DNA from: a virus
DNA: 42,717 nt
Virus record (IMG/VR): IMGVR_UViG_3300045988_152067
Span: 1 to 42,717 of that record
Strand: one strand, 5' to 3'
How positions within the stretch are numbered: the stretch's first letter is position 1; each line of letters opens with the position of its first letter. Both the position numbers and the translations under genes were made by a program. The notes below the pieces were generated by a model. The model was not told where the DNA came from. It saw only the letters and a list, made by a program, of their open reading frames with translations, and searched no databases. Shown here piece after piece: positions 1 through 42,717 of the stretch.

Positions 1-55
1 GCACCCAGAATAAATTAATTAACAAAAGCTCAAAATCTGATGATGAAAAAACTTA
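1..55. repeat. 55-bp terminal direct repeat, identical to 42663..42717 (end overlap of a circular molecule)
   Basis: Bases 1-55 (gcacccagaataaatt...gaaaaaactta) recur exactly at 42663-42717, giving a unit length of 42662 bp. Confidence 0.9.
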
Positions 56-125
56 AAAACGAATATATAGCTTCCACTACTACAAATACTATCGACGATT
101 CCACAGAAAAAAGGGCATAAGAAAA

Positions 126-153
126 GACCACCTTTAATGGTGGCCTTTTTTTT
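126..153 (+). terminator. Intrinsic terminator downstream of the repressor gene
   Basis: Stem ccacc/ggtgg plus an outer G-C pair around tttaat, followed by a T8 run at 146-153. Confidence 0.5.
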
Positions 154-174
154 ATGAAGGATAATTATTATTAG

Positions 175-183
175 TGATAGAAT
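175..183 (+). promoter_or_regulatory. Extended -10 promoter (TGaTAGAAT) for the 223..909 gene
   Basis: TG at 175-176 and TAGAAT at 178-183. AAAGGAG RBS and ATG at 223 lie downstream. Confidence 0.45.
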
Positions 184-222
184 ATATATATATTAAAATT
201 CAAATAAAGGAGTATTAAAAAA

Positions 223-909
223 ATGAACGCTTTCTTTGGTTTACTATCTCTTTTTATATTTTTTGTATGTATTATTGGTTTGATTTATTCTGTTTTTAAG
301 AAAAAACCTAAGAAAAAATGGGGAATAGGTTTAATAGTAGCTATTATTATTTTATTTGTTTGTGTAGTAACAGATACAGATAAAAAAGAAACTACTACAT
401 CTGAACAACAGCTAATAACAGAACAACAATCTGAACCAGCAAAAGAATTAACAGCAGAAGAACAACAAAAAATCGTATTAGACTGGTATAAAAAATTCCA
501 TGATGTAAGTACAGAATTTGATGATGGTTTTGCTCCATTTTTAGATACAGTTCAACAAATACAAAATGGAACAATATCCCCAGAAGATGCTGCTAATAAT
601 TTCGATTTAGTTTATAGTAATATGGATAATGTAGTACATAAACTTAACGATATTGAAACACCTAAAAATTTAAATGATGAACAAAAACAAGCTATTGATA
701 ATGCTGTAATGAGCTTACAAAAAGCAGCTCAAGAAAGACGTGGTGCTTGTATGACATTACGTGATGGTATTAATAATGGAAATCTAAATAAAACTAAAAT
801 TGAAATTGCTACAAAAAAATTAAATGCTTCTAGAGATTTAGTTATAGATGCTTCTTTTAATTTAATAGATGTTTTCTCTAAATCAGGTATAGATCTTAAT
901 AAATTATAA
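223..909 (+). CDS. Membrane protein with two N-terminal TM helices and a helical C-terminal domain. Encoded on the lysogeny strand, so a possible superinfection-exclusion factor
   Basis: 228-aa ORF with AAAGGAG RBS. Hydrophobic segments FFGLLSLFIFFVCIIGLIY and GIGLIVAIIILFVCVV. It sits between the repressor and parA on the minority strand and has its own terminator. Confidence 0.6.
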   Translation: MNAFFGLLSLFIFFVCIIGLIYSVFKKKPKKKWGIGLIVAIIILFVCVVTDTDKKETTTSEQQLITEQQSEPAKELTAEEQQKIVLDWYKKFHDVSTEFDDGFAPFLDTVQQIQNGTISPEDAANNFDLVYSNMDNVVHKLNDIETPKNLNDEQKQAIDNAVMSLQKAAQERRGACMTLRDGINNGNLNKTKIEIATKKLNASRDLVIDASFNLIDVFSKSGIDLNKL

Positions 910-960
910 TATAAATAATCAACTACACATTTTGTAAGAAATAGGAAGTTAAAAAATTAA

Positions 961-1001
961 GGTAGATGCTAGAAACACAATATCTAGTATCTACCTTTTT
1001 T
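961..1001 (+). terminator. Intrinsic terminator
   Basis: 12-bp stem ggtagatgctag/ctagtatctacc (one G-U) followed by T6. Confidence 0.8.
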
Positions 1002-1056
1002 ATTTTGCTTAAAATATGTATTCTCTAAATGGATTTTCTAAAAAATTTGACTGACT

Positions 1057-1085
1057 TTGATTGAGTTCGCCAAAACCACTATATA
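1057..1085 (+). promoter_or_regulatory. Candidate par operon promoter, TTGATT-17-TATATA
   Basis: -35 at 1057-1062, 17-nt spacer, -10 at 1080-1085, immediately upstream of the repeat tract and parA. Confidence 0.45.
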
Positions 1086-1174
1086 TTGTGTTATATAACA
1101 TATATATTGTTTATATATATGTTATATATACTTTATATGTATTATATATTGCATTTCTATATATATGTTATATA
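1080..1174. repeat. Phased AT-rich repeats upstream of parA (candidate centromere/operator)
   Basis: TATATATTG at 1080, 1101 and 1143 (spacings 21 and 42 bp). TGTTATATA at 1089, 1120 and 1166. Confidence 0.5.
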
Positions 1175-1206
1175 ATATATATATACCACATATAAGGAGT
1201 GATATT

Positions 1207-1938
1207 ATGGAAATTATCTCTATAATCAATCAAAAAGGCGGAGTTGGAAAAACAACAACTGCCCAAAATTTAACAGCAGGTTTAAGATTGCAAAATAAAA
1301 AAGTATTATTGCTAGATTTAGATGCACAGTGCAATTTAACTTTATTACAGCAAGCAACTAAAAATACTCATGATATTTTAGATGTACTCACTGGCAAAGT
1401 AAAAATTGATGAAGCAATAGAAAATGATTTTATTGCTGGATCGAAAAATCTAGTTTTACTACAAAATAAATCTGGTATGGAATCTGTATTAAAAAACATA
1501 TTAAGCATGATGAAAAACAACTATGATTATGTAATTATAGATACTCCTCCAGCATTAGGAATAATTACATTAAATGCTTTGACTGCTAGTAATTCTATAA
1601 TAATTGCTACTACAGCAGATTTATTACCAATGCAAGGTTTAGTTGATTTATACAAAACTGTACAAGCTATACAAAAAACATCTAATAAAAATCTTAGTAT
1701 AAAAGGTATTTTAATAACTAGATTTAACAAACGAACTATATTAGGAAAATCTATGTTAAACAGTCTTATTGATATAGCAAAAAGATTAAATACAAAAGTA
1801 TTCAGTACTACAATAAGAGATAGCATTTCTATAAAAGAGTCCCAAGCAAAAATGACTGATATATTTAGATATGCTAGATATTCTACAGCTGGTCGAGATT
1901 ATAGATCATTAGTAAAAGAAATATTGGAGGATAAATAA
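1207..1938 (+). CDS. parA: ParA/Soj-family partition ATPase
   Basis: Deviant Walker A NQKGGVGKTTTA near the N-terminus. AAGGAGTG RBS sits 5 nt before the ATG at 1207 (the ORF track start at 1165 lacks an RBS). VIIDTPP Walker B-like strand. Confidence 0.9.
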   Translation: MEIISIINQKGGVGKTTTAQNLTAGLRLQNKKVLLLDLDAQCNLTLLQQATKNTHDILDVLTGKVKIDEAIENDFIAGSKNLVLLQNKSGMESVLKNILSMMKNNYDYVIIDTPPALGIITLNALTASNSIIIATTADLLPMQGLVDLYKTVQAIQKTSNKNLSIKGILITRFNKRTILGKSMLNSLIDIAKRLNTKVFSTTIRDSISIKESQAKMTDIFRYARYSTAGRDYRSLVKEILEDK

Positions 1939-2189
1939 TGGACAATTTTAAAACTTTTGATAATCCAGCAGATATGCTATTGGGTTTAGATGATAACAAA
2001 CTAGAACCTGAAGTAATAACAGATAAAAAAAATCTAAAAGAAATTCTTGATTATGAAAAACAAACAAAAAAGAAATTAATACTCATTGGTCCAAAATTAT
2101 TTGAAATCATAGAGAAAAAAGCTAAAATTGATGGTCGAAGCGTCAATAATTATATAGTTAACGCATTAAAAGAATATGTACTAAAATAA
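1938..2189 (+). CDS. Small ribbon-helix-helix partner of ParA (ParG/omega-like centromere-binding protein)
   Basis: 83 aa with a TAATG overlap with parA. The C-terminal KKLILIGPKLFEIIEKKAKIDGRSVNNYIVNALKEY fits a strand-helix-helix RHH pattern. Confidence 0.6.
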   Translation: MDNFKTFDNPADMLLGLDDNKLEPEVITDKKNLKEILDYEKQTKKKLILIGPKLFEIIEKKAKIDGRSVNNYIVNALKEYVLK

Positions 2190-2194
2190 TAAAA

Positions 2195-2233
2195 GAGCCT
2201 AGCACATAAATTAGTGTTAGGCTCTTATTTTTT
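2195..2233. terminator. Terminator between the convergent par operon and the 2309..2497 gene (mainly + strand)
   Basis: 11-bp stem gagcctagcac/gtgttaggctc followed by ttatttttt. An A-rich tract precedes the stem, so it is partly bidirectional. Confidence 0.75.
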
Positions 2234-2308
2234 ATCCATTTAGAGCTGTTTTATTTTTATCTTAATGTATTTATACCTACAAAGATTTTAAACAGCTTAT
2301 ACAGGCTA

Positions 2309-2497
2309 TTATTTTATAGCTTTTTGGCAATCTTTATACCAAAGGCACACATCTATATTACATTGTTTAGTTGCATAACAAGGATTATTTCCTTCTTGCT
2401 CCTGCAATATATGTATCATATCAGATTTTCTAGCTTTCTTTGGTAATTCTACAGCTCTATCTTTTGCTATAGATTTTATTTCTTTTACCGTTGGCAT
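2309..2497 (-). CDS. Small Rho_N/SAP-like protein with a C-terminal Cys motif
   Basis: 62 aa with GAAGGTGAG RBS. N-terminal VKEIKSIAKDRAVELPKKARKSDMIHILQ resembles the Rho N-terminal/SAP helix-hairpin. C-terminus is C-x6-C-x4-C-x5-C. Confidence 0.5.
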   Translation of the reverse strand: MPTVKEIKSIAKDRAVELPKKARKSDMIHILQEQEGNNPCYATKQCNIDVCLWYKDCQKAIK

Positions 2498-2876
2498 CTA
2501 CTCACCTTCTTTCTTGGTATATATAAATTTATTTAAAATAGGCACTAACTTTAGCTTTACTTCTAAATTAAAAAAGATTACGCTTGGGAGGATTGCGGAG
2601 CCGTGTTTTAGATATAGTTATACCTTTAGCGTTCTACTAAAGATATAACTATATTTTTACGCCTGGTTTTCTTGCGTCTGCCAGTCCAGTTTTCTACTAG
2701 TTCCTGCTTTTACACAGGTAGGATATTAATGGTTACTTAATTGCCCCAACCACTAGATGTTTCCATCTATTATCCCAATACGGCTTATAGCTTATTTATT
2801 TGCTACAATCCCAGTCTGCAACTTACGTTGCGTTTAACCACCGTTGTCTACTTTTAACCATATAATATAATTACTC

Positions 2877-2900
2877 AATAAAAAAGCCGTCTAAACGGCT
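2877..2900 (-). terminator. Internal intrinsic terminator within the non-coding region
   Basis: On the - strand, agccgt-ttag-acggct is followed by tttttatt. There is no T run on the + side. Confidence 0.5.
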
Positions 2901-3170
2901 CTAATGAGTTTTTATTTACTTAGGCTTATTAAGGGAGTTTAACAACATTCCGCCCTCTTAGGTAAATGCAAATAGTAGAATATATTTGCACGCCCCGCCG
3001 ATTTCCCTGCCTCCGCTGACGATACGGTGAATTACTTTCTGCAATCCTAGTTTATACACCTTGCCAAGTGTGGTTCCCCCTCCAAGAATAAGCATCTTGG
3101 CACGCTCCTGAAGTTTATTCCTTCAGGTGATTTTAGATATTAAAAAACACATCACAACATTTTTCATCAT

Positions 3171-3206
3171 TTTTCCCACATGGGAAAAATGGAATAATGC
3201 TATAAT
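3171..3206 (+). promoter_or_regulatory. 8-bp-arm palindrome (TTTTCCCA ca TGGGAAAA) followed by an extended -10 (TGcTATAAT)
   Basis: Palindrome at 3171-3188 is centred about 33 bp upstream of the predicted start. TGC at 3198-3200 and TATAAT at 3201-3206. Confidence 0.45.
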
Positions 3207-3250
3207 GTGCCTACTTAACCTACCTAAAATCATTTTTGTGATATCATATG

Positions 3251-3279
3251 TTGACATATCGCAAATACATAAGTATAAT
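3251..3279 (+). promoter_or_regulatory. Perfect consensus sigma-A promoter TTGACA-17-TATAAT
   Basis: TTGACA at 3251-3256, exactly 17 nt of spacer, TATAAT at 3274-3279. Confidence 0.8.
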
Positions 3280-3285
3280 GAGTTT

Positions 3286-3368
3286 AGAAAGTAACTCGGA
3301 CAACTTATTTGTGGTAGGTTGTTCGGCAAGACCAAACGTGTTGGTAGCACGATTGGTCTTTTTTATTT
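3286..3368 (+). ncRNA. About 80-nt antisense small RNA (countertranscript) with two stem-loops
   Basis: Starts about 7 nt after the consensus -10. Stem 3297-3304/3318-3325 contains a G-U valid only on the + strand. The terminator stem 3328-3340/3348-3360 is followed by TTTT. Both loops expose UGGUAG. Confidence 0.65.
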
Positions 3369-3409
3369 CTAAAAACTTTTTATTTAATTTTAAAATTATT
3401 TACACATCT

Positions 3410-3438
3410 ATATTATATTAAATTAGATTTATTGTCAA
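3410..3438 (-). promoter_or_regulatory. Promoter TTGACA-17-TAATAT reading into the non-coding region
   Basis: Reverse complement of 3433-3438 is TTGACA, the spacer is 17 nt, and the reverse complement of 3410-3415 is TAATAT. Confidence 0.65.
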
Positions 3439-3440
3439 TT

Positions 3441-3475
3441 AAAAAGGGCTGCTAAAGATAGCAGCTCTTTTTTTT
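3441..3475. terminator. Bidirectional terminator after the methyltransferase-like gene
   Basis: Stem gggctgct/agcagctc flanked by A5 and T8 runs. Confidence 0.75.
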
Positions 3476-4136
3476 ATATTCCAATTTTTATATTTACATT
3501 ATTATTAAATTTTTTTATTCGCTCTAGAAGAACCGCTAAACGTTTATAATTAAGTTCTGTACCAACAAATTTTTTATTGTTGATGTATGCATTATAGCCT
3601 ACTAAACCACGTCCCATACATAGATCACCTATACAATCATAATCTTCGTTGGAACATATCCATTTGATTATATCTTCTTCATCCATATAATCTAATTTTG
3701 GGGATCTTGCTTTATTAGCTCCTCGTACAACATAGCAAATTCTATCTTTATTATGATAATAACTACTGTTATAGAAGGTTACATATTTATATTTCTTCTT
3801 CATTTCCATTATAAATTCCGCCAGATATTGCTTTCCTATTTCAAGATAGCAAACCCTAGGATTTATATCATGAATGCACTCAAATAATCTTTTATAAAAG
3901 GCTTCATAATTAAAACAGATATGCTCTAAATCAGCCTTAGTATAAAAGGTATTTAAATTTCCCAAATTCCATGGTGAGTCTGTAAATATCATATCAGCAT
4001 TATGCATAAAATTGGGTAGCTGTTTAAAGATGTCATGCACCTTTAAAAAATTATTATCATCTACTGTGATAATAGAATTATTATTTATGTCAAAATCTTT
4101 ATAAGCACCGCCATAATCCCATTTACTCACCATCAA
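3474..4136 (-). CDS. Beta-class/MT-A70-like DNA methyltransferase-like protein with atypical motifs
   Basis: Motif IV-like ADMIFTDSPWNLG (DSPW rather than DPPY/W) precedes motif I-like GDLCMGRGLVG...FVGTELN. Motif IV before motif I is the beta-class order. Confidence 0.55.
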   Translation of the reverse strand: MMVSKWDYGGAYKDFDINNNSIITVDDNNFLKVHDIFKQLPNFMHNADMIFTDSPWNLGNLNTFYTKADLEHICFNYEAFYKRLFECIHDINPRVCYLEIGKQYLAEFIMEMKKKYKYVTFYNSSYYHNKDRICYVVRGANKARSPKLDYMDEEDIIKWICSNEDYDCIGDLCMGRGLVGYNAYINNKKFVGTELNYKRLAVLLERIKKFNNNVNIKIGI

Positions 4137-4659
4137 TCATCTCCCAACTTCTAGAATACTGTTGATTTTTAAATAGTTCTGCAATACCTGTAAGTTGTTT
4201 CAATCTGTGTACTTCTTCGATTTCCATACCTAGTTTTTTGGCAATTTCAATATCACTTACACCTTGTTCATGTAAAGCCCTTACTAAATCACTCATGCGT
4301 TCAGTTTGATGAACACCACGGGCTCTATTAAATTGAACAGTTGCTTCCATTCTTTTAGTTATACCATGATTTAAGACTATAATAGGGATTTCATCTGCTT
4401 CTAAATCTTTAAATTTGGTATATCTGTGGAATCCATCAATAATCACATATTTTTCTAAATCTGGATCCCAAATTGTAACTACTGCATAACAAAATCCATT
4501 TGACATAATTGACTCTTCAAGTAACTTCATATTATTTTTAGGCACTTCATTTGGATTATAATTATTAGCTTGTACTTTATCTATTGGTACAATTATTGGT
4601 GTCATGCATGGTAATTTAATTTCGCCTTTTTTAGTTTTTATTGTTTGTACTGTTTCCAT
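4123..4659 (-). CDS. ParB/Srx-domain protein (IbrB-like)
   Basis: IIDGFHRY (DGxHR ParB N-domain motif). The ATG at 4659 overlaps the upstream stop as TAATG and has a GGAG 8 nt upstream. The ORF track start at 4677 is also possible. Confidence 0.7.
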   Translation of the reverse strand: METVQTIKTKKGEIKLPCMTPIIVPIDKVQANNYNPNEVPKNNMKLLEESIMSNGFCYAVVTIWDPDLEKYVIIDGFHRYTKFKDLEADEIPIIVLNHGITKRMEATVQFNRARGVHQTERMSDLVRALHEQGVSDIEIAKKLGMEIEEVHRLKQLTGIAELFKNQQYSRSWEMIDGE

Positions 4660-5780
4660 TATAACAACTCCATCCATTTTTTTATTGTTGCTTCCCTTGG
4701 ATCAGGTTTATTATCTACTGGTAAATTATTTTCGTAATCATTCAATACTAGCTGTCGAACCTGCTGTCTAGCAACATAATTATTTTCTAAGTGTTTTGCA
4801 AACCTTTTCGCAAATATTTCTTTTTTCTCTTTATCTAGATATGTTTCTAATAGAAAATTTCTATAATCAATCCAGCTTTTAAAATTCTTCGGTAGCTTTC
4901 TACATTTCATTAATACATTATCTTTAGCGTATAGATTGGCTACACTAATTCCTTTTAATCTTTTAAGTAATTTATTGTAAGTTTTTGGTTCAAATTCTGG
5001 CAATTCTACAATAGCCTTAAAAGATTTTTCATGTATTAAACTAGATACTCTTATTTCTTGCAGTGGTATTCCTTTTTTCCACATCCAATCATATATCTTG
5101 TTATATCTAACCTTATTATCGTAGATATAACGCCATATATCAGAAAAATTCCAATCATATAGCGGATATGCTGTTATACAATTATTTTTTAATTTAGTAG
5201 TCCAATACCAATCTTTATGCCCAGGATTTTTTGAAACAGCTCGCCAACGATTAGGGCTTTCCGTAGCTCTTAATCCAACAAAGAAGCAAGTATCTTTTCT
5301 ATGACTTTGGAAATTATCTATAGCATCGTAAAATCCAAAGCCTTTAACTTTGTTTCTTACGGTTATAGTTTTTTTATCCCATGGTATATTTTGAATAGCT
5401 CTAGGATCTTTGGAACGCATCCAAATTTTATGCTTTCCTTTTTCCCAGCAGATGAGTTGGGACTCACTTAAACTGGTTGCATTAGTAAGATGAAAAGGTA
5501 TCTGATACCACAATGGAATACTATTTTTAGGGAACATATCAAACATGATATATTTAACCTGCTCAATAGTATTCTCATAATCCACCTCTTCATCTAAAAA
5601 GAAGATAGATGCTAACCTATTTCTTCTGTTAGCTTCTGACAACACTAGATGAGCTAATACTGTGCTATCTTTTCCGCCAGATATACTTACGCATACATTT
5701 TCAAAATCATCAAAGACTTTACTAATACGTTCTTTTGCAGATGTTAGCACATCTTTATTTATATAAATCTGCCTTAACAT
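4659..5780 (-). CDS. PAPS-reductase-fold PP-loop protein with a C-terminal extension (IbrA/DndC-like)
   Basis: PP-loop ISGGKDSTVL near the N-terminus. 373 aa. Paired with a ParB-domain gene, as in ibrA-ibrB. Confidence 0.7.
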   Translation of the reverse strand: MLRQIYINKDVLTSAKERISKVFDDFENVCVSISGGKDSTVLAHLVLSEANRRNRLASIFFLDEEVDYENTIEQVKYIMFDMFPKNSIPLWYQIPFHLTNATSLSESQLICWEKGKHKIWMRSKDPRAIQNIPWDKKTITVRNKVKGFGFYDAIDNFQSHRKDTCFFVGLRATESPNRWRAVSKNPGHKDWYWTTKLKNNCITAYPLYDWNFSDIWRYIYDNKVRYNKIYDWMWKKGIPLQEIRVSSLIHEKSFKAIVELPEFEPKTYNKLLKRLKGISVANLYAKDNVLMKCRKLPKNFKSWIDYRNFLLETYLDKEKKEIFAKRFAKHLENNYVARQQVRQLVLNDYENNLPVDNKPDPREATIKKWMELL

Positions 5781-8025
5781 AAAATTCCTCCAGTATTTTT
5801 ATCCATTCGGAATATTTATTGTAATACACATCATCAACCTTAAACCCAGAATGAATAAAGGTTAATTTTTGTATATTAGATTTTTTTACAAAATCATTAA
5901 ATATCATTTGTCTTATTGGAAAATCTACAATAAGACATTCCTGACTATTTATTACATCTTTGTAGGTTACTACATTTTCTTTTTTATACCTGTTAGTTCT
6001 AGCAACATAATATTTATCATCCGTTACTTTTTTTCTTTTCCCTGCAAACAAGTGCAGGTTTCTCGGAATAGTATTTGGATCTTTATTTCCTAAATTATCA
6101 AAAAGTTTTTCTTTTTCTTTTTCATATGCTAACAACTCTTTATCTGTAGGAGTAGCAGCATATCTTTTATCTAACTTAATATTTCTTTTTTTTACTCCAA
6201 TTGGATAATCTTTCAATAATTCATAATCAAAAGATTTATTTCTATATCTCCCATCATCAATAAAATCTAATAGAATCATGAAATCATTTAGATTATCAAT
6301 AATAGGGAAATACTCAAACACTAACTTATGGCTAGTTTGATGACAATAATGATGAGCACAATTATACGTTAAATCATTACGTTTTTTCACTCGCATACAT
6401 TCATCAAAAACTAGCAAATAATCATTATTTATCTTTTCTAGCAGTGGATAAAATGTACGATACATAATAATCTCACTATATTCAACAAACTCTGCATCAT
6501 ATTCTATTTTTTGCCATTTATCTGGATAAAATATGATTACATGTTTTATATTATTCTCTTTAACATAATTTTCAATTATAGTTTTTTTATCTGCATAACT
6601 ATAGCCGATATTTATTATGCCACTATTAAGATACATTTTTTTCATATCCTCCTCTTCAACAGTACGCCACCTATCTATTTCGTCTTTAAAAGACTTCAAT
6701 AGATTTTCTTTATTTATTAAACAATTTGCTATAAAAACATCTATGGTATATTTACAGCATATATCATAGATATTAACTATTTTTTCTTGCCCAATGCGGT
6801 GAATTCTATCTTCTGCCTGCAAGCGAGTTGCAAGGTCAAAATCGTTCGAGTAAAAAATTATGTTATGGCAAAATTGAAGATTTAACCCATAAGCACCACA
6901 TTGCTTATTGGCTAACATAAATTGAACATCATTTTTAAACTTTTCACGGTTCTCTTGTCTTTTCTTTTGACTTATTTTCCCTGTGAACTCAATATAATTT
7001 TTATTTTCACTTTGCAATAATAAAGCTATATCGTTTATTTCATCTTGGTATTTGGCAAAGATAATACATTTATCATTACCAATTTCTTCAAGGACTCTTT
7101 TTAAACATTGTATACGTGGATTATTTTCCCATGTATACATCTTTTCTGTACGCATCCGTTTTTCTGGTGCTGATAACACTCTCTTACCAGAAGTGATATG
7201 TTGCAATGCAGAAAAGAGTTTAAATATCGTTTCCGACCGCCAATCTACTACATTAAAAAGGAATAACTCTTTTGTTTCGTAATATTCCTCTTCTTGTAAA
7301 TCATCCAAACAAAAATATCGCATATGATATTCCTTTGGTTTAAGTTCTTTTAATACCTCATCTTTTTTTATTTGGTACATATATGGAGCTATCTTTTCTG
7401 TTAAATAGTCCACATTTAGAACTCTTATAATTTGGTCGGTCGTTATCTCTCTACCACTTGGAAGCCTTACTTTTTTATATTCCAAATGATTTGCAGCGAA
7501 ACTATAAAAAGACTTATATCCTAAAATCCGCCAATCTAAGATATACCATTGGGCGAATAAATCCGCCTCATTCTTAGATATTGGTGTACCATTTAATATC
7601 ATCTTGTATTTGCAAAAAGATGATATTGTTATTATTCTTTCCGTTCTTATAGCCAATTTATTTTTTACAAGGTTACTTTCATCAACAATCAGATAAACCT
7701 TATAATTTTTTACTAGCTCTAATAGCTGTAAATACAATCTGTCAGAACTAGACAAGCTTTCAATACCACGTATTATTATGTTGTTTTCCGTTGGTAAATC
7801 ACCTGTATGTTTTTCTATATCCTCTCTTAGATTGTTCTTTACTGAACATGGGCAAAGCCAAAGGATTACTTCAACTTTTCCTTTATCCAACTTCTTTCTA
7901 ACAATCTCTAAAGCTGTTCTTGTCTTTCCTGTGCCTTGCTCCATATACAAAGCACCAACTTTAAGCTTTGAAATCTTATCTACAGCTTTAGATTGATATT
8001 CATATAACTTTGTTTTCAAAATCAT
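5755..8025 (-). CDS. SNF2-family ATPase with an approximately 300-aa C-terminal domain of unknown function
   Basis: Walker A EQGTGKT, motif II LIVDESN, motif VI QAEDRIHRIGQ. I recognise no motif in residues from about 450 to 756. Confidence 0.85.
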   Translation of the reverse strand: MILKTKLYEYQSKAVDKISKLKVGALYMEQGTGKTRTALEIVRKKLDKGKVEVILWLCPCSVKNNLREDIEKHTGDLPTENNIIIRGIESLSSSDRLYLQLLELVKNYKVYLIVDESNLVKNKLAIRTERIITISSFCKYKMILNGTPISKNEADLFAQWYILDWRILGYKSFYSFAANHLEYKKVRLPSGREITTDQIIRVLNVDYLTEKIAPYMYQIKKDEVLKELKPKEYHMRYFCLDDLQEEEYYETKELFLFNVVDWRSETIFKLFSALQHITSGKRVLSAPEKRMRTEKMYTWENNPRIQCLKRVLEEIGNDKCIIFAKYQDEINDIALLLQSENKNYIEFTGKISQKKRQENREKFKNDVQFMLANKQCGAYGLNLQFCHNIIFYSNDFDLATRLQAEDRIHRIGQEKIVNIYDICCKYTIDVFIANCLINKENLLKSFKDEIDRWRTVEEEDMKKMYLNSGIINIGYSYADKKTIIENYVKENNIKHVIIFYPDKWQKIEYDAEFVEYSEIIMYRTFYPLLEKINNDYLLVFDECMRVKKRNDLTYNCAHHYCHQTSHKLVFEYFPIIDNLNDFMILLDFIDDGRYRNKSFDYELLKDYPIGVKKRNIKLDKRYAATPTDKELLAYEKEKEKLFDNLGNKDPNTIPRNLHLFAGKRKKVTDDKYYVARTNRYKKENVVTYKDVINSQECLIVDFPIRQMIFNDFVKKSNIQKLTFIHSGFKVDDVYYNKYSEWIKILEEFYVKADLYK

Positions 8026-8483
8026 ATAAATACCATCTTTAAATCATCTATTACCTTAGCTATATCGGCTAAAGTATATTTTTTCTCTTTAAACTTATTT
8101 AGACTTATGAGTTTTAATCTTTCTTTTAAATCGTCTAAATCGTAATTATAAAAAGGTTCTTCTGGATTATTTTTATAATATTTTATTTGGAATATTATAG
8201 CTGCTTTAGCTAGAATAAACGCTTCTTTTCTATTAAATGAAATATCTTCACTTGATACTTCATCTAGCAAAATAAATCCACTACGGAATTTATTTTGCTC
8301 TTTAATCATGTCTTTTAATTTTGATATGATTAAAGGCTCGAGGGCAGTGGGACGTGGTGAACGTCCCATTTCCCAAAACTCCCATGTAGATACTCCAACT
8401 CCTATTTTTTTAGCCATTTCTACCTGTGATAATCCTAATTCTAATCTTAATTTTTTTATTTCGTCTTTGAACAATTTAATCAT
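8022..8483 (-). CDS. XRE-type HTH protein
   Basis: LELGLSQVEMAKKIGVGVSTWEFWEMG helix-turn-helix. Start and stop overlap the neighbouring genes. Confidence 0.6.
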   Translation of the reverse strand: MIKLFKDEIKKLRLELGLSQVEMAKKIGVGVSTWEFWEMGRSPRPTALEPLIISKLKDMIKEQNKFRSGFILLDEVSSEDISFNRKEAFILAKAAIIFQIKYYKNNPEEPFYNYDLDDLKERLKLISLNKFKEKKYTLADIAKVIDDLKMVFI

Positions 8484-9483
8484 CCTTTAAATCTTCCAAA
8501 ACTTCCCTAGATGAATTTAAAATATCTTCTAGTTCTGTGTTTTGTTCTATTTTTATATTTGCTTCTTTTATACTTGTTTTTTTATGAGTTTTCTCTTCTT
8601 CTTCGGCTTCAGATAACAATTTTTCTGCTGGTGGTGTTATCTTAAAATCGTTCACTTTAGCGAAATCTCTTATTTCTGCATAATATCTTTCAGGAACAGT
8701 CATTCTGCCATTATCCCATTTAGCATGTGGGAGTCTTTTGGCTTTTCTGTATAACTCATCCCCATTAAAGAGAATGCTTATTTTATTATCACTCATATTT
8801 TTAGTTATCCAACGGAAACATTCTTTTTCATAGTCTCCGTTTATGGCTTTTTTGCGAATAGCTTCATCCCAAATTATGATTGGGACTCCAGCCAGTAAAA
8901 GTTTATTTCCGACTTCTGCTATTCGATCAATAACATCTCTTTTGTATGGCACTGTTTCACGATACCATACTTTACCAGACCAATCATAATGTAGACTTTT
9001 TACAGTGTTGATTACGATTTGGTCTTTTTCAGATTTTACTTTCACTTCATTATTTTCTTCATCAAAAATAATTTCTGCAACGACCTTAGTTTTTTGGTCG
9101 TTTGGATATGTTGTTGATGAAGATTTTGCTTCATCAATAACACTCTTTTCTTTTGGTTCTTCAAAATAAAGAGTGCTTTCGATTAGTCTCTTGAATTGAA
9201 GATAATCTTTTTCTCTATGTTCAATCCAAAAACTAGCTTTATCTTTAGATAAGATAAAGCGTTCAGCCTTTTTAATAACTTCTTCATCCATTTCAATGAA
9301 GTATAAGCCTTTTTTAGAATTGAAAGCATAATACATAATTAGGTTTCTTGTTACCTTAGCCCTAATTTTATTTGCCCATTCTACTTGTTTTGGGCTTCCA
9401 GATAATGGAGCAATTTTATCTAAATTATCGCTAAAATTTTCAGCTATATTCATTATTTCATCAGAAAACATTTCAACTTTCAT
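8476..9483 (-). CDS. Hypothetical 335-aa protein, first gene of the SNF2 operon
   Basis: Long ORF with AAAGGAG RBS and an acidic C-terminus. No motif recognised apart from GSPKQVEWANKIR. Confidence 0.5.
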   Translation of the reverse strand: MKVEMFSDEIMNIAENFSDNLDKIAPLSGSPKQVEWANKIRAKVTRNLIMYYAFNSKKGLYFIEMDEEVIKKAERFILSKDKASFWIEHREKDYLQFKRLIESTLYFEEPKEKSVIDEAKSSSTTYPNDQKTKVVAEIIFDEENNEVKVKSEKDQIVINTVKSLHYDWSGKVWYRETVPYKRDVIDRIAEVGNKLLLAGVPIIIWDEAIRKKAINGDYEKECFRWITKNMSDNKISILFNGDELYRKAKRLPHAKWDNGRMTVPERYYAEIRDFAKVNDFKITPPAEKLLSEAEEEEKTHKKTSIKEANIKIEQNTELEDILNSSREVLEDLKDD

Positions 9484-9506
9484 TTTTATTTATCTCCTTT
9501 ACTTTT

Positions 9507-9546
9507 CCCGCAAGCAAAGGTATACTTAAAGTATCTCGCTTGCGGG
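9507..9546 (-). promoter_or_regulatory. Long imperfect hairpin in the leader of the 8476..9483 operon
   Basis: 9-bp GC-rich arms cccgcaagc/gcttgcggg enclose an inner atact/agtat stem. Located 24 nt upstream of the start codon. Confidence 0.4.
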
Positions 9547-9564
9547 ATATTGACAATCACTTAT

Positions 9565-9600
9565 GAGCTTAGGTAGTGCCATTACCTAGGCTCTTTTTTT
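9565..9600 (+). terminator. Hairpin plus T7, oriented to stop + strand (antisense) transcription
   Basis: 11-bp stem gagcttaggta/tacctaggctc (the G-U is valid on + only) followed by T7. There is no T run on the - strand side. Confidence 0.5.
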
Positions 9601-9606
9601 ATTGTT

Positions 9607-9804
9607 TTAATCATGATAATTTGTTTTTTCAAATATCAATTTATCATTATCATAAATTGATAAACTCCATTCTTCTTGTCTACTTTCTTTTTCTGTTTCA
9701 CTTATTAATTCTTTAATTAAACTATTTGTACATTGTTCAGTATACTGTATAGCCGTATCAACTAATTTTCCATCACTATACCATTTTTGTTCTATCTTTA
9801 TCAT
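9607..9804 (-). CDS. Hypothetical protein
   Basis: 65-aa ORF abutting the upstream gene. Confidence 0.5.
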   Translation of the reverse strand: MIKIEQKWYSDGKLVDTAIQYTEQCTNSLIKELISETEKESRQEEWSLSIYDNDKLIFEKTNYHD

Positions 9805-10023
9805 TTATTTTTCCTCTTCTGATGTCCAAATAAAATCTGCAATTTGTTTTTGTTGCTCAGGTTCTATTACTTTTCCTTCAATTAATACATCTATTTTAAT
9901 AACCATAAATGTATCATTAAAGTTTTTAGTACTTTCATTAGCTAATATTTTTTTAGCTTCTTTTAAACTATTAGTTTCTTTTTTAAAACCATTTGTAGAT
10001 TTTACTATATATCTTGTTTTCAT
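9805..10023 (-). CDS. Hypothetical protein
   Basis: 72-aa ORF, tightly packed in the same three-gene operon. Confidence 0.5.
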   Translation of the reverse strand: MKTRYIVKSTNGFKKETNSLKEAKKILANESTKNFNDTFMVIKIDVLIEGKVIEPEQQKQIADFIWTSEEEK

Positions 10024-10024
10024 A

Positions 10025-10360
10025 TTATTTATCTCCTACAAACTCTTCTAAAACTCTTTTGTTTTTACCTATAACAAATAAATATTTCAACAATTTTGGA
10101 CAGTCATTTAAACAAATTGCTGTTTCTCTGTCCTCTTTTTTATTTTTTTTGGATGTAAATACCATAAAAGCCCCTTTTCTTCCAATTAAGCAAGATATAT
10201 AAGCTTCTACATTATCTGCAATATTTTTGCGATTAACATATACAGATACAATAACACTATATATATTATTTGTATCTTTTTCTCCTAATATAACTTTTAC
10301 TTTTGCCCCTCTTGAGCTTACAAATTTAAAAGTTCTTTTTACTTTAATACCTTTTCTCAT
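10025..10360 (-). CDS. Hypothetical basic protein
   Basis: 111-aa ORF with AGAGGGA RBS. First gene behind the consensus promoter at 10474-10502. Confidence 0.55.
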   Translation of the reverse strand: MRKGIKVKRTFKFVSSRGAKVKVILGEKDTNNIYSVIVSVYVNRKNIADNVEAYISCLIGRKGAFMVFTSKKNKKEDRETAICLNDCPKLLKYLFVIGKNKRVLEEFVGDK

Positions 10361-10383
10361 GTTTATCCCTCTTTATTTTTATT

Positions 10384-10437
10384 TTGGTTGCCACCCAATC
10401 ATAGGCTATAAATTTAAATACTTTGGTTGCTACCCAA
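10384..10437. promoter_or_regulatory. Two copies of a 15-bp imperfect palindrome TTGGTTGC(C/T)ACCCAA (operator candidates)
   Basis: Copies at 10384-10398 and 10423-10437, 39 bp apart, between the promoter and the start codon at 10360. Confidence 0.55.
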
Positions 10438-10473
10438 ATCTCAGCTATTAATTACTACATATCTTATGCTTTT

Positions 10474-10502
10474 ATTATACCCTCCTTGAGAGGGTATGTC
10501 AA
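10474..10502 (-). promoter_or_regulatory. Perfect consensus promoter TTGACA-17-TATAAT whose spacer is a 7-bp-arm palindrome
   Basis: Reverse complement reads TTGACA taccctctcaaggaggg TATAAT. taccctc/gagggta form the palindrome. Confidence 0.75.
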
Positions 10503-10526
10503 TAGAGTTTTAAATAAATATTTGAG

Positions 10527-10560
10527 CAAAAAAATAAGCCCTACCTTTATTGGTAGGGCT
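10527..10560 (-). terminator. Intrinsic terminator after 10565..11086
   Basis: 9-bp stem agccctacc/ggtagggct with a T-rich run on the - strand (ttattttttt). Confidence 0.8.
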
Positions 10561-10564
10561 TTAT

Positions 10565-11086
10565 TTATAAGAGCTTAGCATCATAATTTATACGCTGAAG
10601 CTTTTCTATTTCCTTAAGAATATATTTATATTCCTTAAAAGTATCTTTGTATAGTTCCTGGAACTTGATGTAATCAATGCATTGATGTTCTAACGTGTAA
10701 TGCATGCATGCTAGATATAATTCCATTGTGGATTCTTCCCATTTTTTCCAGTTTTGAAAAGTTTCTTTTAAGAAATTTTTTCTATATTCTATGGTTACTT
10801 GGTCTGGAGTATAACGCATAACTTCTTGCTGTTTAGATACTACCTGTAATTTTTCAAATTTAGGTGTTTCAAGTATCTTTCCATAATTTTGCAAGTAATA
10901 AAGTTGTGTTTCTTCAAAAGCTTCTTGTTCTTCTTTGGTTTGTTCTTTATGCTTTTTACTGTAGCAATCTAAGGAGCAGAAGGCATTAAATAGCATCATA
11001 TCATTGTGGAATATAACACCTTGCATTTGGTGTTCTAAAACTTTCTGATACATTGCTTCTTTGGTCCAAGATTTTGTATCTATCAT
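10565..11086 (-). CDS. Hypothetical helical protein (weakly possible ferritin-like four-helix bundle)
   Basis: 173 aa. Helical periodicity with paired E/H-rich segments (VLEHQ, YTLEHQ). No firm motif. Confidence 0.35.
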   Translation of the reverse strand: MIDTKSWTKEAMYQKVLEHQMQGVIFHNDMMLFNAFCSLDCYSKKHKEQTKEEQEAFEETQLYYLQNYGKILETPKFEKLQVVSKQQEVMRYTPDQVTIEYRKNFLKETFQNWKKWEESTMELYLACMHYTLEHQCIDYIKFQELYKDTFKEYKYILKEIEKLQRINYDAKLL

Positions 11087-11334
11087 GGTTTAATAGCCTC
11101 CTGTTTTGGATTTGTTGCAAGAATTGGATTAACTGCTTCTTGCGTTGGTGTTGTAGGTGGTATTGGATTCATTGCTTTATTTGCAACGTTCATCAGAGCT
11201 GTTGCTCCTGGAACTGCTTGATTTACTGCTATACTAGCCATGCTGTTTGCTATATTTTTACCTGTTTCTGTAAAAATAAAAAATCCAGCCAGAACACCTA
11301 TTAAAAAACTAGCTCCATTATTCATTTTATTCAC
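11083..11334 (-). CDS. Small membrane-anchored protein with a Pro-rich tail
   Basis: 83 aa with TM segment FLIGVLAGFFIF, then NPIPPTTPTQEAVNPILATNP. Confidence 0.5.
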   Translation of the reverse strand: MNKMNNGASFLIGVLAGFFIFTETGKNIANSMASIAVNQAVPGATALMNVANKAMNPIPPTTPTQEAVNPILATNPKQEAIKP

Positions 11335-11338
11335 CTCT

Positions 11339-11707
11339 TTAAGCTGTAGCTGTACCTGTTAATTGTGGTGGTACAAAAGCTGTTGGGCAAAGATTATTAG
11401 TTTTAACAGTAGCAGATGGTGTAGCAGTATTTGCACATAATACATAAATTCTTCTGCTTCTAATTTGATCTGCATATACTGGTTTACCACATTTATTAAT
11501 AAGAGTTAAAGTATTGGAACCATTAATAATATTAATTGGCAATACACCTGCACCACTTGGAATAGCTTGAGCAATTAATAAGCAGATTTTTTGGTTATCG
11601 TTAATGGTCATGGTAGGGATTGTGATTTGAAGTACAGAGCCACTAATAGCAACATTTGTGGAAGCTATTAAATTAGGGCAAACTTGACAATTATTGATAC
11701 AACTCAT
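11339..11707 (-). CDS. Cysteine-patterned 122-aa protein (possible secreted or structural subunit)
   Basis: N-terminal MSCINNCQVCPN plus five dispersed Cys. Beta-rich T/S/N/I composition. Own RBS AAGAGGTAA. Confidence 0.45.
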   Translation of the reverse strand: MSCINNCQVCPNLIASTNVAISGSVLQITIPTMTINDNQKICLLIAQAIPSGAGVLPINIINGSNTLTLINKCGKPVYADQIRSRRIYVLCANTATPSATVKTNNLCPTAFVPPQLTGTATA

Positions 11708-11731
11708 ATTTTATTACCTCTTTTCTAAATT

Positions 11732-11756
11732 AAAAAAGGCGGTTGTTACACCGCCT
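11732..11756 (-). terminator. Intrinsic terminator
   Basis: Stem aggcggt/accgcct followed by T6 on the - strand. Confidence 0.75.
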
Positions 11757-11784
11757 ATAAAATCACGTCTTTATTGACGGAGCA

Positions 11785-12321
11785 TTAGCAATTTGTACAA
11801 GAATTGCAATTTGTATTGTATGCATATCCAGGAGGAATTGGTGTGCCACAATTAATAAAACCTGCACCCCAATATGGTGGACGCTGTGGAATATTGCATG
11901 CTAACTGGGAAATTTTCTGGTCTAATGCAGTAAACATGCCTTCATTTGCTCTTTCGAGAGCATTAAATTTATTATCGTTATAAATTCTGTTTTCTAATTG
12001 TAAGTTTTTATTATTAGCTTCAGCCAACTTATCACGTAAGCCTTGGATTTGATAATAATCAATTTTATTTCCTAATGCACTAATACCAGCATTAGTCATT
12101 TCCTGTGTTTGACGTGCTGTTTGTTCGATTAAATATTGTGTTTTAGCACTATCAATAATTTCTTGTTTTTCAACCTGGCAATTAGAAGTACCACCGCAAT
12201 TATTGTAGCAATTACGATTACCAAAAAGACCTCCAAAACCGCCACCTGTAAACATCCAGAATAAAAGAATTAAGAAGATAATAAGTCCCCATCCACTCAT
12301 TCCTGTGTTTTTTTCATCCAT
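11785..12321 (-). CDS. Membrane-anchored coiled-coil protein with a glycine zipper and Cys-rich ends
   Basis: ATG at 12321 preceded by AAAGGAGTG (the track start at 12357 is TTG without an RBS). Motifs GWGLIIFLILLFWMFTGGGFGGLFG, NCYNNCGGTSNC and NTNCNSCTNC. Confidence 0.5.
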   Translation of the reverse strand: MDEKNTGMSGWGLIIFLILLFWMFTGGGFGGLFGNRNCYNNCGGTSNCQVEKQEIIDSAKTQYLIEQTARQTQEMTNAGISALGNKIDYYQIQGLRDKLAEANNKNLQLENRIYNDNKFNALERANEGMFTALDQKISQLACNIPQRPPYWGAGFINCGTPIPPGYAYNTNCNSCTNC

Positions 12322-12376
12322 TGAAAACACTCCTTTATAAATTTTTTTATTATACAAGCAAATTTTGCTGTATAAG

Positions 12377-12757
12377 CTATTTTAGTTGGCTTAGACCTCG
12401 TCTAAACTTATCTAAGCCATTTGTTGTTACTGGATTATTATTACCAGCCTGTCTATTAACCTGAATGGTGTTACCACCTGTATTTCCACCTGCTAAGGCA
12501 TCTATCTTCATTCGTATATCGTTTAAATTTATGCCTGCCATATTTGCTAAGACTGTAGCCATAGGATTATTCAATGCTCCTTTTACTTTGGCTAGAGTTG
12601 TAGAATTTATACCAGCTTGTTGTAATAAATTAATTGCATCTTGCTGTGTATTAACGTTTTTGGCCATATTGCTTGCTGGTCCCCACGCTTGTTGCAATTT
12701 GCTTGCCTGCTGTGGATTTAATTTCATCATTTGTGCTATTACTTGCGGATTTAACAT
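12377..12757 (-). CDS. Hypothetical Q/N/G-rich protein
   Basis: 126 aa. A strong RBS, GAGGGG, lies 7 nt upstream of the ATG at 12757. Confidence 0.5.
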   Translation of the reverse strand: MLNPQVIAQMMKLNPQQASKLQQAWGPASNMAKNVNTQQDAINLLQQAGINSTTLAKVKGALNNPMATVLANMAGINLNDIRMKIDALAGGNTGGNTIQVNRQAGNNNPVTTNGLDKFRRGLSQLK

Positions 12758-13070
12758 TTTTTAACCCCTCTATTTCTTTATTCATTTCTTCTATTTTTGC
12801 CGATAACGCTAAATTTTGCTGATTATTATCTTTTATTTGCTGTAACAGCTCTTGCATGAGTTTACTTTGTTCTTGTTGTATTTGTTCTGGTGTCTTTTCT
12901 GGAACTATTACACCTAACTCTACTAATTTGTTGTAATATTCTTCTGTTATTTTGTTTAAATCCTCATAGGCTTTATTTGTTACACCGATTACAGTTTTAT
13001 TTCCGTATAAGTCTTTATCACAAATTTTGTCGCCTTCAATTACATATTGTCTAAAATTTTCATACATCAT
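12651..13070 (-). CDS. Hypothetical coiled-coil protein
   Basis: ATG at 13070 with GGAG 8 nt upstream (the track start at 13088 is TTG). Its 3' end overlaps the next gene by 107 nt. Confidence 0.5.
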   Translation of the reverse strand: MMYENFRQYVIEGDKICDKDLYGNKTVIGVTNKAYEDLNKITEEYYNKLVELGVIVPEKTPEQIQQEQSKLMQELLQQIKDNNQQNLALSAKIEEMNKEIEGLKNVKSASNSTNDEIKSTAGKQIATSVGTSKQYGQKR

Positions 13071-13166
13071 GTTTTTTGCTCCGTTCAACTTCGTTATTTT
13101 TAGTATAAATATTTTTTATTTTTAAAAAGATTAAATAAAAGTGTAATAAAAATTAAAAAAAGGCAT

Positions 13167-13194
13167 AAAAAAAGAAGCTACCCTAAGGTAGCTT
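13167..13194 (-). terminator. Intrinsic terminator
   Basis: 8-bp stem aagctacc/ggtagctt followed by T7 on the - strand. It overlaps the stop of 13193..13432. Confidence 0.75.
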
Positions 13195-13432
13195 ACTTTT
13201 GTTTTAGAACCTTGCTAACAGCATCATAAATTTGCGTTAGGTTATATTTTATTGTTTCTGGTGCTACATGTAATCTATTAGCTATTTGGAATACATGTTT
13301 ATTTTTAAAGATTTTTAGATATAATATTTTAATTTGTATTTCTGTTATTTTAGCTTCTCTTAAGATTTTCTTATAATCTTTTAGAGTTGCTGTTTTTAAG
13401 AATTGTCTTGCAATCTTTCTACTTTCTAACAT
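13193..13432 (-). CDS. Small HTH regulator (LuxR/GerE-like or sigma region 4-like)
   Basis: 79 aa. ITEIQIKILYLKIF...FQIANRLHVAPETIKYNLTQIY fits the tetrahelical LuxR/sigma-r4 HTH pattern. Confidence 0.5.
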   Translation of the reverse strand: MLESRKIARQFLKTATLKDYKKILREAKITEIQIKILYLKIFKNKHVFQIANRLHVAPETIKYNLTQIYDAVSKVLKQK

Positions 13433-13443
13433 ACGAAACCCCT

Positions 13444-13932
13444 TTAAAATTTATATTTTATGCCTATAGCAACTGTTTCTTTATCCAGGTATAGCCATGT
13501 TTTTTTAACATCTGCATTTATGGCCACACCATTATTTCCCAGTCCAATTCCTATAGCATAATCATTTTGCTGGTTGGTTTCGTATTTGCTCAATAATGTC
13601 TTGGCATTCTCCAAGGATTTGGTCAAATCTTTGACTTGCTCCTGTAGCTGTGTCGATTGCTGTTTCTGCTTTTCCAATGCTGTCTTGGAGTTCTCCAACT
13701 GTATCTTGGATTGCTGTAGCTGTGTCTGCAATGTCTTGTTTTGTGTCTGTAGCTCGGTCAAGTTCTGTTCTAATTTCGTTAGTTGACTCTCTGTTATCAG
13801 GTACGCCTTTTCCGCACAATAGCCAGTAGATACACAACAAAATAAGAACAAAACCGCCAAAAATAAGAACGTTTCTAGCGTTCTTTTGTAAAAACTCCCA
13901 AAATTTAAGAACATATGCATACATTCATACAC
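13444..13932 (-). CDS. Alternative overlapping frame: signal peptide, Q-rich coiled coil and a beta-strand tail ending YKF
   Basis: 162-aa ORF with a GTG start (an in-frame ATG at 13920 is also possible). About 40% G at third positions within the overlap, but normal bias in the last 39 codons. Confidence 0.35.
   Translation of the reverse strand: MYECMHMFLNFGSFYKRTLETFLFLAVLFLFCCVSTGYCAEKAYLITESQLTKLEQNLTELQTQNKTLQTQLQQSKIQLENSKTALEKQKQQSTQLQEQVKDLTKSLENAKTLLSKYETNQQNDYAIGIGLGNNGVAINADVKKTWLYLDKETVAIGIKYKF
13562..13924 (-). CDS. TM-anchored helical protein with DTAT repeats. This is the frame favoured by codon bias at the dual-frame locus
   Basis: ATG at 13924 lies 5 nt after GAAGGTG. Only 2 of about 83 third positions in the overlap are G, matching the AT3 bias of the genome. 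Confidence 0.5.
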   Translation of the reverse strand: MYAYVLKFWEFLQKNARNVLIFGGFVLILLCIYWLLCGKGVPDNRESTNEIRTELDRATDTKQDIADTATAIQDTVGELQDSIGKAETAIDTATGASQRFDQILGECQDIIEQIRNQPAK

Positions 13933-13938
13933 CTTCTT

Positions 13939-14148
13939 TTAAGCATCTAATTCTGTAATAATCGCTTCGTTTCTATTTTGCATTGTAATATCATCAAAAT
14001 AAATATTATTATTTCCCTGCATAAAGCTAAATCTTTTAAACGTATTTTTTAAGCTTTCATTTGGGCAATGAGATTGCGTTACAATGCCTTTAATACGTGT
14101 TTTTTCTACTGCATTAAGTGGATTTCTAGAATATACTAAAATTTTCAT
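13939..14148 (-). CDS. Hypothetical protein
   Basis: 69-aa ORF in the operon. Confidence 0.45.
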   Translation of the reverse strand: MKILVYSRNPLNAVEKTRIKGIVTQSHCPNESLKNTFKRFSFMQGNNNIYFDDITMQNRNEAIITELDA

Positions 14149-14167
14149 GGTTCATTTCTCCCTTTCA

Positions 14168-14350
14168 TTAACGTAAAAATTCCATTTTCTTTGTTTCATC
14201 TACTCCATTTTCTACTAGTTCATTGTTTTTATCTAAAACAAATTTTAATGGAGCAATTACCACTTTATTTTCATCTGCGTATATGCATTTATAGGGAATT
14301 AGATTTTCCCCTTCAGCTAAATTTAAATAATTATCTTTACATAAATTCAT
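14168..14350 (-). CDS. Hypothetical protein
   Basis: 60-aa ORF with AGGAGAG RBS. Confidence 0.45.
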   Translation of the reverse strand: MNLCKDNYLNLAEGENLIPYKCIYADENKVVIAPLKFVLDKNNELVENGVDETKKMEFLR

Positions 14351-14390
14351 TTTTTACTCTCCTGTTTAAATTAGTCGATTTCGACCAGTT

Positions 14391-14774
14391 TTATTTGCTG
14401 GTCATTTGCTTGTTATTTTTTAGTCGCTTTTCTTCTTCAATTTGTCTGCGGACTTCCTCAGTAATTTCTTTTTCCTCTTTTTCTATTTCATCTATAAGTT
14501 TTTGAACTGCATTTGTACTATTAGTTAATAGTTCTCTTATACATTCTAGTAGTATTTCTACTAAACAATCATCGTCAAAATGTATTTTTTCGTAGACATC
14601 TTCTTTATTTAATAGAGTAACGATAACATCTTTAACTGTTACATCTTCAGGTATAAAATTAGCCTCTATTGCATCACTTGGGTCCCAATAGTAATATCTT
14701 GCCCAATCTCGTATTTTTGTATCAAAATCTACTTTCGAATATTTTTCATACATTTCTTTCCAATTATCACACAT
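14391..14774 (-). CDS. Hypothetical acidic protein
   Basis: 127 aa with AAAGGAG RBS and a Glu/Lys-rich C-terminus. Confidence 0.5.
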   Translation of the reverse strand: MCDNWKEMYEKYSKVDFDTKIRDWARYYYWDPSDAIEANFIPEDVTVKDVIVTLLNKEDVYEKIHFDDDCLVEILLECIRELLTNSTNAVQKLIDEIEKEEKEITEEVRRQIEEEKRLKNNKQMTSK

Positions 14775-14787
14775 TTAATTTTTCTCC

Positions 14788-14820
14788 TTTACTTTCCATT
14801 TACTTTCTAATTACTTTCCA
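14788..14820. repeat. Three tandem 11-bp repeats (TTTACTTTCCA / TTTACTTTCTA / ATTACTTTCCA)
   Basis: Read directly. The array lies between the stop of 14822..15445 and the RBS of 14391..14774. Confidence 0.8.
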
Positions 14821-14821
14821 A

Positions 14822-15445
14822 TTATCTTCCGTTACCTGCTTCTCCGTATACTGGAACTCCATAAGGTGTTGTTAAATCTATAGCTGCAACATAATAATAG
14901 GTATTTTCTGCCCTGTTTGCATAGCCTTCTTTGTACACTTCACCCACACCAGCACCAATATAATATTCGTTCTTAAATACGTCTTTGATGGTTTCCAAAG
15001 AACGCAAGTTATATCTATTACATCTATTAGTTAAAAACTGTCTTACTACATACTCGGATGTTGGGCACCAAATACCAGCATAAATAAAGCATCTGCTATC
15101 ATCCAAAGTTGGGACTCTTTTTAATTGTGGTACATATCTATCTAAGCAATCTTGAGAAAGTAAAATGCGTTGTGCTTCTTGCCCTTGTGGTGTATTTAAT
15201 AGGTCTTTTAACTCTTGTAATTCACCATTGTATTTTATGTCGCTATATCGTCTGCCCGCAAATTTAGCACCGCCATCTATATAGCTAAGCAACAAATCTC
15301 CACGTCCGCCTATGCCTTCCCATTGGCTTACTCCCATACTTGGATAATCGCCTGCGCTAGAGCGACTAACGCTATTAAAACCTCCTTCTACGCCTGTAGA
15401 AATAATACCATTTGCTATTTCTTTTGCTAATTGTTCATCAGTCAT
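14822..15445 (-). CDS. Putative endolysin (lysozyme-like glycosidase); family uncertain
   Basis: Sits immediately after the holin. N-terminal GVEGGFNS...DYPSMGVSQWEG resembles the Glu-containing catalytic regions of lysozyme-superfamily enzymes. Confidence 0.4.
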   Translation of the reverse strand: MTDEQLAKEIANGIISTGVEGGFNSVSRSSAGDYPSMGVSQWEGIGGRGDLLLSYIDGGAKFAGRRYSDIKYNGELQELKDLLNTPQGQEAQRILLSQDCLDRYVPQLKRVPTLDDSRCFIYAGIWCPTSEYVVRQFLTNRCNRYNLRSLETIKDVFKNEYYIGAGVGEVYKEGYANRAENTYYYVAAIDLTTPYGVPVYGEAGNGR

Positions 15446-15678
15446 TGCTTATTACCTCTCTTTATAAAAATATTTGATACGGAATTGCTTAAATTTACTC
15501 CACCAATGACAACGATCAACGTCTGTATAATACTTGTTAGATTGTCTGTAATATCTTTATCTAACACGTACATAACAAACATAAATAAAAAAGTGAGTAC
15601 ACATAATATAATTAATGCACTCACTTTTGCTTCGTTGATGGATAAACCATCTTTGATATTAAATTTTTCTTCTTCCAT
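15442..15678 (-). CDS. Holin candidate (two TM helices)
   Basis: 78 aa. Segments ALIILCVLTFLFMFVMYVL and IIQTLIVVIGGV, a charged C-terminus, and an overlap with the lysin start. Confidence 0.6.
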   Translation of the reverse strand: MEEEKFNIKDGLSINEAKVSALIILCVLTFLFMFVMYVLDKDITDNLTSIIQTLIVVIGGVNLSNSVSNIFIKRGNKQ

Positions 15679-15679
15679 T

Positions 15680-16009
15680 TTATTCCTCCACTTGTGGCAA
15701 GCTTATAGTTTTGTTATACATTTTTTCTGCTGCACCATTTCCGCCTAAAGCTTTATAAGATTTATATAGCAACGTTAAATTTTCTAGGTTGTAATATGCT
15801 ATATGCCCTTCTCGCTGTGCTTTGTGGCAAATACTTATGATTTCTGTTCTACATAAGCTTTTTGTAGCATCATCTCTTGCTTCTGCTCGTTTTTGGTAAT
15901 CATCAAACTTATTTTTTAAGATAATTAATACATACTTTAATACCCCAATGTTTACCAATAACCCTAAGATTGTTCCCCAGTTCGACTCTAAAAATTCCAT
16001 TTTACTCAC
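15680..16009 (-). CDS. N-terminally anchored membrane protein upstream of the holin
   Basis: 109 aa with TM segment WGTILGLLVNIGVLKYVLIIL. Confidence 0.4.
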   Translation of the reverse strand: MSKMEFLESNWGTILGLLVNIGVLKYVLIILKNKFDDYQKRAEARDDATKSLCRTEIISICHKAQREGHIAYYNLENLTLLYKSYKALGGNGAAEKMYNKTISLPQVEE

Positions 16010-16032
16010 CTACTCCCCATAAGATAATAAAA

Positions 16033-16167
16033 CTATTTATGTTCTTCTTTAATTTCATTATTTTTTTCTTTTGGTGGATTTAAAGGTTTATTTCTTGTAC
16101 AGTTTGGATTATCACAAATACCTTTATTATCTACGTTTCCTTTAATACATACAAAACATTTTGACAT
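16033..16167 (-). CDS. Small Cys-containing protein (44 aa, below the ORF-track cutoff)
   Basis: ATG at 16167 overlaps the upstream stop (TAATG). Sequence MSKCFVCIKGNVDNKGICDNPNCT... Confidence 0.4.
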   Translation of the reverse strand: MSKCFVCIKGNVDNKGICDNPNCTRNKPLNPPKEKNNEIKEEHK

Positions 16168-16673
16168 TATAAAGCACTCCTTTTATCTGCATATTCCTGT
16201 ACTAATGCAGTTCGTTCCTGTCTTAATTGCTGTGCGTATTCTGTATCTTGCATTATTAATACTGCTTTTATTATTTCATTGTTTTTATCTGCAAATTTTA
16301 CAGCATATTCTGCATCTAAAGCTTGTCTTGCTTGCTCTTGCAGTTCTTCTGCTGTTGGTACGTATGCTGGCTTTTCTACAATTTGACAATCTTTGTAGAT
16401 GTATTCTTTGTCTGCATTTCCAACTAATTTATTATAATCATCTTGATTAAACCATACACCGCCATTATCGAGAACACTTTGATAATCGAAACCGTCTACA
16501 AGGTTTAATATTTCCTCATCTACGAAGCCTGCATAAACTTCTTTTTGTTCTCCATCTTCAAAAATTGTTTCGTATTCCTCATGTGCTGGAGTATAAGAAT
16601 AATGTACTCCGTTTGCGTATGTGTTTAATCGTGTCCCGTCTGTATTGAATTGTATTAAATAATCTTTATCCAT
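16167..16673 (-). CDS. Tail fibre assembly/chaperone-like protein
   Basis: 168 aa, directly downstream of the fibre gene. Assigned by position only. Confidence 0.4.
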   Translation of the reverse strand: MDKDYLIQFNTDGTRLNTYANGVHYSYTPAHEEYETIFEDGEQKEVYAGFVDEEILNLVDGFDYQSVLDNGGVWFNQDDYNKLVGNADKEYIYKDCQIVEKPAYVPTAEELQEQARQALDAEYAVKFADKNNEIIKAVLIMQDTEYAQQLRQERTALVQEYADKRSAL

Positions 16674-16691
16674 AATTAACTCCTTAATACA

Positions 16692-17903
16692 TTAATATCC
16701 TATTGCTATATAACCCATATTATATACAGAGGTATAATCTTTCTCTGCACCTATTAAAAATTTAGTCTTGTCTACAGGATATGCCCATGGTGTAAAAAAA
16801 TCTGATACAGGATATTCATTTATTACTCCTATAACAATAAAACAAGAATTTGGGAAACTTATAGGAAAATACTTATAATCACTTGATGAAGAGCTTTCTT
16901 TTACAACTCCCCATTGCCATATCATGCCTGTGTTTCCATCTTTCCACCATCCGTTTTGTTGTTTGCTTGCTGTAAATTTATTTGTTAATAAACTTTGTAC
17001 AAAAGCGGTGGTGGCAAGTTTGGTACTGTTATCGTTTGTACTAGGTGTAACTCCGTTTATAGCTACCCCTGCTGTTAATTCTTTTTTATTATAGTTATAA
17101 GTTAATACTCTTATGTTATCTCTCCAATCCCAAAAACCCATAAAATCTGGTGTAAATGTTATACCACTATTAAATTCTATATTTTTTATAGTCCTTTGAG
17201 TTTTAGATGTTACTCCTGTAAAATAAATATTGCCTTTCATGGTACCACCAGATAATTTTAAATAGGTGGTATTTATTGTATTACCGTCACCATCTTGAGT
17301 TGCCTTTGTTGCATTTGCAACGTTATTTATTGTAGCAGTGCTAGTGGTGCCATTTCCTTTTGTTACTGTTATAGTAGCGTTACTAGCTGTTATATCTTTT
17401 ACATATGTTGTATCTATTGGCAAATAATTTTTTAATACTTCTTCTAGTATTCCTGAAGTAACTAATCCTTCTTGATCGATATTTACTATAATATTATCTA
17501 CATTTAATACCGCTATATTTAATGCATAACTTGCAGATATAACAAGTGCAGAATTTTTATCTGGTATATAGTCTGGATTAGGATCTGTAGTATACATATA
17601 TAAGATTTCGCCTTCATCAGGATCATTTGCAAAAAGTCCCCATTCTCTAGCGTAAAATGGTGTAGTAATATTGCTCGTTAATATTACACTTGTTACTTCA
17701 CATACATTATTTTTTACATTCTTAGAAGAAATACCCATAATATTTTGTGGTTGTTTCAGGTCTGTCAAATTATCTATTTCTTCTGGTTCTGGAGTTCCAC
17801 TACCTAACTTCATTTTTGTTAATTCTAGTGTCTGACCAGCTTCTACTTTAGCTTGTAAAGCTCTTCCTTTTGCGGTTAATACTCCGCCTGCCCAGTTTGG
17901 CAT
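16692..17903 (-). CDS. Tail fibre protein
   Basis: N-terminus MPNWAGGVLTAKGRALQAKVEAGQTLELTKMKLGSG resembles the P2 gpH-type fibre N-domain. Follows gpI. Confidence 0.7.
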   Translation of the reverse strand: MPNWAGGVLTAKGRALQAKVEAGQTLELTKMKLGSGTPEPEEIDNLTDLKQPQNIMGISSKNVKNNVCEVTSVILTSNITTPFYAREWGLFANDPDEGEILYMYTTDPNPDYIPDKNSALVISASYALNIAVLNVDNIIVNIDQEGLVTSGILEEVLKNYLPIDTTYVKDITASNATITVTKGNGTTSTATINNVANATKATQDGDGNTINTTYLKLSGGTMKGNIYFTGVTSKTQRTIKNIEFNSGITFTPDFMGFWDWRDNIRVLTYNYNKKELTAGVAINGVTPSTNDNSTKLATTAFVQSLLTNKFTASKQQNGWWKDGNTGMIWQWGVVKESSSSSDYKYFPISFPNSCFIVIGVINEYPVSDFFTPWAYPVDKTKFLIGAEKDYTSVYNMGYIAIGY

Positions 17904-18541
17904 GTTACTGCTACCTCCTTATGCATATAAATACCTGCTGTTATTTTTTTATTAATAGTATGGCTAGTATCTTTTATAGTTGCTGGATATACGCTTATTT
18001 TGTAATGCAAACTAGGTACAGAACCTATACCTATATAAGCTTTCCCATTACGTAAAAACCCTAAATAATCTAACCAACTTCTAGTATTTTTTATGTTATA
18101 TAAAGCTCTTGCTATTTTTTCTAGAGCATCTACATTTGGAATATCTGCTGTTATTAAATCAATCTTGAAGTGATATGGTTCACCATCATATTCCCACCAT
18201 TCTTCTACTTTGGCACCGCCAAAAAGTGTAGATATATAATCTTCTACTACTCCTACAGTGCCTTTGTATCTATGCCATTTTATAGAATTTTTAACAGCAT
18301 CACGTTTTTGCTTTATATTCCAGTTTTCATCATAGAAATCTACGTGTAATTGCCACGCTAGATAATTAATAATTTCTTCTGGCAGATTATCTATATTGGC
18401 ATATATAGATAATTTTTTATTATTCTCTACCAGTTTGTTTAATTGCACATCTAATGCATCACACATAGCTTTTACAAAAGGATCTCTTAATAAATTAGGT
18501 GGCATTATATCACTAAGTTTTAAATCTTCTAACTTAATCAT
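17876..18541 (-). CDS. Baseplate/tail protein I (P2 gpI-like)
   Basis: Follows gpJ. The ATG at 18541 overlaps the J stop (ATGATTAA) with GGTGGTG upstream. Confidence 0.6.
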   Translation of the reverse strand: MIKLEDLKLSDIMPPNLLRDPFVKAMCDALDVQLNKLVENNKKLSIYANIDNLPEEIINYLAWQLHVDFYDENWNIKQKRDAVKNSIKWHRYKGTVGVVEDYISTLFGGAKVEEWWEYDGEPYHFKIDLITADIPNVDALEKIARALYNIKNTRSWLDYLGFLRNGKAYIGIGSVPSLHYKISVYPATIKDTSHTINKKITAGIYMHKEVAVTCQTGQAEY

Positions 18542-19694
18542 ATTTAACACCACCATAATCAATAGCTATTTGACTTTCTTTTGCAACTTGAGCCTTTGCA
18601 TCTCCTTTATGTGTTGTAGCTGCACTTATAGATGTATCTTTTATTATTTCCGTATAAACTGGCTCTGTAACTTCTATTCTGCCTGCTCCTGCACCACGCA
18701 TAAAATAAACTAACTGATTAGGATCTATATCTCTGCCCAATGCAGATTTTTGCCACAATACATAATCTTCTCTGATAGATTTTTCTACAGCTTCTTTTAA
18801 AGTATTTTCTTGCTCGGCATCATTAGCGTTTATATAGTATTTTACATTTATGTTATATTCAACTTGTTCTGGCTCTATAACCTCAACTTTATCTGTTAAA
18901 GGCCTTCTATTTTTCTCATTTAAGATTTTTTCAATTTCTTCTATTAATTGTCCATTAGGAAGCTCTCCACCTTCTAAAAGTGGTCTAATATGTACCACTC
19001 CTGGAGTAGGAGAATAAACTGCTACATCAACAATGGCTGGAGAAGCTGTTTTAGTCCAAAATGCATAACTTCCATCTGGTCCTGCTGTAGAAAAACTTTC
19101 TGGAGCTTGCCTTGTTCTTTCTCTTAAAGCTTCATCATTTTCTGCATCTTCTCCACCTGTAGTAGTTTCCGTGTTTTGGATATTTACTAAAAATGGCAAA
19201 TTATCCACTATTTTATTTATTTGCCCCTCTACATATCCATTTCCTATAGTACCTGCTACAGTGCATTTTACAGTTCCCTGTGCTTCTGTTGTTCCTTGCT
19301 CTATAACTATAGGACTAGTAATAGAAAAATATATTTCATCTCCTGCAGTAATTCTTATACCTGCAGGAATAGTAACACTATAATTTAATGGGGTTGATAG
19401 TATAGCTTTAACTTTTGCACCAGCAAAACTGGCTGGTAAACGCTCTACATCTAAAAGTGCTGCTAGATGTTCCAAATAATCTTCTTTAGAAAAAAACAGC
19501 AGGTTCATCTTTCCAGTTGTGTCCTGCTGTTTTTCTATTAATCCTATATAATATGCCAAAGTTTCTAAAAAAATCCTTCTTGGATCTGCTGGGGCTAATG
19601 TATAGCCTGTCTGTTGTTCTACTGTAGTTATTACTTCTTGTTTTATTTTTTCTGTATCTGTTTCTACAAATTGTAAATTGGGATTAAGTTCCAT
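18534..19694 (-). CDS. Baseplate J-like protein
   Basis: 386 aa between the gpW-like and gpI-like genes. Size and order match P2 gpJ / Mu gp47. Confidence 0.7.
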   Translation of the reverse strand: MELNPNLQFVETDTEKIKQEVITTVEQQTGYTLAPADPRRIFLETLAYYIGLIEKQQDTTGKMNLLFFSKEDYLEHLAALLDVERLPASFAGAKVKAILSTPLNYSVTIPAGIRITAGDEIYFSITSPIVIEQGTTEAQGTVKCTVAGTIGNGYVEGQINKIVDNLPFLVNIQNTETTTGGEDAENDEALRERTRQAPESFSTAGPDGSYAFWTKTASPAIVDVAVYSPTPGVVHIRPLLEGGELPNGQLIEEIEKILNEKNRRPLTDKVEVIEPEQVEYNINVKYYINANDAEQENTLKEAVEKSIREDYVLWQKSALGRDIDPNQLVYFMRGAGAGRIEVTEPVYTEIIKDTSISAATTHKGDAKAQVAKESQIAIDYGGVKYD

Positions 19695-20004
19695 TTAGTC
19701 CACCTCTTATAACTGGATATAATGCACCCTCACCTGTATTTGCTTTAAAGGTTATAGATTCTACTACAAATCTAGGCTCAAATTGTGCAATAGCTTGTAT
19801 AATTTCAGATTTTAGTCTTGCTTGTATTAGATTTATAGGAGTATCTACATAGTTTATAGATAATCCAAAATTTCTATTTAATGGTACAGAATATTTTGGG
19901 GTAGATAATAAATTATATATATTTTGTGCTACTTCTTGTGCTGTATTTTGGGGAGCAAAATTAATTACTTGTGGTTGCACTAGATTTATTTCCATTATTT
20001 GCAT
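19684..20004 (-). CDS. Baseplate wedge protein W (gp25-like)
   Basis: 106 aa. NFGLSINYVD...ARLKSEIIQAIAQFEPRF matches the GPW/gp25 pattern. Confidence 0.7.
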   Translation of the reverse strand: MQIMEINLVQPQVINFAPQNTAQEVAQNIYNLLSTPKYSVPLNRNFGLSINYVDTPINLIQARLKSEIIQAIAQFEPRFVVESITFKANTGEGALYPVIRGGLNGT

Positions 20005-20497
20005 TTTGTTGTAGCTCCTCTTGTCTTAATTTATATTCTTTAATAGTTATTGATACTTCTATGGCTATTAAATTCCCATTTTTATCTGCACGCTTGCCCT
20101 TTTCTGTAATATCTGTTACACATACCCAATTATCTAATACTGGACCATCACCCAAGATAAATGGAACTACCTCACCTTCATCTCTAAGTTTTCTTAGATT
20201 TTTCAATTCTTCTTGGGGGTTTGTTCCACAATCTGTACTAAAATATATATCAAAATTAATTTCTTCTAATCCTGGTCCTATAAATTCCATAACAGGCTTT
20301 TGTCCAATTATCTCATGGGTGCCCCAGCGAGCTGAAGCTTGTCTTTGATAGTTTTTAATGGTTTTATATATTATGCCATTATTGCCAGTTTTGCTATTTA
20401 AATAACTACCTAAAAAACCTAGACCTTTGCCACTATAAAAACTATTATTGCCAACTTGAAAAACAACTTTTGTCCCTAAACTACCAATTATGGCCAT
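19961..20497 (-). CDS. P2 gpU-like tail protein
   Basis: ARWGTHEIIGQKPVMEFIGPGLEEINFDIYF and GEVVPFILGDG align with the P2 gpU pattern. AGGAGGTG RBS lies before the ATG at 20497. Confidence 0.7.
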   Translation of the reverse strand: MAIIGSLGTKVVFQVGNNSFYSGKGLGFLGSYLNSKTGNNGIIYKTIKNYQRQASARWGTHEIIGQKPVMEFIGPGLEEINFDIYFSTDCGTNPQEELKNLRKLRDEGEVVPFILGDGPVLDNWVCVTDITEKGKRADKNGNLIAIEVSITIKEYKLRQEELQQNANNGNKSSATTSN

Positions 20498-20509
20498 ATA
20501 AAACACCTC

Positions 20510-20827
20510 CTATCCTGCAAATACATTTGCACTACCTGTACTATGTGTTCCAGACTCTCCACAAGTCCCACAAGTTGTAGTATCGCCTATTCTTGTAACA
20601 GGTTTCCCATTTACAAATACTGTACTACTACCACTAACACTGGTAAAAGTTCCGCCATGTGGGCAATTTGTAGAACCTGTATCATCTTTTCTATGCACAG
20701 GGCTACCATTTACATATACATTTGGACTACCAGTGCTATTTGTTCCACTTCTAGCATGTGGACAATCTGGTAATTTTAAATCACAAATTCCTTGCGTTTT
20801 ATCTCCTACTTTTGTAATTGCTGGCAT
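20510..20827 (-). CDS. PAAR-repeat spike-tip protein
   Basis: Three repeats of the type G-x-x-VxVNGxPVxRxGD together with CPH motifs. The start at 20827 (MPAITKVGD) has GAAGGTG upstream. Confidence 0.75.
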   Translation of the reverse strand: MPAITKVGDKTQGICDLKLPDCPHARSGTNSTGSPNVYVNGSPVHRKDDTGSTNCPHGGTFTSVSGSSTVFVNGKPVTRIGDTTTCGTCGESGTHSTGSANVFAG

Positions 20828-20837
20828 TTCATCACCT

Positions 20838-21245
20838 TCAATCATTCAAATGAATTTCTGAACCGTTTATTTTTATAACACCTGCACAATTTATATTTAA
20901 TTCCTGTGTATTTTTATCATAAACGATAGTAGTTCCATCACCAAAATCTAATACTCTTTTTCCAACTTCAGCATTACTAGGAACAGGATTTTGATTATTA
21001 AAATAAGTACCTAAAATACAGCCTTGATTTAAGCTAGTAGTATTATTTTGGTTCATTAAACATTTTACATAGTCCCCTGGTTCTGGTAGCCAAAAATCTT
21101 TAACACCACCACCACCACGACCTAAAATTTGAAGTGGTCCACTTACTGTATTGTCTTTATCTGGAAAATATACTGTAGCTGTCATTGTGCTGGCATCTAC
21201 TGTAGATACTATGCCATCTCTTATAAGATTATTACTAATAGCCAT
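20838..21245 (-). CDS. Baseplate assembly protein V (spike base)
   Basis: 135 aa, between the gpD-like and PAAR genes. OB-fold-like N-terminal half. Confidence 0.6.
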   Translation of the reverse strand: MAISNNLIRDGIVSTVDASTMTATVYFPDKDNTVSGPLQILGRGGGGVKDFWLPEPGDYVKCLMNQNNTTSLNQGCILGTYFNNQNPVPSNAEVGKRVLDFGDGTTIVYDKNTQELNINCAGVIKINGSEIHLND

Positions 21246-22239
21246 TTAAACACCGCCTTAAGCTTAATCTTGCTGTAACTTCACTACCTACAGAACAATC
21301 TACATTAGTAATGATGTATTTCCCATCAAATTTTTTGAAATTTTTTAGAGTAAGCACCTGACCTGCATAATAAAAAGTAGTTGTATCTAAATTTATTTCT
21401 GCTGTTATTTCTTCTTTATTTTTATTTCTAAGCTCTTGCCTTGCTAAACGCTCTGCTTCTGCATAAGAAGTAACTTGTTTATTAATTTCTAACGTCTGAC
21501 CTACTGTTTTATTTGGATCTGTAAATGTAGCTTCTATGGTAGTTCCTTTGCCTGTATCTGTATATTTTACGTGGCAAGACTTATATACATCTCTTAATTT
21601 ACTTGTAAATCTATAATTTATTATCCTGGTAATATTTAAATCTATTTCCCCTACTGGTTCTTCTTGCTCATATTTATATTCTTCAAAGATAGCAATATTT
21701 CCATCAGATATTTTTAGGGCCATACCATTATCATCACATTGTTTTTGTAAAAATTCTAAATAACTTTCTTCTGTTATTTCAGCTCGCTCAATGGCTGGAT
21801 CCGTATCTGCGGAATATATAAGCTTCATGCCAGTTTCACTTGCAACATCTGTTGCTATTCTAGATAAAGTAACTTTTTCCCAAGCTTTATTTTTGGCCAC
21901 ACCTCTAAGGTTAGAATTATTAGGAATAGATACAGCTTTTATACTAGCAGTAGATGGTGGCCCACTTACTTCTATTTCATCAATTTCGTATTTTCCTATT
22001 GGAATTTCTGTATCTTTTCCATTGATTGTATAAATAAAACTTACTTGTAAGCTATCTCCTTTTTCTGGTAACCAATCCCCATTCCATAACTTTAAGCTAT
22101 TTTCTACATCTAGAGTTAAATCATCTGCCTTATTACTTAATGGATCTGTATAGCTTACATTTGTTAAAAAACTTGCTAAATCCTTGCTTATATCTTTTTT
22201 GTTATAGATTATTTTAGGAGTAATTTTTAATGGTAACAT
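21235..22239 (-). CDS. Late control D-like baseplate hub protein
   Basis: 334 aa. Lies after the tape measure and X, as for P2 gpD / Mu gpP. Confidence 0.65.
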   Translation of the reverse strand: MLPLKITPKIIYNKKDISKDLASFLTNVSYTDPLSNKADDLTLDVENSLKLWNGDWLPEKGDSLQVSFIYTINGKDTEIPIGKYEIDEIEVSGPPSTASIKAVSIPNNSNLRGVAKNKAWEKVTLSRIATDVASETGMKLIYSADTDPAIERAEITEESYLEFLQKQCDDNGMALKISDGNIAIFEEYKYEQEEPVGEIDLNITRIINYRFTSKLRDVYKSCHVKYTDTGKGTTIEATFTDPNKTVGQTLEINKQVTSYAEAERLARQELRNKNKEEITAEINLDTTTFYYAGQVLTLKNFKKFDGKYIITNVDCSVGSEVTARLSLRRCLNGY

Positions 22240-22251
22240 AAAAAAATCCTC

Positions 22252-22452
22252 CTATCTTTTCCATGGAGGTAATAAAGTAGATACTGGTGTTTCTATTTCT
22301 GGCAAATTTAGTTCTATATTGGCAGGAAAAATAACATAATCTCTGTATTTAAAATTTACATCTATAAGTAAATGTGTATATTGTTCTCCGCCAAGTTGAT
22401 TAAATGCAATTAAATCCCATGTATCTCCCTGTATTGTTTTATATTTACGCAT
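22252..22452 (-). CDS. Tail protein X (LysM-like)
   Basis: 66 aa. YKTIQGDTWDLIA...PANIELNLPEI matches the gpX/LysM pattern. Confidence 0.7.
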   Translation of the reverse strand: MRKYKTIQGDTWDLIAFNQLGGEQYTHLLIDVNFKYRDYVIFPANIELNLPEIETPVSTLLPPWKR

Positions 22453-24529
22453 AACTTAACCGCCTTTGTTCTTTCACGTATCTATCCATAAAGCTTTTAA
22501 ATTCTGCATATCCATTATTTATAGCTTTTTTTATATCCTCACCATTAACACTACCACCATTTGAATTTATTACTATATTAGGAGCATAAACCACATTTGA
22601 TGCATTATTTACACTACTAACTGCATTTCTTCTAGCTTCTGCTGCACTTAAATCTATATCTGCGAAAGTATTTCCTGTAGATGGTTCTACTCCTAACATA
22701 CGTCCTGTTTGTTGCCATAAAGCAAGTGAACGTGAACTATTATTAATAGGAATTGCCATTTCTGGGCCATCTTCTGCAAAATATGCAAGTGTTGGCTTAG
22801 CTATAAGTCCACCAGTTGCAAATCCGTCTGGTTCATCTGTTCCTATTACATTTTTAACAATGCTGACTGTTCCTTGTATTGGACTAGATAAAAAGGCTCT
22901 TAATTGTTCCCATTTTTCTAGAACGCTGTTAACCAGTTCATTTATATTGTTCGTTACGCCATCTTTTAGTGCTGTAAAGTTACTTATTACACTATTACTA
23001 AATTCTGTTGCACTAGCACTTACTGTATCCCAATTATAAATAAGATATGTGCCTAATGCTATTAAACCACCTATTAATAAAGATATACCTAATATTGGTA
23101 ATGATATGCCACCTATCGCTACTGCTACAGCCGAAGCAGCCGCTCCAATTCCACCAAGTCCTGCTATAAAAGAAGCAGCAGAAAAAGCTGCTATTGCAGA
23201 ACCTACACCTGCTATTGCTGCTACTAATACACTAGGATCTATTCCACTCAATGCTTCATTTATGCCTTGTATAATAGGAGTGGCTTTTTCTGCTAATGGT
23301 GCTATAAATTGTACTTCTATAGTTCTTCCTAATTGTGCAAAAGCTGCACTAGCATTATTTAATTTATTTTTGGATATATCGTCTAGGGTATTAGCATTCA
23401 TGTTTAGGGAATTATCTGTTTCCGCCATAGCAAATATTGTTTTTTCCCCTAAATCTTCCCACATGGTACCAAAAAATCCTACACCTGCTATATTTCTTTT
23501 AACTGGATCTTCTACAGCTTTTAAAGCTTTTATTGTTTCTTTAAAAGCCTCTTGTGATGATTTACCACCTTTAGCAAATTTATGAGACATTATATCTGTA
23601 TCTAAACCAACAGCCTCAAATGCTTCTGTTGTTGTTTTACTACCATCTTTTACACGAATATTAAATTCTTTTATAGCATCACCCATTTTATCTATAGACC
23701 AAATTCCTTTTTCACTACCTATAGCATATAGACTTCCCATTTGTTCAGCACTAAAACCTGCTTGCGAAAATAATACACTATACTCATTTATAGTATCTGC
23801 TAAATCACCATTTTTATTTGCTCCTTTTTGTGCTAATTGTGCAATTAATGTATATGCCTGTTCTCCAGTAATTCCAAATTGTTCCATCATTACTTTAGCA
23901 GCTCTTGTTGATTCTACTATATCTATACCGAATGTATCTCTCAATACAATTGCATCTCTTGATACATTTTGTAAATCGCCACCTAAATCACCCATTATTT
24001 GTCTTACTTGACCAACAATTTGAGCTGCGTCTAACATATCTGTACTAAATCCTGAAGTATATACAGCCCTTATAGAACTTTCTATATTTTGCCAATCCTC
24101 GCCCATGGCTCCTGTCATGGCTTTAGCTTGTCCAACAGCTTGCTGATATGCAGATATGTCTGATACTACCATTCCTAAACCCAAACCTGCTGTAGCTCCA
24201 GCAACTAGACCTTTTACATTTGAACCCACACCACTAAGTGCAGACTGTGCTTCTTGATATTCTCTTTGGTTTTTAGTTAATTCTTCTAATGCTTCTGACT
24301 CTTTATTTATTTTAGCTGTTATTTTAGCAGAATTAGTAGCAAAAGAATTTGCAGATATTGTACCAGATTTATATGCACTTTCTAATTGTTGCATAGAGTC
24401 TTGCAACTCTTTTAAAGTCTTATTAGATTGCTTTATTTTTCTATCTGCGTCCTGAAAAGAGCTTGCAAATTTAGGATCTAAACCACCAAGAATTTTAAAG
24501 GCAAAATCATAAGTTTTAGCATTTGCCAC
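22445..24529 (-). CDS. Tape measure protein
   Basis: 694 aa. Helical N-terminus, Gly/Ala-rich hydrophobic central block, located after the chaperone pair. GTG start with AAAGGAGG RBS. Confidence 0.85.
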   Translation of the reverse strand: MANAKTYDFAFKILGGLDPKFASSFQDADRKIKQSNKTLKELQDSMQQLESAYKSGTISANSFATNSAKITAKINKESEALEELTKNQREYQEAQSALSGVGSNVKGLVAGATAGLGLGMVVSDISAYQQAVGQAKAMTGAMGEDWQNIESSIRAVYTSGFSTDMLDAAQIVGQVRQIMGDLGGDLQNVSRDAIVLRDTFGIDIVESTRAAKVMMEQFGITGEQAYTLIAQLAQKGANKNGDLADTINEYSVLFSQAGFSAEQMGSLYAIGSEKGIWSIDKMGDAIKEFNIRVKDGSKTTTEAFEAVGLDTDIMSHKFAKGGKSSQEAFKETIKALKAVEDPVKRNIAGVGFFGTMWEDLGEKTIFAMAETDNSLNMNANTLDDISKNKLNNASAAFAQLGRTIEVQFIAPLAEKATPIIQGINEALSGIDPSVLVAAIAGVGSAIAAFSAASFIAGLGGIGAAASAVAVAIGGISLPILGISLLIGGLIALGTYLIYNWDTVSASATEFSNSVISNFTALKDGVTNNINELVNSVLEKWEQLRAFLSSPIQGTVSIVKNVIGTDEPDGFATGGLIAKPTLAYFAEDGPEMAIPINNSSRSLALWQQTGRMLGVEPSTGNTFADIDLSAAEARRNAVSSVNNASNVVYAPNIVINSNGGSVNGEDIKKAINNGYAEFKSFMDRYVKEQRRLSYA

Positions 24530-24530
24530 T

Positions 24531-24674
24531 TTATTTCCTCCTTTCTTTTATTTGTTTATTTATCATCTTTGTTTCTTCTTCTAATAACTCATTTATTTCT
24601 TTGGCATACTTAAATAAATAAGAAAAAGGCATATCCATATACACATTAACTGGTGTATGGGTATACCTTGCCAT
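24531..24674 (-). CDS. -1 frame extension of the tail assembly chaperone (E'-like)
   Basis: This frame is open from inside 24692..25009 across its stop down to 24531. It is offset by -1 from the chaperone frame. GGA AAA G lies just upstream of the stop. Confidence 0.5.
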   Translation of the reverse strand: MARYTHTPVNVYMDMPFSYLFKYAKEINELLEEETKMINKQIKERRK

Positions 24675-24691
24675 AACAATAACATTCTTTA

Positions 24692-25009
24692 TTATTCTTT
24701 CTGTGAAACTTTTCCTTTGACCTCCCCCATGACTGTACCCATGATGAAGCGTCTTGCTTGTATTTTAGCTAATAAAAATTTATCTGCAGGTAAATCTTTC
24801 AAAATGATAGGTTGAACTCCAGCGGCTTTTGCTGCTAAAGCTGTTAAAAAACCGCCAGAAAATTCAACTGCTACTGCTCCATCAATGTTCTCTGCTTCTT
24901 TTTCTGCATCTAACATATCTTGACCAGTTAATTTACTAAAATCAAAATTTAATTCTTCTATTTTTGTATTTCCATACTCTAAAGGTTTATCTAATTTTAA
25001 TGTATACAT
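24692..25009 (-). CDS. Tail assembly chaperone (gpE-like)
   Basis: 105 aa between the tube and tape measure genes. Confidence 0.65.
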   Translation of the reverse strand: MYTLKLDKPLEYGNTKIEELNFDFSKLTGQDMLDAEKEAENIDGAVAVEFSGGFLTALAAKAAGVQPIILKDLPADKFLLAKIQARRFIMGTVMGEVKGKVSQKE

Positions 25010-25018
25010 AATTTACTC

Positions 25019-25534
25019 CTATCCTATTGCGTCCATAATATCTTTAAGCATATCTGTTCCGCCAACAGTATAAATATCATTAAATTTGTCTATTTTTATC
25101 TGACTTTTTTTATCTAAAAATACTTCTATGTTGTATATTTCTATATCTGCTTTTACGCTAAAAGTTCCAGGTTGCTGTGCTTCACCTAAATCATAGGTTG
25201 TTGTTTCCCCTGTTACTGCTACCCTAAACTGTTCTATCTTTTTTTGTTTTAGGCTAGTATCATAAACGCTTTGTGCTCCCCTAATATCTAGGTTTACTAC
25301 ACCTTCTAAAAGACTTAAATTTTCTTTTGTTATACCTCTAAACTCTAAGCTTAATTTAGAACTTTCTATGCTTCCTGTTGCTGGTTTTTCAACCTTTCCC
25401 ATTAGACCAAAACCTTCTAAGGTTACTGTTGTTTTTTCAAAATTAGGCAAAGTAAGTTTAGCAAGTCCCATAAGTTCCATGTTATTATCTGCATTATAAA
25501 CTTTTGCCTTTTCTAAATGTGTTGGCATCTTCAT
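25019..25534 (-). CDS. Tail tube protein
   Basis: Follows the sheath gene. GAGGTGA RBS lies 6 nt before the ATG at 25534. Confidence 0.7.
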   Translation of the reverse strand: MKMPTHLEKAKVYNADNNMELMGLAKLTLPNFEKTTVTLEGFGLMGKVEKPATGSIESSKLSLEFRGITKENLSLLEGVVNLDIRGAQSVYDTSLKQKKIEQFRVAVTGETTTYDLGEAQQPGTFSVKADIEIYNIEVFLDKKSQIKIDKFNDIYTVGGTDMLKDIMDAIG

Positions 25535-25548
25535 TTTCAATCACCTCA

Positions 25549-27012
25549 CTATGCTACTTCCATTACAGTAAATAAATCATTGTAATAAGTTACATCAAAT
25601 TCTAGGTCAAATTTTATTTTTTCTGCAGGAACGCATAAGCCAACATAAACATGATATGTTATACTTCCATCTATTAAATCTGTGAGTGAATTTTGTTCTT
25701 CTTGAAATTCCACTCGACCACCTAATATTACCTGCTGTGCAGTTAATCCATCTAACCATGTATTACAACTATTAATTATTGTTTCTATAAATCTTGGTCT
25801 AATTGGATTATCTATTTTAGAAAAGAATGTTGTCTGTAGTGTATTTCCAATCCAGTTCATCATTCGTCTGCAACAAATCCATCTATCTTTTGGATCTGTT
25901 GTTCCTGGATAAGCTGCAGTATTATTTCCCCACAATTTCCAACCATTCTGATTTATAGCTGTTACTACACCTACACCATTTAAATAGTTGGCCACATCTT
26001 GTCCAAAAACAACTTCTGTACCATCTTCTAATACTAAACCATCACCAACAATACTTTCATTACTTGGAGATTTAAATGGAACATCATCATAAGAAGCATC
26101 TGTATTTAATGTTACACAAGACGCCAAAACAGACATATGATATGTTTTTTCACCTAAAGAAATTTTTGGCCAATATACAATCAAATTCGGAGAAGTAATA
26201 TTATTTTGGTTTTTCCAGTTATTTACATCACTATATTTTTTTACAGTAGAAGTATCTACATCTACAAGTGCCATACATCTAAAAGAGCCATTAATATTTT
26301 CACATTTTGCGTCCATTACTGCTGCTACTTCACTATCTGAACTCCATTTTGGCACTACAATTTGTCCAGGTACTAGATTAAATAATGGATATACATCTGC
26401 TACTACTTCTAATCCTTCAGATTTATTTGTAGTAATATCTACACCGCCAATAATTGCATCTGTATCAACCATACTTGGATCCACTTTGTCATATTCAAAA
26501 TAAATGGTATCCGTAACATCTTCTTTTGTTACTGTTATTAAGAGCTTACCCTCATCATTGTAAGCTGCCATATATTCTGTTCCATATTTTAATTCTTCTC
26601 CCATTTCATCTTTTTTTACTTTTAGGGTGCTTAAAATTACTGGATCTTCTAAAATTACTTCTTTATTTGTTAAACTTTTTTGCGTACTTTCTACACTTTG
26701 TTTATGTTTTGTTATATCTAAAACATTAATAAATACTACTGGGCTAATACTATTTTTACTAAATGCTGCATCCATGTATTCGCAAAGTGTGTAATTATCC
26801 CAATCATCTGTATAACCAAAATTAGCTACCGCCTCTGCATAACTGTAGATTAAGGTAGCTTTATTTGTTGGTAACTGTGCTACTGGAGCATTAATTAAAT
26901 ATAATGGTGCTGTCCCTACTACTACTGGAAGCCCTGCACTAACTTCTATTGTAGGGACTAAAGAAGTTGCTTCTTCTTGTATATATATCCCATGCTGATA
27001 AGTAGTTGCCAT
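25549..27012 (-). CDS. Contractile tail sheath protein
   Basis: 487 aa. N-terminus MATTYQHGIYIQE...VVVGTAP is typical of myovirus sheath proteins. Confidence 0.8.
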   Translation of the reverse strand: MATTYQHGIYIQEEATSLVPTIEVSAGLPVVVGTAPLYLINAPVAQLPTNKATLIYSYAEAVANFGYTDDWDNYTLCEYMDAAFSKNSISPVVFINVLDITKHKQSVESTQKSLTNKEVILEDPVILSTLKVKKDEMGEELKYGTEYMAAYNDEGKLLITVTKEDVTDTIYFEYDKVDPSMVDTDAIIGGVDITTNKSEGLEVVADVYPLFNLVPGQIVVPKWSSDSEVAAVMDAKCENINGSFRCMALVDVDTSTVKKYSDVNNWKNQNNITSPNLIVYWPKISLGEKTYHMSVLASCVTLNTDASYDDVPFKSPSNESIVGDGLVLEDGTEVVFGQDVANYLNGVGVVTAINQNGWKLWGNNTAAYPGTTDPKDRWICCRRMMNWIGNTLQTTFFSKIDNPIRPRFIETIINSCNTWLDGLTAQQVILGGRVEFQEEQNSLTDLIDGSITYHVYVGLCVPAEKIKFDLEFDVTYYNDLFTVMEVA

Positions 27013-27296
27013 TATTTATTTTCCTCCTTTTTTATATATTCAATGAGCTCTAGGACTGCTTGATACTCTAATGTACCTTTACTTTTAATATGTTTTTTAG
27101 CTATTCCTAGCATTTTAGGCTCTACAAATAAATTTTTAAATAACATGCATTTAGAAAATAAGTCTTTAAATGGTGGATATCCATAAGGAATACCGCATTT
27201 AAAGACTTTATTAGGGAATAATCCATATTTAATTATTGTTGGTCCTATATAGATAGATGCTACTTGTCTTGTCTTTTTATTGATATCCGTAATCAT
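27012..27296 (-). CDS. Hypothetical virion-module protein
   Basis: 94-aa ORF coupled to the sheath start. Confidence 0.4.
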   Translation of the reverse strand: MITDINKKTRQVASIYIGPTIIKYGLFPNKVFKCGIPYGYPPFKDLFSKCMLFKNLFVEPKMLGIAKKHIKSKGTLEYQAVLELIEYIKKEENK

Positions 27297-27756
27297 CTGT
27301 TATCAATCCTTCTTCTTCTATAGATTCTCCAATGTAAGTAGCTAATATATAAGCTCCCCACATTGGTCTTGGTTGTAATTCTTCATCAAGTATTTTAGTG
27401 GTTAATGGCATTGTCATTTGACAATCGCCAAAATGTCTTTTCTTTAATAGAGCCATTCTATTTTTTTCCAGCCAATTATAAATTAATCTGTATGCATCTT
27501 CTGCTACTTCATTGTAAGTCAGATATGTTATTAACATTTTTACCTCTGTTTGTCCGCCAGATAAATCTCTATAATTATCTGTTATTTCTTGCGGTCTAAC
27601 TATAATACGAGGGCAAAGATTTTTTTTATCTTTGCTAGATATCATGTCTGGAATAAATCCTGTTATTACTTCAACTTGCTTTTCTTTACTATCATAAGTT
27701 TTATTAACATCTTTTAAATATTTAGCTATTTCATCAGCTAATTCAATTGCATTCAT
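27277..27756 (-). CDS. Tail completion/terminator-like protein
   Basis: 159 aa. Assigned by its position after the gpZ-like gene and loose resemblance to lambda gpU-type proteins. Confidence 0.35.
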   Translation of the reverse strand: MNAIELADEIAKYLKDVNKTYDSKEKQVEVITGFIPDMISSKDKKNLCPRIIVRPQEITDNYRDLSGGQTEVKMLITYLTYNEVAEDAYRLIYNWLEKNRMALLKKRHFGDCQMTMPLTTKILDEELQPRPMWGAYILATYIGESIEEEGLITDDYGYQ

Positions 27757-27763
27757 GTTTTCC

Positions 27764-28369
27764 TCACACGTTTTTGCTTAAGATATTAGCTATTTGTTTT
27801 TGTATATCCTCACCAAAAGTTTTTTGTACGTCTGTAGTAATTTTTGCATGTATTTGTGGATTTTTAGCCATATAAGAAGCAGAAGGGCCGTAAAATTCTT
27901 CTATTGCTCTTACACCTTTTGTCATGCCTACACCTCTTTTTTTAGGTCTAGGCTGTTTATCCCTCATGTTTTTATTTTTATAACGTTTGAAAACTCCGAC
28001 ATGTCCAGTAGAGGGCATTTCTTGCATAAAAGCACTTGTTATTTTACCGCCACCGCCTTTTTTTACTTGAGCCATTACTCCACTACTATTTTGACTAGCT
28101 TTAAAATAGCTTAAAGCTAAGACTTTACCTTTTATATTAATCTTAGCTTCTAGCTTTCCAGGTTTTGCACGTCTTATATATGTTCCGTACTTTCTTGCAT
28201 TTGGTGAAGTTATTACATAATTTTTTCTAATACCTTTTATTACACCTGTTACTGCTGTTCTTGCAGACTTATTTAGTGCATTAGCTATGGCTTTATCTGC
28301 TCCTTTAGGAACTCCTGCCAACATTTTTTGCACTCTCTTGATGTCTTGGTCTTGTACTATAAAGCTCAT
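27764..28369 (-). CDS. Lambda gpZ-like minor tail / head-tail protein
   Basis: AIANALNKSARTAVTGVIKGI, KKGGGGKIT and GHVGVFKR parallel the lambda gpZ layout. Confidence 0.55.
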   Translation of the reverse strand: MSFIVQDQDIKRVQKMLAGVPKGADKAIANALNKSARTAVTGVIKGIRKNYVITSPNARKYGTYIRRAKPGKLEAKINIKGKVLALSYFKASQNSSGVMAQVKKGGGGKITSAFMQEMPSTGHVGVFKRYKNKNMRDKQPRPKKRGVGMTKGVRAIEEFYGPSASYMAKNPQIHAKITTDVQKTFGEDIQKQIANILSKNV

Positions 28370-28716
28370 GGCTGATTTTCCCCAAGCATTATTTTTAACA
28401 TTCCCATATTATCTTCTACATTGACTACATAATAGGTTTCACTATCTAGGGTAAATAGTTTGCCATGTGTCGGTCGTTCTTCTAAATCCGCCAAAGCACA
28501 ATATACATTTACTGTTTGCCCTGTTATTCCATCTAAACCAGTGGTACTACTAACTAGCATGTCTTTATTTGTTAGAGCTTGTACACTAGCCATACATTCA
28601 CTACCATTTAAATTATGCAAATCTGCAAATTCTTGTGGATTTAAAAATATATTTTTTAAGTCTTTTTGTACCATCTGTCTAAATTTACTCATATTATTCG
28701 CCTGTCTTAACTGCAT
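28366..28716 (-). CDS. Head-tail joining protein (lambda FII-like)
   Basis: 116 aa. The C-terminal YYVVNVEDNMGMLKIMLGEN parallels the FII C-terminus. Confidence 0.5.
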   Translation of the reverse strand: MQLRQANNMSKFRQMVQKDLKNIFLNPQEFADLHNLNGSECMASVQALTNKDMLVSSTTGLDGITGQTVNVYCALADLEERPTHGKLFTLDSETYYVVNVEDNMGMLKIMLGENQP

Positions 28717-29053
28717 TTCCTAATAATTTTACCTGTCCAACTGCTGTAGCACTTTCTTTTTTTAGCGTACACATACCAGCAGGAACATCTGTACTTGTTT
28801 TTGTTAATTTTTTACCTGCAGTATTCCAGTAAAGCATATCTCCTACTTCAAAAGCGGTTGATGTATCTGCTGGTAAATTCCAAATACCTTCTAATGTTAC
28901 TGTACCTACTTCATTTTGTGGAATTGGCATATTGCTAATACCAATACAACTTGTTCCAATAGGGACTACATCTCTATATGCTATTTCTTCACCTGCATTT
29001 TTATAGTTAATTACTTTTCCCATATCAAAAACTAATTCTGCCATTTTACTCAC
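28694..29053 (-). CDS. DUF2190-like head decoration/cement protein
   Basis: 119 aa directly after the capsid gene. Pattern GEEIAYRDVV...GDMLYWN. Confidence 0.5.
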   Translation of the reverse strand: MSKMAELVFDMGKVINYKNAGEEIAYRDVVPIGTSCIGISNMPIPQNEVGTVTLEGIWNLPADTSTAFEVGDMLYWNTAGKKLTKTSTDVPAGMCTLKKESATAVGQVKLLGNAVKTGE

Positions 29054-29058
29054 CTTTC

Positions 29059-30897
29059 TTATTTACCTTCATTTTTAATAATTCCACGTTTATCAATCAC
29101 ATTTACGCCATAATCCATATAAATTCTAAAGTCCATACCAAGATTTGTGAAAGATACTCTAGAATCTATTGTTGGTGTATCTTTACCATTTAAATATGTT
29201 ACTTCAATGACTGGAGCAAGCATTGGATCTGCTACTACATACCAAGCTTTATTACTATAGCTATCTAATTCACCATCTACAATTAATCTAAGATTATTAT
29301 TAAATGGATTTACAACACCACTATTTTTACCTTCTGGATCTGATGTAGATTTTAATAATTGCTGTGCTAATGTTTCTAATTCTGCTGGAACAATTAATGC
29401 ATATGGCATTAAATTTAATGTTGTTTTTTCATCTACACCTTTTTGTGTTCTTAAAAGTTTTCTTGCTTCACCGAGGCTTGTTACACTTAAAGCACCTGCT
29501 GTTCCTTTATTTTCTGCTTCAAGAGTTAATCCACTAAGTGTTTTATATACAAGTTTATTAATACCATATTTAGCAGCATAAGCATAAGATTGTGGAATTT
29601 TAGATAAAGCACTCAAATCATCATTGATTATTGCTTGTCTAGATAAAGACCAAGAACGTCCAAAGGTTAATACAGAAGCAGTTGCTTCTTCTTCTGTGAA
29701 CTTACTAGCTGTAAATTCTCCGTTTTCTTTAATTTCTACTAATTCTTGTGCTTCAGACAATCTGTAACGTTTAGCTGCTTTAAAATCTGTATTATTGCCT
29801 TTTCCTGTCCATGCTTCAAATGTAGTATTAGCTAGCTGATAAGATTTTGCCAAAGATTTATTGGCTACATTACTTAAAATACCAGGTAATTCACCTGTAC
29901 CAATCATGGTAGTGCGTAAAAGCATCTCTGTATCTTTCATTCGTGCATTAGTATCGCCAGCTTTTTCTGCACAAATTACAAGATAATCTCTTAAACCCAT
30001 TCCCATCATGTTTTGGCTACCTTCTGCTGGTTTTTCTACTCTAACTCCTGCTCTTAAAAGCAATGCATCTGTAGCTACTTCTCTAAATTTTTCTCTTTCT
30101 TCTGTACCGACTTGAACTCTTGTCGTATTAGAAGGCTTATTACTATTTTTTAATCTTTCTAAAATAGCATGTTCCACATCTTGTACAGATTTGTTTTCTC
30201 TAATAAATTTATCTATTTCTTCTGCTTCCAAATTAAAATTTCTGCCTAATGTGTTTATCTGTAAAATTCTTTCTTGTTCTGCTCTTTTAATATTCTCACT
30301 ATTTTCTGTTACATTTGTATTTGGTTCTACATTTGTTTTTGGATCTACTGGATTATTCATGTTATTTTCTCCTCCTAAACTTCTTCCTACTCCTACTTCA
30401 TTATCTGCTGGAACAGATACAATAGATATTTCGTATACGCTCCAACGCACTGCTACATATGCTGGGCCTGCAAATTTTCCGTTAGTAGATACAGAATTTG
30501 CTTGTACTTCTTCCCAATTATTAACAACATAACCAACAGATACTCCTCTTAAAGTTCCATTTTTTACCTTGTTAAAAATAGCATCAGACTCATCATCTTC
30601 ATCAAATTGAACTTCTGCTTTTGCCTTACTATCTTCTATCCATGTTCGCAATACTTTACCTATTACTCTATTGCTGTTGTGATTGAAAAGTAGGCAACAA
30701 AGACCATTATCTACTCTTTGCATATCCACAGAACTTTCATCAATTTGCAAGATTTCATTGCCATACCAACGGCTTACTGGTGCTTCAGAAGCAAAAGATA
30801 ATGTTACTGTTCGCTGTTCCTCATTTACAGCACTATCAATTATTATTTCCCTCTGTTGCATCAGAGCTGTTTGTGTCGGATTTTTTTGATTTTCCAT
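29059..30897 (-). CDS. Prohead protease fused to the major capsid protein
   Basis: 612 aa. The N-terminal ~180 aa resemble the HK97 U35 prohead protease (TLSFASE...LLFNHN...GVSVGY), then a low-complexity linker, then a ~330-aa capsid-like C-terminus. Confidence 0.65.
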   Translation of the reverse strand: MENQKNPTQTALMQQREIIIDSAVNEEQRTVTLSFASEAPVSRWYGNEILQIDESSVDMQRVDNGLCCLLFNHNSNRVIGKVLRTWIEDSKAKAEVQFDEDDESDAIFNKVKNGTLRGVSVGYVVNNWEEVQANSVSTNGKFAGPAYVAVRWSVYEISIVSVPADNEVGVGRSLGGENNMNNPVDPKTNVEPNTNVTENSENIKRAEQERILQINTLGRNFNLEAEEIDKFIRENKSVQDVEHAILERLKNSNKPSNTTRVQVGTEEREKFREVATDALLLRAGVRVEKPAEGSQNMMGMGLRDYLVICAEKAGDTNARMKDTEMLLRTTMIGTGELPGILSNVANKSLAKSYQLANTTFEAWTGKGNNTDFKAAKRYRLSEAQELVEIKENGEFTASKFTEEEATASVLTFGRSWSLSRQAIINDDLSALSKIPQSYAYAAKYGINKLVYKTLSGLTLEAENKGTAGALSVTSLGEARKLLRTQKGVDEKTTLNLMPYALIVPAELETLAQQLLKSTSDPEGKNSGVVNPFNNNLRLIVDGELDSYSNKAWYVVADPMLAPVIEVTYLNGKDTPTIDSRVSFTNLGMDFRIYMDYGVNVIDKRGIIKNEGK

Positions 30898-32338
30898 TTA
30901 TTTCACCACCACCAATATTATATTTTTCTTCTAATTGTTTTTTTAATGCTGCCACTTTAGCCTGACCTTCTAAGACTTCTCTATAATCTAGCCCAGATTT
31001 AGCACAAATATTTATTAAGTTATCTTGTCCAGTTTCTATAGCTGTTTTATTAGCATTTACTTCTTTTTGTGGATCTATCCAAGACCAACCAGGAGAAATC
31101 CATCTATGTTTTAGATACAGTTCTTTATTTTCCCAAAAGTCTTTTATATTTATAGTTCCTGCTAGTTGTGCACTTATGATTACTTCTGTATATATTTCAT
31201 GTAAAAAATGCACATTTAGCCAACTTTGCCAATCCTCAAATGTCTTTTGGTCCTCTAAAAGATTTTGTCTAGCACTAGAATAATTTACATTACTCATATC
31301 TCTAGTTGCTGTTTCATAGCTTAAGCCAATCGCACTTGCTCCTATTCGGTGCATTGTAGATATAAATTCTTTTGCATTTTGTGCCTGTCCATTTGGAATT
31401 ACAGAACTTATATCATCTCCCGGCTGGAGTTCCATTATCATACCAGACTTAATCTGTGTTTCTTTATAAGGTTCACGTTTAGAAGAAGTATTATTTCTAC
31501 CTATATTGGCTATAGCAGGCAACGTTCTTTTAATAAATACTGTTAAAGCTGCTAAGATTTTTTCTTTCAAAGATACAGTATATATATAATCATCTGTATC
31601 ATTTACCCTTGATAAAATTGCACTAAGTTCTGACATTTCCCTTACTTGGCTTGGCATTGTTTTAACCCACAACGGTATTACTCTTTGTGCATCTATACGT
31701 TCTGTTTTACCAGTATAGTAACCATCTGGAGCATAAACCTTTAAATGGTAAGCCACAGGTTTCTGATAAGCATTTAATTCAACACCATTTATAACTAGAT
31801 TTCCATTTTTACCAGTTAAAACAGTATCATCTAAGTCGTCTACCTCTCTCAACTGTAATTGAAAAGGATATTTTTTATTTCCATTATATGTTTTAACAAT
31901 TAAAATACCGCCATCAACTAGACGGCGGCGAATAATCATCTTGCATATTTCTGTAAAACTCATATTTCCTGTTACATCACAATTTCTAGGCATAGACCAA
32001 TTAGCGAAAATTTCTTCTAATTTTGTCTGTAATTCTTCATCTCTACATTGGCTTTGTACTCTAAAACCAGAGCCAACAACATTTCTTTCGAAACTTTTTA
32101 TAAGAGCTTGAATAAAGTCCGAGTTTCTTTCTCTATCCCTTGCCCTAGCACGTATAAAATCCCTTTGTGTTTCGTTTGTTTGTTCTGCTTTAGCATTGTA
32201 TGGCACCCAAAACTGATTAGAATTTGTTATATTTCCTGCTTCATAGCTTCTTATTCCTTGTCGCCATGCCATACGTTTATAAGCTAATCTAGGAGAAATA
32301 TAGCCTATAACTTTATCTAATACATTCAACGTTTTCAC
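30836..32338 (-). CDS. Portal protein (lambda gpB family)
   Basis: 500 aa, located between gpW and the protease-capsid gene. Confidence 0.8.
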   Translation of the reverse strand: MKTLNVLDKVIGYISPRLAYKRMAWRQGIRSYEAGNITNSNQFWVPYNAKAEQTNETQRDFIRARARDRERNSDFIQALIKSFERNVVGSGFRVQSQCRDEELQTKLEEIFANWSMPRNCDVTGNMSFTEICKMIIRRRLVDGGILIVKTYNGNKKYPFQLQLREVDDLDDTVLTGKNGNLVINGVELNAYQKPVAYHLKVYAPDGYYTGKTERIDAQRVIPLWVKTMPSQVREMSELSAILSRVNDTDDYIYTVSLKEKILAALTVFIKRTLPAIANIGRNNTSSKREPYKETQIKSGMIMELQPGDDISSVIPNGQAQNAKEFISTMHRIGASAIGLSYETATRDMSNVNYSSARQNLLEDQKTFEDWQSWLNVHFLHEIYTEVIISAQLAGTINIKDFWENKELYLKHRWISPGWSWIDPQKEVNANKTAIETGQDNLINICAKSGLDYREVLEGQAKVAALKKQLEEKYNIGGGEINGKSKKSDTNSSDATEGNNN

Positions 32339-32539
32339 CTACCTTGAAAATACCGCTACACTACAACCACCCCCATTTTGTTGAGCTAATTGAATTTCTA
32401 ATTGTCTACGTTCTTTGTATAACTCACCCAAACTAGCTCTTGTTATACTCCAACCGCCAACATTATAACTTTGTGCCCCACCTTCTATAGCTGCTATAGC
32501 TTCATCAATCGAAGCTAATCTTTCTTCTAGGCTTCTCAA
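32339..32539 (-). CDS. Head-tail joining protein gpW-like
   Basis: 66 aa between the large terminase and portal genes, as in lambda. Confidence 0.65.
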   Translation of the reverse strand: MRSLEERLASIDEAIAAIEGGAQSYNVGGWSITRASLGELYKERRQLEIQLAQQNGGGCSVAVFSR

Positions 32540-32541
32540 TA

Positions 32542-34359
32542 TTATTCATCCCCTTTCAATTTGTCTAAATGTCTTACATGCATTAAATCTGCTGCCAAAC
32601 TTGCATATACTTCACAATCCCAGTAGTGATTTTTGGCATGGCTTGTTTTTGGTACCCATGTATAAGTTTCATGATTATTTTTTATTTCTACTACTTTATG
32701 CTCACTTGTCATTTGTTCGGCGTATTCTATTTCTATATCTGCATGGAACATAAAAGCACCATACTTATACATTGGTCTTTGCATTTGTGATGCTATAACA
32801 TCTTTGTATTTATCTACATTTACTAAATAAATAGTTTGCCCTAGACCTGCTTTAGTTTCTGTAGCATTTACATTATCTATTACCTTTTTTCTAAATCTGC
32901 TTTCAGATTTTAAATTAAATTCACCTTTACACGGCAAAACTATATTTCCCATTTGGCTTTGTATCTGCAGACAATAATCGTATACTTCTTCTGTTCTATA
33001 ACCACTATCTATTAAACATAAATCTATTAGCCATTTTGGTTCCCCATTTGTATCACAAAACTTTTTATCTAGTAGTTCTGTTAGTTCATCAAAATTTTTT
33101 AAAGAACCATATAAGATATTTTGGCTTACTACACCATATCCCCATGCACGTACTACAAAATAAAGATTGTTTTTCTGTACGTCCACACCACAAGTAATAA
33201 GCTGTGTAAAATCTGGAACACAACCTTCTTGCAATTCTGTTCTTCTTGCAAATATTTGGTCTGTTTCCAATGCTGAAGCTGTATCTTCATATGGCATACC
33301 TAGCCAAGAATTCACAAAGTTTTGCATATCTACTGGATCATTTTTGCTGGCCAGAAATTCTCCAGCCACATCACCGAAAGTAAGCCATGGCGAATAGATA
33401 GAATTAATATGAAATGCTACAGATTTTGCATGGCCAACTGTTTTATTTTCTGCAATCCATTTGCCACGTTTTAGCATCTGCATTTTATGTCGGTCATCAA
33501 TTCGACCGCCACATTTATTGCATACATAATAAGCAGCAGACCTTGCTAAAGTTATATCATTTTCCCCTTTTTCATTTTTTGGCCACTTGATATTATTTAG
33601 CTCAAACGTCTGATATTCTCCACAATGTGGGCATGGCACATAATAATGATATCTTTTATCTGCTTTTTCCCAGGCTATCCATATTGGGCCACTCTTGAAA
33701 ACTGGTGTAGATGTTTTAAAAATCTTTGCATTAAAGCGGTTTTTAGTTCTTTCTTCTGCTAATTTTAACGGACTAGCTTCTTTTTTAGCCTTTTTAGGGA
33801 ACTTTTCTATTTCATCTAATAAAATATACCTACTAGACCAGCTTGCTAACTTAGAAGGAGATTGAGCCGAAGCAAAGAATATAAATCCGCCATTAAACTT
33901 TAAAAGCGTATCTTTACTTTCATATTCATTAAACTTTTCTTTTAAAATCGGTGAACTATCTAGCATTTTTTGCAGTCTAAGTTCAGAAAAGTCTTTGCAA
34001 AACGTATCGTCAGGTAGTACATAAATAATTCTGTTAGGATTTTGGTCTATGATATACCCAACTATATTTAATAATGCTTCTGTACCGCCAATTTGAGTAC
34101 ATTTTAAAAATACAATTTCTTTTATATGCTCATCATTAAAGCTGTCCATTATCTTTTTTAGATATGGAACATTTGCTGTTTCCCATGGTCCTGGTTTATC
34201 TGTTTCATCTGCAGATAAAATTCTATTCTTATCTGCCCATTGGCTAACAGTTAATTTTTCTGGTGGCTTAAATGTTTGCATAGCCATAGCAATTATCTTA
34301 TCTAAAGTCTGCTTAGAGCTATTACTTCTTCCTACTAGCTCCTGTCTTTGCAAGTTCAT
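32542..34359 (-). CDS. Terminase large subunit (lambda GpA family)
   Basis: 605 aa. Walker-like GGTEAL, DE motif ILLDEIE, zinc ribbon CPHCG...CNKCG. Confidence 0.85.
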   Translation of the reverse strand: MNLQRQELVGRSNSSKQTLDKIIAMAMQTFKPPEKLTVSQWADKNRILSADETDKPGPWETANVPYLKKIMDSFNDEHIKEIVFLKCTQIGGTEALLNIVGYIIDQNPNRIIYVLPDDTFCKDFSELRLQKMLDSSPILKEKFNEYESKDTLLKFNGGFIFFASAQSPSKLASWSSRYILLDEIEKFPKKAKKEASPLKLAEERTKNRFNAKIFKTSTPVFKSGPIWIAWEKADKRYHYYVPCPHCGEYQTFELNNIKWPKNEKGENDITLARSAAYYVCNKCGGRIDDRHKMQMLKRGKWIAENKTVGHAKSVAFHINSIYSPWLTFGDVAGEFLASKNDPVDMQNFVNSWLGMPYEDTASALETDQIFARRTELQEGCVPDFTQLITCGVDVQKNNLYFVVRAWGYGVVSQNILYGSLKNFDELTELLDKKFCDTNGEPKWLIDLCLIDSGYRTEEVYDYCLQIQSQMGNIVLPCKGEFNLKSESRFRKKVIDNVNATETKAGLGQTIYLVNVDKYKDVIASQMQRPMYKYGAFMFHADIEIEYAEQMTSEHKVVEIKNNHETYTWVPKTSHAKNHYWDCEVYASLAADLMHVRHLDKLKGDE

Positions 34360-34801
34360 TTAGGCACCTCTCAATCTGTTTATCTATTTTTTCTTTGACT
34401 AGCAATGTTATTTCTGGATATTGTGAACTAATCTCTGTGGCAATCTGACTACTGGTGAATAATAAAATAGATTTTATTTTACTAAAACACTCTGTTAAGG
34501 TTTTATATACTTCTGCAGAAGCAATATATCTACCATTTAAGATATCCCTTTGAATTTCTGTCATTTCTGCTTTAAGTTCTCGGTATCTTGCATCTGCTTC
34601 TAATTTTCTGGCTTCTGGACTAGCGTCCTTTTGTTGTTCATATTTCCAAAGCATTAATTGACGTACGTCCCATTTACCACGTCCAACTTTTGGAGCACCT
34701 TTTTTTGCCCAACTAGATAACGTTTCTCTGCTTATGGAGAAAAAATCACAGGTATCGGCAGTTGTAAAAATAAATTTTTGCTCAATTTTCTCTCCAGCCA
34801 T
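34322..34801 (-). CDS. Terminase small subunit (Nu1-like)
   Basis: N-terminal HTH FFSISRETLSSWAKKGAP and a helical C-terminus with a layout parallel to lambda Nu1. Confidence 0.7.
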   Translation of the reverse strand: MAGEKIEQKFIFTTADTCDFFSISRETLSSWAKKGAPKVGRGKWDVRQLMLWKYEQQKDASPEARKLEADARYRELKAEMTEIQRDILNGRYIASAEVYKTLTECFSKIKSILLFTSSQIATEISSQYPEITLLVKEKIDKQIERCLNELAKTGASRKK

Positions 34802-34940
34802 AACATCACCTCAACTTTACAAATCTTTATTTTTTTATAAAAAGAAAATAATTGTTATTTTAAAGGCTTTAAACTTGTTTTTTCCACTACCAAAAGACAT
34901 TTAAATCAACCATTTGTCAACCCTATTTTTTAAAAATTTT

Positions 34941-35004
34941 AGAGCGATTTTTCGCAGTCGAGGTCCCGCATTAGCACACGGACCCCTTAAGAAGGACCCG
35001 CAAA
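34941..35004. other. GC-rich island upstream of Nu1: candidate cos / terminase-binding region
   Basis: GGTCCCGC (34962), CGGACCCC (34979) and GGACCCGC (34994) sit in an otherwise AT-rich spacer, at the position lambda cos occupies. Confidence 0.4.
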
Positions 35005-35388
35005 CTATCTTATGCTTTTCATTTCTGTTTCCATGATAGAAGCTATCTTTCTTAAACAAATAAATCTATTGTCCCATGTCTTGTACTCCGTTTCTGTGAA
35101 TACAACTTTTGCTTTGGCTTCCTTGTAGACACTCTTAGTCTGTTGAACATCTGTATCTACATCTACCAAAGCTTTTAGCTTTAATTGATTAGCTTTAGGA
35201 TATTGTTCCATATATAATAAAAGTTTCTCTGCTTGTATTTGCTTTAATAAGTCCTCGGCATCCGCCATAATATTTTTGTATCTGGCCAACTTTTCTGATA
35301 CCAAAGCAAGTGTATTAGTAGCACAAGCAGTAAGTTCTATTATTTTTTTCGGTGTTGGATTAGTCGGTATAATAAATGGATTATCCAT
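35005..35388 (-). CDS. Hypothetical coiled-coil protein
   Basis: 127-aa ORF overlapping the HNH gene stop. Confidence 0.45.
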   Translation of the reverse strand: MDNPFIIPTNPTPKKIIELTACATNTLALVSEKLARYKNIMADAEDLLKQIQAEKLLLYMEQYPKANQLKLKALVDVDTDVQQTKSVYKEAKAKVVFTETEYKTWDNRFICLRKIASIMETEMKSIR

Positions 35389-35659
35389 ATATATTCTTTA
35401 AATACCTCCTGCATTTATCTCTTATTTCTTTTAATCTATCTGTATTATGGCGAGCATAATGACATTCATCACAAAGCACAACACCGCCACACATTTCATC
35501 TGTTTTATCCTGACCGCATGGATCGTGATGAAACTTATGACTATCATCTACATATTTTCCACATACAATACATCTATAGTTATCTCGCTCAAATATTTTT
35601 TGATTGAGTTCTCTTAGCTTCTTGCCTGTTAGTTTTACTCTTTTCTTTTTCTGTAGCAT
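35381..35659 (-). CDS. HNH endonuclease (terminase-associated type)
   Basis: CIVCG...HHDP...CDECHYARHN. Located just upstream of the packaging genes. Confidence 0.8.
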   Translation of the reverse strand: MLQKKKRVKLTGKKLRELNQKIFERDNYRCIVCGKYVDDSHKFHHDPCGQDKTDEMCGGVVLCDECHYARHNTDRLKEIRDKCRRYLKNIYG

Positions 35660-35708
35660 TTACTCACCACCAAAAAAAGAGATATTGCATTTGCAATACC
35701 TCTCTATA

Positions 35709-35785
35709 TACATTATATATACATTATATATACATTATATATACATTATATATATGTAATATATACATTTAATATACATTATATA
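35709..35785. repeat. Seven tandem 11-bp units (TACATTATATA x4, TATGTAATATA, TACATTTAATA, TACATTATATA)
   Basis: Read directly. Exact 11-bp phasing in the intergenic gap upstream of the HNH/late operon. Confidence 0.9.
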
Positions 35786-35787
35786 TA

Positions 35788-36000
35788 TTACTTATATACC
35801 TTATGTGAATTACTTTTAAATCTTCCGCTTTCTTTATGGCATGTATTTTTCACATGAACCAAATCTTTTATACTAAATGTTTTATCTTGGTCCCTAGTAT
35901 AATTTAAACACTTGCCATATTTCAGCTTTATTTTTCTATGTGTACATGTATTTTCTACATTGTAATAGCATTTATGCTTATAACATTTTATTACTGTCAT
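35788..36000 (-). CDS. DUF1540-like small Cys protein
   Basis: IKCYKHKCYYNVENTCTHRKIKL fits the C-x4-C-x2-N-x4-C pattern. ATG at 36000 with GAAGGTGA RBS. Confidence 0.45.
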   Translation of the reverse strand: MTVIKCYKHKCYYNVENTCTHRKIKLKYGKCLNYTRDQDKTFSIKDLVHVKNTCHKESGRFKSNSHKVYK

Positions 36001-36014
36001 GTTTTCACCTTCTT

Positions 36015-36049
36015 GCAAAAGAAAAAGACAGCCTAATTTGACTGCCTTT
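36015..36049 (-). terminator. Leader terminator/attenuator immediately before the DUF1540 RBS
   Basis: 10-bp stem aaaggcaguc/ggcugucuuu. Its two G-U pairs are valid only on the - strand. Followed by UUUUUCUUUU. Confidence 0.5.
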
Positions 36050-36140
36050 TCTTTCTCATGTATGGAAGTGAAGTCATATTAAGTTGTCCTGATTAAGAAA
36101 TACCATTAGTTAAACGCTTTCCTAATTTCTACTGTAAAAA

Positions 36141-36149
36141 ATTATAGCA
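36141..36149 (-). promoter_or_regulatory. Extended -10 promoter TGcTATAAT
   Basis: Reverse complement of 36141-36149. Confidence 0.5.
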
Positions 36150-36198
36150 TTGTTTTTCCTCAAATAAAAGGGCATCTTTTTTCCACCTTTTTCTCACC

Positions 36199-36654
36199 TT
36201 ATATGGCATCTCCGCCAAAGAATTTTATAGTTAAAATATCTATTAATTTTATTCTATTTCTATATATTGTTTTTGTATCACAGTTTAATTCACTTGCTAT
36301 ATTATCCACACTCATATTGTTGAAGTATTGCATTTCTATGATTTTATTATATGGTTCATCTTTTATGGCTTCCATTGCTCTCTCTATTTCTTTTGTCGCT
36401 CTTATATCTCGCAACATAGATTTTCTTATCTTTATACTTTCGATAAGCCTTCTTTCCTCTAAATCATTATTTAAATATTTATCTATATTATTATTAGGAC
36501 TTACTATGTGAATTGCTGGAACTGTTTCAAATTTTTCTTTTTTAATATCCTCTAAATCCTTTTTAAACTCCTCTATATTTTGCTTTAGAATAGGATAAGA
36601 TTTTAATTTCTTAATTGTTTCTTTCTTAAGCTGTTTTGTTTTATTATCCGCCAT
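36199..36654 (-). CDS. Late-gene activator (RinA/ArpU-like, sigma region 4-like HTH)
   Basis: C-terminus IIEMQYFNNMSVDNIASELNCDTKTIYRNRIKLIDIL. Last early gene before the late operon. Confidence 0.6.
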   Translation of the reverse strand: MADNKTKQLKKETIKKLKSYPILKQNIEEFKKDLEDIKKEKFETVPAIHIVSPNNNIDKYLNNDLEERRLIESIKIRKSMLRDIRATKEIERAMEAIKDEPYNKIIEMQYFNNMSVDNIASELNCDTKTIYRNRIKLIDILTIKFFGGDAI

Positions 36655-36670
36655 AATATACCTATCTTCC

Positions 36671-36934
36671 TTAATATCTTTTTTCTAAAGTTTTCTTAAT
36701 GTCGTCTAAGTAAACATTATCTCCTTTTGTTATTTTCCCATATATTTCACACATGGCTATATTTGCCATTTTAGATGCATCTTTACCAGTGAAAACCATA
36801 AGTGTTTTATCTTTTTGTTTTCTATCTATGAAGTTTACGTTTAATTTTACTTTATCTTCTTCTGGTAATTTGTGAAGCTGTGATATGCTTTTTACACTTA
36901 TTTTTTTAGAGTTTAAATATATGAATTGAGCCAT
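36671..36934 (-). CDS. Hypothetical protein
   Basis: 87-aa ORF. Confidence 0.45.
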   Translation of the reverse strand: MAQFIYLNSKKISVKSISQLHKLPEEDKVKLNVNFIDRKQKDKTLMVFTGKDASKMANIAMCEIYGKITKGDNVYLDDIKKTLEKRY

Positions 36935-37208
36935 TCTTTTTTACTCCTAATTTATTTCTTACATATCCCCATATACTTCCACGTTTTTTATTATTTTCTA
37001 ACTCCATATATATTCTTGATATTTCATTTTCAACTTCATATATCTTTTTATATCTTCCAATTACTACTGTATCAGATAATAACCTTCCTAATTTTGCCTT
37101 AATTAAAAATGCACTCATTGTTCTATCAAATTCTATAGTTACATAATCTACTAGGTCTTTTTTTACTATTCCTATATTACCTTTTATATATTTACTCACC
37201 TTTATCAC
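36906..37208 (-). CDS. Hypothetical protein
   Basis: 100-aa ORF with a GTG start. The exact start is uncertain (a GTG at 37199 has better RBS spacing). Confidence 0.4.
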   Translation of the reverse strand: MIKVSKYIKGNIGIVKKDLVDYVTIEFDRTMSAFLIKAKLGRLLSDTVVIGRYKKIYEVENEISRIYMELENNKKRGSIWGYVRNKLGVKKNGSIHIFKL

Positions 37209-37293
37209 TCCTATTTATCTGAAGCATGCACATTAGCACTACTCCTGCAAAACAACCTATCCAACCGCCAATAATTAAGCCTGCTATAAACAT
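37192..37293 (-). CDS. 33-aa single-TM peptide (below the ORF-track cutoff)
   Basis: AGGTGA RBS. Sequence MFIAGLIIGGWIGCFAGVVLMCML... Confidence 0.4.
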   Translation of the reverse strand: MFIAGLIIGGWIGCFAGVVLMCMLQINRSDKGE

Positions 37294-37330
37294 ATTATTC
37301 ACCTATCTTAAAAAAACAGACATTTACTAA

Positions 37331-37582
37331 TCATAGTTCTTCAATCCGTTCTTTAAGTCCAATTATTTTAGCCTCTTCAGAATTAAAAAATTTATTTTTT
37401 TCTTTATAAAATTTACTCCTTAAATATTCGTTTTCTTGTCTTAATTCCTCTATCATTTTGTTATTCATGGATATTTTTTTGCCTATATAACTAATCTCTT
37501 GAATTTTTAACTCTAAGATAATTTCTGCTTTCACTCTTGATTTATATTCATAATTTTTTAAACTGTTCATATTACCTAGCAT
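37331..37582 (-). CDS. Hypothetical coiled-coil protein
   Basis: 83-aa ORF. Confidence 0.45.
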   Translation of the reverse strand: MLGNMNSLKNYEYKSRVKAEIILELKIQEISYIGKKISMNNKMIEELRQENEYLRSKFYKEKNKFFNSEEAKIIGLKERIEEL

Positions 37583-37624
37583 TTAAAAATCTCACCTTCC
37601 TAATTATCCCTGTTTTTAATAAAT

Positions 37625-37855
37625 TCATTCATCATCTTCACCTTTTCCTAAATACTTATTAACTGCTTTTGTTATACCTCTATCACAGCTTAAGCAATAG
37701 AATTTTTCTTTGTATATAGTTGTATATATCATATCTCCATCAACTTCTTCGCCAAATTCATCAAACCATGTATTTTGTGTACCTCTCATAGGTTGTTCAG
37801 ACCTAAATCCTGTTTCTTCTTTACAATATGGGCATATAAACGCTTCTTTATTCAT
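37625..37855 (-). CDS. Zinc-ribbon protein
   Basis: CPYC ... CLSC pairs in 76 aa. Confidence 0.5.
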   Translation of the reverse strand: MNKEAFICPYCKEETGFRSEQPMRGTQNTWFDEFGEEVDGDMIYTTIYKEKFYCLSCDRGITKAVNKYLGKGEDDE

Positions 37856-38264
37856 TTTTTACCCTCCAATTTTTCTTTGTATAATCAGTAAGGTCAACGA
37901 AAGTAAATTCATTTATTTTTATCGACTGAATAGCATAAATATTTTTATTTGTTTTTAACTCATTTTCTAGGCTCTCTTTGTTTCCAAAGTACCTAATAAT
38001 ATCTCTAACTTTTCCATTTCCGTGTTTTTCTATTGGTAAATATACTTCATCTACTTTTTCTGTTGGCTCATCATCTAATGTTATTTTTTCAGTAACAAAA
38101 TATGACAAGTCATCAAAAAAATAAATGTTATATCTTACTTCCCTAAGTGCTTTTTCTTGGCTTGTAAAAATACCACATAAATCAACTACATAATCTTCAT
38201 CTGGATTTCCCCATGGCATTTCATGTCTTAAGAGTAGTAAATAATATTCTTTTATTTTTTCCAT
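37848..38264 (-). CDS. Hypothetical protein
   Basis: 138-aa ORF with GAGGTG RBS. Confidence 0.5.
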   Translation of the reverse strand: MEKIKEYYLLLLRHEMPWGNPDEDYVVDLCGIFTSQEKALREVRYNIYFFDDLSYFVTEKITLDDEPTEKVDEVYLPIEKHGNGKVRDIIRYFGNKESLENELKTNKNIYAIQSIKINEFTFVDLTDYTKKNWRVKNE

Positions 38265-38428
38265 ATCTTCTGCACCTCGCTATTAATATTTTTTGCTTTT
38301 TCTATCTCCATACTTCTTACCATTTCTACACATTCTTCTGTATAGTGTGGTTTTACATATGGGCATGGTTCTTTCATTATCGTGCAGATATAACCTACAT
38401 CTGCATCATATTCTGTATGTGGGCACAT
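38252..38428 (-). CDS. 58-aa Cys-rich protein (below the ORF-track cutoff)
   Basis: TAATG coupling to the upstream gene. Sequence MCPHTEYDADVGYICTIMKEPCPYVKPHYTEEC... Confidence 0.4.
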   Translation of the reverse strand: MCPHTEYDADVGYICTIMKEPCPYVKPHYTEECVEMVRSMEIEKAKNINSEVQKIWKK

Positions 38429-38799
38429 TATTTATCATCTCCCCAATCCGCCACGTCAAATGGTTCATCTTCAAAATAATATTTTCTATCTGCATTTTTC
38501 TTTAATGCTCTATCAAAAAATGTATCGAAATCTAAGCAATAATGTTTTCCAAATATAATAAATAATAATCTCATATAACTTTGTGCTGCTTGACTTACAT
38601 CAAATGCTTCAAAAAATGCTTTTTCTATTTCTTCAATGGATATATACTGCTTTCTATTAATTTTATTTAATAGATTAGCATTTTCTGCTCCTAGTTCTGT
38701 AAATTCTTCAGCAACTTTTGAAAATTGCTCCTTTAAATCGTTATCCAGTAATTTCTTACAAAAAGGTAGCTTTTTATGTTTAAATCTTTTTTTACTCAT
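38428..38799 (-). CDS. MazG-like nucleotide pyrophosphohydrolase
   Basis: VAEEFTELG and EAFDV acidic helix motifs in a 123-aa helical protein. Confidence 0.45.
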   Translation of the reverse strand: MSKKRFKHKKLPFCKKLLDNDLKEQFSKVAEEFTELGAENANLLNKINRKQYISIEEIEKAFFEAFDVSQAAQSYMRLLFIIFGKHYCLDFDTFFDRALKKNADRKYYFEDEPFDVADWGDDK

Positions 38800-39053
38800 T
38801 TTTCGTTTTCCTTATTCAATAAATTGAGAATATAAGTATCAAATTTAGGTTTTTTTGGTCTTATTAAATCATCAATAGATACTTCAAGTAAGTCGGCAAT
38901 TTTGCATAGTGTTTCGTATTTTGGTTCACGATTTCTGACTTCATAACCTGTATAAGTTGAATAAGGTATATTTAATGCTTCCGCAAAATCCTTTGCTTGT
39001 TTATAACCTGCCTTTTGTCTATAATGTCTTAAATTTTTACTAAAATTACTCAA
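38796..39053 (-). CDS. XRE-family HTH protein
   Basis: LRHYRQKAGYKQAKDFAEALNIPYSTYTGYEVRNREP. TTG start. Confidence 0.6.
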   Translation of the reverse strand: MSNFSKNLRHYRQKAGYKQAKDFAEALNIPYSTYTGYEVRNREPKYETLCKIADLLEVSIDDLIRPKKPKFDTYILNLLNKENEK

Positions 39054-39165
39054 TTAACTTCACCGCCATAATCGTTCCTACTATTGCTGTTAATAGTAGG
39101 CTTATTTTACATATTAATTCCGTTCTTCTTCTTTTTCTTAAATACTCAATATCTTTATTTAACAT
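39046..39165 (-). CDS. 39-aa single-TM peptide (below the ORF-track cutoff)
   Basis: AAGAGGTG RBS. Sequence MLNKDIEYLRKRRRTELICKISLLLTAIVGTIMAV... Confidence 0.4.
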   Translation of the reverse strand: MLNKDIEYLRKRRRTELICKISLLLTAIVGTIMAVKLIE

Positions 39166-39175
39166 CTCACACCTC

Positions 39176-39382
39176 TTAAATAATTGACATTAAAAAATAT
39201 ATAGCAAGTAAAATTAAACTAATAATAGCAATCGGTTTAATAAGACTAATAAATACACAAATAAAAATAATAATAAGCATTGGAATAGCTATATATGTTA
39301 AGCAAACAACAAAAGGAACAAAACCAACAATTAAACCTATTACAGATAAAAATAAAAGTAACAATATTTTTAGAAAAAGCAT
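39176..39382 (-). CDS. Small polytopic membrane protein
   Basis: 68 aa, almost entirely hydrophobic. Confidence 0.5.
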   Translation of the reverse strand: MLFLKILLLLFLSVIGLIVGFVPFVVCLTYIAIPMLIIIFICVFISLIKPIAIISLILLAIYFLMSII

Positions 39383-39383
39383 T

Positions 39384-39920
39384 TTAATCTCCTATTTTAT
39401 ACTCTTCTTTTCGTTCTACTTTTCCACCATTTTTTAAATCCAAAAAATTTACGTTGCCATTAAATTTAACTCTATAGGCTTGTATATCTTCTGGTCTTAA
39501 ATACTGGCGTCTGTATTGCTCGTATATAAGTCTCCAGTATTTCCAAGGTACAAAGAAAAATTGGTCTTGTATTCCTATTACTACACCTGTTATAGCACCT
39601 AATTTATAGTGCTTTTCCAGGCATTCCATTTGATTTTCTGTAAGCACATCTGCACGAATTTTATCTGTAGATGTATACTTAGCTTCAAATACGATTGATA
39701 AACCATTTCTCAATGTTCCTTTGAAATCTGGCTGTGATTTAGAAGTAAATCTACCTTTAAAAAATCCATTTTCCAAAGGTTTTGATACCTTGAATGGTTC
39801 TGGTGTCTTTTCTATAAAGGCTCTTTCTTGTAGGTTATATGCCATACAACCGCCAATGATTTCACTTTCAAACAAGGCTCCATTTTTATTATTGATAAGA
39901 CCTCTTAGACTTCTATCCAT
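39384..39920 (-). CDS. recU: RecU-type Holliday junction resolvase
   Basis: GALFESEI...PDFKGTLRNGLSIVFEAKYT matches the RecU catalytic core. GGAGG lies 7 nt before the ATG at 39920 (track start 39956). Confidence 0.7.
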   Translation of the reverse strand: MDRSLRGLINNKNGALFESEIIGGCMAYNLQERAFIEKTPEPFKVSKPLENGFFKGRFTSKSQPDFKGTLRNGLSIVFEAKYTSTDKIRADVLTENQMECLEKHYKLGAITGVVIGIQDQFFFVPWKYWRLIYEQYRRQYLRPEDIQAYRVKFNGNVNFLDLKNGGKVERKEEYKIGD

Positions 39921-39942
39921 GTTTATACCTCCAGTTCTTTTT

Positions 39943-40167
39943 TCATAATTCCCCATACCAGCACCAATTATCTTTAAACCATGCTAATAAATCTAAATAT
40001 TCTTGTGCTTTGTTATATGTAGAAAATATCTTATTGTTTTTTTCTACATATCTATTGCCTTCTAATTCTGAACCAATATCTTTTGTATATACTGTATATT
40101 GGTTATGATCTAATTCATACACATAGTAAATATGCTTTCCATCTGTGTATTTATCGTTTTTATTCAT
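39943..40167 (-). CDS. Hypothetical protein
   Basis: 74-aa ORF. Confidence 0.45.
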   Translation of the reverse strand: MNKNDKYTDGKHIYYVYELDHNQYTVYTKDIGSELEGNRYVEKNNKIFSTYNKAQEYLDLLAWFKDNWCWYGEL

Positions 40168-40511
40168 GCGATATCACTCTTTCTACCTGTCCTTGCATAA
40201 AATTTATACTCTGCAAGTTTCTGTATATATACCATGTCAGGATAATAAGCCTTTACTATCCCATAACTTAATTCAGTTCTTTTTGATATCTCCCTAAACT
40301 TACAAATAAAATCATTACCTCTTCTTATTTTTAATTTTCTCTGTTCTATTCTCTCCTTTCTCTTCTTTAAAAATTCTCTTAACATCTTATTTTTTCTCAA
40401 TCTCTTGCATTCACTTGAACAGCATTTAATACGTGAACTTGTTGTTTTAAATGTTGCACCGCAATATTCACATTTTTTCTCTATTATCTTGGGCTTATAC
40501 AATTTATTCAC
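40164..40511 (-). CDS. Zinc-ribbon basic protein
   Basis: CEYCG...CCSSEC followed by a Lys/Arg-rich helix. Confidence 0.45.
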   Translation of the reverse strand: MNKLYKPKIIEKKCEYCGATFKTTSSRIKCCSSECKRLRKNKMLREFLKKRKERIEQRKLKIRRGNDFICKFREISKRTELSYGIVKAYYPDMVYIQKLAEYKFYARTGRKSDIA

Positions 40512-41358
40512 CCCAATCTTCTATTACCTCTGGTACATCTATATTTTCCAAAGGCTTTCGATATTTGCTTTTCTTAAACTTCTGATACTGGCTATCTATT
40601 CTATACATGGTTATTCTTTGTACCCTGCAACATTCATAGTAACCGCCATTATCTGCCCAGCCATAGCCATCATAAATAGAGTTTTTATCTATGATGTAGC
40701 CTTTTGGGGCTTTTTTTGTTGCCATGTTCCACCATCTATTATTTTTTATAACTTTGGTGGTTACTAATGGCATTTTTAAATTTTTAGATGCACAAAATCT
40801 TTTCTTATGCACCTTTTCCTTTCTGTAGAATTGCTCCCTACTGTTTTTTATTAAGTAAGAAGCCAGCTTTTTATATTCCCCACTGTAATCTAAATGTCTT
40901 ATCGTTACTCTTGGGTATTTACATTCTTCTGTACCAACTATTCTTTGCCATGCTTTAGTTAGTACATCTGTATCGAGCTTGTTCATCACAATATGAAAGT
41001 GAATCATACCTTTTTTTGTGATACCAGCCACATAAATATACTTGAGCTTTTTTTCTTCTCGCTTGTATATTCTTCTTACTGTGTCCAAAAATGTATTTAT
41101 ATTTTTTCTGGCCACATCTATATCTACTTTTTGATGTGGTGGATAATTTAGCGTTAAGAATAAATCTCCACCTTCAAAATTTTCATTTAACTTATACCTA
41201 CAGATACGCTCTGCTTTTTTATCTTGATAGCGTAGCTGTTTTAATGGTGTCTTACCTAGTGCAGGGCCATTAGGTATATTCTTTCCATATCTACCACTAT
41301 AATATTGGTAGTAGTCTATATAATTTTTTCCATATACCTTTTTCTGCACTAGTGCCAT
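40504..41358 (-). CDS. rep: HUH-superfamily rolling-circle replication initiator (Rep)
   Basis: Motif 1 FLTLNY, motif 2 MIHFHIVMN (HUH), motif 3 KLASYLIKN (catalytic Tyr). AAGGAGG RBS. Confidence 0.8.
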   Translation of the reverse strand: MALVQKKVYGKNYIDYYQYYSGRYGKNIPNGPALGKTPLKQLRYQDKKAERICRYKLNENFEGGDLFLTLNYPPHQKVDIDVARKNINTFLDTVRRIYKREEKKLKYIYVAGITKKGMIHFHIVMNKLDTDVLTKAWQRIVGTEECKYPRVTIRHLDYSGEYKKLASYLIKNSREQFYRKEKVHKKRFCASKNLKMPLVTTKVIKNNRWWNMATKKAPKGYIIDKNSIYDGYGWADNGGYYECCRVQRITMYRIDSQYQKFKKSKYRKPLENIDVPEVIEDWGE

Positions 41359-41444
41359 ATTTCTAAGCCTCCTTGTTTTTATTTTCCTGTTAAAATAATA
41401 CCTTTAGCAGGTCCACAAAACGCTCCACCGAACGCTTAAAAAAA

Positions 41445-41473
41445 TTGACACCTAACCATTATTGATATATAAT
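41445..41473 (+). promoter_or_regulatory. Perfect consensus promoter TTGACA-17-TATAAT, antisense to the rep leader
   Basis: TTGACA at 41445-41450, 17-nt spacer, TATAAT at 41468-41473. Confidence 0.8.
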
Positions 41474-41479
41474 TTAATT

Positions 41480-41548
41480 AAACTTTATATGTGGTTAGTT
41501 TTAAGCCCTTAGGTTATTCGCAGTGACCTAAGGGCTTCGCCATTTTTT
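41480..41548 (+). ncRNA. About 70-nt countertranscript opposite the rep upstream region
   Basis: 11-bp stem 41503-41513/41527-41537 followed by cgcca and T6. Lies 120-190 nt upstream of the rep ATG on the opposite strand. Confidence 0.55.
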
Positions 41549-41600
41549 AAGCCAGTAGAACGTTTTGTGTTTCTACTTAACTATCTTTTCTATAAGAGCT

Positions 41601-41678
41601 GTTGACATACTCCCCATGCCTAAAGGCAGGGGATTCTTGGATACAAACGATACTTGCCTACTAAAATAGCAGGTCTTA
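41601..41678 (-). mobile_element. IS200/IS605-type right end / omega-RNA-like scaffold remnant
   Basis: Immediately 3' of the TnpB fragment. Contains an imperfect palindrome cccctgcc-ttta-ggca(t)gggg with a bulged T, typical of IS200/IS605 end hairpins. Confidence 0.55.
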
Positions 41679-41840
41679 CTATATCTCTCCAAAGAAGGTT
41701 GATGCCCCAACCTTCCATATATTTATAGCAGCATTTCTATCTCTATCGTGGCTGGTTTTGCACTTTGCGCAAATCCACTCACGAACTGCCAAATTTTTAG
41801 TTTCAGGATTTTTTGTACCACAAACATGGCAAAATGTGAA
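41679..41840 (-). pseudogene. tnpB: TnpB (IS605 OrfB family) C-terminal fragment
   Basis: The 53-codon frame [45 protein letters not shown] is the TnpB zinc-finger/RuvC-III end. An in-frame TAA lies directly upstream and there is no N-terminal part. Confidence 0.75.
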
Positions 41841-41907
41841 TTAATGTCTCTATTCTGGACTTTTAAAAATCTGTAATTCGTTAATATTTATCCCTCCCCT
41901 ATATTGA

Positions 41908-41997
41908 GCAGTACACACCCAGCAAGCCTTTTTAAATCATCTATAATCATTTACTTTTTAGAGGTCGTGGCAGTTTTGCTTACTGGGTTTGTACTGC
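41908..41997. repeat. Long inverted repeat (20-nt arms, 18/20 paired, 50-nt loop)
   Basis: gcagtacacacccagcaagc versus gcttactgggtttgtactgc. One mismatch becomes a G-U on the - strand. Confidence 0.8.
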
Positions 41998-42020
41998 CCA
42001 ATATTTTTATTAATTTAGCC

Positions 42021-42052
42021 ATAGTTATTAAAATACGTTATATAATAACTAT
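42021..42052. repeat. Inverted repeat with 10-bp arms
   Basis: atagttatta / taataactat around a 12-nt loop. Confidence 0.8.
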
Positions 42053-42073
42053 CGACAAAGTTTTCTTCATTTT

Positions 42074-42126
42074 GCAAGTAGATATATAACTCATCTCAAT
42101 CTCTATATATCTACTTGCATTTTTTA
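42074..42126 (+). terminator. 15-bp perfect hairpin followed by a T run on the + strand
   Basis: gcaagtagatatata / tatatatctacttgc with a 15-nt loop, followed by aTTTTTTa. Confidence 0.55.
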
Positions 42127-42144
42127 TGCTGTTTTTAAACCTCA

Positions 42145-42279
42145 TCATGCTATTTTTTTGTTTTTAGCATTATTTTCCGCTACTTGAGCAACTTTTACTA
42201 AAGATAAAAAATATCTTTGATTTTCTGGATTTAACTGTTTAAAGATTTTAATTGTTTCATTTACATAATCTTTTTCCAT
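42145..42279 (-). CDS. 44-aa protein at the Cro position, similar to the repressor C-terminal segment (SinI-like antagonist candidate)
   Basis: GAGGTGAG RBS. MEKDYVNETIKIFKQLNPENQRYFLSLVKVAQVAENNAKNKKIA aligns without gaps to repressor residues 72-110 (12/39 identical). Confidence 0.55.
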   Translation of the reverse strand: MEKDYVNETIKIFKQLNPENQRYFLSLVKVAQVAENNAKNKKIA

Positions 42280-42303
42280 ATAACTCACCTCATTTTTATT
42301 AAT

Positions 42304-42344
42304 ATAAAGTTATTTTTATTAACTTTATGTTAAAATTTTAACAT
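42304..42344. promoter_or_regulatory. Two overlapping operator palindromes in the divergent switch region
   Basis: ATAAAGTTA-n7-TAACTTTAT (42304-42328) and the perfect 18-bp palindrome ATGTTAAAATTTTAACAT (42327-42344). They share the half-site GTTA/TAAC. Confidence 0.6.
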
Positions 42345-42364
42345 AAACAAAAAGGAGTGATTAC

Positions 42365-42717
42365 ATGTTAAAGAGATTAAAACAAGCTAGAAAATCATTA
42401 GGATTAAACCAAAGTGATTTTGCTAAGTATCTTGGATTAACTCAAACGGGATACTCAATGATTGAAAATGGTAGAAATCCTTTATCAGAGAGACATATTA
42501 AAGTAATATGTAAAACATTTAACATTTCTGAGAATTGGCTACAAAATGGAAGAGGTTCTATGTTTTCATGTTCACCTTATGAAAAAGAATTAACTGAAAT
42601 TCTTAACTCACTTGAACCTGAAACACAAGAATATCTATTTAAAATGGCTAAAGAATTATTAAGCACCCAGAATAAATTAATTAACAAAAGCTCAAAATCT
42701 GATGATGAAAAAACTTA
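42365..42717 (+). CDS. XRE/cI-type repressor (117 aa); its stop codon is completed across the circular junction
   Basis: AAAGGAG RBS and HTH LGLNQSDFAKYLGLTQTGYSMIENGRN. The frame ends ...ACT TA at 42717, and base 56 (a) completes the TAA. Confidence 0.8.
   Translation, partial: MLKRLKQARKSLGLNQSDFAKYLGLTQTGYSMIENGRNPLSERHIKVICKTFNISENWLQNGRGSMFSCSPYEKELTEILNSLEPETQEYLFKMAKELLSTQNKLINKSSKSDDEKT
42663..42717. repeat. Second copy of the 55-bp end overlap
   Basis: Identical to 1-55. Confidence 0.9.

What the first reader, a model, noticed from the sequence alone, without database searches (positions are those of the whole stretch)
3171..3368. Consensus-promoter, two-hairpin small RNA antisense to the 5' end of the long non-coding transcript
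A textbook TTGACA-17-TATAAT promoter (3251-3279) sits on the otherwise almost silent + strand. It is followed about 80 nt later by a strong terminator (3328-3368).

The predicted RNA folds into two stem-loops. The first stem has a G-U pair that works only on the + strand. Both loops display the same UGGUAG sequence.

The RNA is fully complementary to roughly nt +36 to +116 of the - strand transcript that starts near 3402.

A second extended -10 promoter (3198-3206), preceded by an 8-bp-arm palindrome centred near -33, lies upstream in tandem.

This is the architecture of plasmid copy-number countertranscripts (ColE1 RNA I, R1 CopA, pIP501 RNA III), here in a phage-plasmid.
Basis: partly seen in the sequence, partly recalled or inferred. 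Interest (0 to 1): 0.7.

Follow-up and report, generated by a model that had tools for sequence, protein, structure and literature searches.

The report
Antisense small RNA in gut phage-plasmid
A real, conserved ~80-nt small RNA gene lies antisense to the start of a ~520-nt structured non-coding RNA in a family of human-gut phage-plasmids, and it most likely sets copy number and compatibility of a protein-free, RNA-based replicon, though that role is untested.

Summary
A perfect TTGACA-17-TATAAT promoter (3251-3279, +) is followed by two hairpins and a T-run (about 3286-3368).

I found 21 sequence variants in human-gut viral and metagenome contigs.
- The promoter hexamers never change, while the spacer does.
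- All 440 stem cells pair. There are 70 G-U cells and no A-C cells, so the structure belongs to the + strand RNA.
- The two loops are the hot spots of variation. Hairpin 2 occurs as exact reverse-complement "flips", which stay matched only to a cis-encoded target.

The target is real too. A conserved minus-strand promoter (3438-3410) drives a ~520-nt, ORF-free, highly structured RNA that ends at a conserved terminator (2902-2883).

These elements, a second structured stretch and a 62-aa HeH protein gene form one portable cassette (about 2300-3440). It lies beside parA/parG and the CI operon of a circular genome in which no integrase was found.

The shared UGGUAG loops are not conserved. The "second promoter" lies inside a 105-nt hairpin of the minus RNA and is co-deleted with its partner arm in relatives.

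Best reading: an RNA I/RNA II-type control module like ColE1, Vibrio MRB plasmids and mycobacteriophage RNA-based origins. The replicon role is inferred, not shown.

The parts
3251..3279 (+). Promoter of the small RNA: -35 TTGACA (3251-3256), 17-nt spacer, -10 TATAAT (3274-3279)
   Evidence: 12/12 match. Three perfect matches in the window against 0.02 expected. Both hexamers are invariant in 21 variants, while 12 of 17 spacer columns vary.
3286..3368 (+). Small RNA of about 80 nt (RNA I-like): 5' tail, hairpin 1, hairpin 2 acting as intrinsic terminator, U-run
   Evidence: Fold of -31 kcal/mol, z = -5.0. In 20 distinct rows, 100% of 440 stem cells pair, and 6 pairs show double-sided changes. 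No Rfam match.
3296..3326 (+). Hairpin 1. The 3' arm is invariant and G/U-rich. The 5' arm varies only by transitions that keep pairing through G-U. The apical loop is about 3306-3313.
   Evidence: Seven pairs vary on one side only and all stay paired. G-U cells are present and A-C cells absent, so the helix belongs to the + strand.
3328..3360 (+). Hairpin 2, the terminator stem, with a 7-nt hypervariable loop (3341-3347)
   Evidence: Six pairs carry compensatory double changes. There are 12 hairpin types and 8 loop sequences. Three pairs of types are exact reverse complements of the whole 29-nt hairpin. The loop has the highest entropy of the module.
3410..3438 (-). Promoter of the long minus-strand RNA: -35 TTGACA (3438-3433), 17 nt, -10 TAATAT (3415-3410). 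The start is near 3402.
   Evidence: The -35 is invariant, and the -10 reads TAATAT, TATTAT or TATCAT in relatives. Sequence conservation begins exactly at the -35 box, although the upstream flanks differ.
2883..3402 (-). Long structured non-coding RNA (RNA II-like, about 520 nt). The small RNA is complementary to about +37 to +117.
   Evidence: The alignment fold is -115 for the minus sense against -89 for the plus sense. There are many G-U pairs and almost no A-C pairs in the minus sense, with compensatory changes in several helices. No ORF is conserved across 23 sequences.
3128..3232 (-). 105-nt hairpin of the long RNA.
   Evidence: Fold of -46.2 kcal/mol, z = -10.4, against -26 on the + strand. 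Matching segments of both arms are deleted together in 5 of 18 sequences. In L043 one arm has been converted to the exact complement of the other.
2883..2902 (-). Intrinsic terminator that ends the long RNA
   Evidence: The stem and T-run are conserved, with sequence changes in the stem and loop, in all relatives including the 75%-identical L027.
2520..2882 (-). Second structured non-coding stretch ('region B') between the terminator and the small ORF. It includes an 18-bp hairpin at 2612-2654.
   Evidence: The alignment fold is -51.9 for the minus sense against -29.5 for the plus sense, with 151 G-U and 16 A-C cells. The outer 12-13 bp of the hairpin keep their sequence even in divergent L027.
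2309..2497 (-). 62-aa gene that closes the cassette: an N-terminal helix-extended-helix (HeH/LEM, Rho_N-like) domain plus four conserved cysteines
   Evidence: The ORF is intact with conservative changes in all relatives. Pfam Rho_N scores E = 4e-5. A source names it 'HeH/LEM domain protein'. The AlphaFold2 model shows N-terminal helices at pLDDT about 80. A 54%-identical homologue lies in a Megamonas plasmid.

Best explanation
The element is the small, negative-regulator half of an RNA I/RNA II-type pair.

A constitutive consensus promoter makes an ~80-nt two-hairpin RNA. This RNA is perfectly complementary to nt ~37-117 of a ~520-nt structured, protein-free RNA transcribed from a convergent promoter 116 bp away.

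Recognition most likely starts with loop-loop ('kissing') contacts. The two loops are the specificity determinants, and one of each complementary loop-2 pair keeps a 5' YUNR U-turn motif. Pairing then inactivates or destabilises the long RNA. Collision between the convergent promoters probably adds to the effect.

The pair belongs to a portable cassette: minus promoter, long RNA, terminator, second structured stretch, 62-aa HeH protein gene. The cassette lies next to the partition genes and the CI (lysogeny) operon of a circular prophage genome in which no integrase was found.

I think the long RNA most likely serves as the initiator or primer of a Rep-independent replicon for the plasmid prophage. 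The small RNA would then set copy number and incompatibility.

Shown by computation: both promoters, both terminators, the strand of each structure, conservation, loop hypervariability and hairpin flips, absence of ORFs, cassette limits and context.

Inferred: transcription in vivo, kissing, negative control and the replicon role.
For: - Promoter. It is perfect and far beyond chance. The hexamers are invariant and the spacer is variable.
- Structure. All 440 stem cells pair, with 6 compensatory pairs, 70 G-U cells and 0 A-C cells. This marks a + strand RNA, not a DNA palindrome or a minus-RNA feature.
- Long RNA. The minus promoter and terminator are conserved. The minus-sense fold is much better than the plus-sense fold, with strand-specific G-U pairs. 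No ORF is conserved.
- Loops. In five near-identical modules (1-6 differences over 536 nt), 4 of 7 variable sites fall in the 15 loop nucleotides and 6 of 7 fall within the small RNA.
- Flips. Three exact reverse-complement pairs of hairpin 2 exist. A flip keeps complementarity only with a cis-encoded antisense target, which rules out a mainly trans-acting role.
- Cassette. The limits are sharp and the flanks vary. The cassette is convergent with parG/parA of two different types.
- Genome. It is circular, and no integrase was found. The HUH-type Rep sits in the cro-side early operon, which CI should repress. A lysogenic plasmid would therefore need another replicon.
- G-rich tracts. The long RNA carries GGAGGGGGAA and GGCGGGGCG in a 27% GC genome.
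- Precedents with the same geometry. In MRB plasmids, RNA I is 68 nt with two stem-loops and a consensus promoter, RNA II is at least 465 nt and starts 37 nt beyond the RNA I end, and the loops set incompatibility (PMC3035462). In mycobacteriophage plasmid prophages, ~600-bp RNA-only origins lie next to parABS (PMC7157519).
Against: - No expression data and no replication test exist.
- The long RNA ends at a strong intrinsic terminator. ColE1 RNA II does not, and release of the transcript is awkward for R-loop priming.
- MFE folding with the target blocked shows no clear conserved refolding of the long RNA.
- One relative (L048) keeps the cassette but has lost parA. Some relatives also carry tyrosine recombinases. 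The link to plasmid life is therefore not absolute.
- The genome has a Rep gene with its own conserved antisense RNA, which could be the plasmid replicon instead.
- Loop hypervariability would fit immunity specificity as well as incompatibility.
- All relatives are at least 75% identical, so covariation depth is limited.
- The host is unknown. Two scans of species-representative genomes found nothing.
Confidence: 0.5

Rival explanations
1. Attenuation or immunity switch. The small RNA acts on the nascent minus transcript to decide whether it stops at the 2902-2883 terminator or reads through into region B and the 62-aa HeH gene, which might be an antirepressor or regulator. This would resemble Anti-Q/IRS1 of pCF10, c4 of P1/P7 or sar of P22. 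Loop variation would then give heteroimmunity rather than incompatibility.
For: - The cassette runs exactly from the minus promoter to the stop codon of the 62-aa ORF, which suggests one transcription unit.
- A conserved terminator sits between the target and the ORF.
- I saw no convincing separate promoter for the ORF by reading the sequence.
- Some relatives carry an extra ORF inserted after region B, as if it were a leader.
- The cassette abuts the CI operon.
- From my own knowledge, P1/P7 heteroimmunity rests on a few bases of an antisense RNA.
Against: - The terminator lies about 380 nt beyond the target.
- No antiterminator element complementary to either terminator arm is present upstream (reading).
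- About 900 nt of heavily structured, covarying RNA is far more than a leader for a 62-aa protein would need.
- A relative carries a conventional Bro-N antirepressor elsewhere.
Confidence: 0.25
2. The long RNA has some other RNA-level job, such as a decoy or anti-defence RNA, a scaffold, or a processing precursor. The small RNA merely tunes its abundance, with no link to replication or immunity.
For: - The RNA is large, conserved, structured and matches no Rfam family.
- Neighbouring genes include DNA-modification or anti-defence-like functions: a ParB-N/PAPS-reductase pair, an SNF2 helicase and a methyltransferase-like protein.
Against: - Such a role gives no reason for diversifying, self-specific loops.
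- The cassette is linked to par and CI rather than to the accessory genes, whose identity changes between relatives.
Confidence: 0.17
3. Type I toxin-antitoxin pair. The long transcript would encode a small toxic peptide and the small RNA would be the antitoxin, giving post-segregational killing.
For: An abundant small RNA antisense to the 5' region of a longer RNA on a plasmid-like element is the usual layout. The Megamonas plasmid with the closest ParA carries an Fst toxin gene.
Against: - No ATG-started ORF of at least 15 aa is conserved across the 23 sequences.
- Indels that are not multiples of three run through the candidate ORFs.
- The only real ORF is hydrophilic and DNA-binding-like, and lies about 900 nt from the target.
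Confidence: 0.03
4. No small RNA exists. The hairpins are features of the minus RNA or DNA palindromes, and the promoter match is fortuitous.
For: Hairpin 2 is nearly symmetric and would also fold in the minus RNA.
Against: - The perfect promoter has 0.02 expected matches and invariant hexamers around a variable spacer.
- The T-run lies only on the + side.
- 70 G-U cells against 0 A-C cells means hairpin 1 does not hold together on the minus strand.
Confidence: 0.03

Closest known systems
MRB (marine RNA-based) plasmid replicons of Vibrionaceae, e.g. pB1067 (Le Roux, Davis and Waldor 2011, PMC3035462)
   Same: - A small RNA I of 68 nt with a consensus promoter, two stem-loops, a 3' tail and a terminator.
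- A long RNA II (at least 465 nt) from the opposite strand that starts about 37 nt beyond the end of RNA I.
- No Rep ORF in the origin.
- The RNA I region is the best-conserved part.
- The loops determine incompatibility, and related replicons diverge there.
   Different: - No sequence or Rfam relationship.
- The present element is in a low-GC human-gut phage genome, not a Vibrio plasmid.
- The long RNA ends at a strong intrinsic terminator and is followed by a second structured stretch and a small HeH protein gene.
- Specificity changes by whole-hairpin inversion.
- Replication function is untested.
ColE1 replicon (RNA II primer, RNA I, Rom)
   Same: - A primer-size RNA of about 500-550 nt.
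- A short countertranscript to its 5' end with specificity in the loops.
- A ~60-aa accessory protein gene downstream (Rom 63 aa, here 62 aa).
- G-rich tracts in the long RNA.
   Different: - RNA I of ColE1 has three stem-loops and covers +2 to +110.
- ColE1 has no terminator at the origin.
- Rom is a four-helix bundle, whereas this protein is HeH plus Cys.
- The family is enterobacterial.
- RNase H/Pol I priming is not testable here.
RNA-based (non-RepA) origins of extrachromosomal mycobacteriophage prophages (Wetzel et al. 2020, PMC7157519)
   Same: A protein-free, transcribed ~600-bp region next to the partition genes of a plasmid prophage. In those phages the region is necessary and sufficient for replication.
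   Different: - Actinobacterial and high-GC, with no sequence similarity expected.
- A word search of that paper's text turned up no antisense regulator RNA.
- There the RNA is upstream of and divergent from parA. Here the cassette is downstream and convergent.
Rep-leader countertranscripts: R1 CopA/CopT, pIP501 RNA III, pT181 RNA I
   Same: A two-hairpin antisense RNA from a strong constitutive promoter, loop-loop recognition and convergent promoters.
   Different: Those act on the leader of a rep mRNA, blocking translation or inducing an attenuator a few tens of nt downstream. Here no rep ORF and no nearby attenuator follow the target.
pCF10 prgQ/Anti-Q and the P1/P7 c4 and P22 sar immunity RNAs
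   Same: Convergent promoters, a small antisense RNA, a conserved terminator several hundred nt downstream of the long RNA's start, and specificity differing by a few bases between relatives.
   Different: No peptide or antirepressor ORF lies close to the target, and no antiterminator alternative is visible. The c4 RNA is not cis-antisense.

Membership tests
cis-encoded antisense RNA regulator (generic) | Own promoter and terminator on the strand opposite a transcribed target, giving full complementarity | tested here: met
   Both promoters and the + terminator are present and conserved. The overlap is 3286-3366.
cis-encoded antisense RNA regulator (generic) | Conserved stem-loop structure on the antisense strand, with recognition loops | tested here: met
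   100% of stem cells pair, 6 pairs are compensatory, and the G-U bias is strand-specific. One of each complementary loop-2 pair starts with YUNR.
cis-encoded antisense RNA regulator (generic) | Both RNAs are actually made, and the small one represses the long one | not testable with these tools
   No transcriptome or genetics is available.
Rep-independent RNA I/RNA II replicon (ColE1 / MRB kind) | The origin region lacks any initiator protein gene | tested here: met
   No ORF is conserved in 2883-3402. The only cassette ORF is a 62-aa HeH protein.
Rep-independent RNA I/RNA II replicon (ColE1 / MRB kind) | A long RNA (about 450-550 nt) whose 5' ~100 nt is covered by the small RNA | tested here: met
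   About 520 nt from promoter to terminator. The small RNA covers about +37 to +117.
Rep-independent RNA I/RNA II replicon (ColE1 / MRB kind) | Small-RNA loops are the incompatibility determinant and diverge between related replicons | tested here: inconclusive
   Differences concentrate strongly in the loops, and hairpin flips occur. Incompatibility itself was not measured, and immunity specificity would look the same.
Rep-independent RNA I/RNA II replicon (ColE1 / MRB kind) | The region alone supports autonomous replication, and the long RNA primes DNA synthesis | not testable with these tools
   Needs cloning into a non-replicating vector and mapping of RNA-DNA junctions.
ColE1 family proper | Homology of RNA I/RNA II (three-loop RNA I, Rfam RNAI) and a Rom four-helix protein | tested here: not met
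   No Rfam hit even at E up to 10. The small RNA has two loops. The 62-aa protein is HeH-like.
Rep-leader countertranscripts (R1 CopA, pIP501 RNA III, pT181 RNA I) | The target lies in the leader of a rep mRNA, with an RBS, leader peptide or attenuator immediately downstream | tested here: not met
   No rep ORF lies downstream. The first terminator is about 380 nt away. The Rep gene is at 40504-41358.
Type I toxin-antitoxin | A conserved small (usually hydrophobic) toxin ORF in the long RNA | tested here: not met
Phage-plasmid | A phage structural and lysogeny gene set plus plasmid partition genes, a circular genome and no integrase | tested here: met
   Terminase, baseplate and tail genes. 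ParA plus an RHH partner. A 55-nt terminal overlap. No integrase hit in the ORFs tested, and no similarity to the relatives' integrases. Not every ORF was scanned.

The most novel reading that the evidence does not exclude
Human-gut phage-plasmids, possibly of Negativicutes or other low-GC Bacillota, maintain themselves with a previously undescribed protein-free RNA replicon. Its copy-number RNA changes specificity by flipping entire hairpins as well as by point mutation. This mechanism would instantly create a new, self-compatible incompatibility type, because a cis-antisense pair survives inversion.
Probability: 0.4. Interest if true: 0.8.

Novelty: new variant of a known kind. Interest (0 to 1): 0.6.

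Why it matters
Rep-independent, RNA-only replicons have been described in only three settings: ColE1 in enterobacteria, MRB plasmids in vibrios, and non-RepA mycobacteriophage prophages.

A fourth, unrelated example in gut phage-plasmids would show that this solution evolves repeatedly. It would also give a compact (~1.1 kb) replicon-plus-control cassette for genetically difficult gut anaerobes.

Whatever the long RNA does, the data give a clean natural example of diversifying selection on antisense-RNA loops. They also point to hairpin inversion as a way to change RNA-RNA specificity, which I have not seen described. Both are directly testable with loop swaps.

Tried and rejected
- Rfam. The gathering threshold on the whole window and E up to 10 on 2150-3520 gave only noise.
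- DNA similarity to deposited phages and plasmids. Nothing matched except a 155-nt hit in a Megamonas plasmid, which turned out to be a homologue of the 62-aa gene.
- Two scans of species-representative genomes found no host.
- Phages related through the neighbouring 220-aa protein (L001-L013) have no DNA similarity to the module. A covariance model of the small RNA finds nothing in them. Their gene order is different, with terminase next door, so they give no cassette-swap comparison.
- DnaA boxes occur at the chance level and none lies in the module. No iterons were found.
- I looked for a refolding switch in which CCUACC of the target competes with GGUAGG at the base of the 105-nt hairpin. 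MFE folding with and without the target blocked keeps the hairpin in both states.
- A long-range pairing 3327-3313/3011-2997 predicted by alifold is lost in L027 and shows no double-sided changes.
- I searched for an antiterminator for the 2902-2883 terminator and found none.
- Small contigs carrying the module (L038, L043) show no terminal overlap, so there is no evidence of mini-plasmids.
- GC skew is dominated by gene orientation and cannot locate an origin.
- The IMG/VR source 3300045988 holds five contigs with five different loop-2 sequences. At least one of them appears to be the same contig as a separate ENA assembly, so I did not treat this as co-occurrence in one sample.

Full report
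**What is at the coordinates**

The + strand carries TTGACA (3251-3256), a 17-nt spacer and TATAAT (3274-3279), a 12/12 match. Perfect matches to this pattern occur three times in the 42.7-kb window, against 0.02 expected from shuffles.

From the likely start at 3286, the sequence folds into two hairpins (3296-3326 and 3328-3360), followed by TTTTTTATTT. The energy is -31 kcal/mol with z = -5.0. The reverse strand reaches only -20.3 kcal/mol.

A second good promoter on the minus strand (TTGACA 3438-3433, 17 nt, TAATAT 3415-3410) points towards it. The two transcripts therefore converge. The small RNA is complementary to about +37 to +117 of the minus transcript.

**Genomic setting**

- The window has a 55-nt terminal overlap, so it is a complete circular assembly.
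- It encodes terminase, baseplate and P2-like tail proteins.
- A CI-like HTH gene spans the junction.
- ParA and an RHH partner lie at 1165-2189.
- An HUH-type Rep (REP_ORF2-G2P, 40504-41358) sits in the cro-side early operon.
- No integrase was found among the ORFs tested, and the window has no similarity to the integrases of relatives.

The window is therefore a phage-plasmid. Deposited phages show no DNA similarity to the non-coding region, and deposited plasmids only one short 155-nt hit. The closest ParA (52%) is on a Megamonas funiformis plasmid. All related contigs come from human-gut metagenomes and viromes.

**Comparative evidence for the small RNA**

Searches seeded by proteins and by DNA patterns yielded 21 distinct versions of the promoter plus small RNA.

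- Both hexamers are invariant, while 12 of 17 spacer columns vary.
- On the two-hairpin structure, 100% of 440 cells form standard pairs. Six pairs in hairpin 2 show double-sided compensatory changes. Sliding the partners by one to three columns drops pairing to 26-43%.
- Seventy cells are G-U and none is A-C. On the minus strand those 70 cells would be C-A mismatches, so selection acts on the + strand RNA. The T-run is also only on the + side.
- A pattern that did not include the hairpins recovered the same set. The invariance of the 3' arm of hairpin 1 is therefore not an ascertainment artefact.

**The loops are where the variation sits**

Hairpin 2 exists in 12 forms with 8 loop sequences: TTGGTAG, CTGGTAA, CTACCAA, TTACCAG, TTGCCAG, CTGCCAA, CGCCAA and CTGCTAA. 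Three pairs of forms are exact reverse complements of the entire 29-nt hairpin, including the window against L015/L022.

In each form, one of the two complementary loops begins with a YUNR motif.

Among five modules that differ at only 1-6 of about 536 positions, 4 of the 7 variable sites fall in the 15 loop nucleotides, and 6 of 7 fall within the small RNA.

An inversion keeps the small RNA matched only to a target encoded on the opposite strand of the same DNA. The loops' partner must therefore be the cis-antisense RNA. The pattern is what is expected of a self/non-self specificity determinant.

**The long RNA**

Conservation begins exactly at the -35 box of the minus promoter and ends just after the stop codon of a 62-aa ORF (2309-2497). 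The flanks on both sides differ between contigs. The cassette is therefore about 2300-3440.

- From about 3402 to a conserved intrinsic terminator at 2902-2883, the minus strand has no conserved ORF.
- It folds far better than the plus strand in the alignment, -115 against -89.
- It shows compensatory changes and many G-U but almost no A-C pairs in the minus sense.
- It contains a 105-nt hairpin (3128-3232), at -46.2 kcal/mol and z = -10.4 against -26 for the + strand.

In 5 of 18 distinct sequences the -10 segment and the matching segment of the other arm are deleted together. In L043 one arm has been converted to the perfect complement of the other. I therefore do not accept the tandem promoter.

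Beyond the terminator lies another minus-sense structured stretch, with an alignment fold of -51.9 against -29.5. It includes an 18-bp hairpin (2612-2654) whose outer part keeps its sequence even in the 75%-identical relative L027.

The 62-aa gene follows. It is intact in all relatives and is HeH/LEM or Rho_N-like with four conserved cysteines. A 54% homologue sits next to a resolvase gene in the Megamonas plasmid.

**What it most likely does**

In my judgement, the small RNA is very likely a cis-antisense regulator of the long RNA with loop-based specificity. What the long RNA does is inferred.

Points in favour of an RNA-based, Rep-independent replicon with the small RNA as copy-number and incompatibility controller:

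- The cassette is self-contained and protein-poor.
- It lies beside the partition genes and the lysogeny operon.
- The only Rep is in the early operon that CI should shut off. A plasmid prophage therefore needs another origin.
- The long RNA has conspicuous G-rich tracts in an AT-rich genome.
- The geometry is nearly identical to the MRB plasmids. There RNA I is 68 nt with two stem-loops and a consensus promoter, RNA II is at least 465 nt and starts 37 nt beyond the RNA I end, and the loops set incompatibility.
- Mycobacteriophage plasmid prophages use RNA-only origins next to parABS.

Points against:

- The long RNA ends at a strong terminator.
- No conserved refolding switch was found.
- One relative (L048) keeps the cassette but has lost parA.
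- Some relatives also have tyrosine recombinases.
- Rep has its own conserved antisense RNA and might be the plasmid replicon.

The main rival is an attenuation or immunity switch that controls readthrough of the 2902-2883 terminator into the 62-aa gene, as in pCF10 Anti-Q or P1 c4. The exact cassette limits fit this rival. It lacks any visible antiterminator, and it does not explain about 900 nt of covarying structure.

A type I toxin-antitoxin pair is excluded by the absence of a conserved peptide ORF.

**Comparison with known systems and novelty**

The element works like RNA I of ColE1 or MRB plasmids, but it is not a member of either family. There is no Rfam hit. The small RNA has two loops rather than three. 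The protein is HeH-like rather than Rom-like. The host range is different.

It fails the defining feature of R1 CopA, pIP501 RNA III and pT181 RNA I, which is a rep leader with a nearby translational or attenuator target.

I rate it a new variant of a known kind. The new elements are:

- its setting in gut phage-plasmids;
- the terminator-bounded long RNA, with a second structured stretch and an HeH protein gene;
- specificity change by hairpin inversion.

Interest is moderate to high, 0.6. The small RNA is solid, but the replicon role is unproven.

Noticed in passing
window 41445-41548 (+): A second small RNA gene. It has a perfect TTGACA-17-TATAAT promoter (41445-41473), then a 16-bp hairpin (41503-41537) and a T-run, giving about 65-70 nt. 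It lies 120-190 nt upstream of the Rep gene on the opposite strand, so it is antisense to any early-operon transcript entering rep. It is conserved in L015/L023, L025, L048 and L027, with compensatory changes and an apparent flip of the hairpin top. It may be a classical rep countertranscript.
   Followed up: partly
window 10474-10502 (-): The third perfect TTGACA-17-TATAAT promoter. Its spacer holds a palindrome, CCCTCTCAAGGAGGG, which may be an operator.
   Followed up: no
window 41679-41792 (-), within the non-coding stretch 41360-42140: A C-terminal remnant of a TnpB/Cas12f-like protein (Cas12f1-like TNB domain, E = 8e-8). It is probably a decayed IS200/605-type element, possibly with leftover guide-RNA scaffold nearby.
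   Followed up: partly
window 1-55 and 42663-42717; CI-like gene from 42366 across the junction: A 55-nt terminal direct overlap shows that the window is a complete circular assembly of about 42.66 kb. A CI-like HTH repressor gene spans the junction and heads the operon that contains the 228-aa protein gene, parA and parG.
   Followed up: yes
L048 8001-9500: A close relative with the same backbone and the same RNA cassette, but parA is missing and apparently only a stub of parG is left beside the shared bidirectional terminator.
   Followed up: partly
L029, L030, L033, L035, L036 (about 470 nt between region B and the 62-aa gene): An extra 119-127-aa ORF with its own ribosome-binding site is inserted between the structured region B and the 62-aa gene, as if cargo can be added to the minus-strand unit.
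   Followed up: no
L043 (equivalent of window 3150-3205): One arm of the 105-nt hairpin has been replaced by the exact complement of the other arm, which turns G-U pairs into Watson-Crick pairs. It looks like intra-hairpin template switching, the same kind of event that would flip hairpin 2.
   Followed up: partly
L047 5915-6767 (Megamonas funiformis plasmid NZ_CP048628.1): A 69-aa homologue (54% identity) of the 62-aa HeH/Cys protein lies immediately downstream of a serine recombinase gene. The same plasmid has the closest ParA (52%). This hints at a Negativicutes host and at a DNA-level role for the small protein.
   Followed up: partly
window 3474-8025 (-): Upstream of the cassette lies a block of DNA-modification or anti-defence-like genes: a 220-aa protein with a DSPW motif (methyltransferase-like), a ParB-N protein, a PAPS reductase with DUF3440, and an SNF2 helicase.
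   Followed up: no

What the first reader, a model, noticed from the sequence alone, without database searches (positions are those of the whole stretch)
3474..9483. Translationally coupled operon: 335-aa protein, HTH, SNF2 ATPase, IbrA-like PAPS reductase, IbrB-like ParB, atypical methyltransferase
Six - strand genes overlap start to stop (overlaps of 8, 4, 26, 1-19 and 14 nt) behind a structured leader.

The core combines four components:
- an SNF2 ATPase (GTGKT, DESN, QAEDRIHRIGQ);
- a PP-loop PAPS-reductase-fold protein (SGGKDST);
- a ParB/Srx-domain protein (DGFHRY);
- a beta-class/MT-A70-like methyltransferase-like protein.

The PAPS-reductase plus ParB pair is the ibrA/ibrB arrangement. 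DndC (phosphorothioation) has the same fold as the PAPS-reductase component. To my knowledge this combination has been discussed computationally as a DNA-modification apparatus but lacks a demonstrated chemistry.

In a phage, it could hypermodify or mark the genome, either as anti-restriction or as self/non-self marking for the plasmid prophage.
Basis: partly seen in the sequence, partly recalled or inferred. Interest (0 to 1): 0.7.

Follow-up and report, generated by a model that had tools for sequence, protein, structure and literature searches.

The report
Phage SNF2–IbrA–IbrB–methyltransferase DNA-modification cassette
This phage-plasmid carries a tightly coupled operon joining a DNA motor, an ATP-activating enzyme, a ParB-like protein and a DNA methyltransferase; the same cassette recurs in many uncultured phages, most likely chemically marks DNA, and its chemistry is unknown.

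Summary
In detail: six overlapping minus-strand genes lie at 3474-9483 behind a structured leader, and every domain call was confirmed.

- The 756-aa "SNF2" protein is a fusion. It joins an SNF2 ATPase to a ~290-aa ATPase-dead SNF2-like module that is a separate gene in all 56 other loci examined.
- The 335-aa protein is a conserved cassette member. The HTH gene is a lineage-specific insert.
- The transcription unit probably starts at a perfect sigma-70 promoter at 10502-10474.

The order [335-aa]-SNF2-pseudoSNF2-IbrA-IbrB-methyltransferase recurs. It is found in 62 of 71 informative loci from viral metagenomes and prophages across several phyla. Fusion proteins elsewhere join the 335-aa protein, SNF2 and pseudo-SNF2 into one chain.

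IbrA keeps its PP-loop but has no conserved cysteine. This argues against Dnd-type phosphorothioation or sulfate reduction.

In some relatives, SNF2 and the 335-aa protein are replaced by a type IV-B CRISPR-Cas module with its CysH-like gene.

Best reading (about 0.5): a motor-driven, ATP- and SAM-dependent DNA-modification machine. I found no published function. The chemistry and biological role remain untested.

The parts
10536..10561 (.). Bidirectional terminator-like hairpin separating the upstream late or accessory genes from the cassette's transcription unit.
   Evidence: 10-bp stem with 6 GC pairs and T-runs on both strands.
10474..10502 (-). Sigma-70-type promoter TTGACA-17-TATAAT (12 of 12 matches). 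A 19-nt perfect palindrome, TACCCTCTCAAGGAGGGTA (10478-10496), spans the spacer and the -10 hexamer and looks like an operator.
   Evidence: The palindrome is unique in the window, with 0 expected by chance.
10383..10437 (-). Two 16-nt direct repeats, TTGGGTRGCAACCAAA, in the 5' untranslated region. They are possible protein-binding sites; their function is unknown.
   Evidence: 2 matches against 0.05 expected, and none elsewhere in the window.
9607..10360 (-). Three small ORFs (111, 72 and 65 aa) lying between the promoter and the leader. They are probably co-transcribed with the cassette.
   Evidence: One search lists the ORFs and one search shows RBS-like sequences. None matches a PHROG family. 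They are conserved in the same element elsewhere.
9484..9606 (-). Structured leader with two hairpins (9565-9593 and 9507-9546), followed by an AAGGAG ribosome-binding site.
   Evidence: MFE -38.6 kcal/mol, z = -6.1. No Rfam family matches.
8476..9483 (-). 335-aa accessory protein of the motor module. It has a conserved GS/TEKQxxWAxxIR helix, a central alpha/beta domain and an invariant acidic C-terminal tail, ILNSSREVLEDLKDD. The window copy lacks the N-terminal CxxC...CxxC zinc ribbon that most homologues carry.
   Evidence: It sits directly upstream of SNF2 in 41 of 49 SNF2-type loci. It is fused to SNF2 and the pseudo-SNF2 module in P0304. AlphaFold2 gave pLDDT 78, and no PDB fold matched.
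8022..8483 (-). 153-aa HTH_3 (Xre-type) protein, probably an operon regulator. At this position it is a lineage-specific insert.
   Evidence: It is absent between the 335-aa gene and SNF2 in other loci. HTH_3 genes do recur next to the cassette elsewhere, and P0112 is an HTH-methyltransferase fusion.
6634..8025 (-). SNF2-family ATPase (aa 1-464 of the 756-aa ORF), with motif I GTGKT, motif II DESN and motif VI QAEDRIHRIGQ.
   Evidence: phrog_62, E 2e-87. It is 52% identical to the stand-alone SNF2 of a Geobacillus prophage.
5755..6633 (-). Pseudo-SNF2 module (aa 465-756 of the same ORF). It has a two-lobe SF2-like fold and lacks Walker A. It keeps a motif II-like FDEC and a motif III-like FEYFP. 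Elsewhere it is a separate ~290-aa gene.
   Evidence: AlphaFold2 gave pLDDT 94. Foldseek top hits are SNF2 ATPases (E 7e-8). hhalign against the SNF2 profile gave E 9e-5. It is a separate gene in 56 of 56 other loci.
4659..5780 (-). IbrA-like PP-loop ATP pyrophosphatase (PAPS_reduct plus DUF3440). SGGKDST is invariant and no cysteine is conserved.
   Evidence: Median identity across 82 loci is 67%.
4123..4677 (-). IbrB-like ParB/Srx-domain protein. DGxHR, YNPN and NxARGxH motifs are conserved. The likely start is the ATG at 4659.
3474..4136 (-). Short beta-class (motif IV before motif I) methyltransferase-like protein. The family consensus is DPPW...DLCMGRG...FVGTELN; the window copy has DSPW.
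3441..3472 (.). Bidirectional terminator-like hairpin immediately after the last gene.

Best explanation
The operon encodes a multi-subunit machine, dependent on ATP and S-adenosylmethionine, that chemically modifies double-stranded DNA.

**Motor module.** This comprises the 335-aa protein, the SNF2 ATPase and the ATPase-dead SNF2-like partner (here fused to SNF2). It loads on and tracks along DNA.

**Enzyme module.** The motor carries or hands DNA to three enzymes:
- IbrB, a ParB/Srx-fold protein. It probably acts as an NTP-dependent DNA clamp, nickase or phosphotransferase.
- IbrA, a PP-loop enzyme that activates a target group by adenylation. It is not a sulfur-relay enzyme.
- A DPPW-type beta-class methyltransferase that flips a base and transfers a SAM-derived group.

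**Outcome and regulation.** The product is a mark on phage/plasmid DNA, and possibly on host DNA. The mark protects against host restriction or defence, or distinguishes self DNA. The HTH protein and the palindrome in the promoter time expression.

**What is shown.**
- The domain identities.
- The conserved gene order.
- The physical linkage of the motor parts through fusions.
- The absence of conserved cysteine in IbrA.

**What is inferred.**
- That DNA is the substrate.
- The order of the enzymatic steps.
- The nature of the mark.
- The protective role.
For: **Domains.**
- SNF2, PAPS_reduct plus DUF3440, ParB_N and HTH_3 all score above Pfam cut-offs.
- The methyltransferase-like family keeps motif IV (DPPW), motif I (DLCMGRG) and the FVGTE acidic loop. 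It aligns to DpnA-type adenine methyltransferases. Many homologues carry PF01555.

**Synteny and conservation.**
- The cassette is preserved in 62 of 71 informative loci. SNF2 is present in 49 of them, and the 335-aa protein in 41.
- The three enzymes are unusually conserved across phyla. Median identities are 67% (IbrA), 64% (IbrB) and 57% (methyltransferase).

**Physical linkage of the motor.**
- SNF2 and pseudo-SNF2 are fused in this window and in P0303 and P0416.
- The 335-aa protein, SNF2 and pseudo-SNF2 are fused in P0304.

**Recurrence of sub-modules.**
- SNF2-IbrA/IbrB triads occur in cultured phages, including the lytic Flavobacterium phage FCL-2 and Streptococcus phage Bsingle.
- A reduced form, 335-aa protein-SNF2-methyltransferase, also exists (L054).

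**Genomic neighbourhood in relatives.** Neighbours include Tad3, Lar_restr_allev, MazG and dGTP diphosphohydrolase-like genes, which points to counter-defence.

**Precedent.** ParB, adenine methylase and SNF2 are recurrent partners in phage and plasmid counter-restriction proteins (PMC5512222). PP-loop plus ParB-like pairs act on DNA in the Dnd, Ssp and BREX type 4 systems (PMC12839542; PMC10853773).
Against: - No nucleoside or methylome data exist for any carrier.
- The window's methyltransferase has DSPW instead of DPPW. This variant occurs in 2 of 120 and 6 of 85 homologues. The protein does not reach any Pfam threshold itself.
- In this element the cassette is a moron-like unit next to the ParA/repressor region, with its own consensus promoter and terminators. 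That layout would also suit a lysogeny-expressed defence system.
- E. coli IbrAB were described genetically as activators of prophage gene expression, not as modification enzymes. This rests on my own knowledge of Sandt et al. 2002 and on the SEED subsystem name seen.
- ParB/Srx domains can act as kinases or nucleases rather than DNA clamps.
Confidence: 0.5

Rival explanations
1. The cassette is a prophage- or plasmid-borne defence or exclusion system of the restriction-modification kind, comparable to DISARM, BREX or Dpd. The methyltransferase marks resident DNA. SNF2 together with the ParB-fold nickase (and IbrA) attacks or blocks unmarked incoming DNA. The HTH protein acts like a controller (C) protein.
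For: - The operon is an autonomous unit. It has a 12-of-12 sigma-70 promoter with an operator-like palindrome and terminators at both ends. It sits beside the ParA/repressor region.
- The best defence-library hits for SNF2 are DpdE, ZorD and DrmD.
- ParB domains can be nickases (PMC5512222).
- HTH_3 genes recur beside the cassette.
Against: - No PADLOC system is matched, and no canonical nuclease effector is present.
- The simpler SNF2-IbrB-IbrA module sits between the terminase and portal genes of the lytic phage FCL-2.
- In prophages the cassette lies in the early region just before the terminase, next to counter-defence genes rather than in lysogeny modules.
Confidence: 0.2
2. [quoted passage not shown] The SNF2 motor would act on RNA polymerase or nucleoid proteins (RapA-like). 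The enzymes would mark DNA, or a factor, to switch on late or prophage genes.
For: - The IbrA/IbrB architecture is shared.
- The SEED name appears.
- The E. coli homologues ybdNM are under a dedicated LysR repressor (PMC9068703).
- The cassette lies just upstream of packaging or late genes in several phages.
- A weak NCBIfam hit links the SNF2 protein to RapA and to a 'pilus expression-regulating Snf2 helicase'.
Against: - The cassette includes a dedicated DNA-methyltransferase-like enzyme.
- The enzymes are highly conserved across phyla although promoters and hosts differ.
- In the window the cassette is the last unit downstream of the late genes, not upstream of them.
Confidence: 0.12
3. The cassette serves DNA replication, recombination, repair or packaging. 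SNF2 would be an annealing or branch-migrating motor. ParB would act as a nickase or a small-terminase-like DNA recogniser. IbrA would adenylate DNA ends.
For: - SNF2 matches the phage 'DNA helicase' family phrog_62.
- IbrA-IbrB lie directly upstream of the large terminase in mycobacteriophage Gadjet and between TerL and portal in Flavobacterium phages.
- A Sak4 gene and helicase genes lie nearby in Streptococcus phage Bsingle.
Against: - In the window the cassette is about 23 kb from the terminase (32542-34359) and about 30 kb from the Rep/RecU genes.
- A methyltransferase-like enzyme is an obligate partner in this clade.
- In some loci the SNF2 motor is replaced by a type IV-B Csf complex, which is not a replication function.
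Confidence: 0.08
4. The cassette performs Dnd/Ssp-like DNA phosphorothioation, or IbrA is an auxiliary sulfate-assimilation (CysH) gene.
For: - IbrA has the PAPS-reductase fold and a PP-loop.
- It gives weak hits to DndC and BrxP (E 7e-7 and 2e-6) and to CysD/CysH.
- It is paired with a ParB-fold protein, as in DndB/DndC and SspB/SspD.
Against: - No cysteine is conserved in 82 IbrA sequences. The best columns reach 73% and 85%, and the window protein lacks the second.
- No ECGLH-type catalytic cysteine is present.
- No cysteine desulfurase and no DndD/DndE or SspC was found among the scanned ORFs.
- All scores are far below the DndC and CysH family cut-offs.
Confidence: 0.04

Closest known systems
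E. coli IbrA/IbrB (ECOR-9 island) and their K-12 paralogues YbdN/YbdM
   Same: The two-gene architecture is the same: a PAPS_reduct plus DUF3440 protein followed by a small ParB/Srx-domain protein, translationally coupled.
   Different: The bacterial pair stands alone under a LysR regulator. It is known only genetically, as an activator of prophage eib genes. Here the pair is embedded between an SNF2 motor module and a methyltransferase. Identity to IbrA homologues in cultured phages is only about 25-36%.
PP-loop plus ParB-like pairs of DNA phosphorothioation systems (DndC/DndB, SspD/SspB, BREX type 4 BrxP-DUF4007)
   Same: A PAPS-reductase-fold ATP pyrophosphatase is partnered with a ParB-superfamily protein and acts on DNA (PMC10853773, PMC12839542).
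   Different: IbrA lacks the conserved cysteines and Fe-S ligands. No cysteine desulfurase, DndD/E or SspC is present. An SNF2 motor and a methyltransferase are present instead.
ParB-adenine methylase fusions and SNF2/methylase/ParB 'polyvalent' proteins of phages and conjugative elements
   Same: The same three domain types are combined in mobile elements and are thought to counter host restriction (PMC5512222). IbrB hits the ParB part of phrog_498 'DNA methyltransferase' at E 1e-12.
   Different: Here the domains are separate, translationally coupled genes. A PP-loop enzyme, a pseudo-SNF2 module and the 335-aa protein are added. There is no protease or injection-related domain.
Type IV-B CRISPR-Cas modules with the CysH-like accessory protein
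   Same: In at least 8 related loci a csf1-cas11-csf2-csf3-cysH-like block occupies the place of SNF2 and the 335-aa protein. It sits directly upstream of pseudo-SNF2-IbrA-IbrB-methyltransferase. CasCysH, like IbrA, has a PP-loop and lacks the catalytic cysteine (PMC8175902).
   Different: The window has no csf genes. The papers I read on type IV-B do not mention this enzyme core.
Dpd 7-deazaguanine DNA-modification/restriction system (DpdA/DpdB with the DpdE SNF2 helicase) and DISARM (DrmD SNF2 plus DrmMI methylase)
   Same: These systems also combine a ParB-like ATPase or a methylase with an SNF2-family helicase in a DNA-marking system. The best PADLOC hit for the SNF2 protein is DpdE at E 2e-22.
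   Different: No DpdA transglycosylase, DrmA/B/C or other signature genes are present. The scores cover only the generic helicase core.

Membership tests
IbrA/IbrB gene pair | PAPS_reduct domain with a PP-loop (SGGxDS/T) | tested here: met
   PF01507 at E 1.2e-15, 58 bits against a cut-off of 22.5. SGGKDST is invariant in 82 homologues.
IbrA/IbrB gene pair | C-terminal DUF3440 domain | tested here: met
   PF11922 at E 2.8e-9, 37.4 bits against a cut-off of 25. phrog_2302 matches over the full length at E 3e-88.
IbrA/IbrB gene pair | Adjacent, coupled ParB/Srx-domain gene | tested here: met
   ParB_N at E 5.6e-8, 33.2 bits against a cut-off of 26.3. The genes overlap by 1 or 19 nt.
IbrA/IbrB gene pair | Activation of prophage (eib) gene expression | not testable with these tools
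   This is a genetic phenotype reported for E. coli ECOR-9 and needs an experiment.
SNF2-family ATPase | SNF2-rel_dom plus Helicase_C domains with motifs I, II and VI | tested here: met
   E 2.8e-15 and 2e-16, both above the cut-offs. GTGKT, DESN and QAEDRIHRIGQ are in the sequence. G31/G33/K34, D115/E116 and R407/R410/G412/Q413 are at least 95% conserved.
SNF2-family ATPase (C-terminal 290-aa module) | Walker A / motif I needed for ATP hydrolysis | tested here: not met
   The fold matches SNF2 cores. The alignment to the SNF2 profile starts after the P-loop, and no GxGKT is present. The module is a pseudo-enzyme relative of the family, not an active member.
Beta-class N6/N4 DNA methyltransferase (PF01555) | Motif IV precedes motif I (circular permutation); FxGxG SAM loop and acidic loop present | tested here: met
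   DPPW/DSPW lies at residues 53-56, DLCMGRG at 171-177 and FVGTE at 190-194, and all are conserved. They align with the DPPY and DPFMGSG motifs of 5hek.
Beta-class N6/N4 DNA methyltransferase (PF01555) | Canonical catalytic tetrapeptide (D/N/S)PP(Y/F/W) | tested here: inconclusive
   The family has DPPW in 113 of 120 and 72 of 85 sequences. The window has DSPW, a minority variant that also occurs in other lineages.
Beta-class N6/N4 DNA methyltransferase (PF01555) | Score above the family's curated threshold | tested here: not met
   The window protein has no Pfam or NCBIfam hit. Homologues carry precomputed PF01555 hits. PADLOC MTase_II matches at E 2.6e-6. The family profile against PDB gives E 1.4e-3.
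DndC/SspD phosphorothioation enzymes | Conserved cysteines (Fe-S ligands or persulfide dyad) | tested here: not met
   No cysteine column reaches 90% in 82 IbrA sequences.
DndC/SspD phosphorothioation enzymes | Partner genes (cysteine desulfurase DndA/SspA; DndD/DndE or SspC) | tested here: not met
   None is in the operon or among the other window ORFs scanned. Not every small ORF was scanned.
Assimilatory PAPS/APS reductase (CysH) as an auxiliary metabolic gene | C-terminal catalytic cysteine; score above the CysH family cut-off | tested here: not met
   TIGR00434 scores 25 bits against a cut-off of 165. No conserved cysteine is present.
[quoted passage not shown] | csf1, csf2, csf3 and cas11 genes | tested here: not met
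   These are absent from the window. They are present only in related loci such as L003, with TIGR03114, TIGR03115 and TIGR03116 at E 9e-7 to 5e-15.
Known defence systems (DISARM, BREX, Dpd, Zorya, Dnd) | Complete signature gene set | tested here: not met
   PADLOC gives only generic helicase-core and weak DndC/BrxP hits.
ParB partition CTPase | GERRxR CTP-binding box | tested here: not met
   IbrB has DGFHR at this position. That motif resembles the serine kinases SbnI and SerK and the DndB DGQHR type. The element's ParA (1165-1938) lies in a separate, divergent unit.

The most novel reading that the evidence does not exclude
The IbrA-IbrB-methyltransferase core, together with its pseudo-SNF2 adaptor, writes a previously undescribed DNA modification. 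The modification would be non-sulfur and adenylation-activated, combined with transfer of a SAM-derived group.

The same writer would be delivered either by an SNF2 motor, as in this window, or by a type IV-B Csf ribonucleoprotein with CasCysH. That would make type IV-B 'CRISPR-Cas' systems carriers of an epigenetic writer rather than nucleases.
Probability: 0.25. Interest if true: 0.9.

Novelty: new variant of a known kind. Interest (0 to 1): 0.68.

Why it matters
**Why the cassette is worth solving.**
- IbrA/IbrB-type genes are common in phages. tblastn with the window IbrA matched 223 of 50,697 deposited phage genomes at 25-36% identity.
- They are usually annotated as sulfur-metabolism genes or as 'ParB partition proteins'.
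- This work shows they belong to a motor-coupled enzyme cassette whose three enzymes are conserved at about 60-70% identity across bacterial phyla.
- Conservation at that level suggests a universal substrate such as DNA.
- If the product is a new DNA mark, it would add to the catalogue of phage anti-restriction chemistry. It could also supply new tools, for example a motor-coupled and possibly processive DNA writer.

**The type IV-B link.**
- In related loci, a type IV-B Csf module with its CysH-like gene sits where the SNF2 motor normally sits.
- This gives a concrete, testable handle on the long-open question of what type IV-B systems do.

**Experimental access.**
- Cultured carriers of the simpler SNF2-IbrA-IbrB module exist: Flavobacterium phage FCL-2, Streptococcus phages such as Bsingle, and Mycobacterium phages such as Gaia and Gadjet.
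- Cultured bacteria carry the full cassette as prophages: Caldicoprobacter algeriensis, Clostridium luticellarii DSM 29923, Anaerobacterium chartisolvens DSM 27016 and Pelotomaculum propionicicum.
- Experiments are therefore feasible now.

Tried and rejected
**Searches that found nothing useful.**
- Near-identity DNA searches of the 6-kb region against phage and plasmid collections found nothing.
- tblastn of the methyltransferase-like protein and of the pseudo-SNF2 module found no hit in 50,697 deposited phages.
- The same methyltransferase query hit only one plasmid, Fusobacterium varium pFV113-g1-2.
- Rfam found no family for the leader or anywhere else in the window.
- The 335-aa protein gave a moderate AlphaFold2 model (pLDDT 78). 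No significant PDB fold match followed. The best was the XPB/Ssl2 N-terminal region at E 0.09, which I treat only as a lead.
- PDB sequence searches with IbrA and IbrB returned only remote relatives: CysD at E 3e-3 and SbnI at E 4e-3.
- Nine literature searches found no functional study of the cassette, of phage IbrAB, or of ybdNM beyond its regulation.
- One paper lookup failed: PMC4241021, the Maindola et al. paper on the ParB/Srx superfamily.

**Readings I rejected.**
- Dnd-like phosphorothioation and CysH-type sulfate reduction, because IbrA has no conserved cysteine and no partner genes were found.
- A ParB partition role, because IbrB has DGFHR instead of the CTP-binding box.
- The idea that the 756-aa fusion is an assembly error, because it is identical in four independent assemblies.

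**Not pursued.**
- Whether the element integrates. One 74-kb contig shows a PTS gene beside it.
- The identity of the N-terminal domain fused to the pseudo-SNF2 module in P0379.

Full report
**1. The observation.**

One search confirms six minus-strand ORFs:
- 8476-9483 (335 aa)
- 8022-8483 (153 aa)
- 5755-8025 (756 aa)
- 4659-5780 (373 aa)
- 4123-4677 (184 aa)
- 3474-4136 (220 aa)

The overlaps are 8, 4, 26, 19 and 14 nt. Ribosome-binding sequences favour the internal ATG starts at 4659 and 4133, which give overlaps of 1 and 11 nt. Gene calls on four independent metagenome contigs of the same element agree.

Pfam, NCBIfam and PHROGs confirm HTH_3, SNF2-rel_dom plus Helicase_C, PAPS_reduct plus DUF3440, and ParB_N.

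The leader at 9484-9606 folds into two hairpins with z = -6.1. It matches no Rfam family.

**2. Operon boundaries.**

The scan found these features:
- A terminator-like hairpin lies at 10536-10561.
- It is followed by a perfect TTGACA-17-TATAAT promoter at 10502-10474.
- A bidirectional terminator lies at 3441-3472, directly after the last gene.

The promoter spacer and -10 hexamer contain a 19-nt perfect palindrome that is unique in the window. Two 16-nt direct repeats follow in the 5' untranslated region.

Three small ORFs with no family lie between the promoter and the leader. The cassette is therefore an autonomous, probably repressor-controlled unit of about 7 kb. It is not simply the tail of the late operon.

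**3. The surrounding element.**

The window is a nearly complete phage genome of about 43-44 kb. It carries these genes:
- a GpA-type large terminase
- a lambda-type portal
- a protease-capsid fusion
- tail and baseplate genes
- a spanin-like lysis gene
- RecU
- a Rep protein
- a ParA gene in a divergent unit

No integrase was seen among the ORFs scanned. The closest named homologues of the 335-aa protein are from Megamonas funiformis (87% identity) and Selenomonas. The host is therefore probably a gut Negativicute.

**4. The 'SNF2' ORF is a fusion.**

- Residues 1-451 are 52% identical to a stand-alone 472-aa SNF2 protein of a Geobacillus prophage.
- Residues 470-755 are 42-49% identical (E 1e-75 to 1e-90) to a separate ~290-aa protein with no Pfam domain. 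That protein lies between SNF2 and IbrA in other loci.
- A word-indexed search found 289 homologues of this module, nearly all about 290 aa long.
- An exhaustive HMMER search of 1.84 billion cluster representatives found 221 clusters, 144 of them at E <= 1e-30.
- AlphaFold2 gave a confident model with pLDDT 94.
- The best structural matches in PDB and BFVD are SNF2/SF2 ATPase cores: CSB, Chd1, DDM1, ISWI and phage SNF2 helicases, with E down to 7e-8.
- Profile-profile alignment to the cassette's own SNF2 gave E 9e-5.
  - FDECMRVKKR aligns with VDESNLVKNK (motif II).
  - FEYFPI aligns with LNGTPI (motif III).
  - The module begins after the Walker A position.

The module is therefore an ATPase-dead SNF2 paralogue. 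It is a separate gene in all 56 other distinct loci checked. The fusion is stable in this lineage.

**5. The cassette is widespread and modular.**

Loci were fetched from IMG/VR (68 loci) and GTDB genomes (34 loci), using the methyltransferase profile as bait.
- Of 71 distinct loci with at least 5.2 kb of upstream sequence, 62 carry pseudo-SNF2-IbrA-IbrB directly upstream of the methyltransferase, in the same order.
- 49 of these also have SNF2, and 41 have a homologue of the 335-aa protein immediately upstream of SNF2.
- Median identities to the window proteins are:
  - IbrA: 67%
  - IbrB: 64%
  - methyltransferase: 57%
  - pseudo-SNF2: 42%
  - SNF2: 39%
  - 335-aa protein: 31%
- Host labels span these groups:
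  - Clostridia
  - Bacilli
  - Synergistaceae
  - Bacteroidota
  - Acidobacteriota
  - Lentisphaeria
  - Desulfobulbales
  - methanotrophic Gammaproteobacteria

Fusion proteins ('Rosetta stones') tie the motor parts together:
- P0303 and P0416 are SNF2-pseudoSNF2 fusions.
- P0304 (1144 aa) fuses the 335-aa protein, including its ...DLKDD tail, to SNF2 and pseudo-SNF2.

The HTH gene at 8022-8483 is absent at that position elsewhere. HTH_3 genes do recur next to the cassette.

A reduced variant, 335-aa protein-SNF2-methyltransferase, exists in L054.

Cultured phages carry a simpler form, with SNF2 next to IbrA and IbrB:
- Flavobacterium phages FCL-2 and 1H, where it lies between the terminase and portal genes. 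FCL-2 is lytic.
- Streptococcus phage Bsingle.

Mycobacteriophages Gaia and Gadjet carry IbrA-IbrB without a recognisable SNF2 neighbour. In Gadjet the pair lies directly upstream of the large terminase.

**6. An alternative front end.**

In at least 8 loci, SNF2 and the 335-aa protein are missing. A type IV-B CRISPR-Cas-like block is present instead:
- csf1 (E 8.5e-7)
- a 127-aa cas11-like gene
- csf2 (E 3e-14)
- csf3 (E 5e-15)
- a 232-aa CysH-like PP-loop protein

In several loci this block sits directly upstream of pseudo-SNF2-IbrA-IbrB-methyltransferase, with tight spacing.

Reviews describe type IV-B function, and the role of its CysH-like partner, as unknown (PMC8175902, PMC7038947). The type IV-B papers I read do not mention this enzyme core.

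**7. What the enzymes can and cannot be.**

*IbrA.* It keeps an invariant SGGKDST PP-loop and the GLRAxES and YPLxDW motifs. It has no cysteine conserved at 90% or more in 82 sequences, and the window protein lacks the second-best cysteine column. This argues against CysH-type thiol chemistry and against DndC/SspD-type Fe-S or persulfide chemistry. IbrA is better viewed as an adenylating ATP pyrophosphatase.

*IbrB.* It has DGFHR rather than the ParB CTP-binding box. Its closest solved and curated relatives are the ParB/Srx-fold serine kinases SbnI and SerK. Its ParB domain also resembles the ParB domains fused to phage methyltransferases (phrog_498).

*The sixth protein.*
- It belongs to a family of at least 1213 clusters.
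- The family has invariant D53, P55, G175, G177 and E194, and W56 is conserved in about 92% of sequences.
- The motif order IV-to-I is that of beta-class amino-methyltransferases.
- The window and a minority of relatives have DSPW instead of DPPW.

**8. Most likely mechanism.**

The evidence points to a two-part machine.
- A motor module (335-aa protein, SNF2, pseudo-SNF2) tracks along double-stranded DNA.
- An enzyme core (IbrB, IbrA, methyltransferase) installs a mark that needs both ATP and SAM.
- In some relatives the motor can be swapped for a Csf ribonucleoprotein.

Several lines favour modification of the element's own DNA for counter-defence:
- Neighbouring counter-defence genes in relatives: Tad3, Lar, MazG and a dGTP diphosphohydrolase-like gene.
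- The presence of the simpler module in a lytic phage.
- The known partnership of ParB, adenine methylase and SNF2 domains in phage and plasmid counter-restriction proteins.

I put this reading at about 0.5.

The moron-like organisation next to the ParA/repressor region keeps a lysogeny-expressed defence or exclusion system as the main rival (about 0.2). A regulatory role like that of E. coli IbrAB is at about 0.12. A replication or packaging role is at about 0.08. Phosphorothioation or sulfate metabolism is at about 0.04.

**9. Novelty.**

The IbrA/IbrB pair and the general theme (a PP-loop enzyme with a ParB-like protein; SNF2 with a methylase) are known. The following were not described in any paper I could find, and none has experimental support:
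- the full six-part cassette
- its pseudo-SNF2 and 335-aa components
- the lack of conserved cysteine in IbrA
- the substitution of the motor by a type IV-B module

I rate it a new variant of a known kind. Its interest comes from its breadth, its unknown chemistry, and the handle it gives on type IV-B systems.

Noticed in passing
L003 4264-10711 (Caldicoprobacter algeriensis prophage); also L015, L020, L022, L045, L055-L057, L063, L107: A type IV-B CRISPR-Cas-like block (csf1, a cas11-like gene, csf2, csf3 and a CysH-like PP-loop gene) replaces SNF2 and the 335-aa protein. It sits next to pseudo-SNF2-IbrA-IbrB-methyltransferase. This may bear on the unknown function of type IV-B systems.
   Followed up: partly
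Proteins P0304 (1144 aa), P0303 (787 aa) and P0416 (630 aa) from the exhaustive search: These are independent fusion proteins. P0304 joins the 335-aa protein, SNF2 and pseudo-SNF2 in one chain. P0303 and P0416 join SNF2 and pseudo-SNF2. P0379 joins an unidentified ~200-aa N-terminal domain to pseudo-SNF2.
   Followed up: partly
window 10383-10502: A perfect sigma-70 consensus promoter carries an embedded 19-nt palindrome. Two 16-nt direct repeats (TTGGGTRGCAACCAAA) lie in the 5' UTR. All are unique in the window, and their binding protein is unknown.
   Followed up: partly
window 1-2200 and 40504-42717: The window looks like a nearly complete circular phage-plasmid. It has ParA (1165-1938) and a 228-aa gene on the plus strand, and a Rep protein (40504-41358). 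A repressor-type HTH gene seen in sister contigs would span the window ends. No integrase was found among the scanned ORFs. One 74-kb sister contig has a PTS gene beside the element, so integration is not excluded.
   Followed up: partly
window 29059-30897: A single 612-aa ORF combines a prohead serine protease domain (Peptidase_S78) with a major capsid protein domain.
   Followed up: no
L117 5302-6201 (Mycobacterium phage Gaia gp104); L118 1069-4471 (phage Gadjet gp4-gp6): In Gaia the IbrB-type ParB domain is fused to an ectoine-synthase-like cupin domain. In Gadjet, IbrA-IbrB sit directly upstream of the large terminase, where a small terminase would be expected.
   Followed up: no
L007 11460-11963, L008 11334-11804; L003 1-2986: Counter-defence-type genes lie close to the cassette in related phage contigs: Tad3 anti-Thoeris, Lar restriction alleviation, MazG and a dGTP diphosphohydrolase N-terminal domain.
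   Followed up: no
L054 6614-9624: This is a reduced variant of the cassette: 335-aa protein, SNF2 and methyltransferase, without pseudo-SNF2, IbrA or IbrB.
   Followed up: no
L006 (3.78-Mb contig labelled GCA_900198705.1) versus L007 and L008: The same cassette, with identical gene coordinates, appears between housekeeping genes (mfd, his genes) in a large genome contig and also inside phage contigs. This could be a stand-alone island or an assembly chimera.
   Followed up: no
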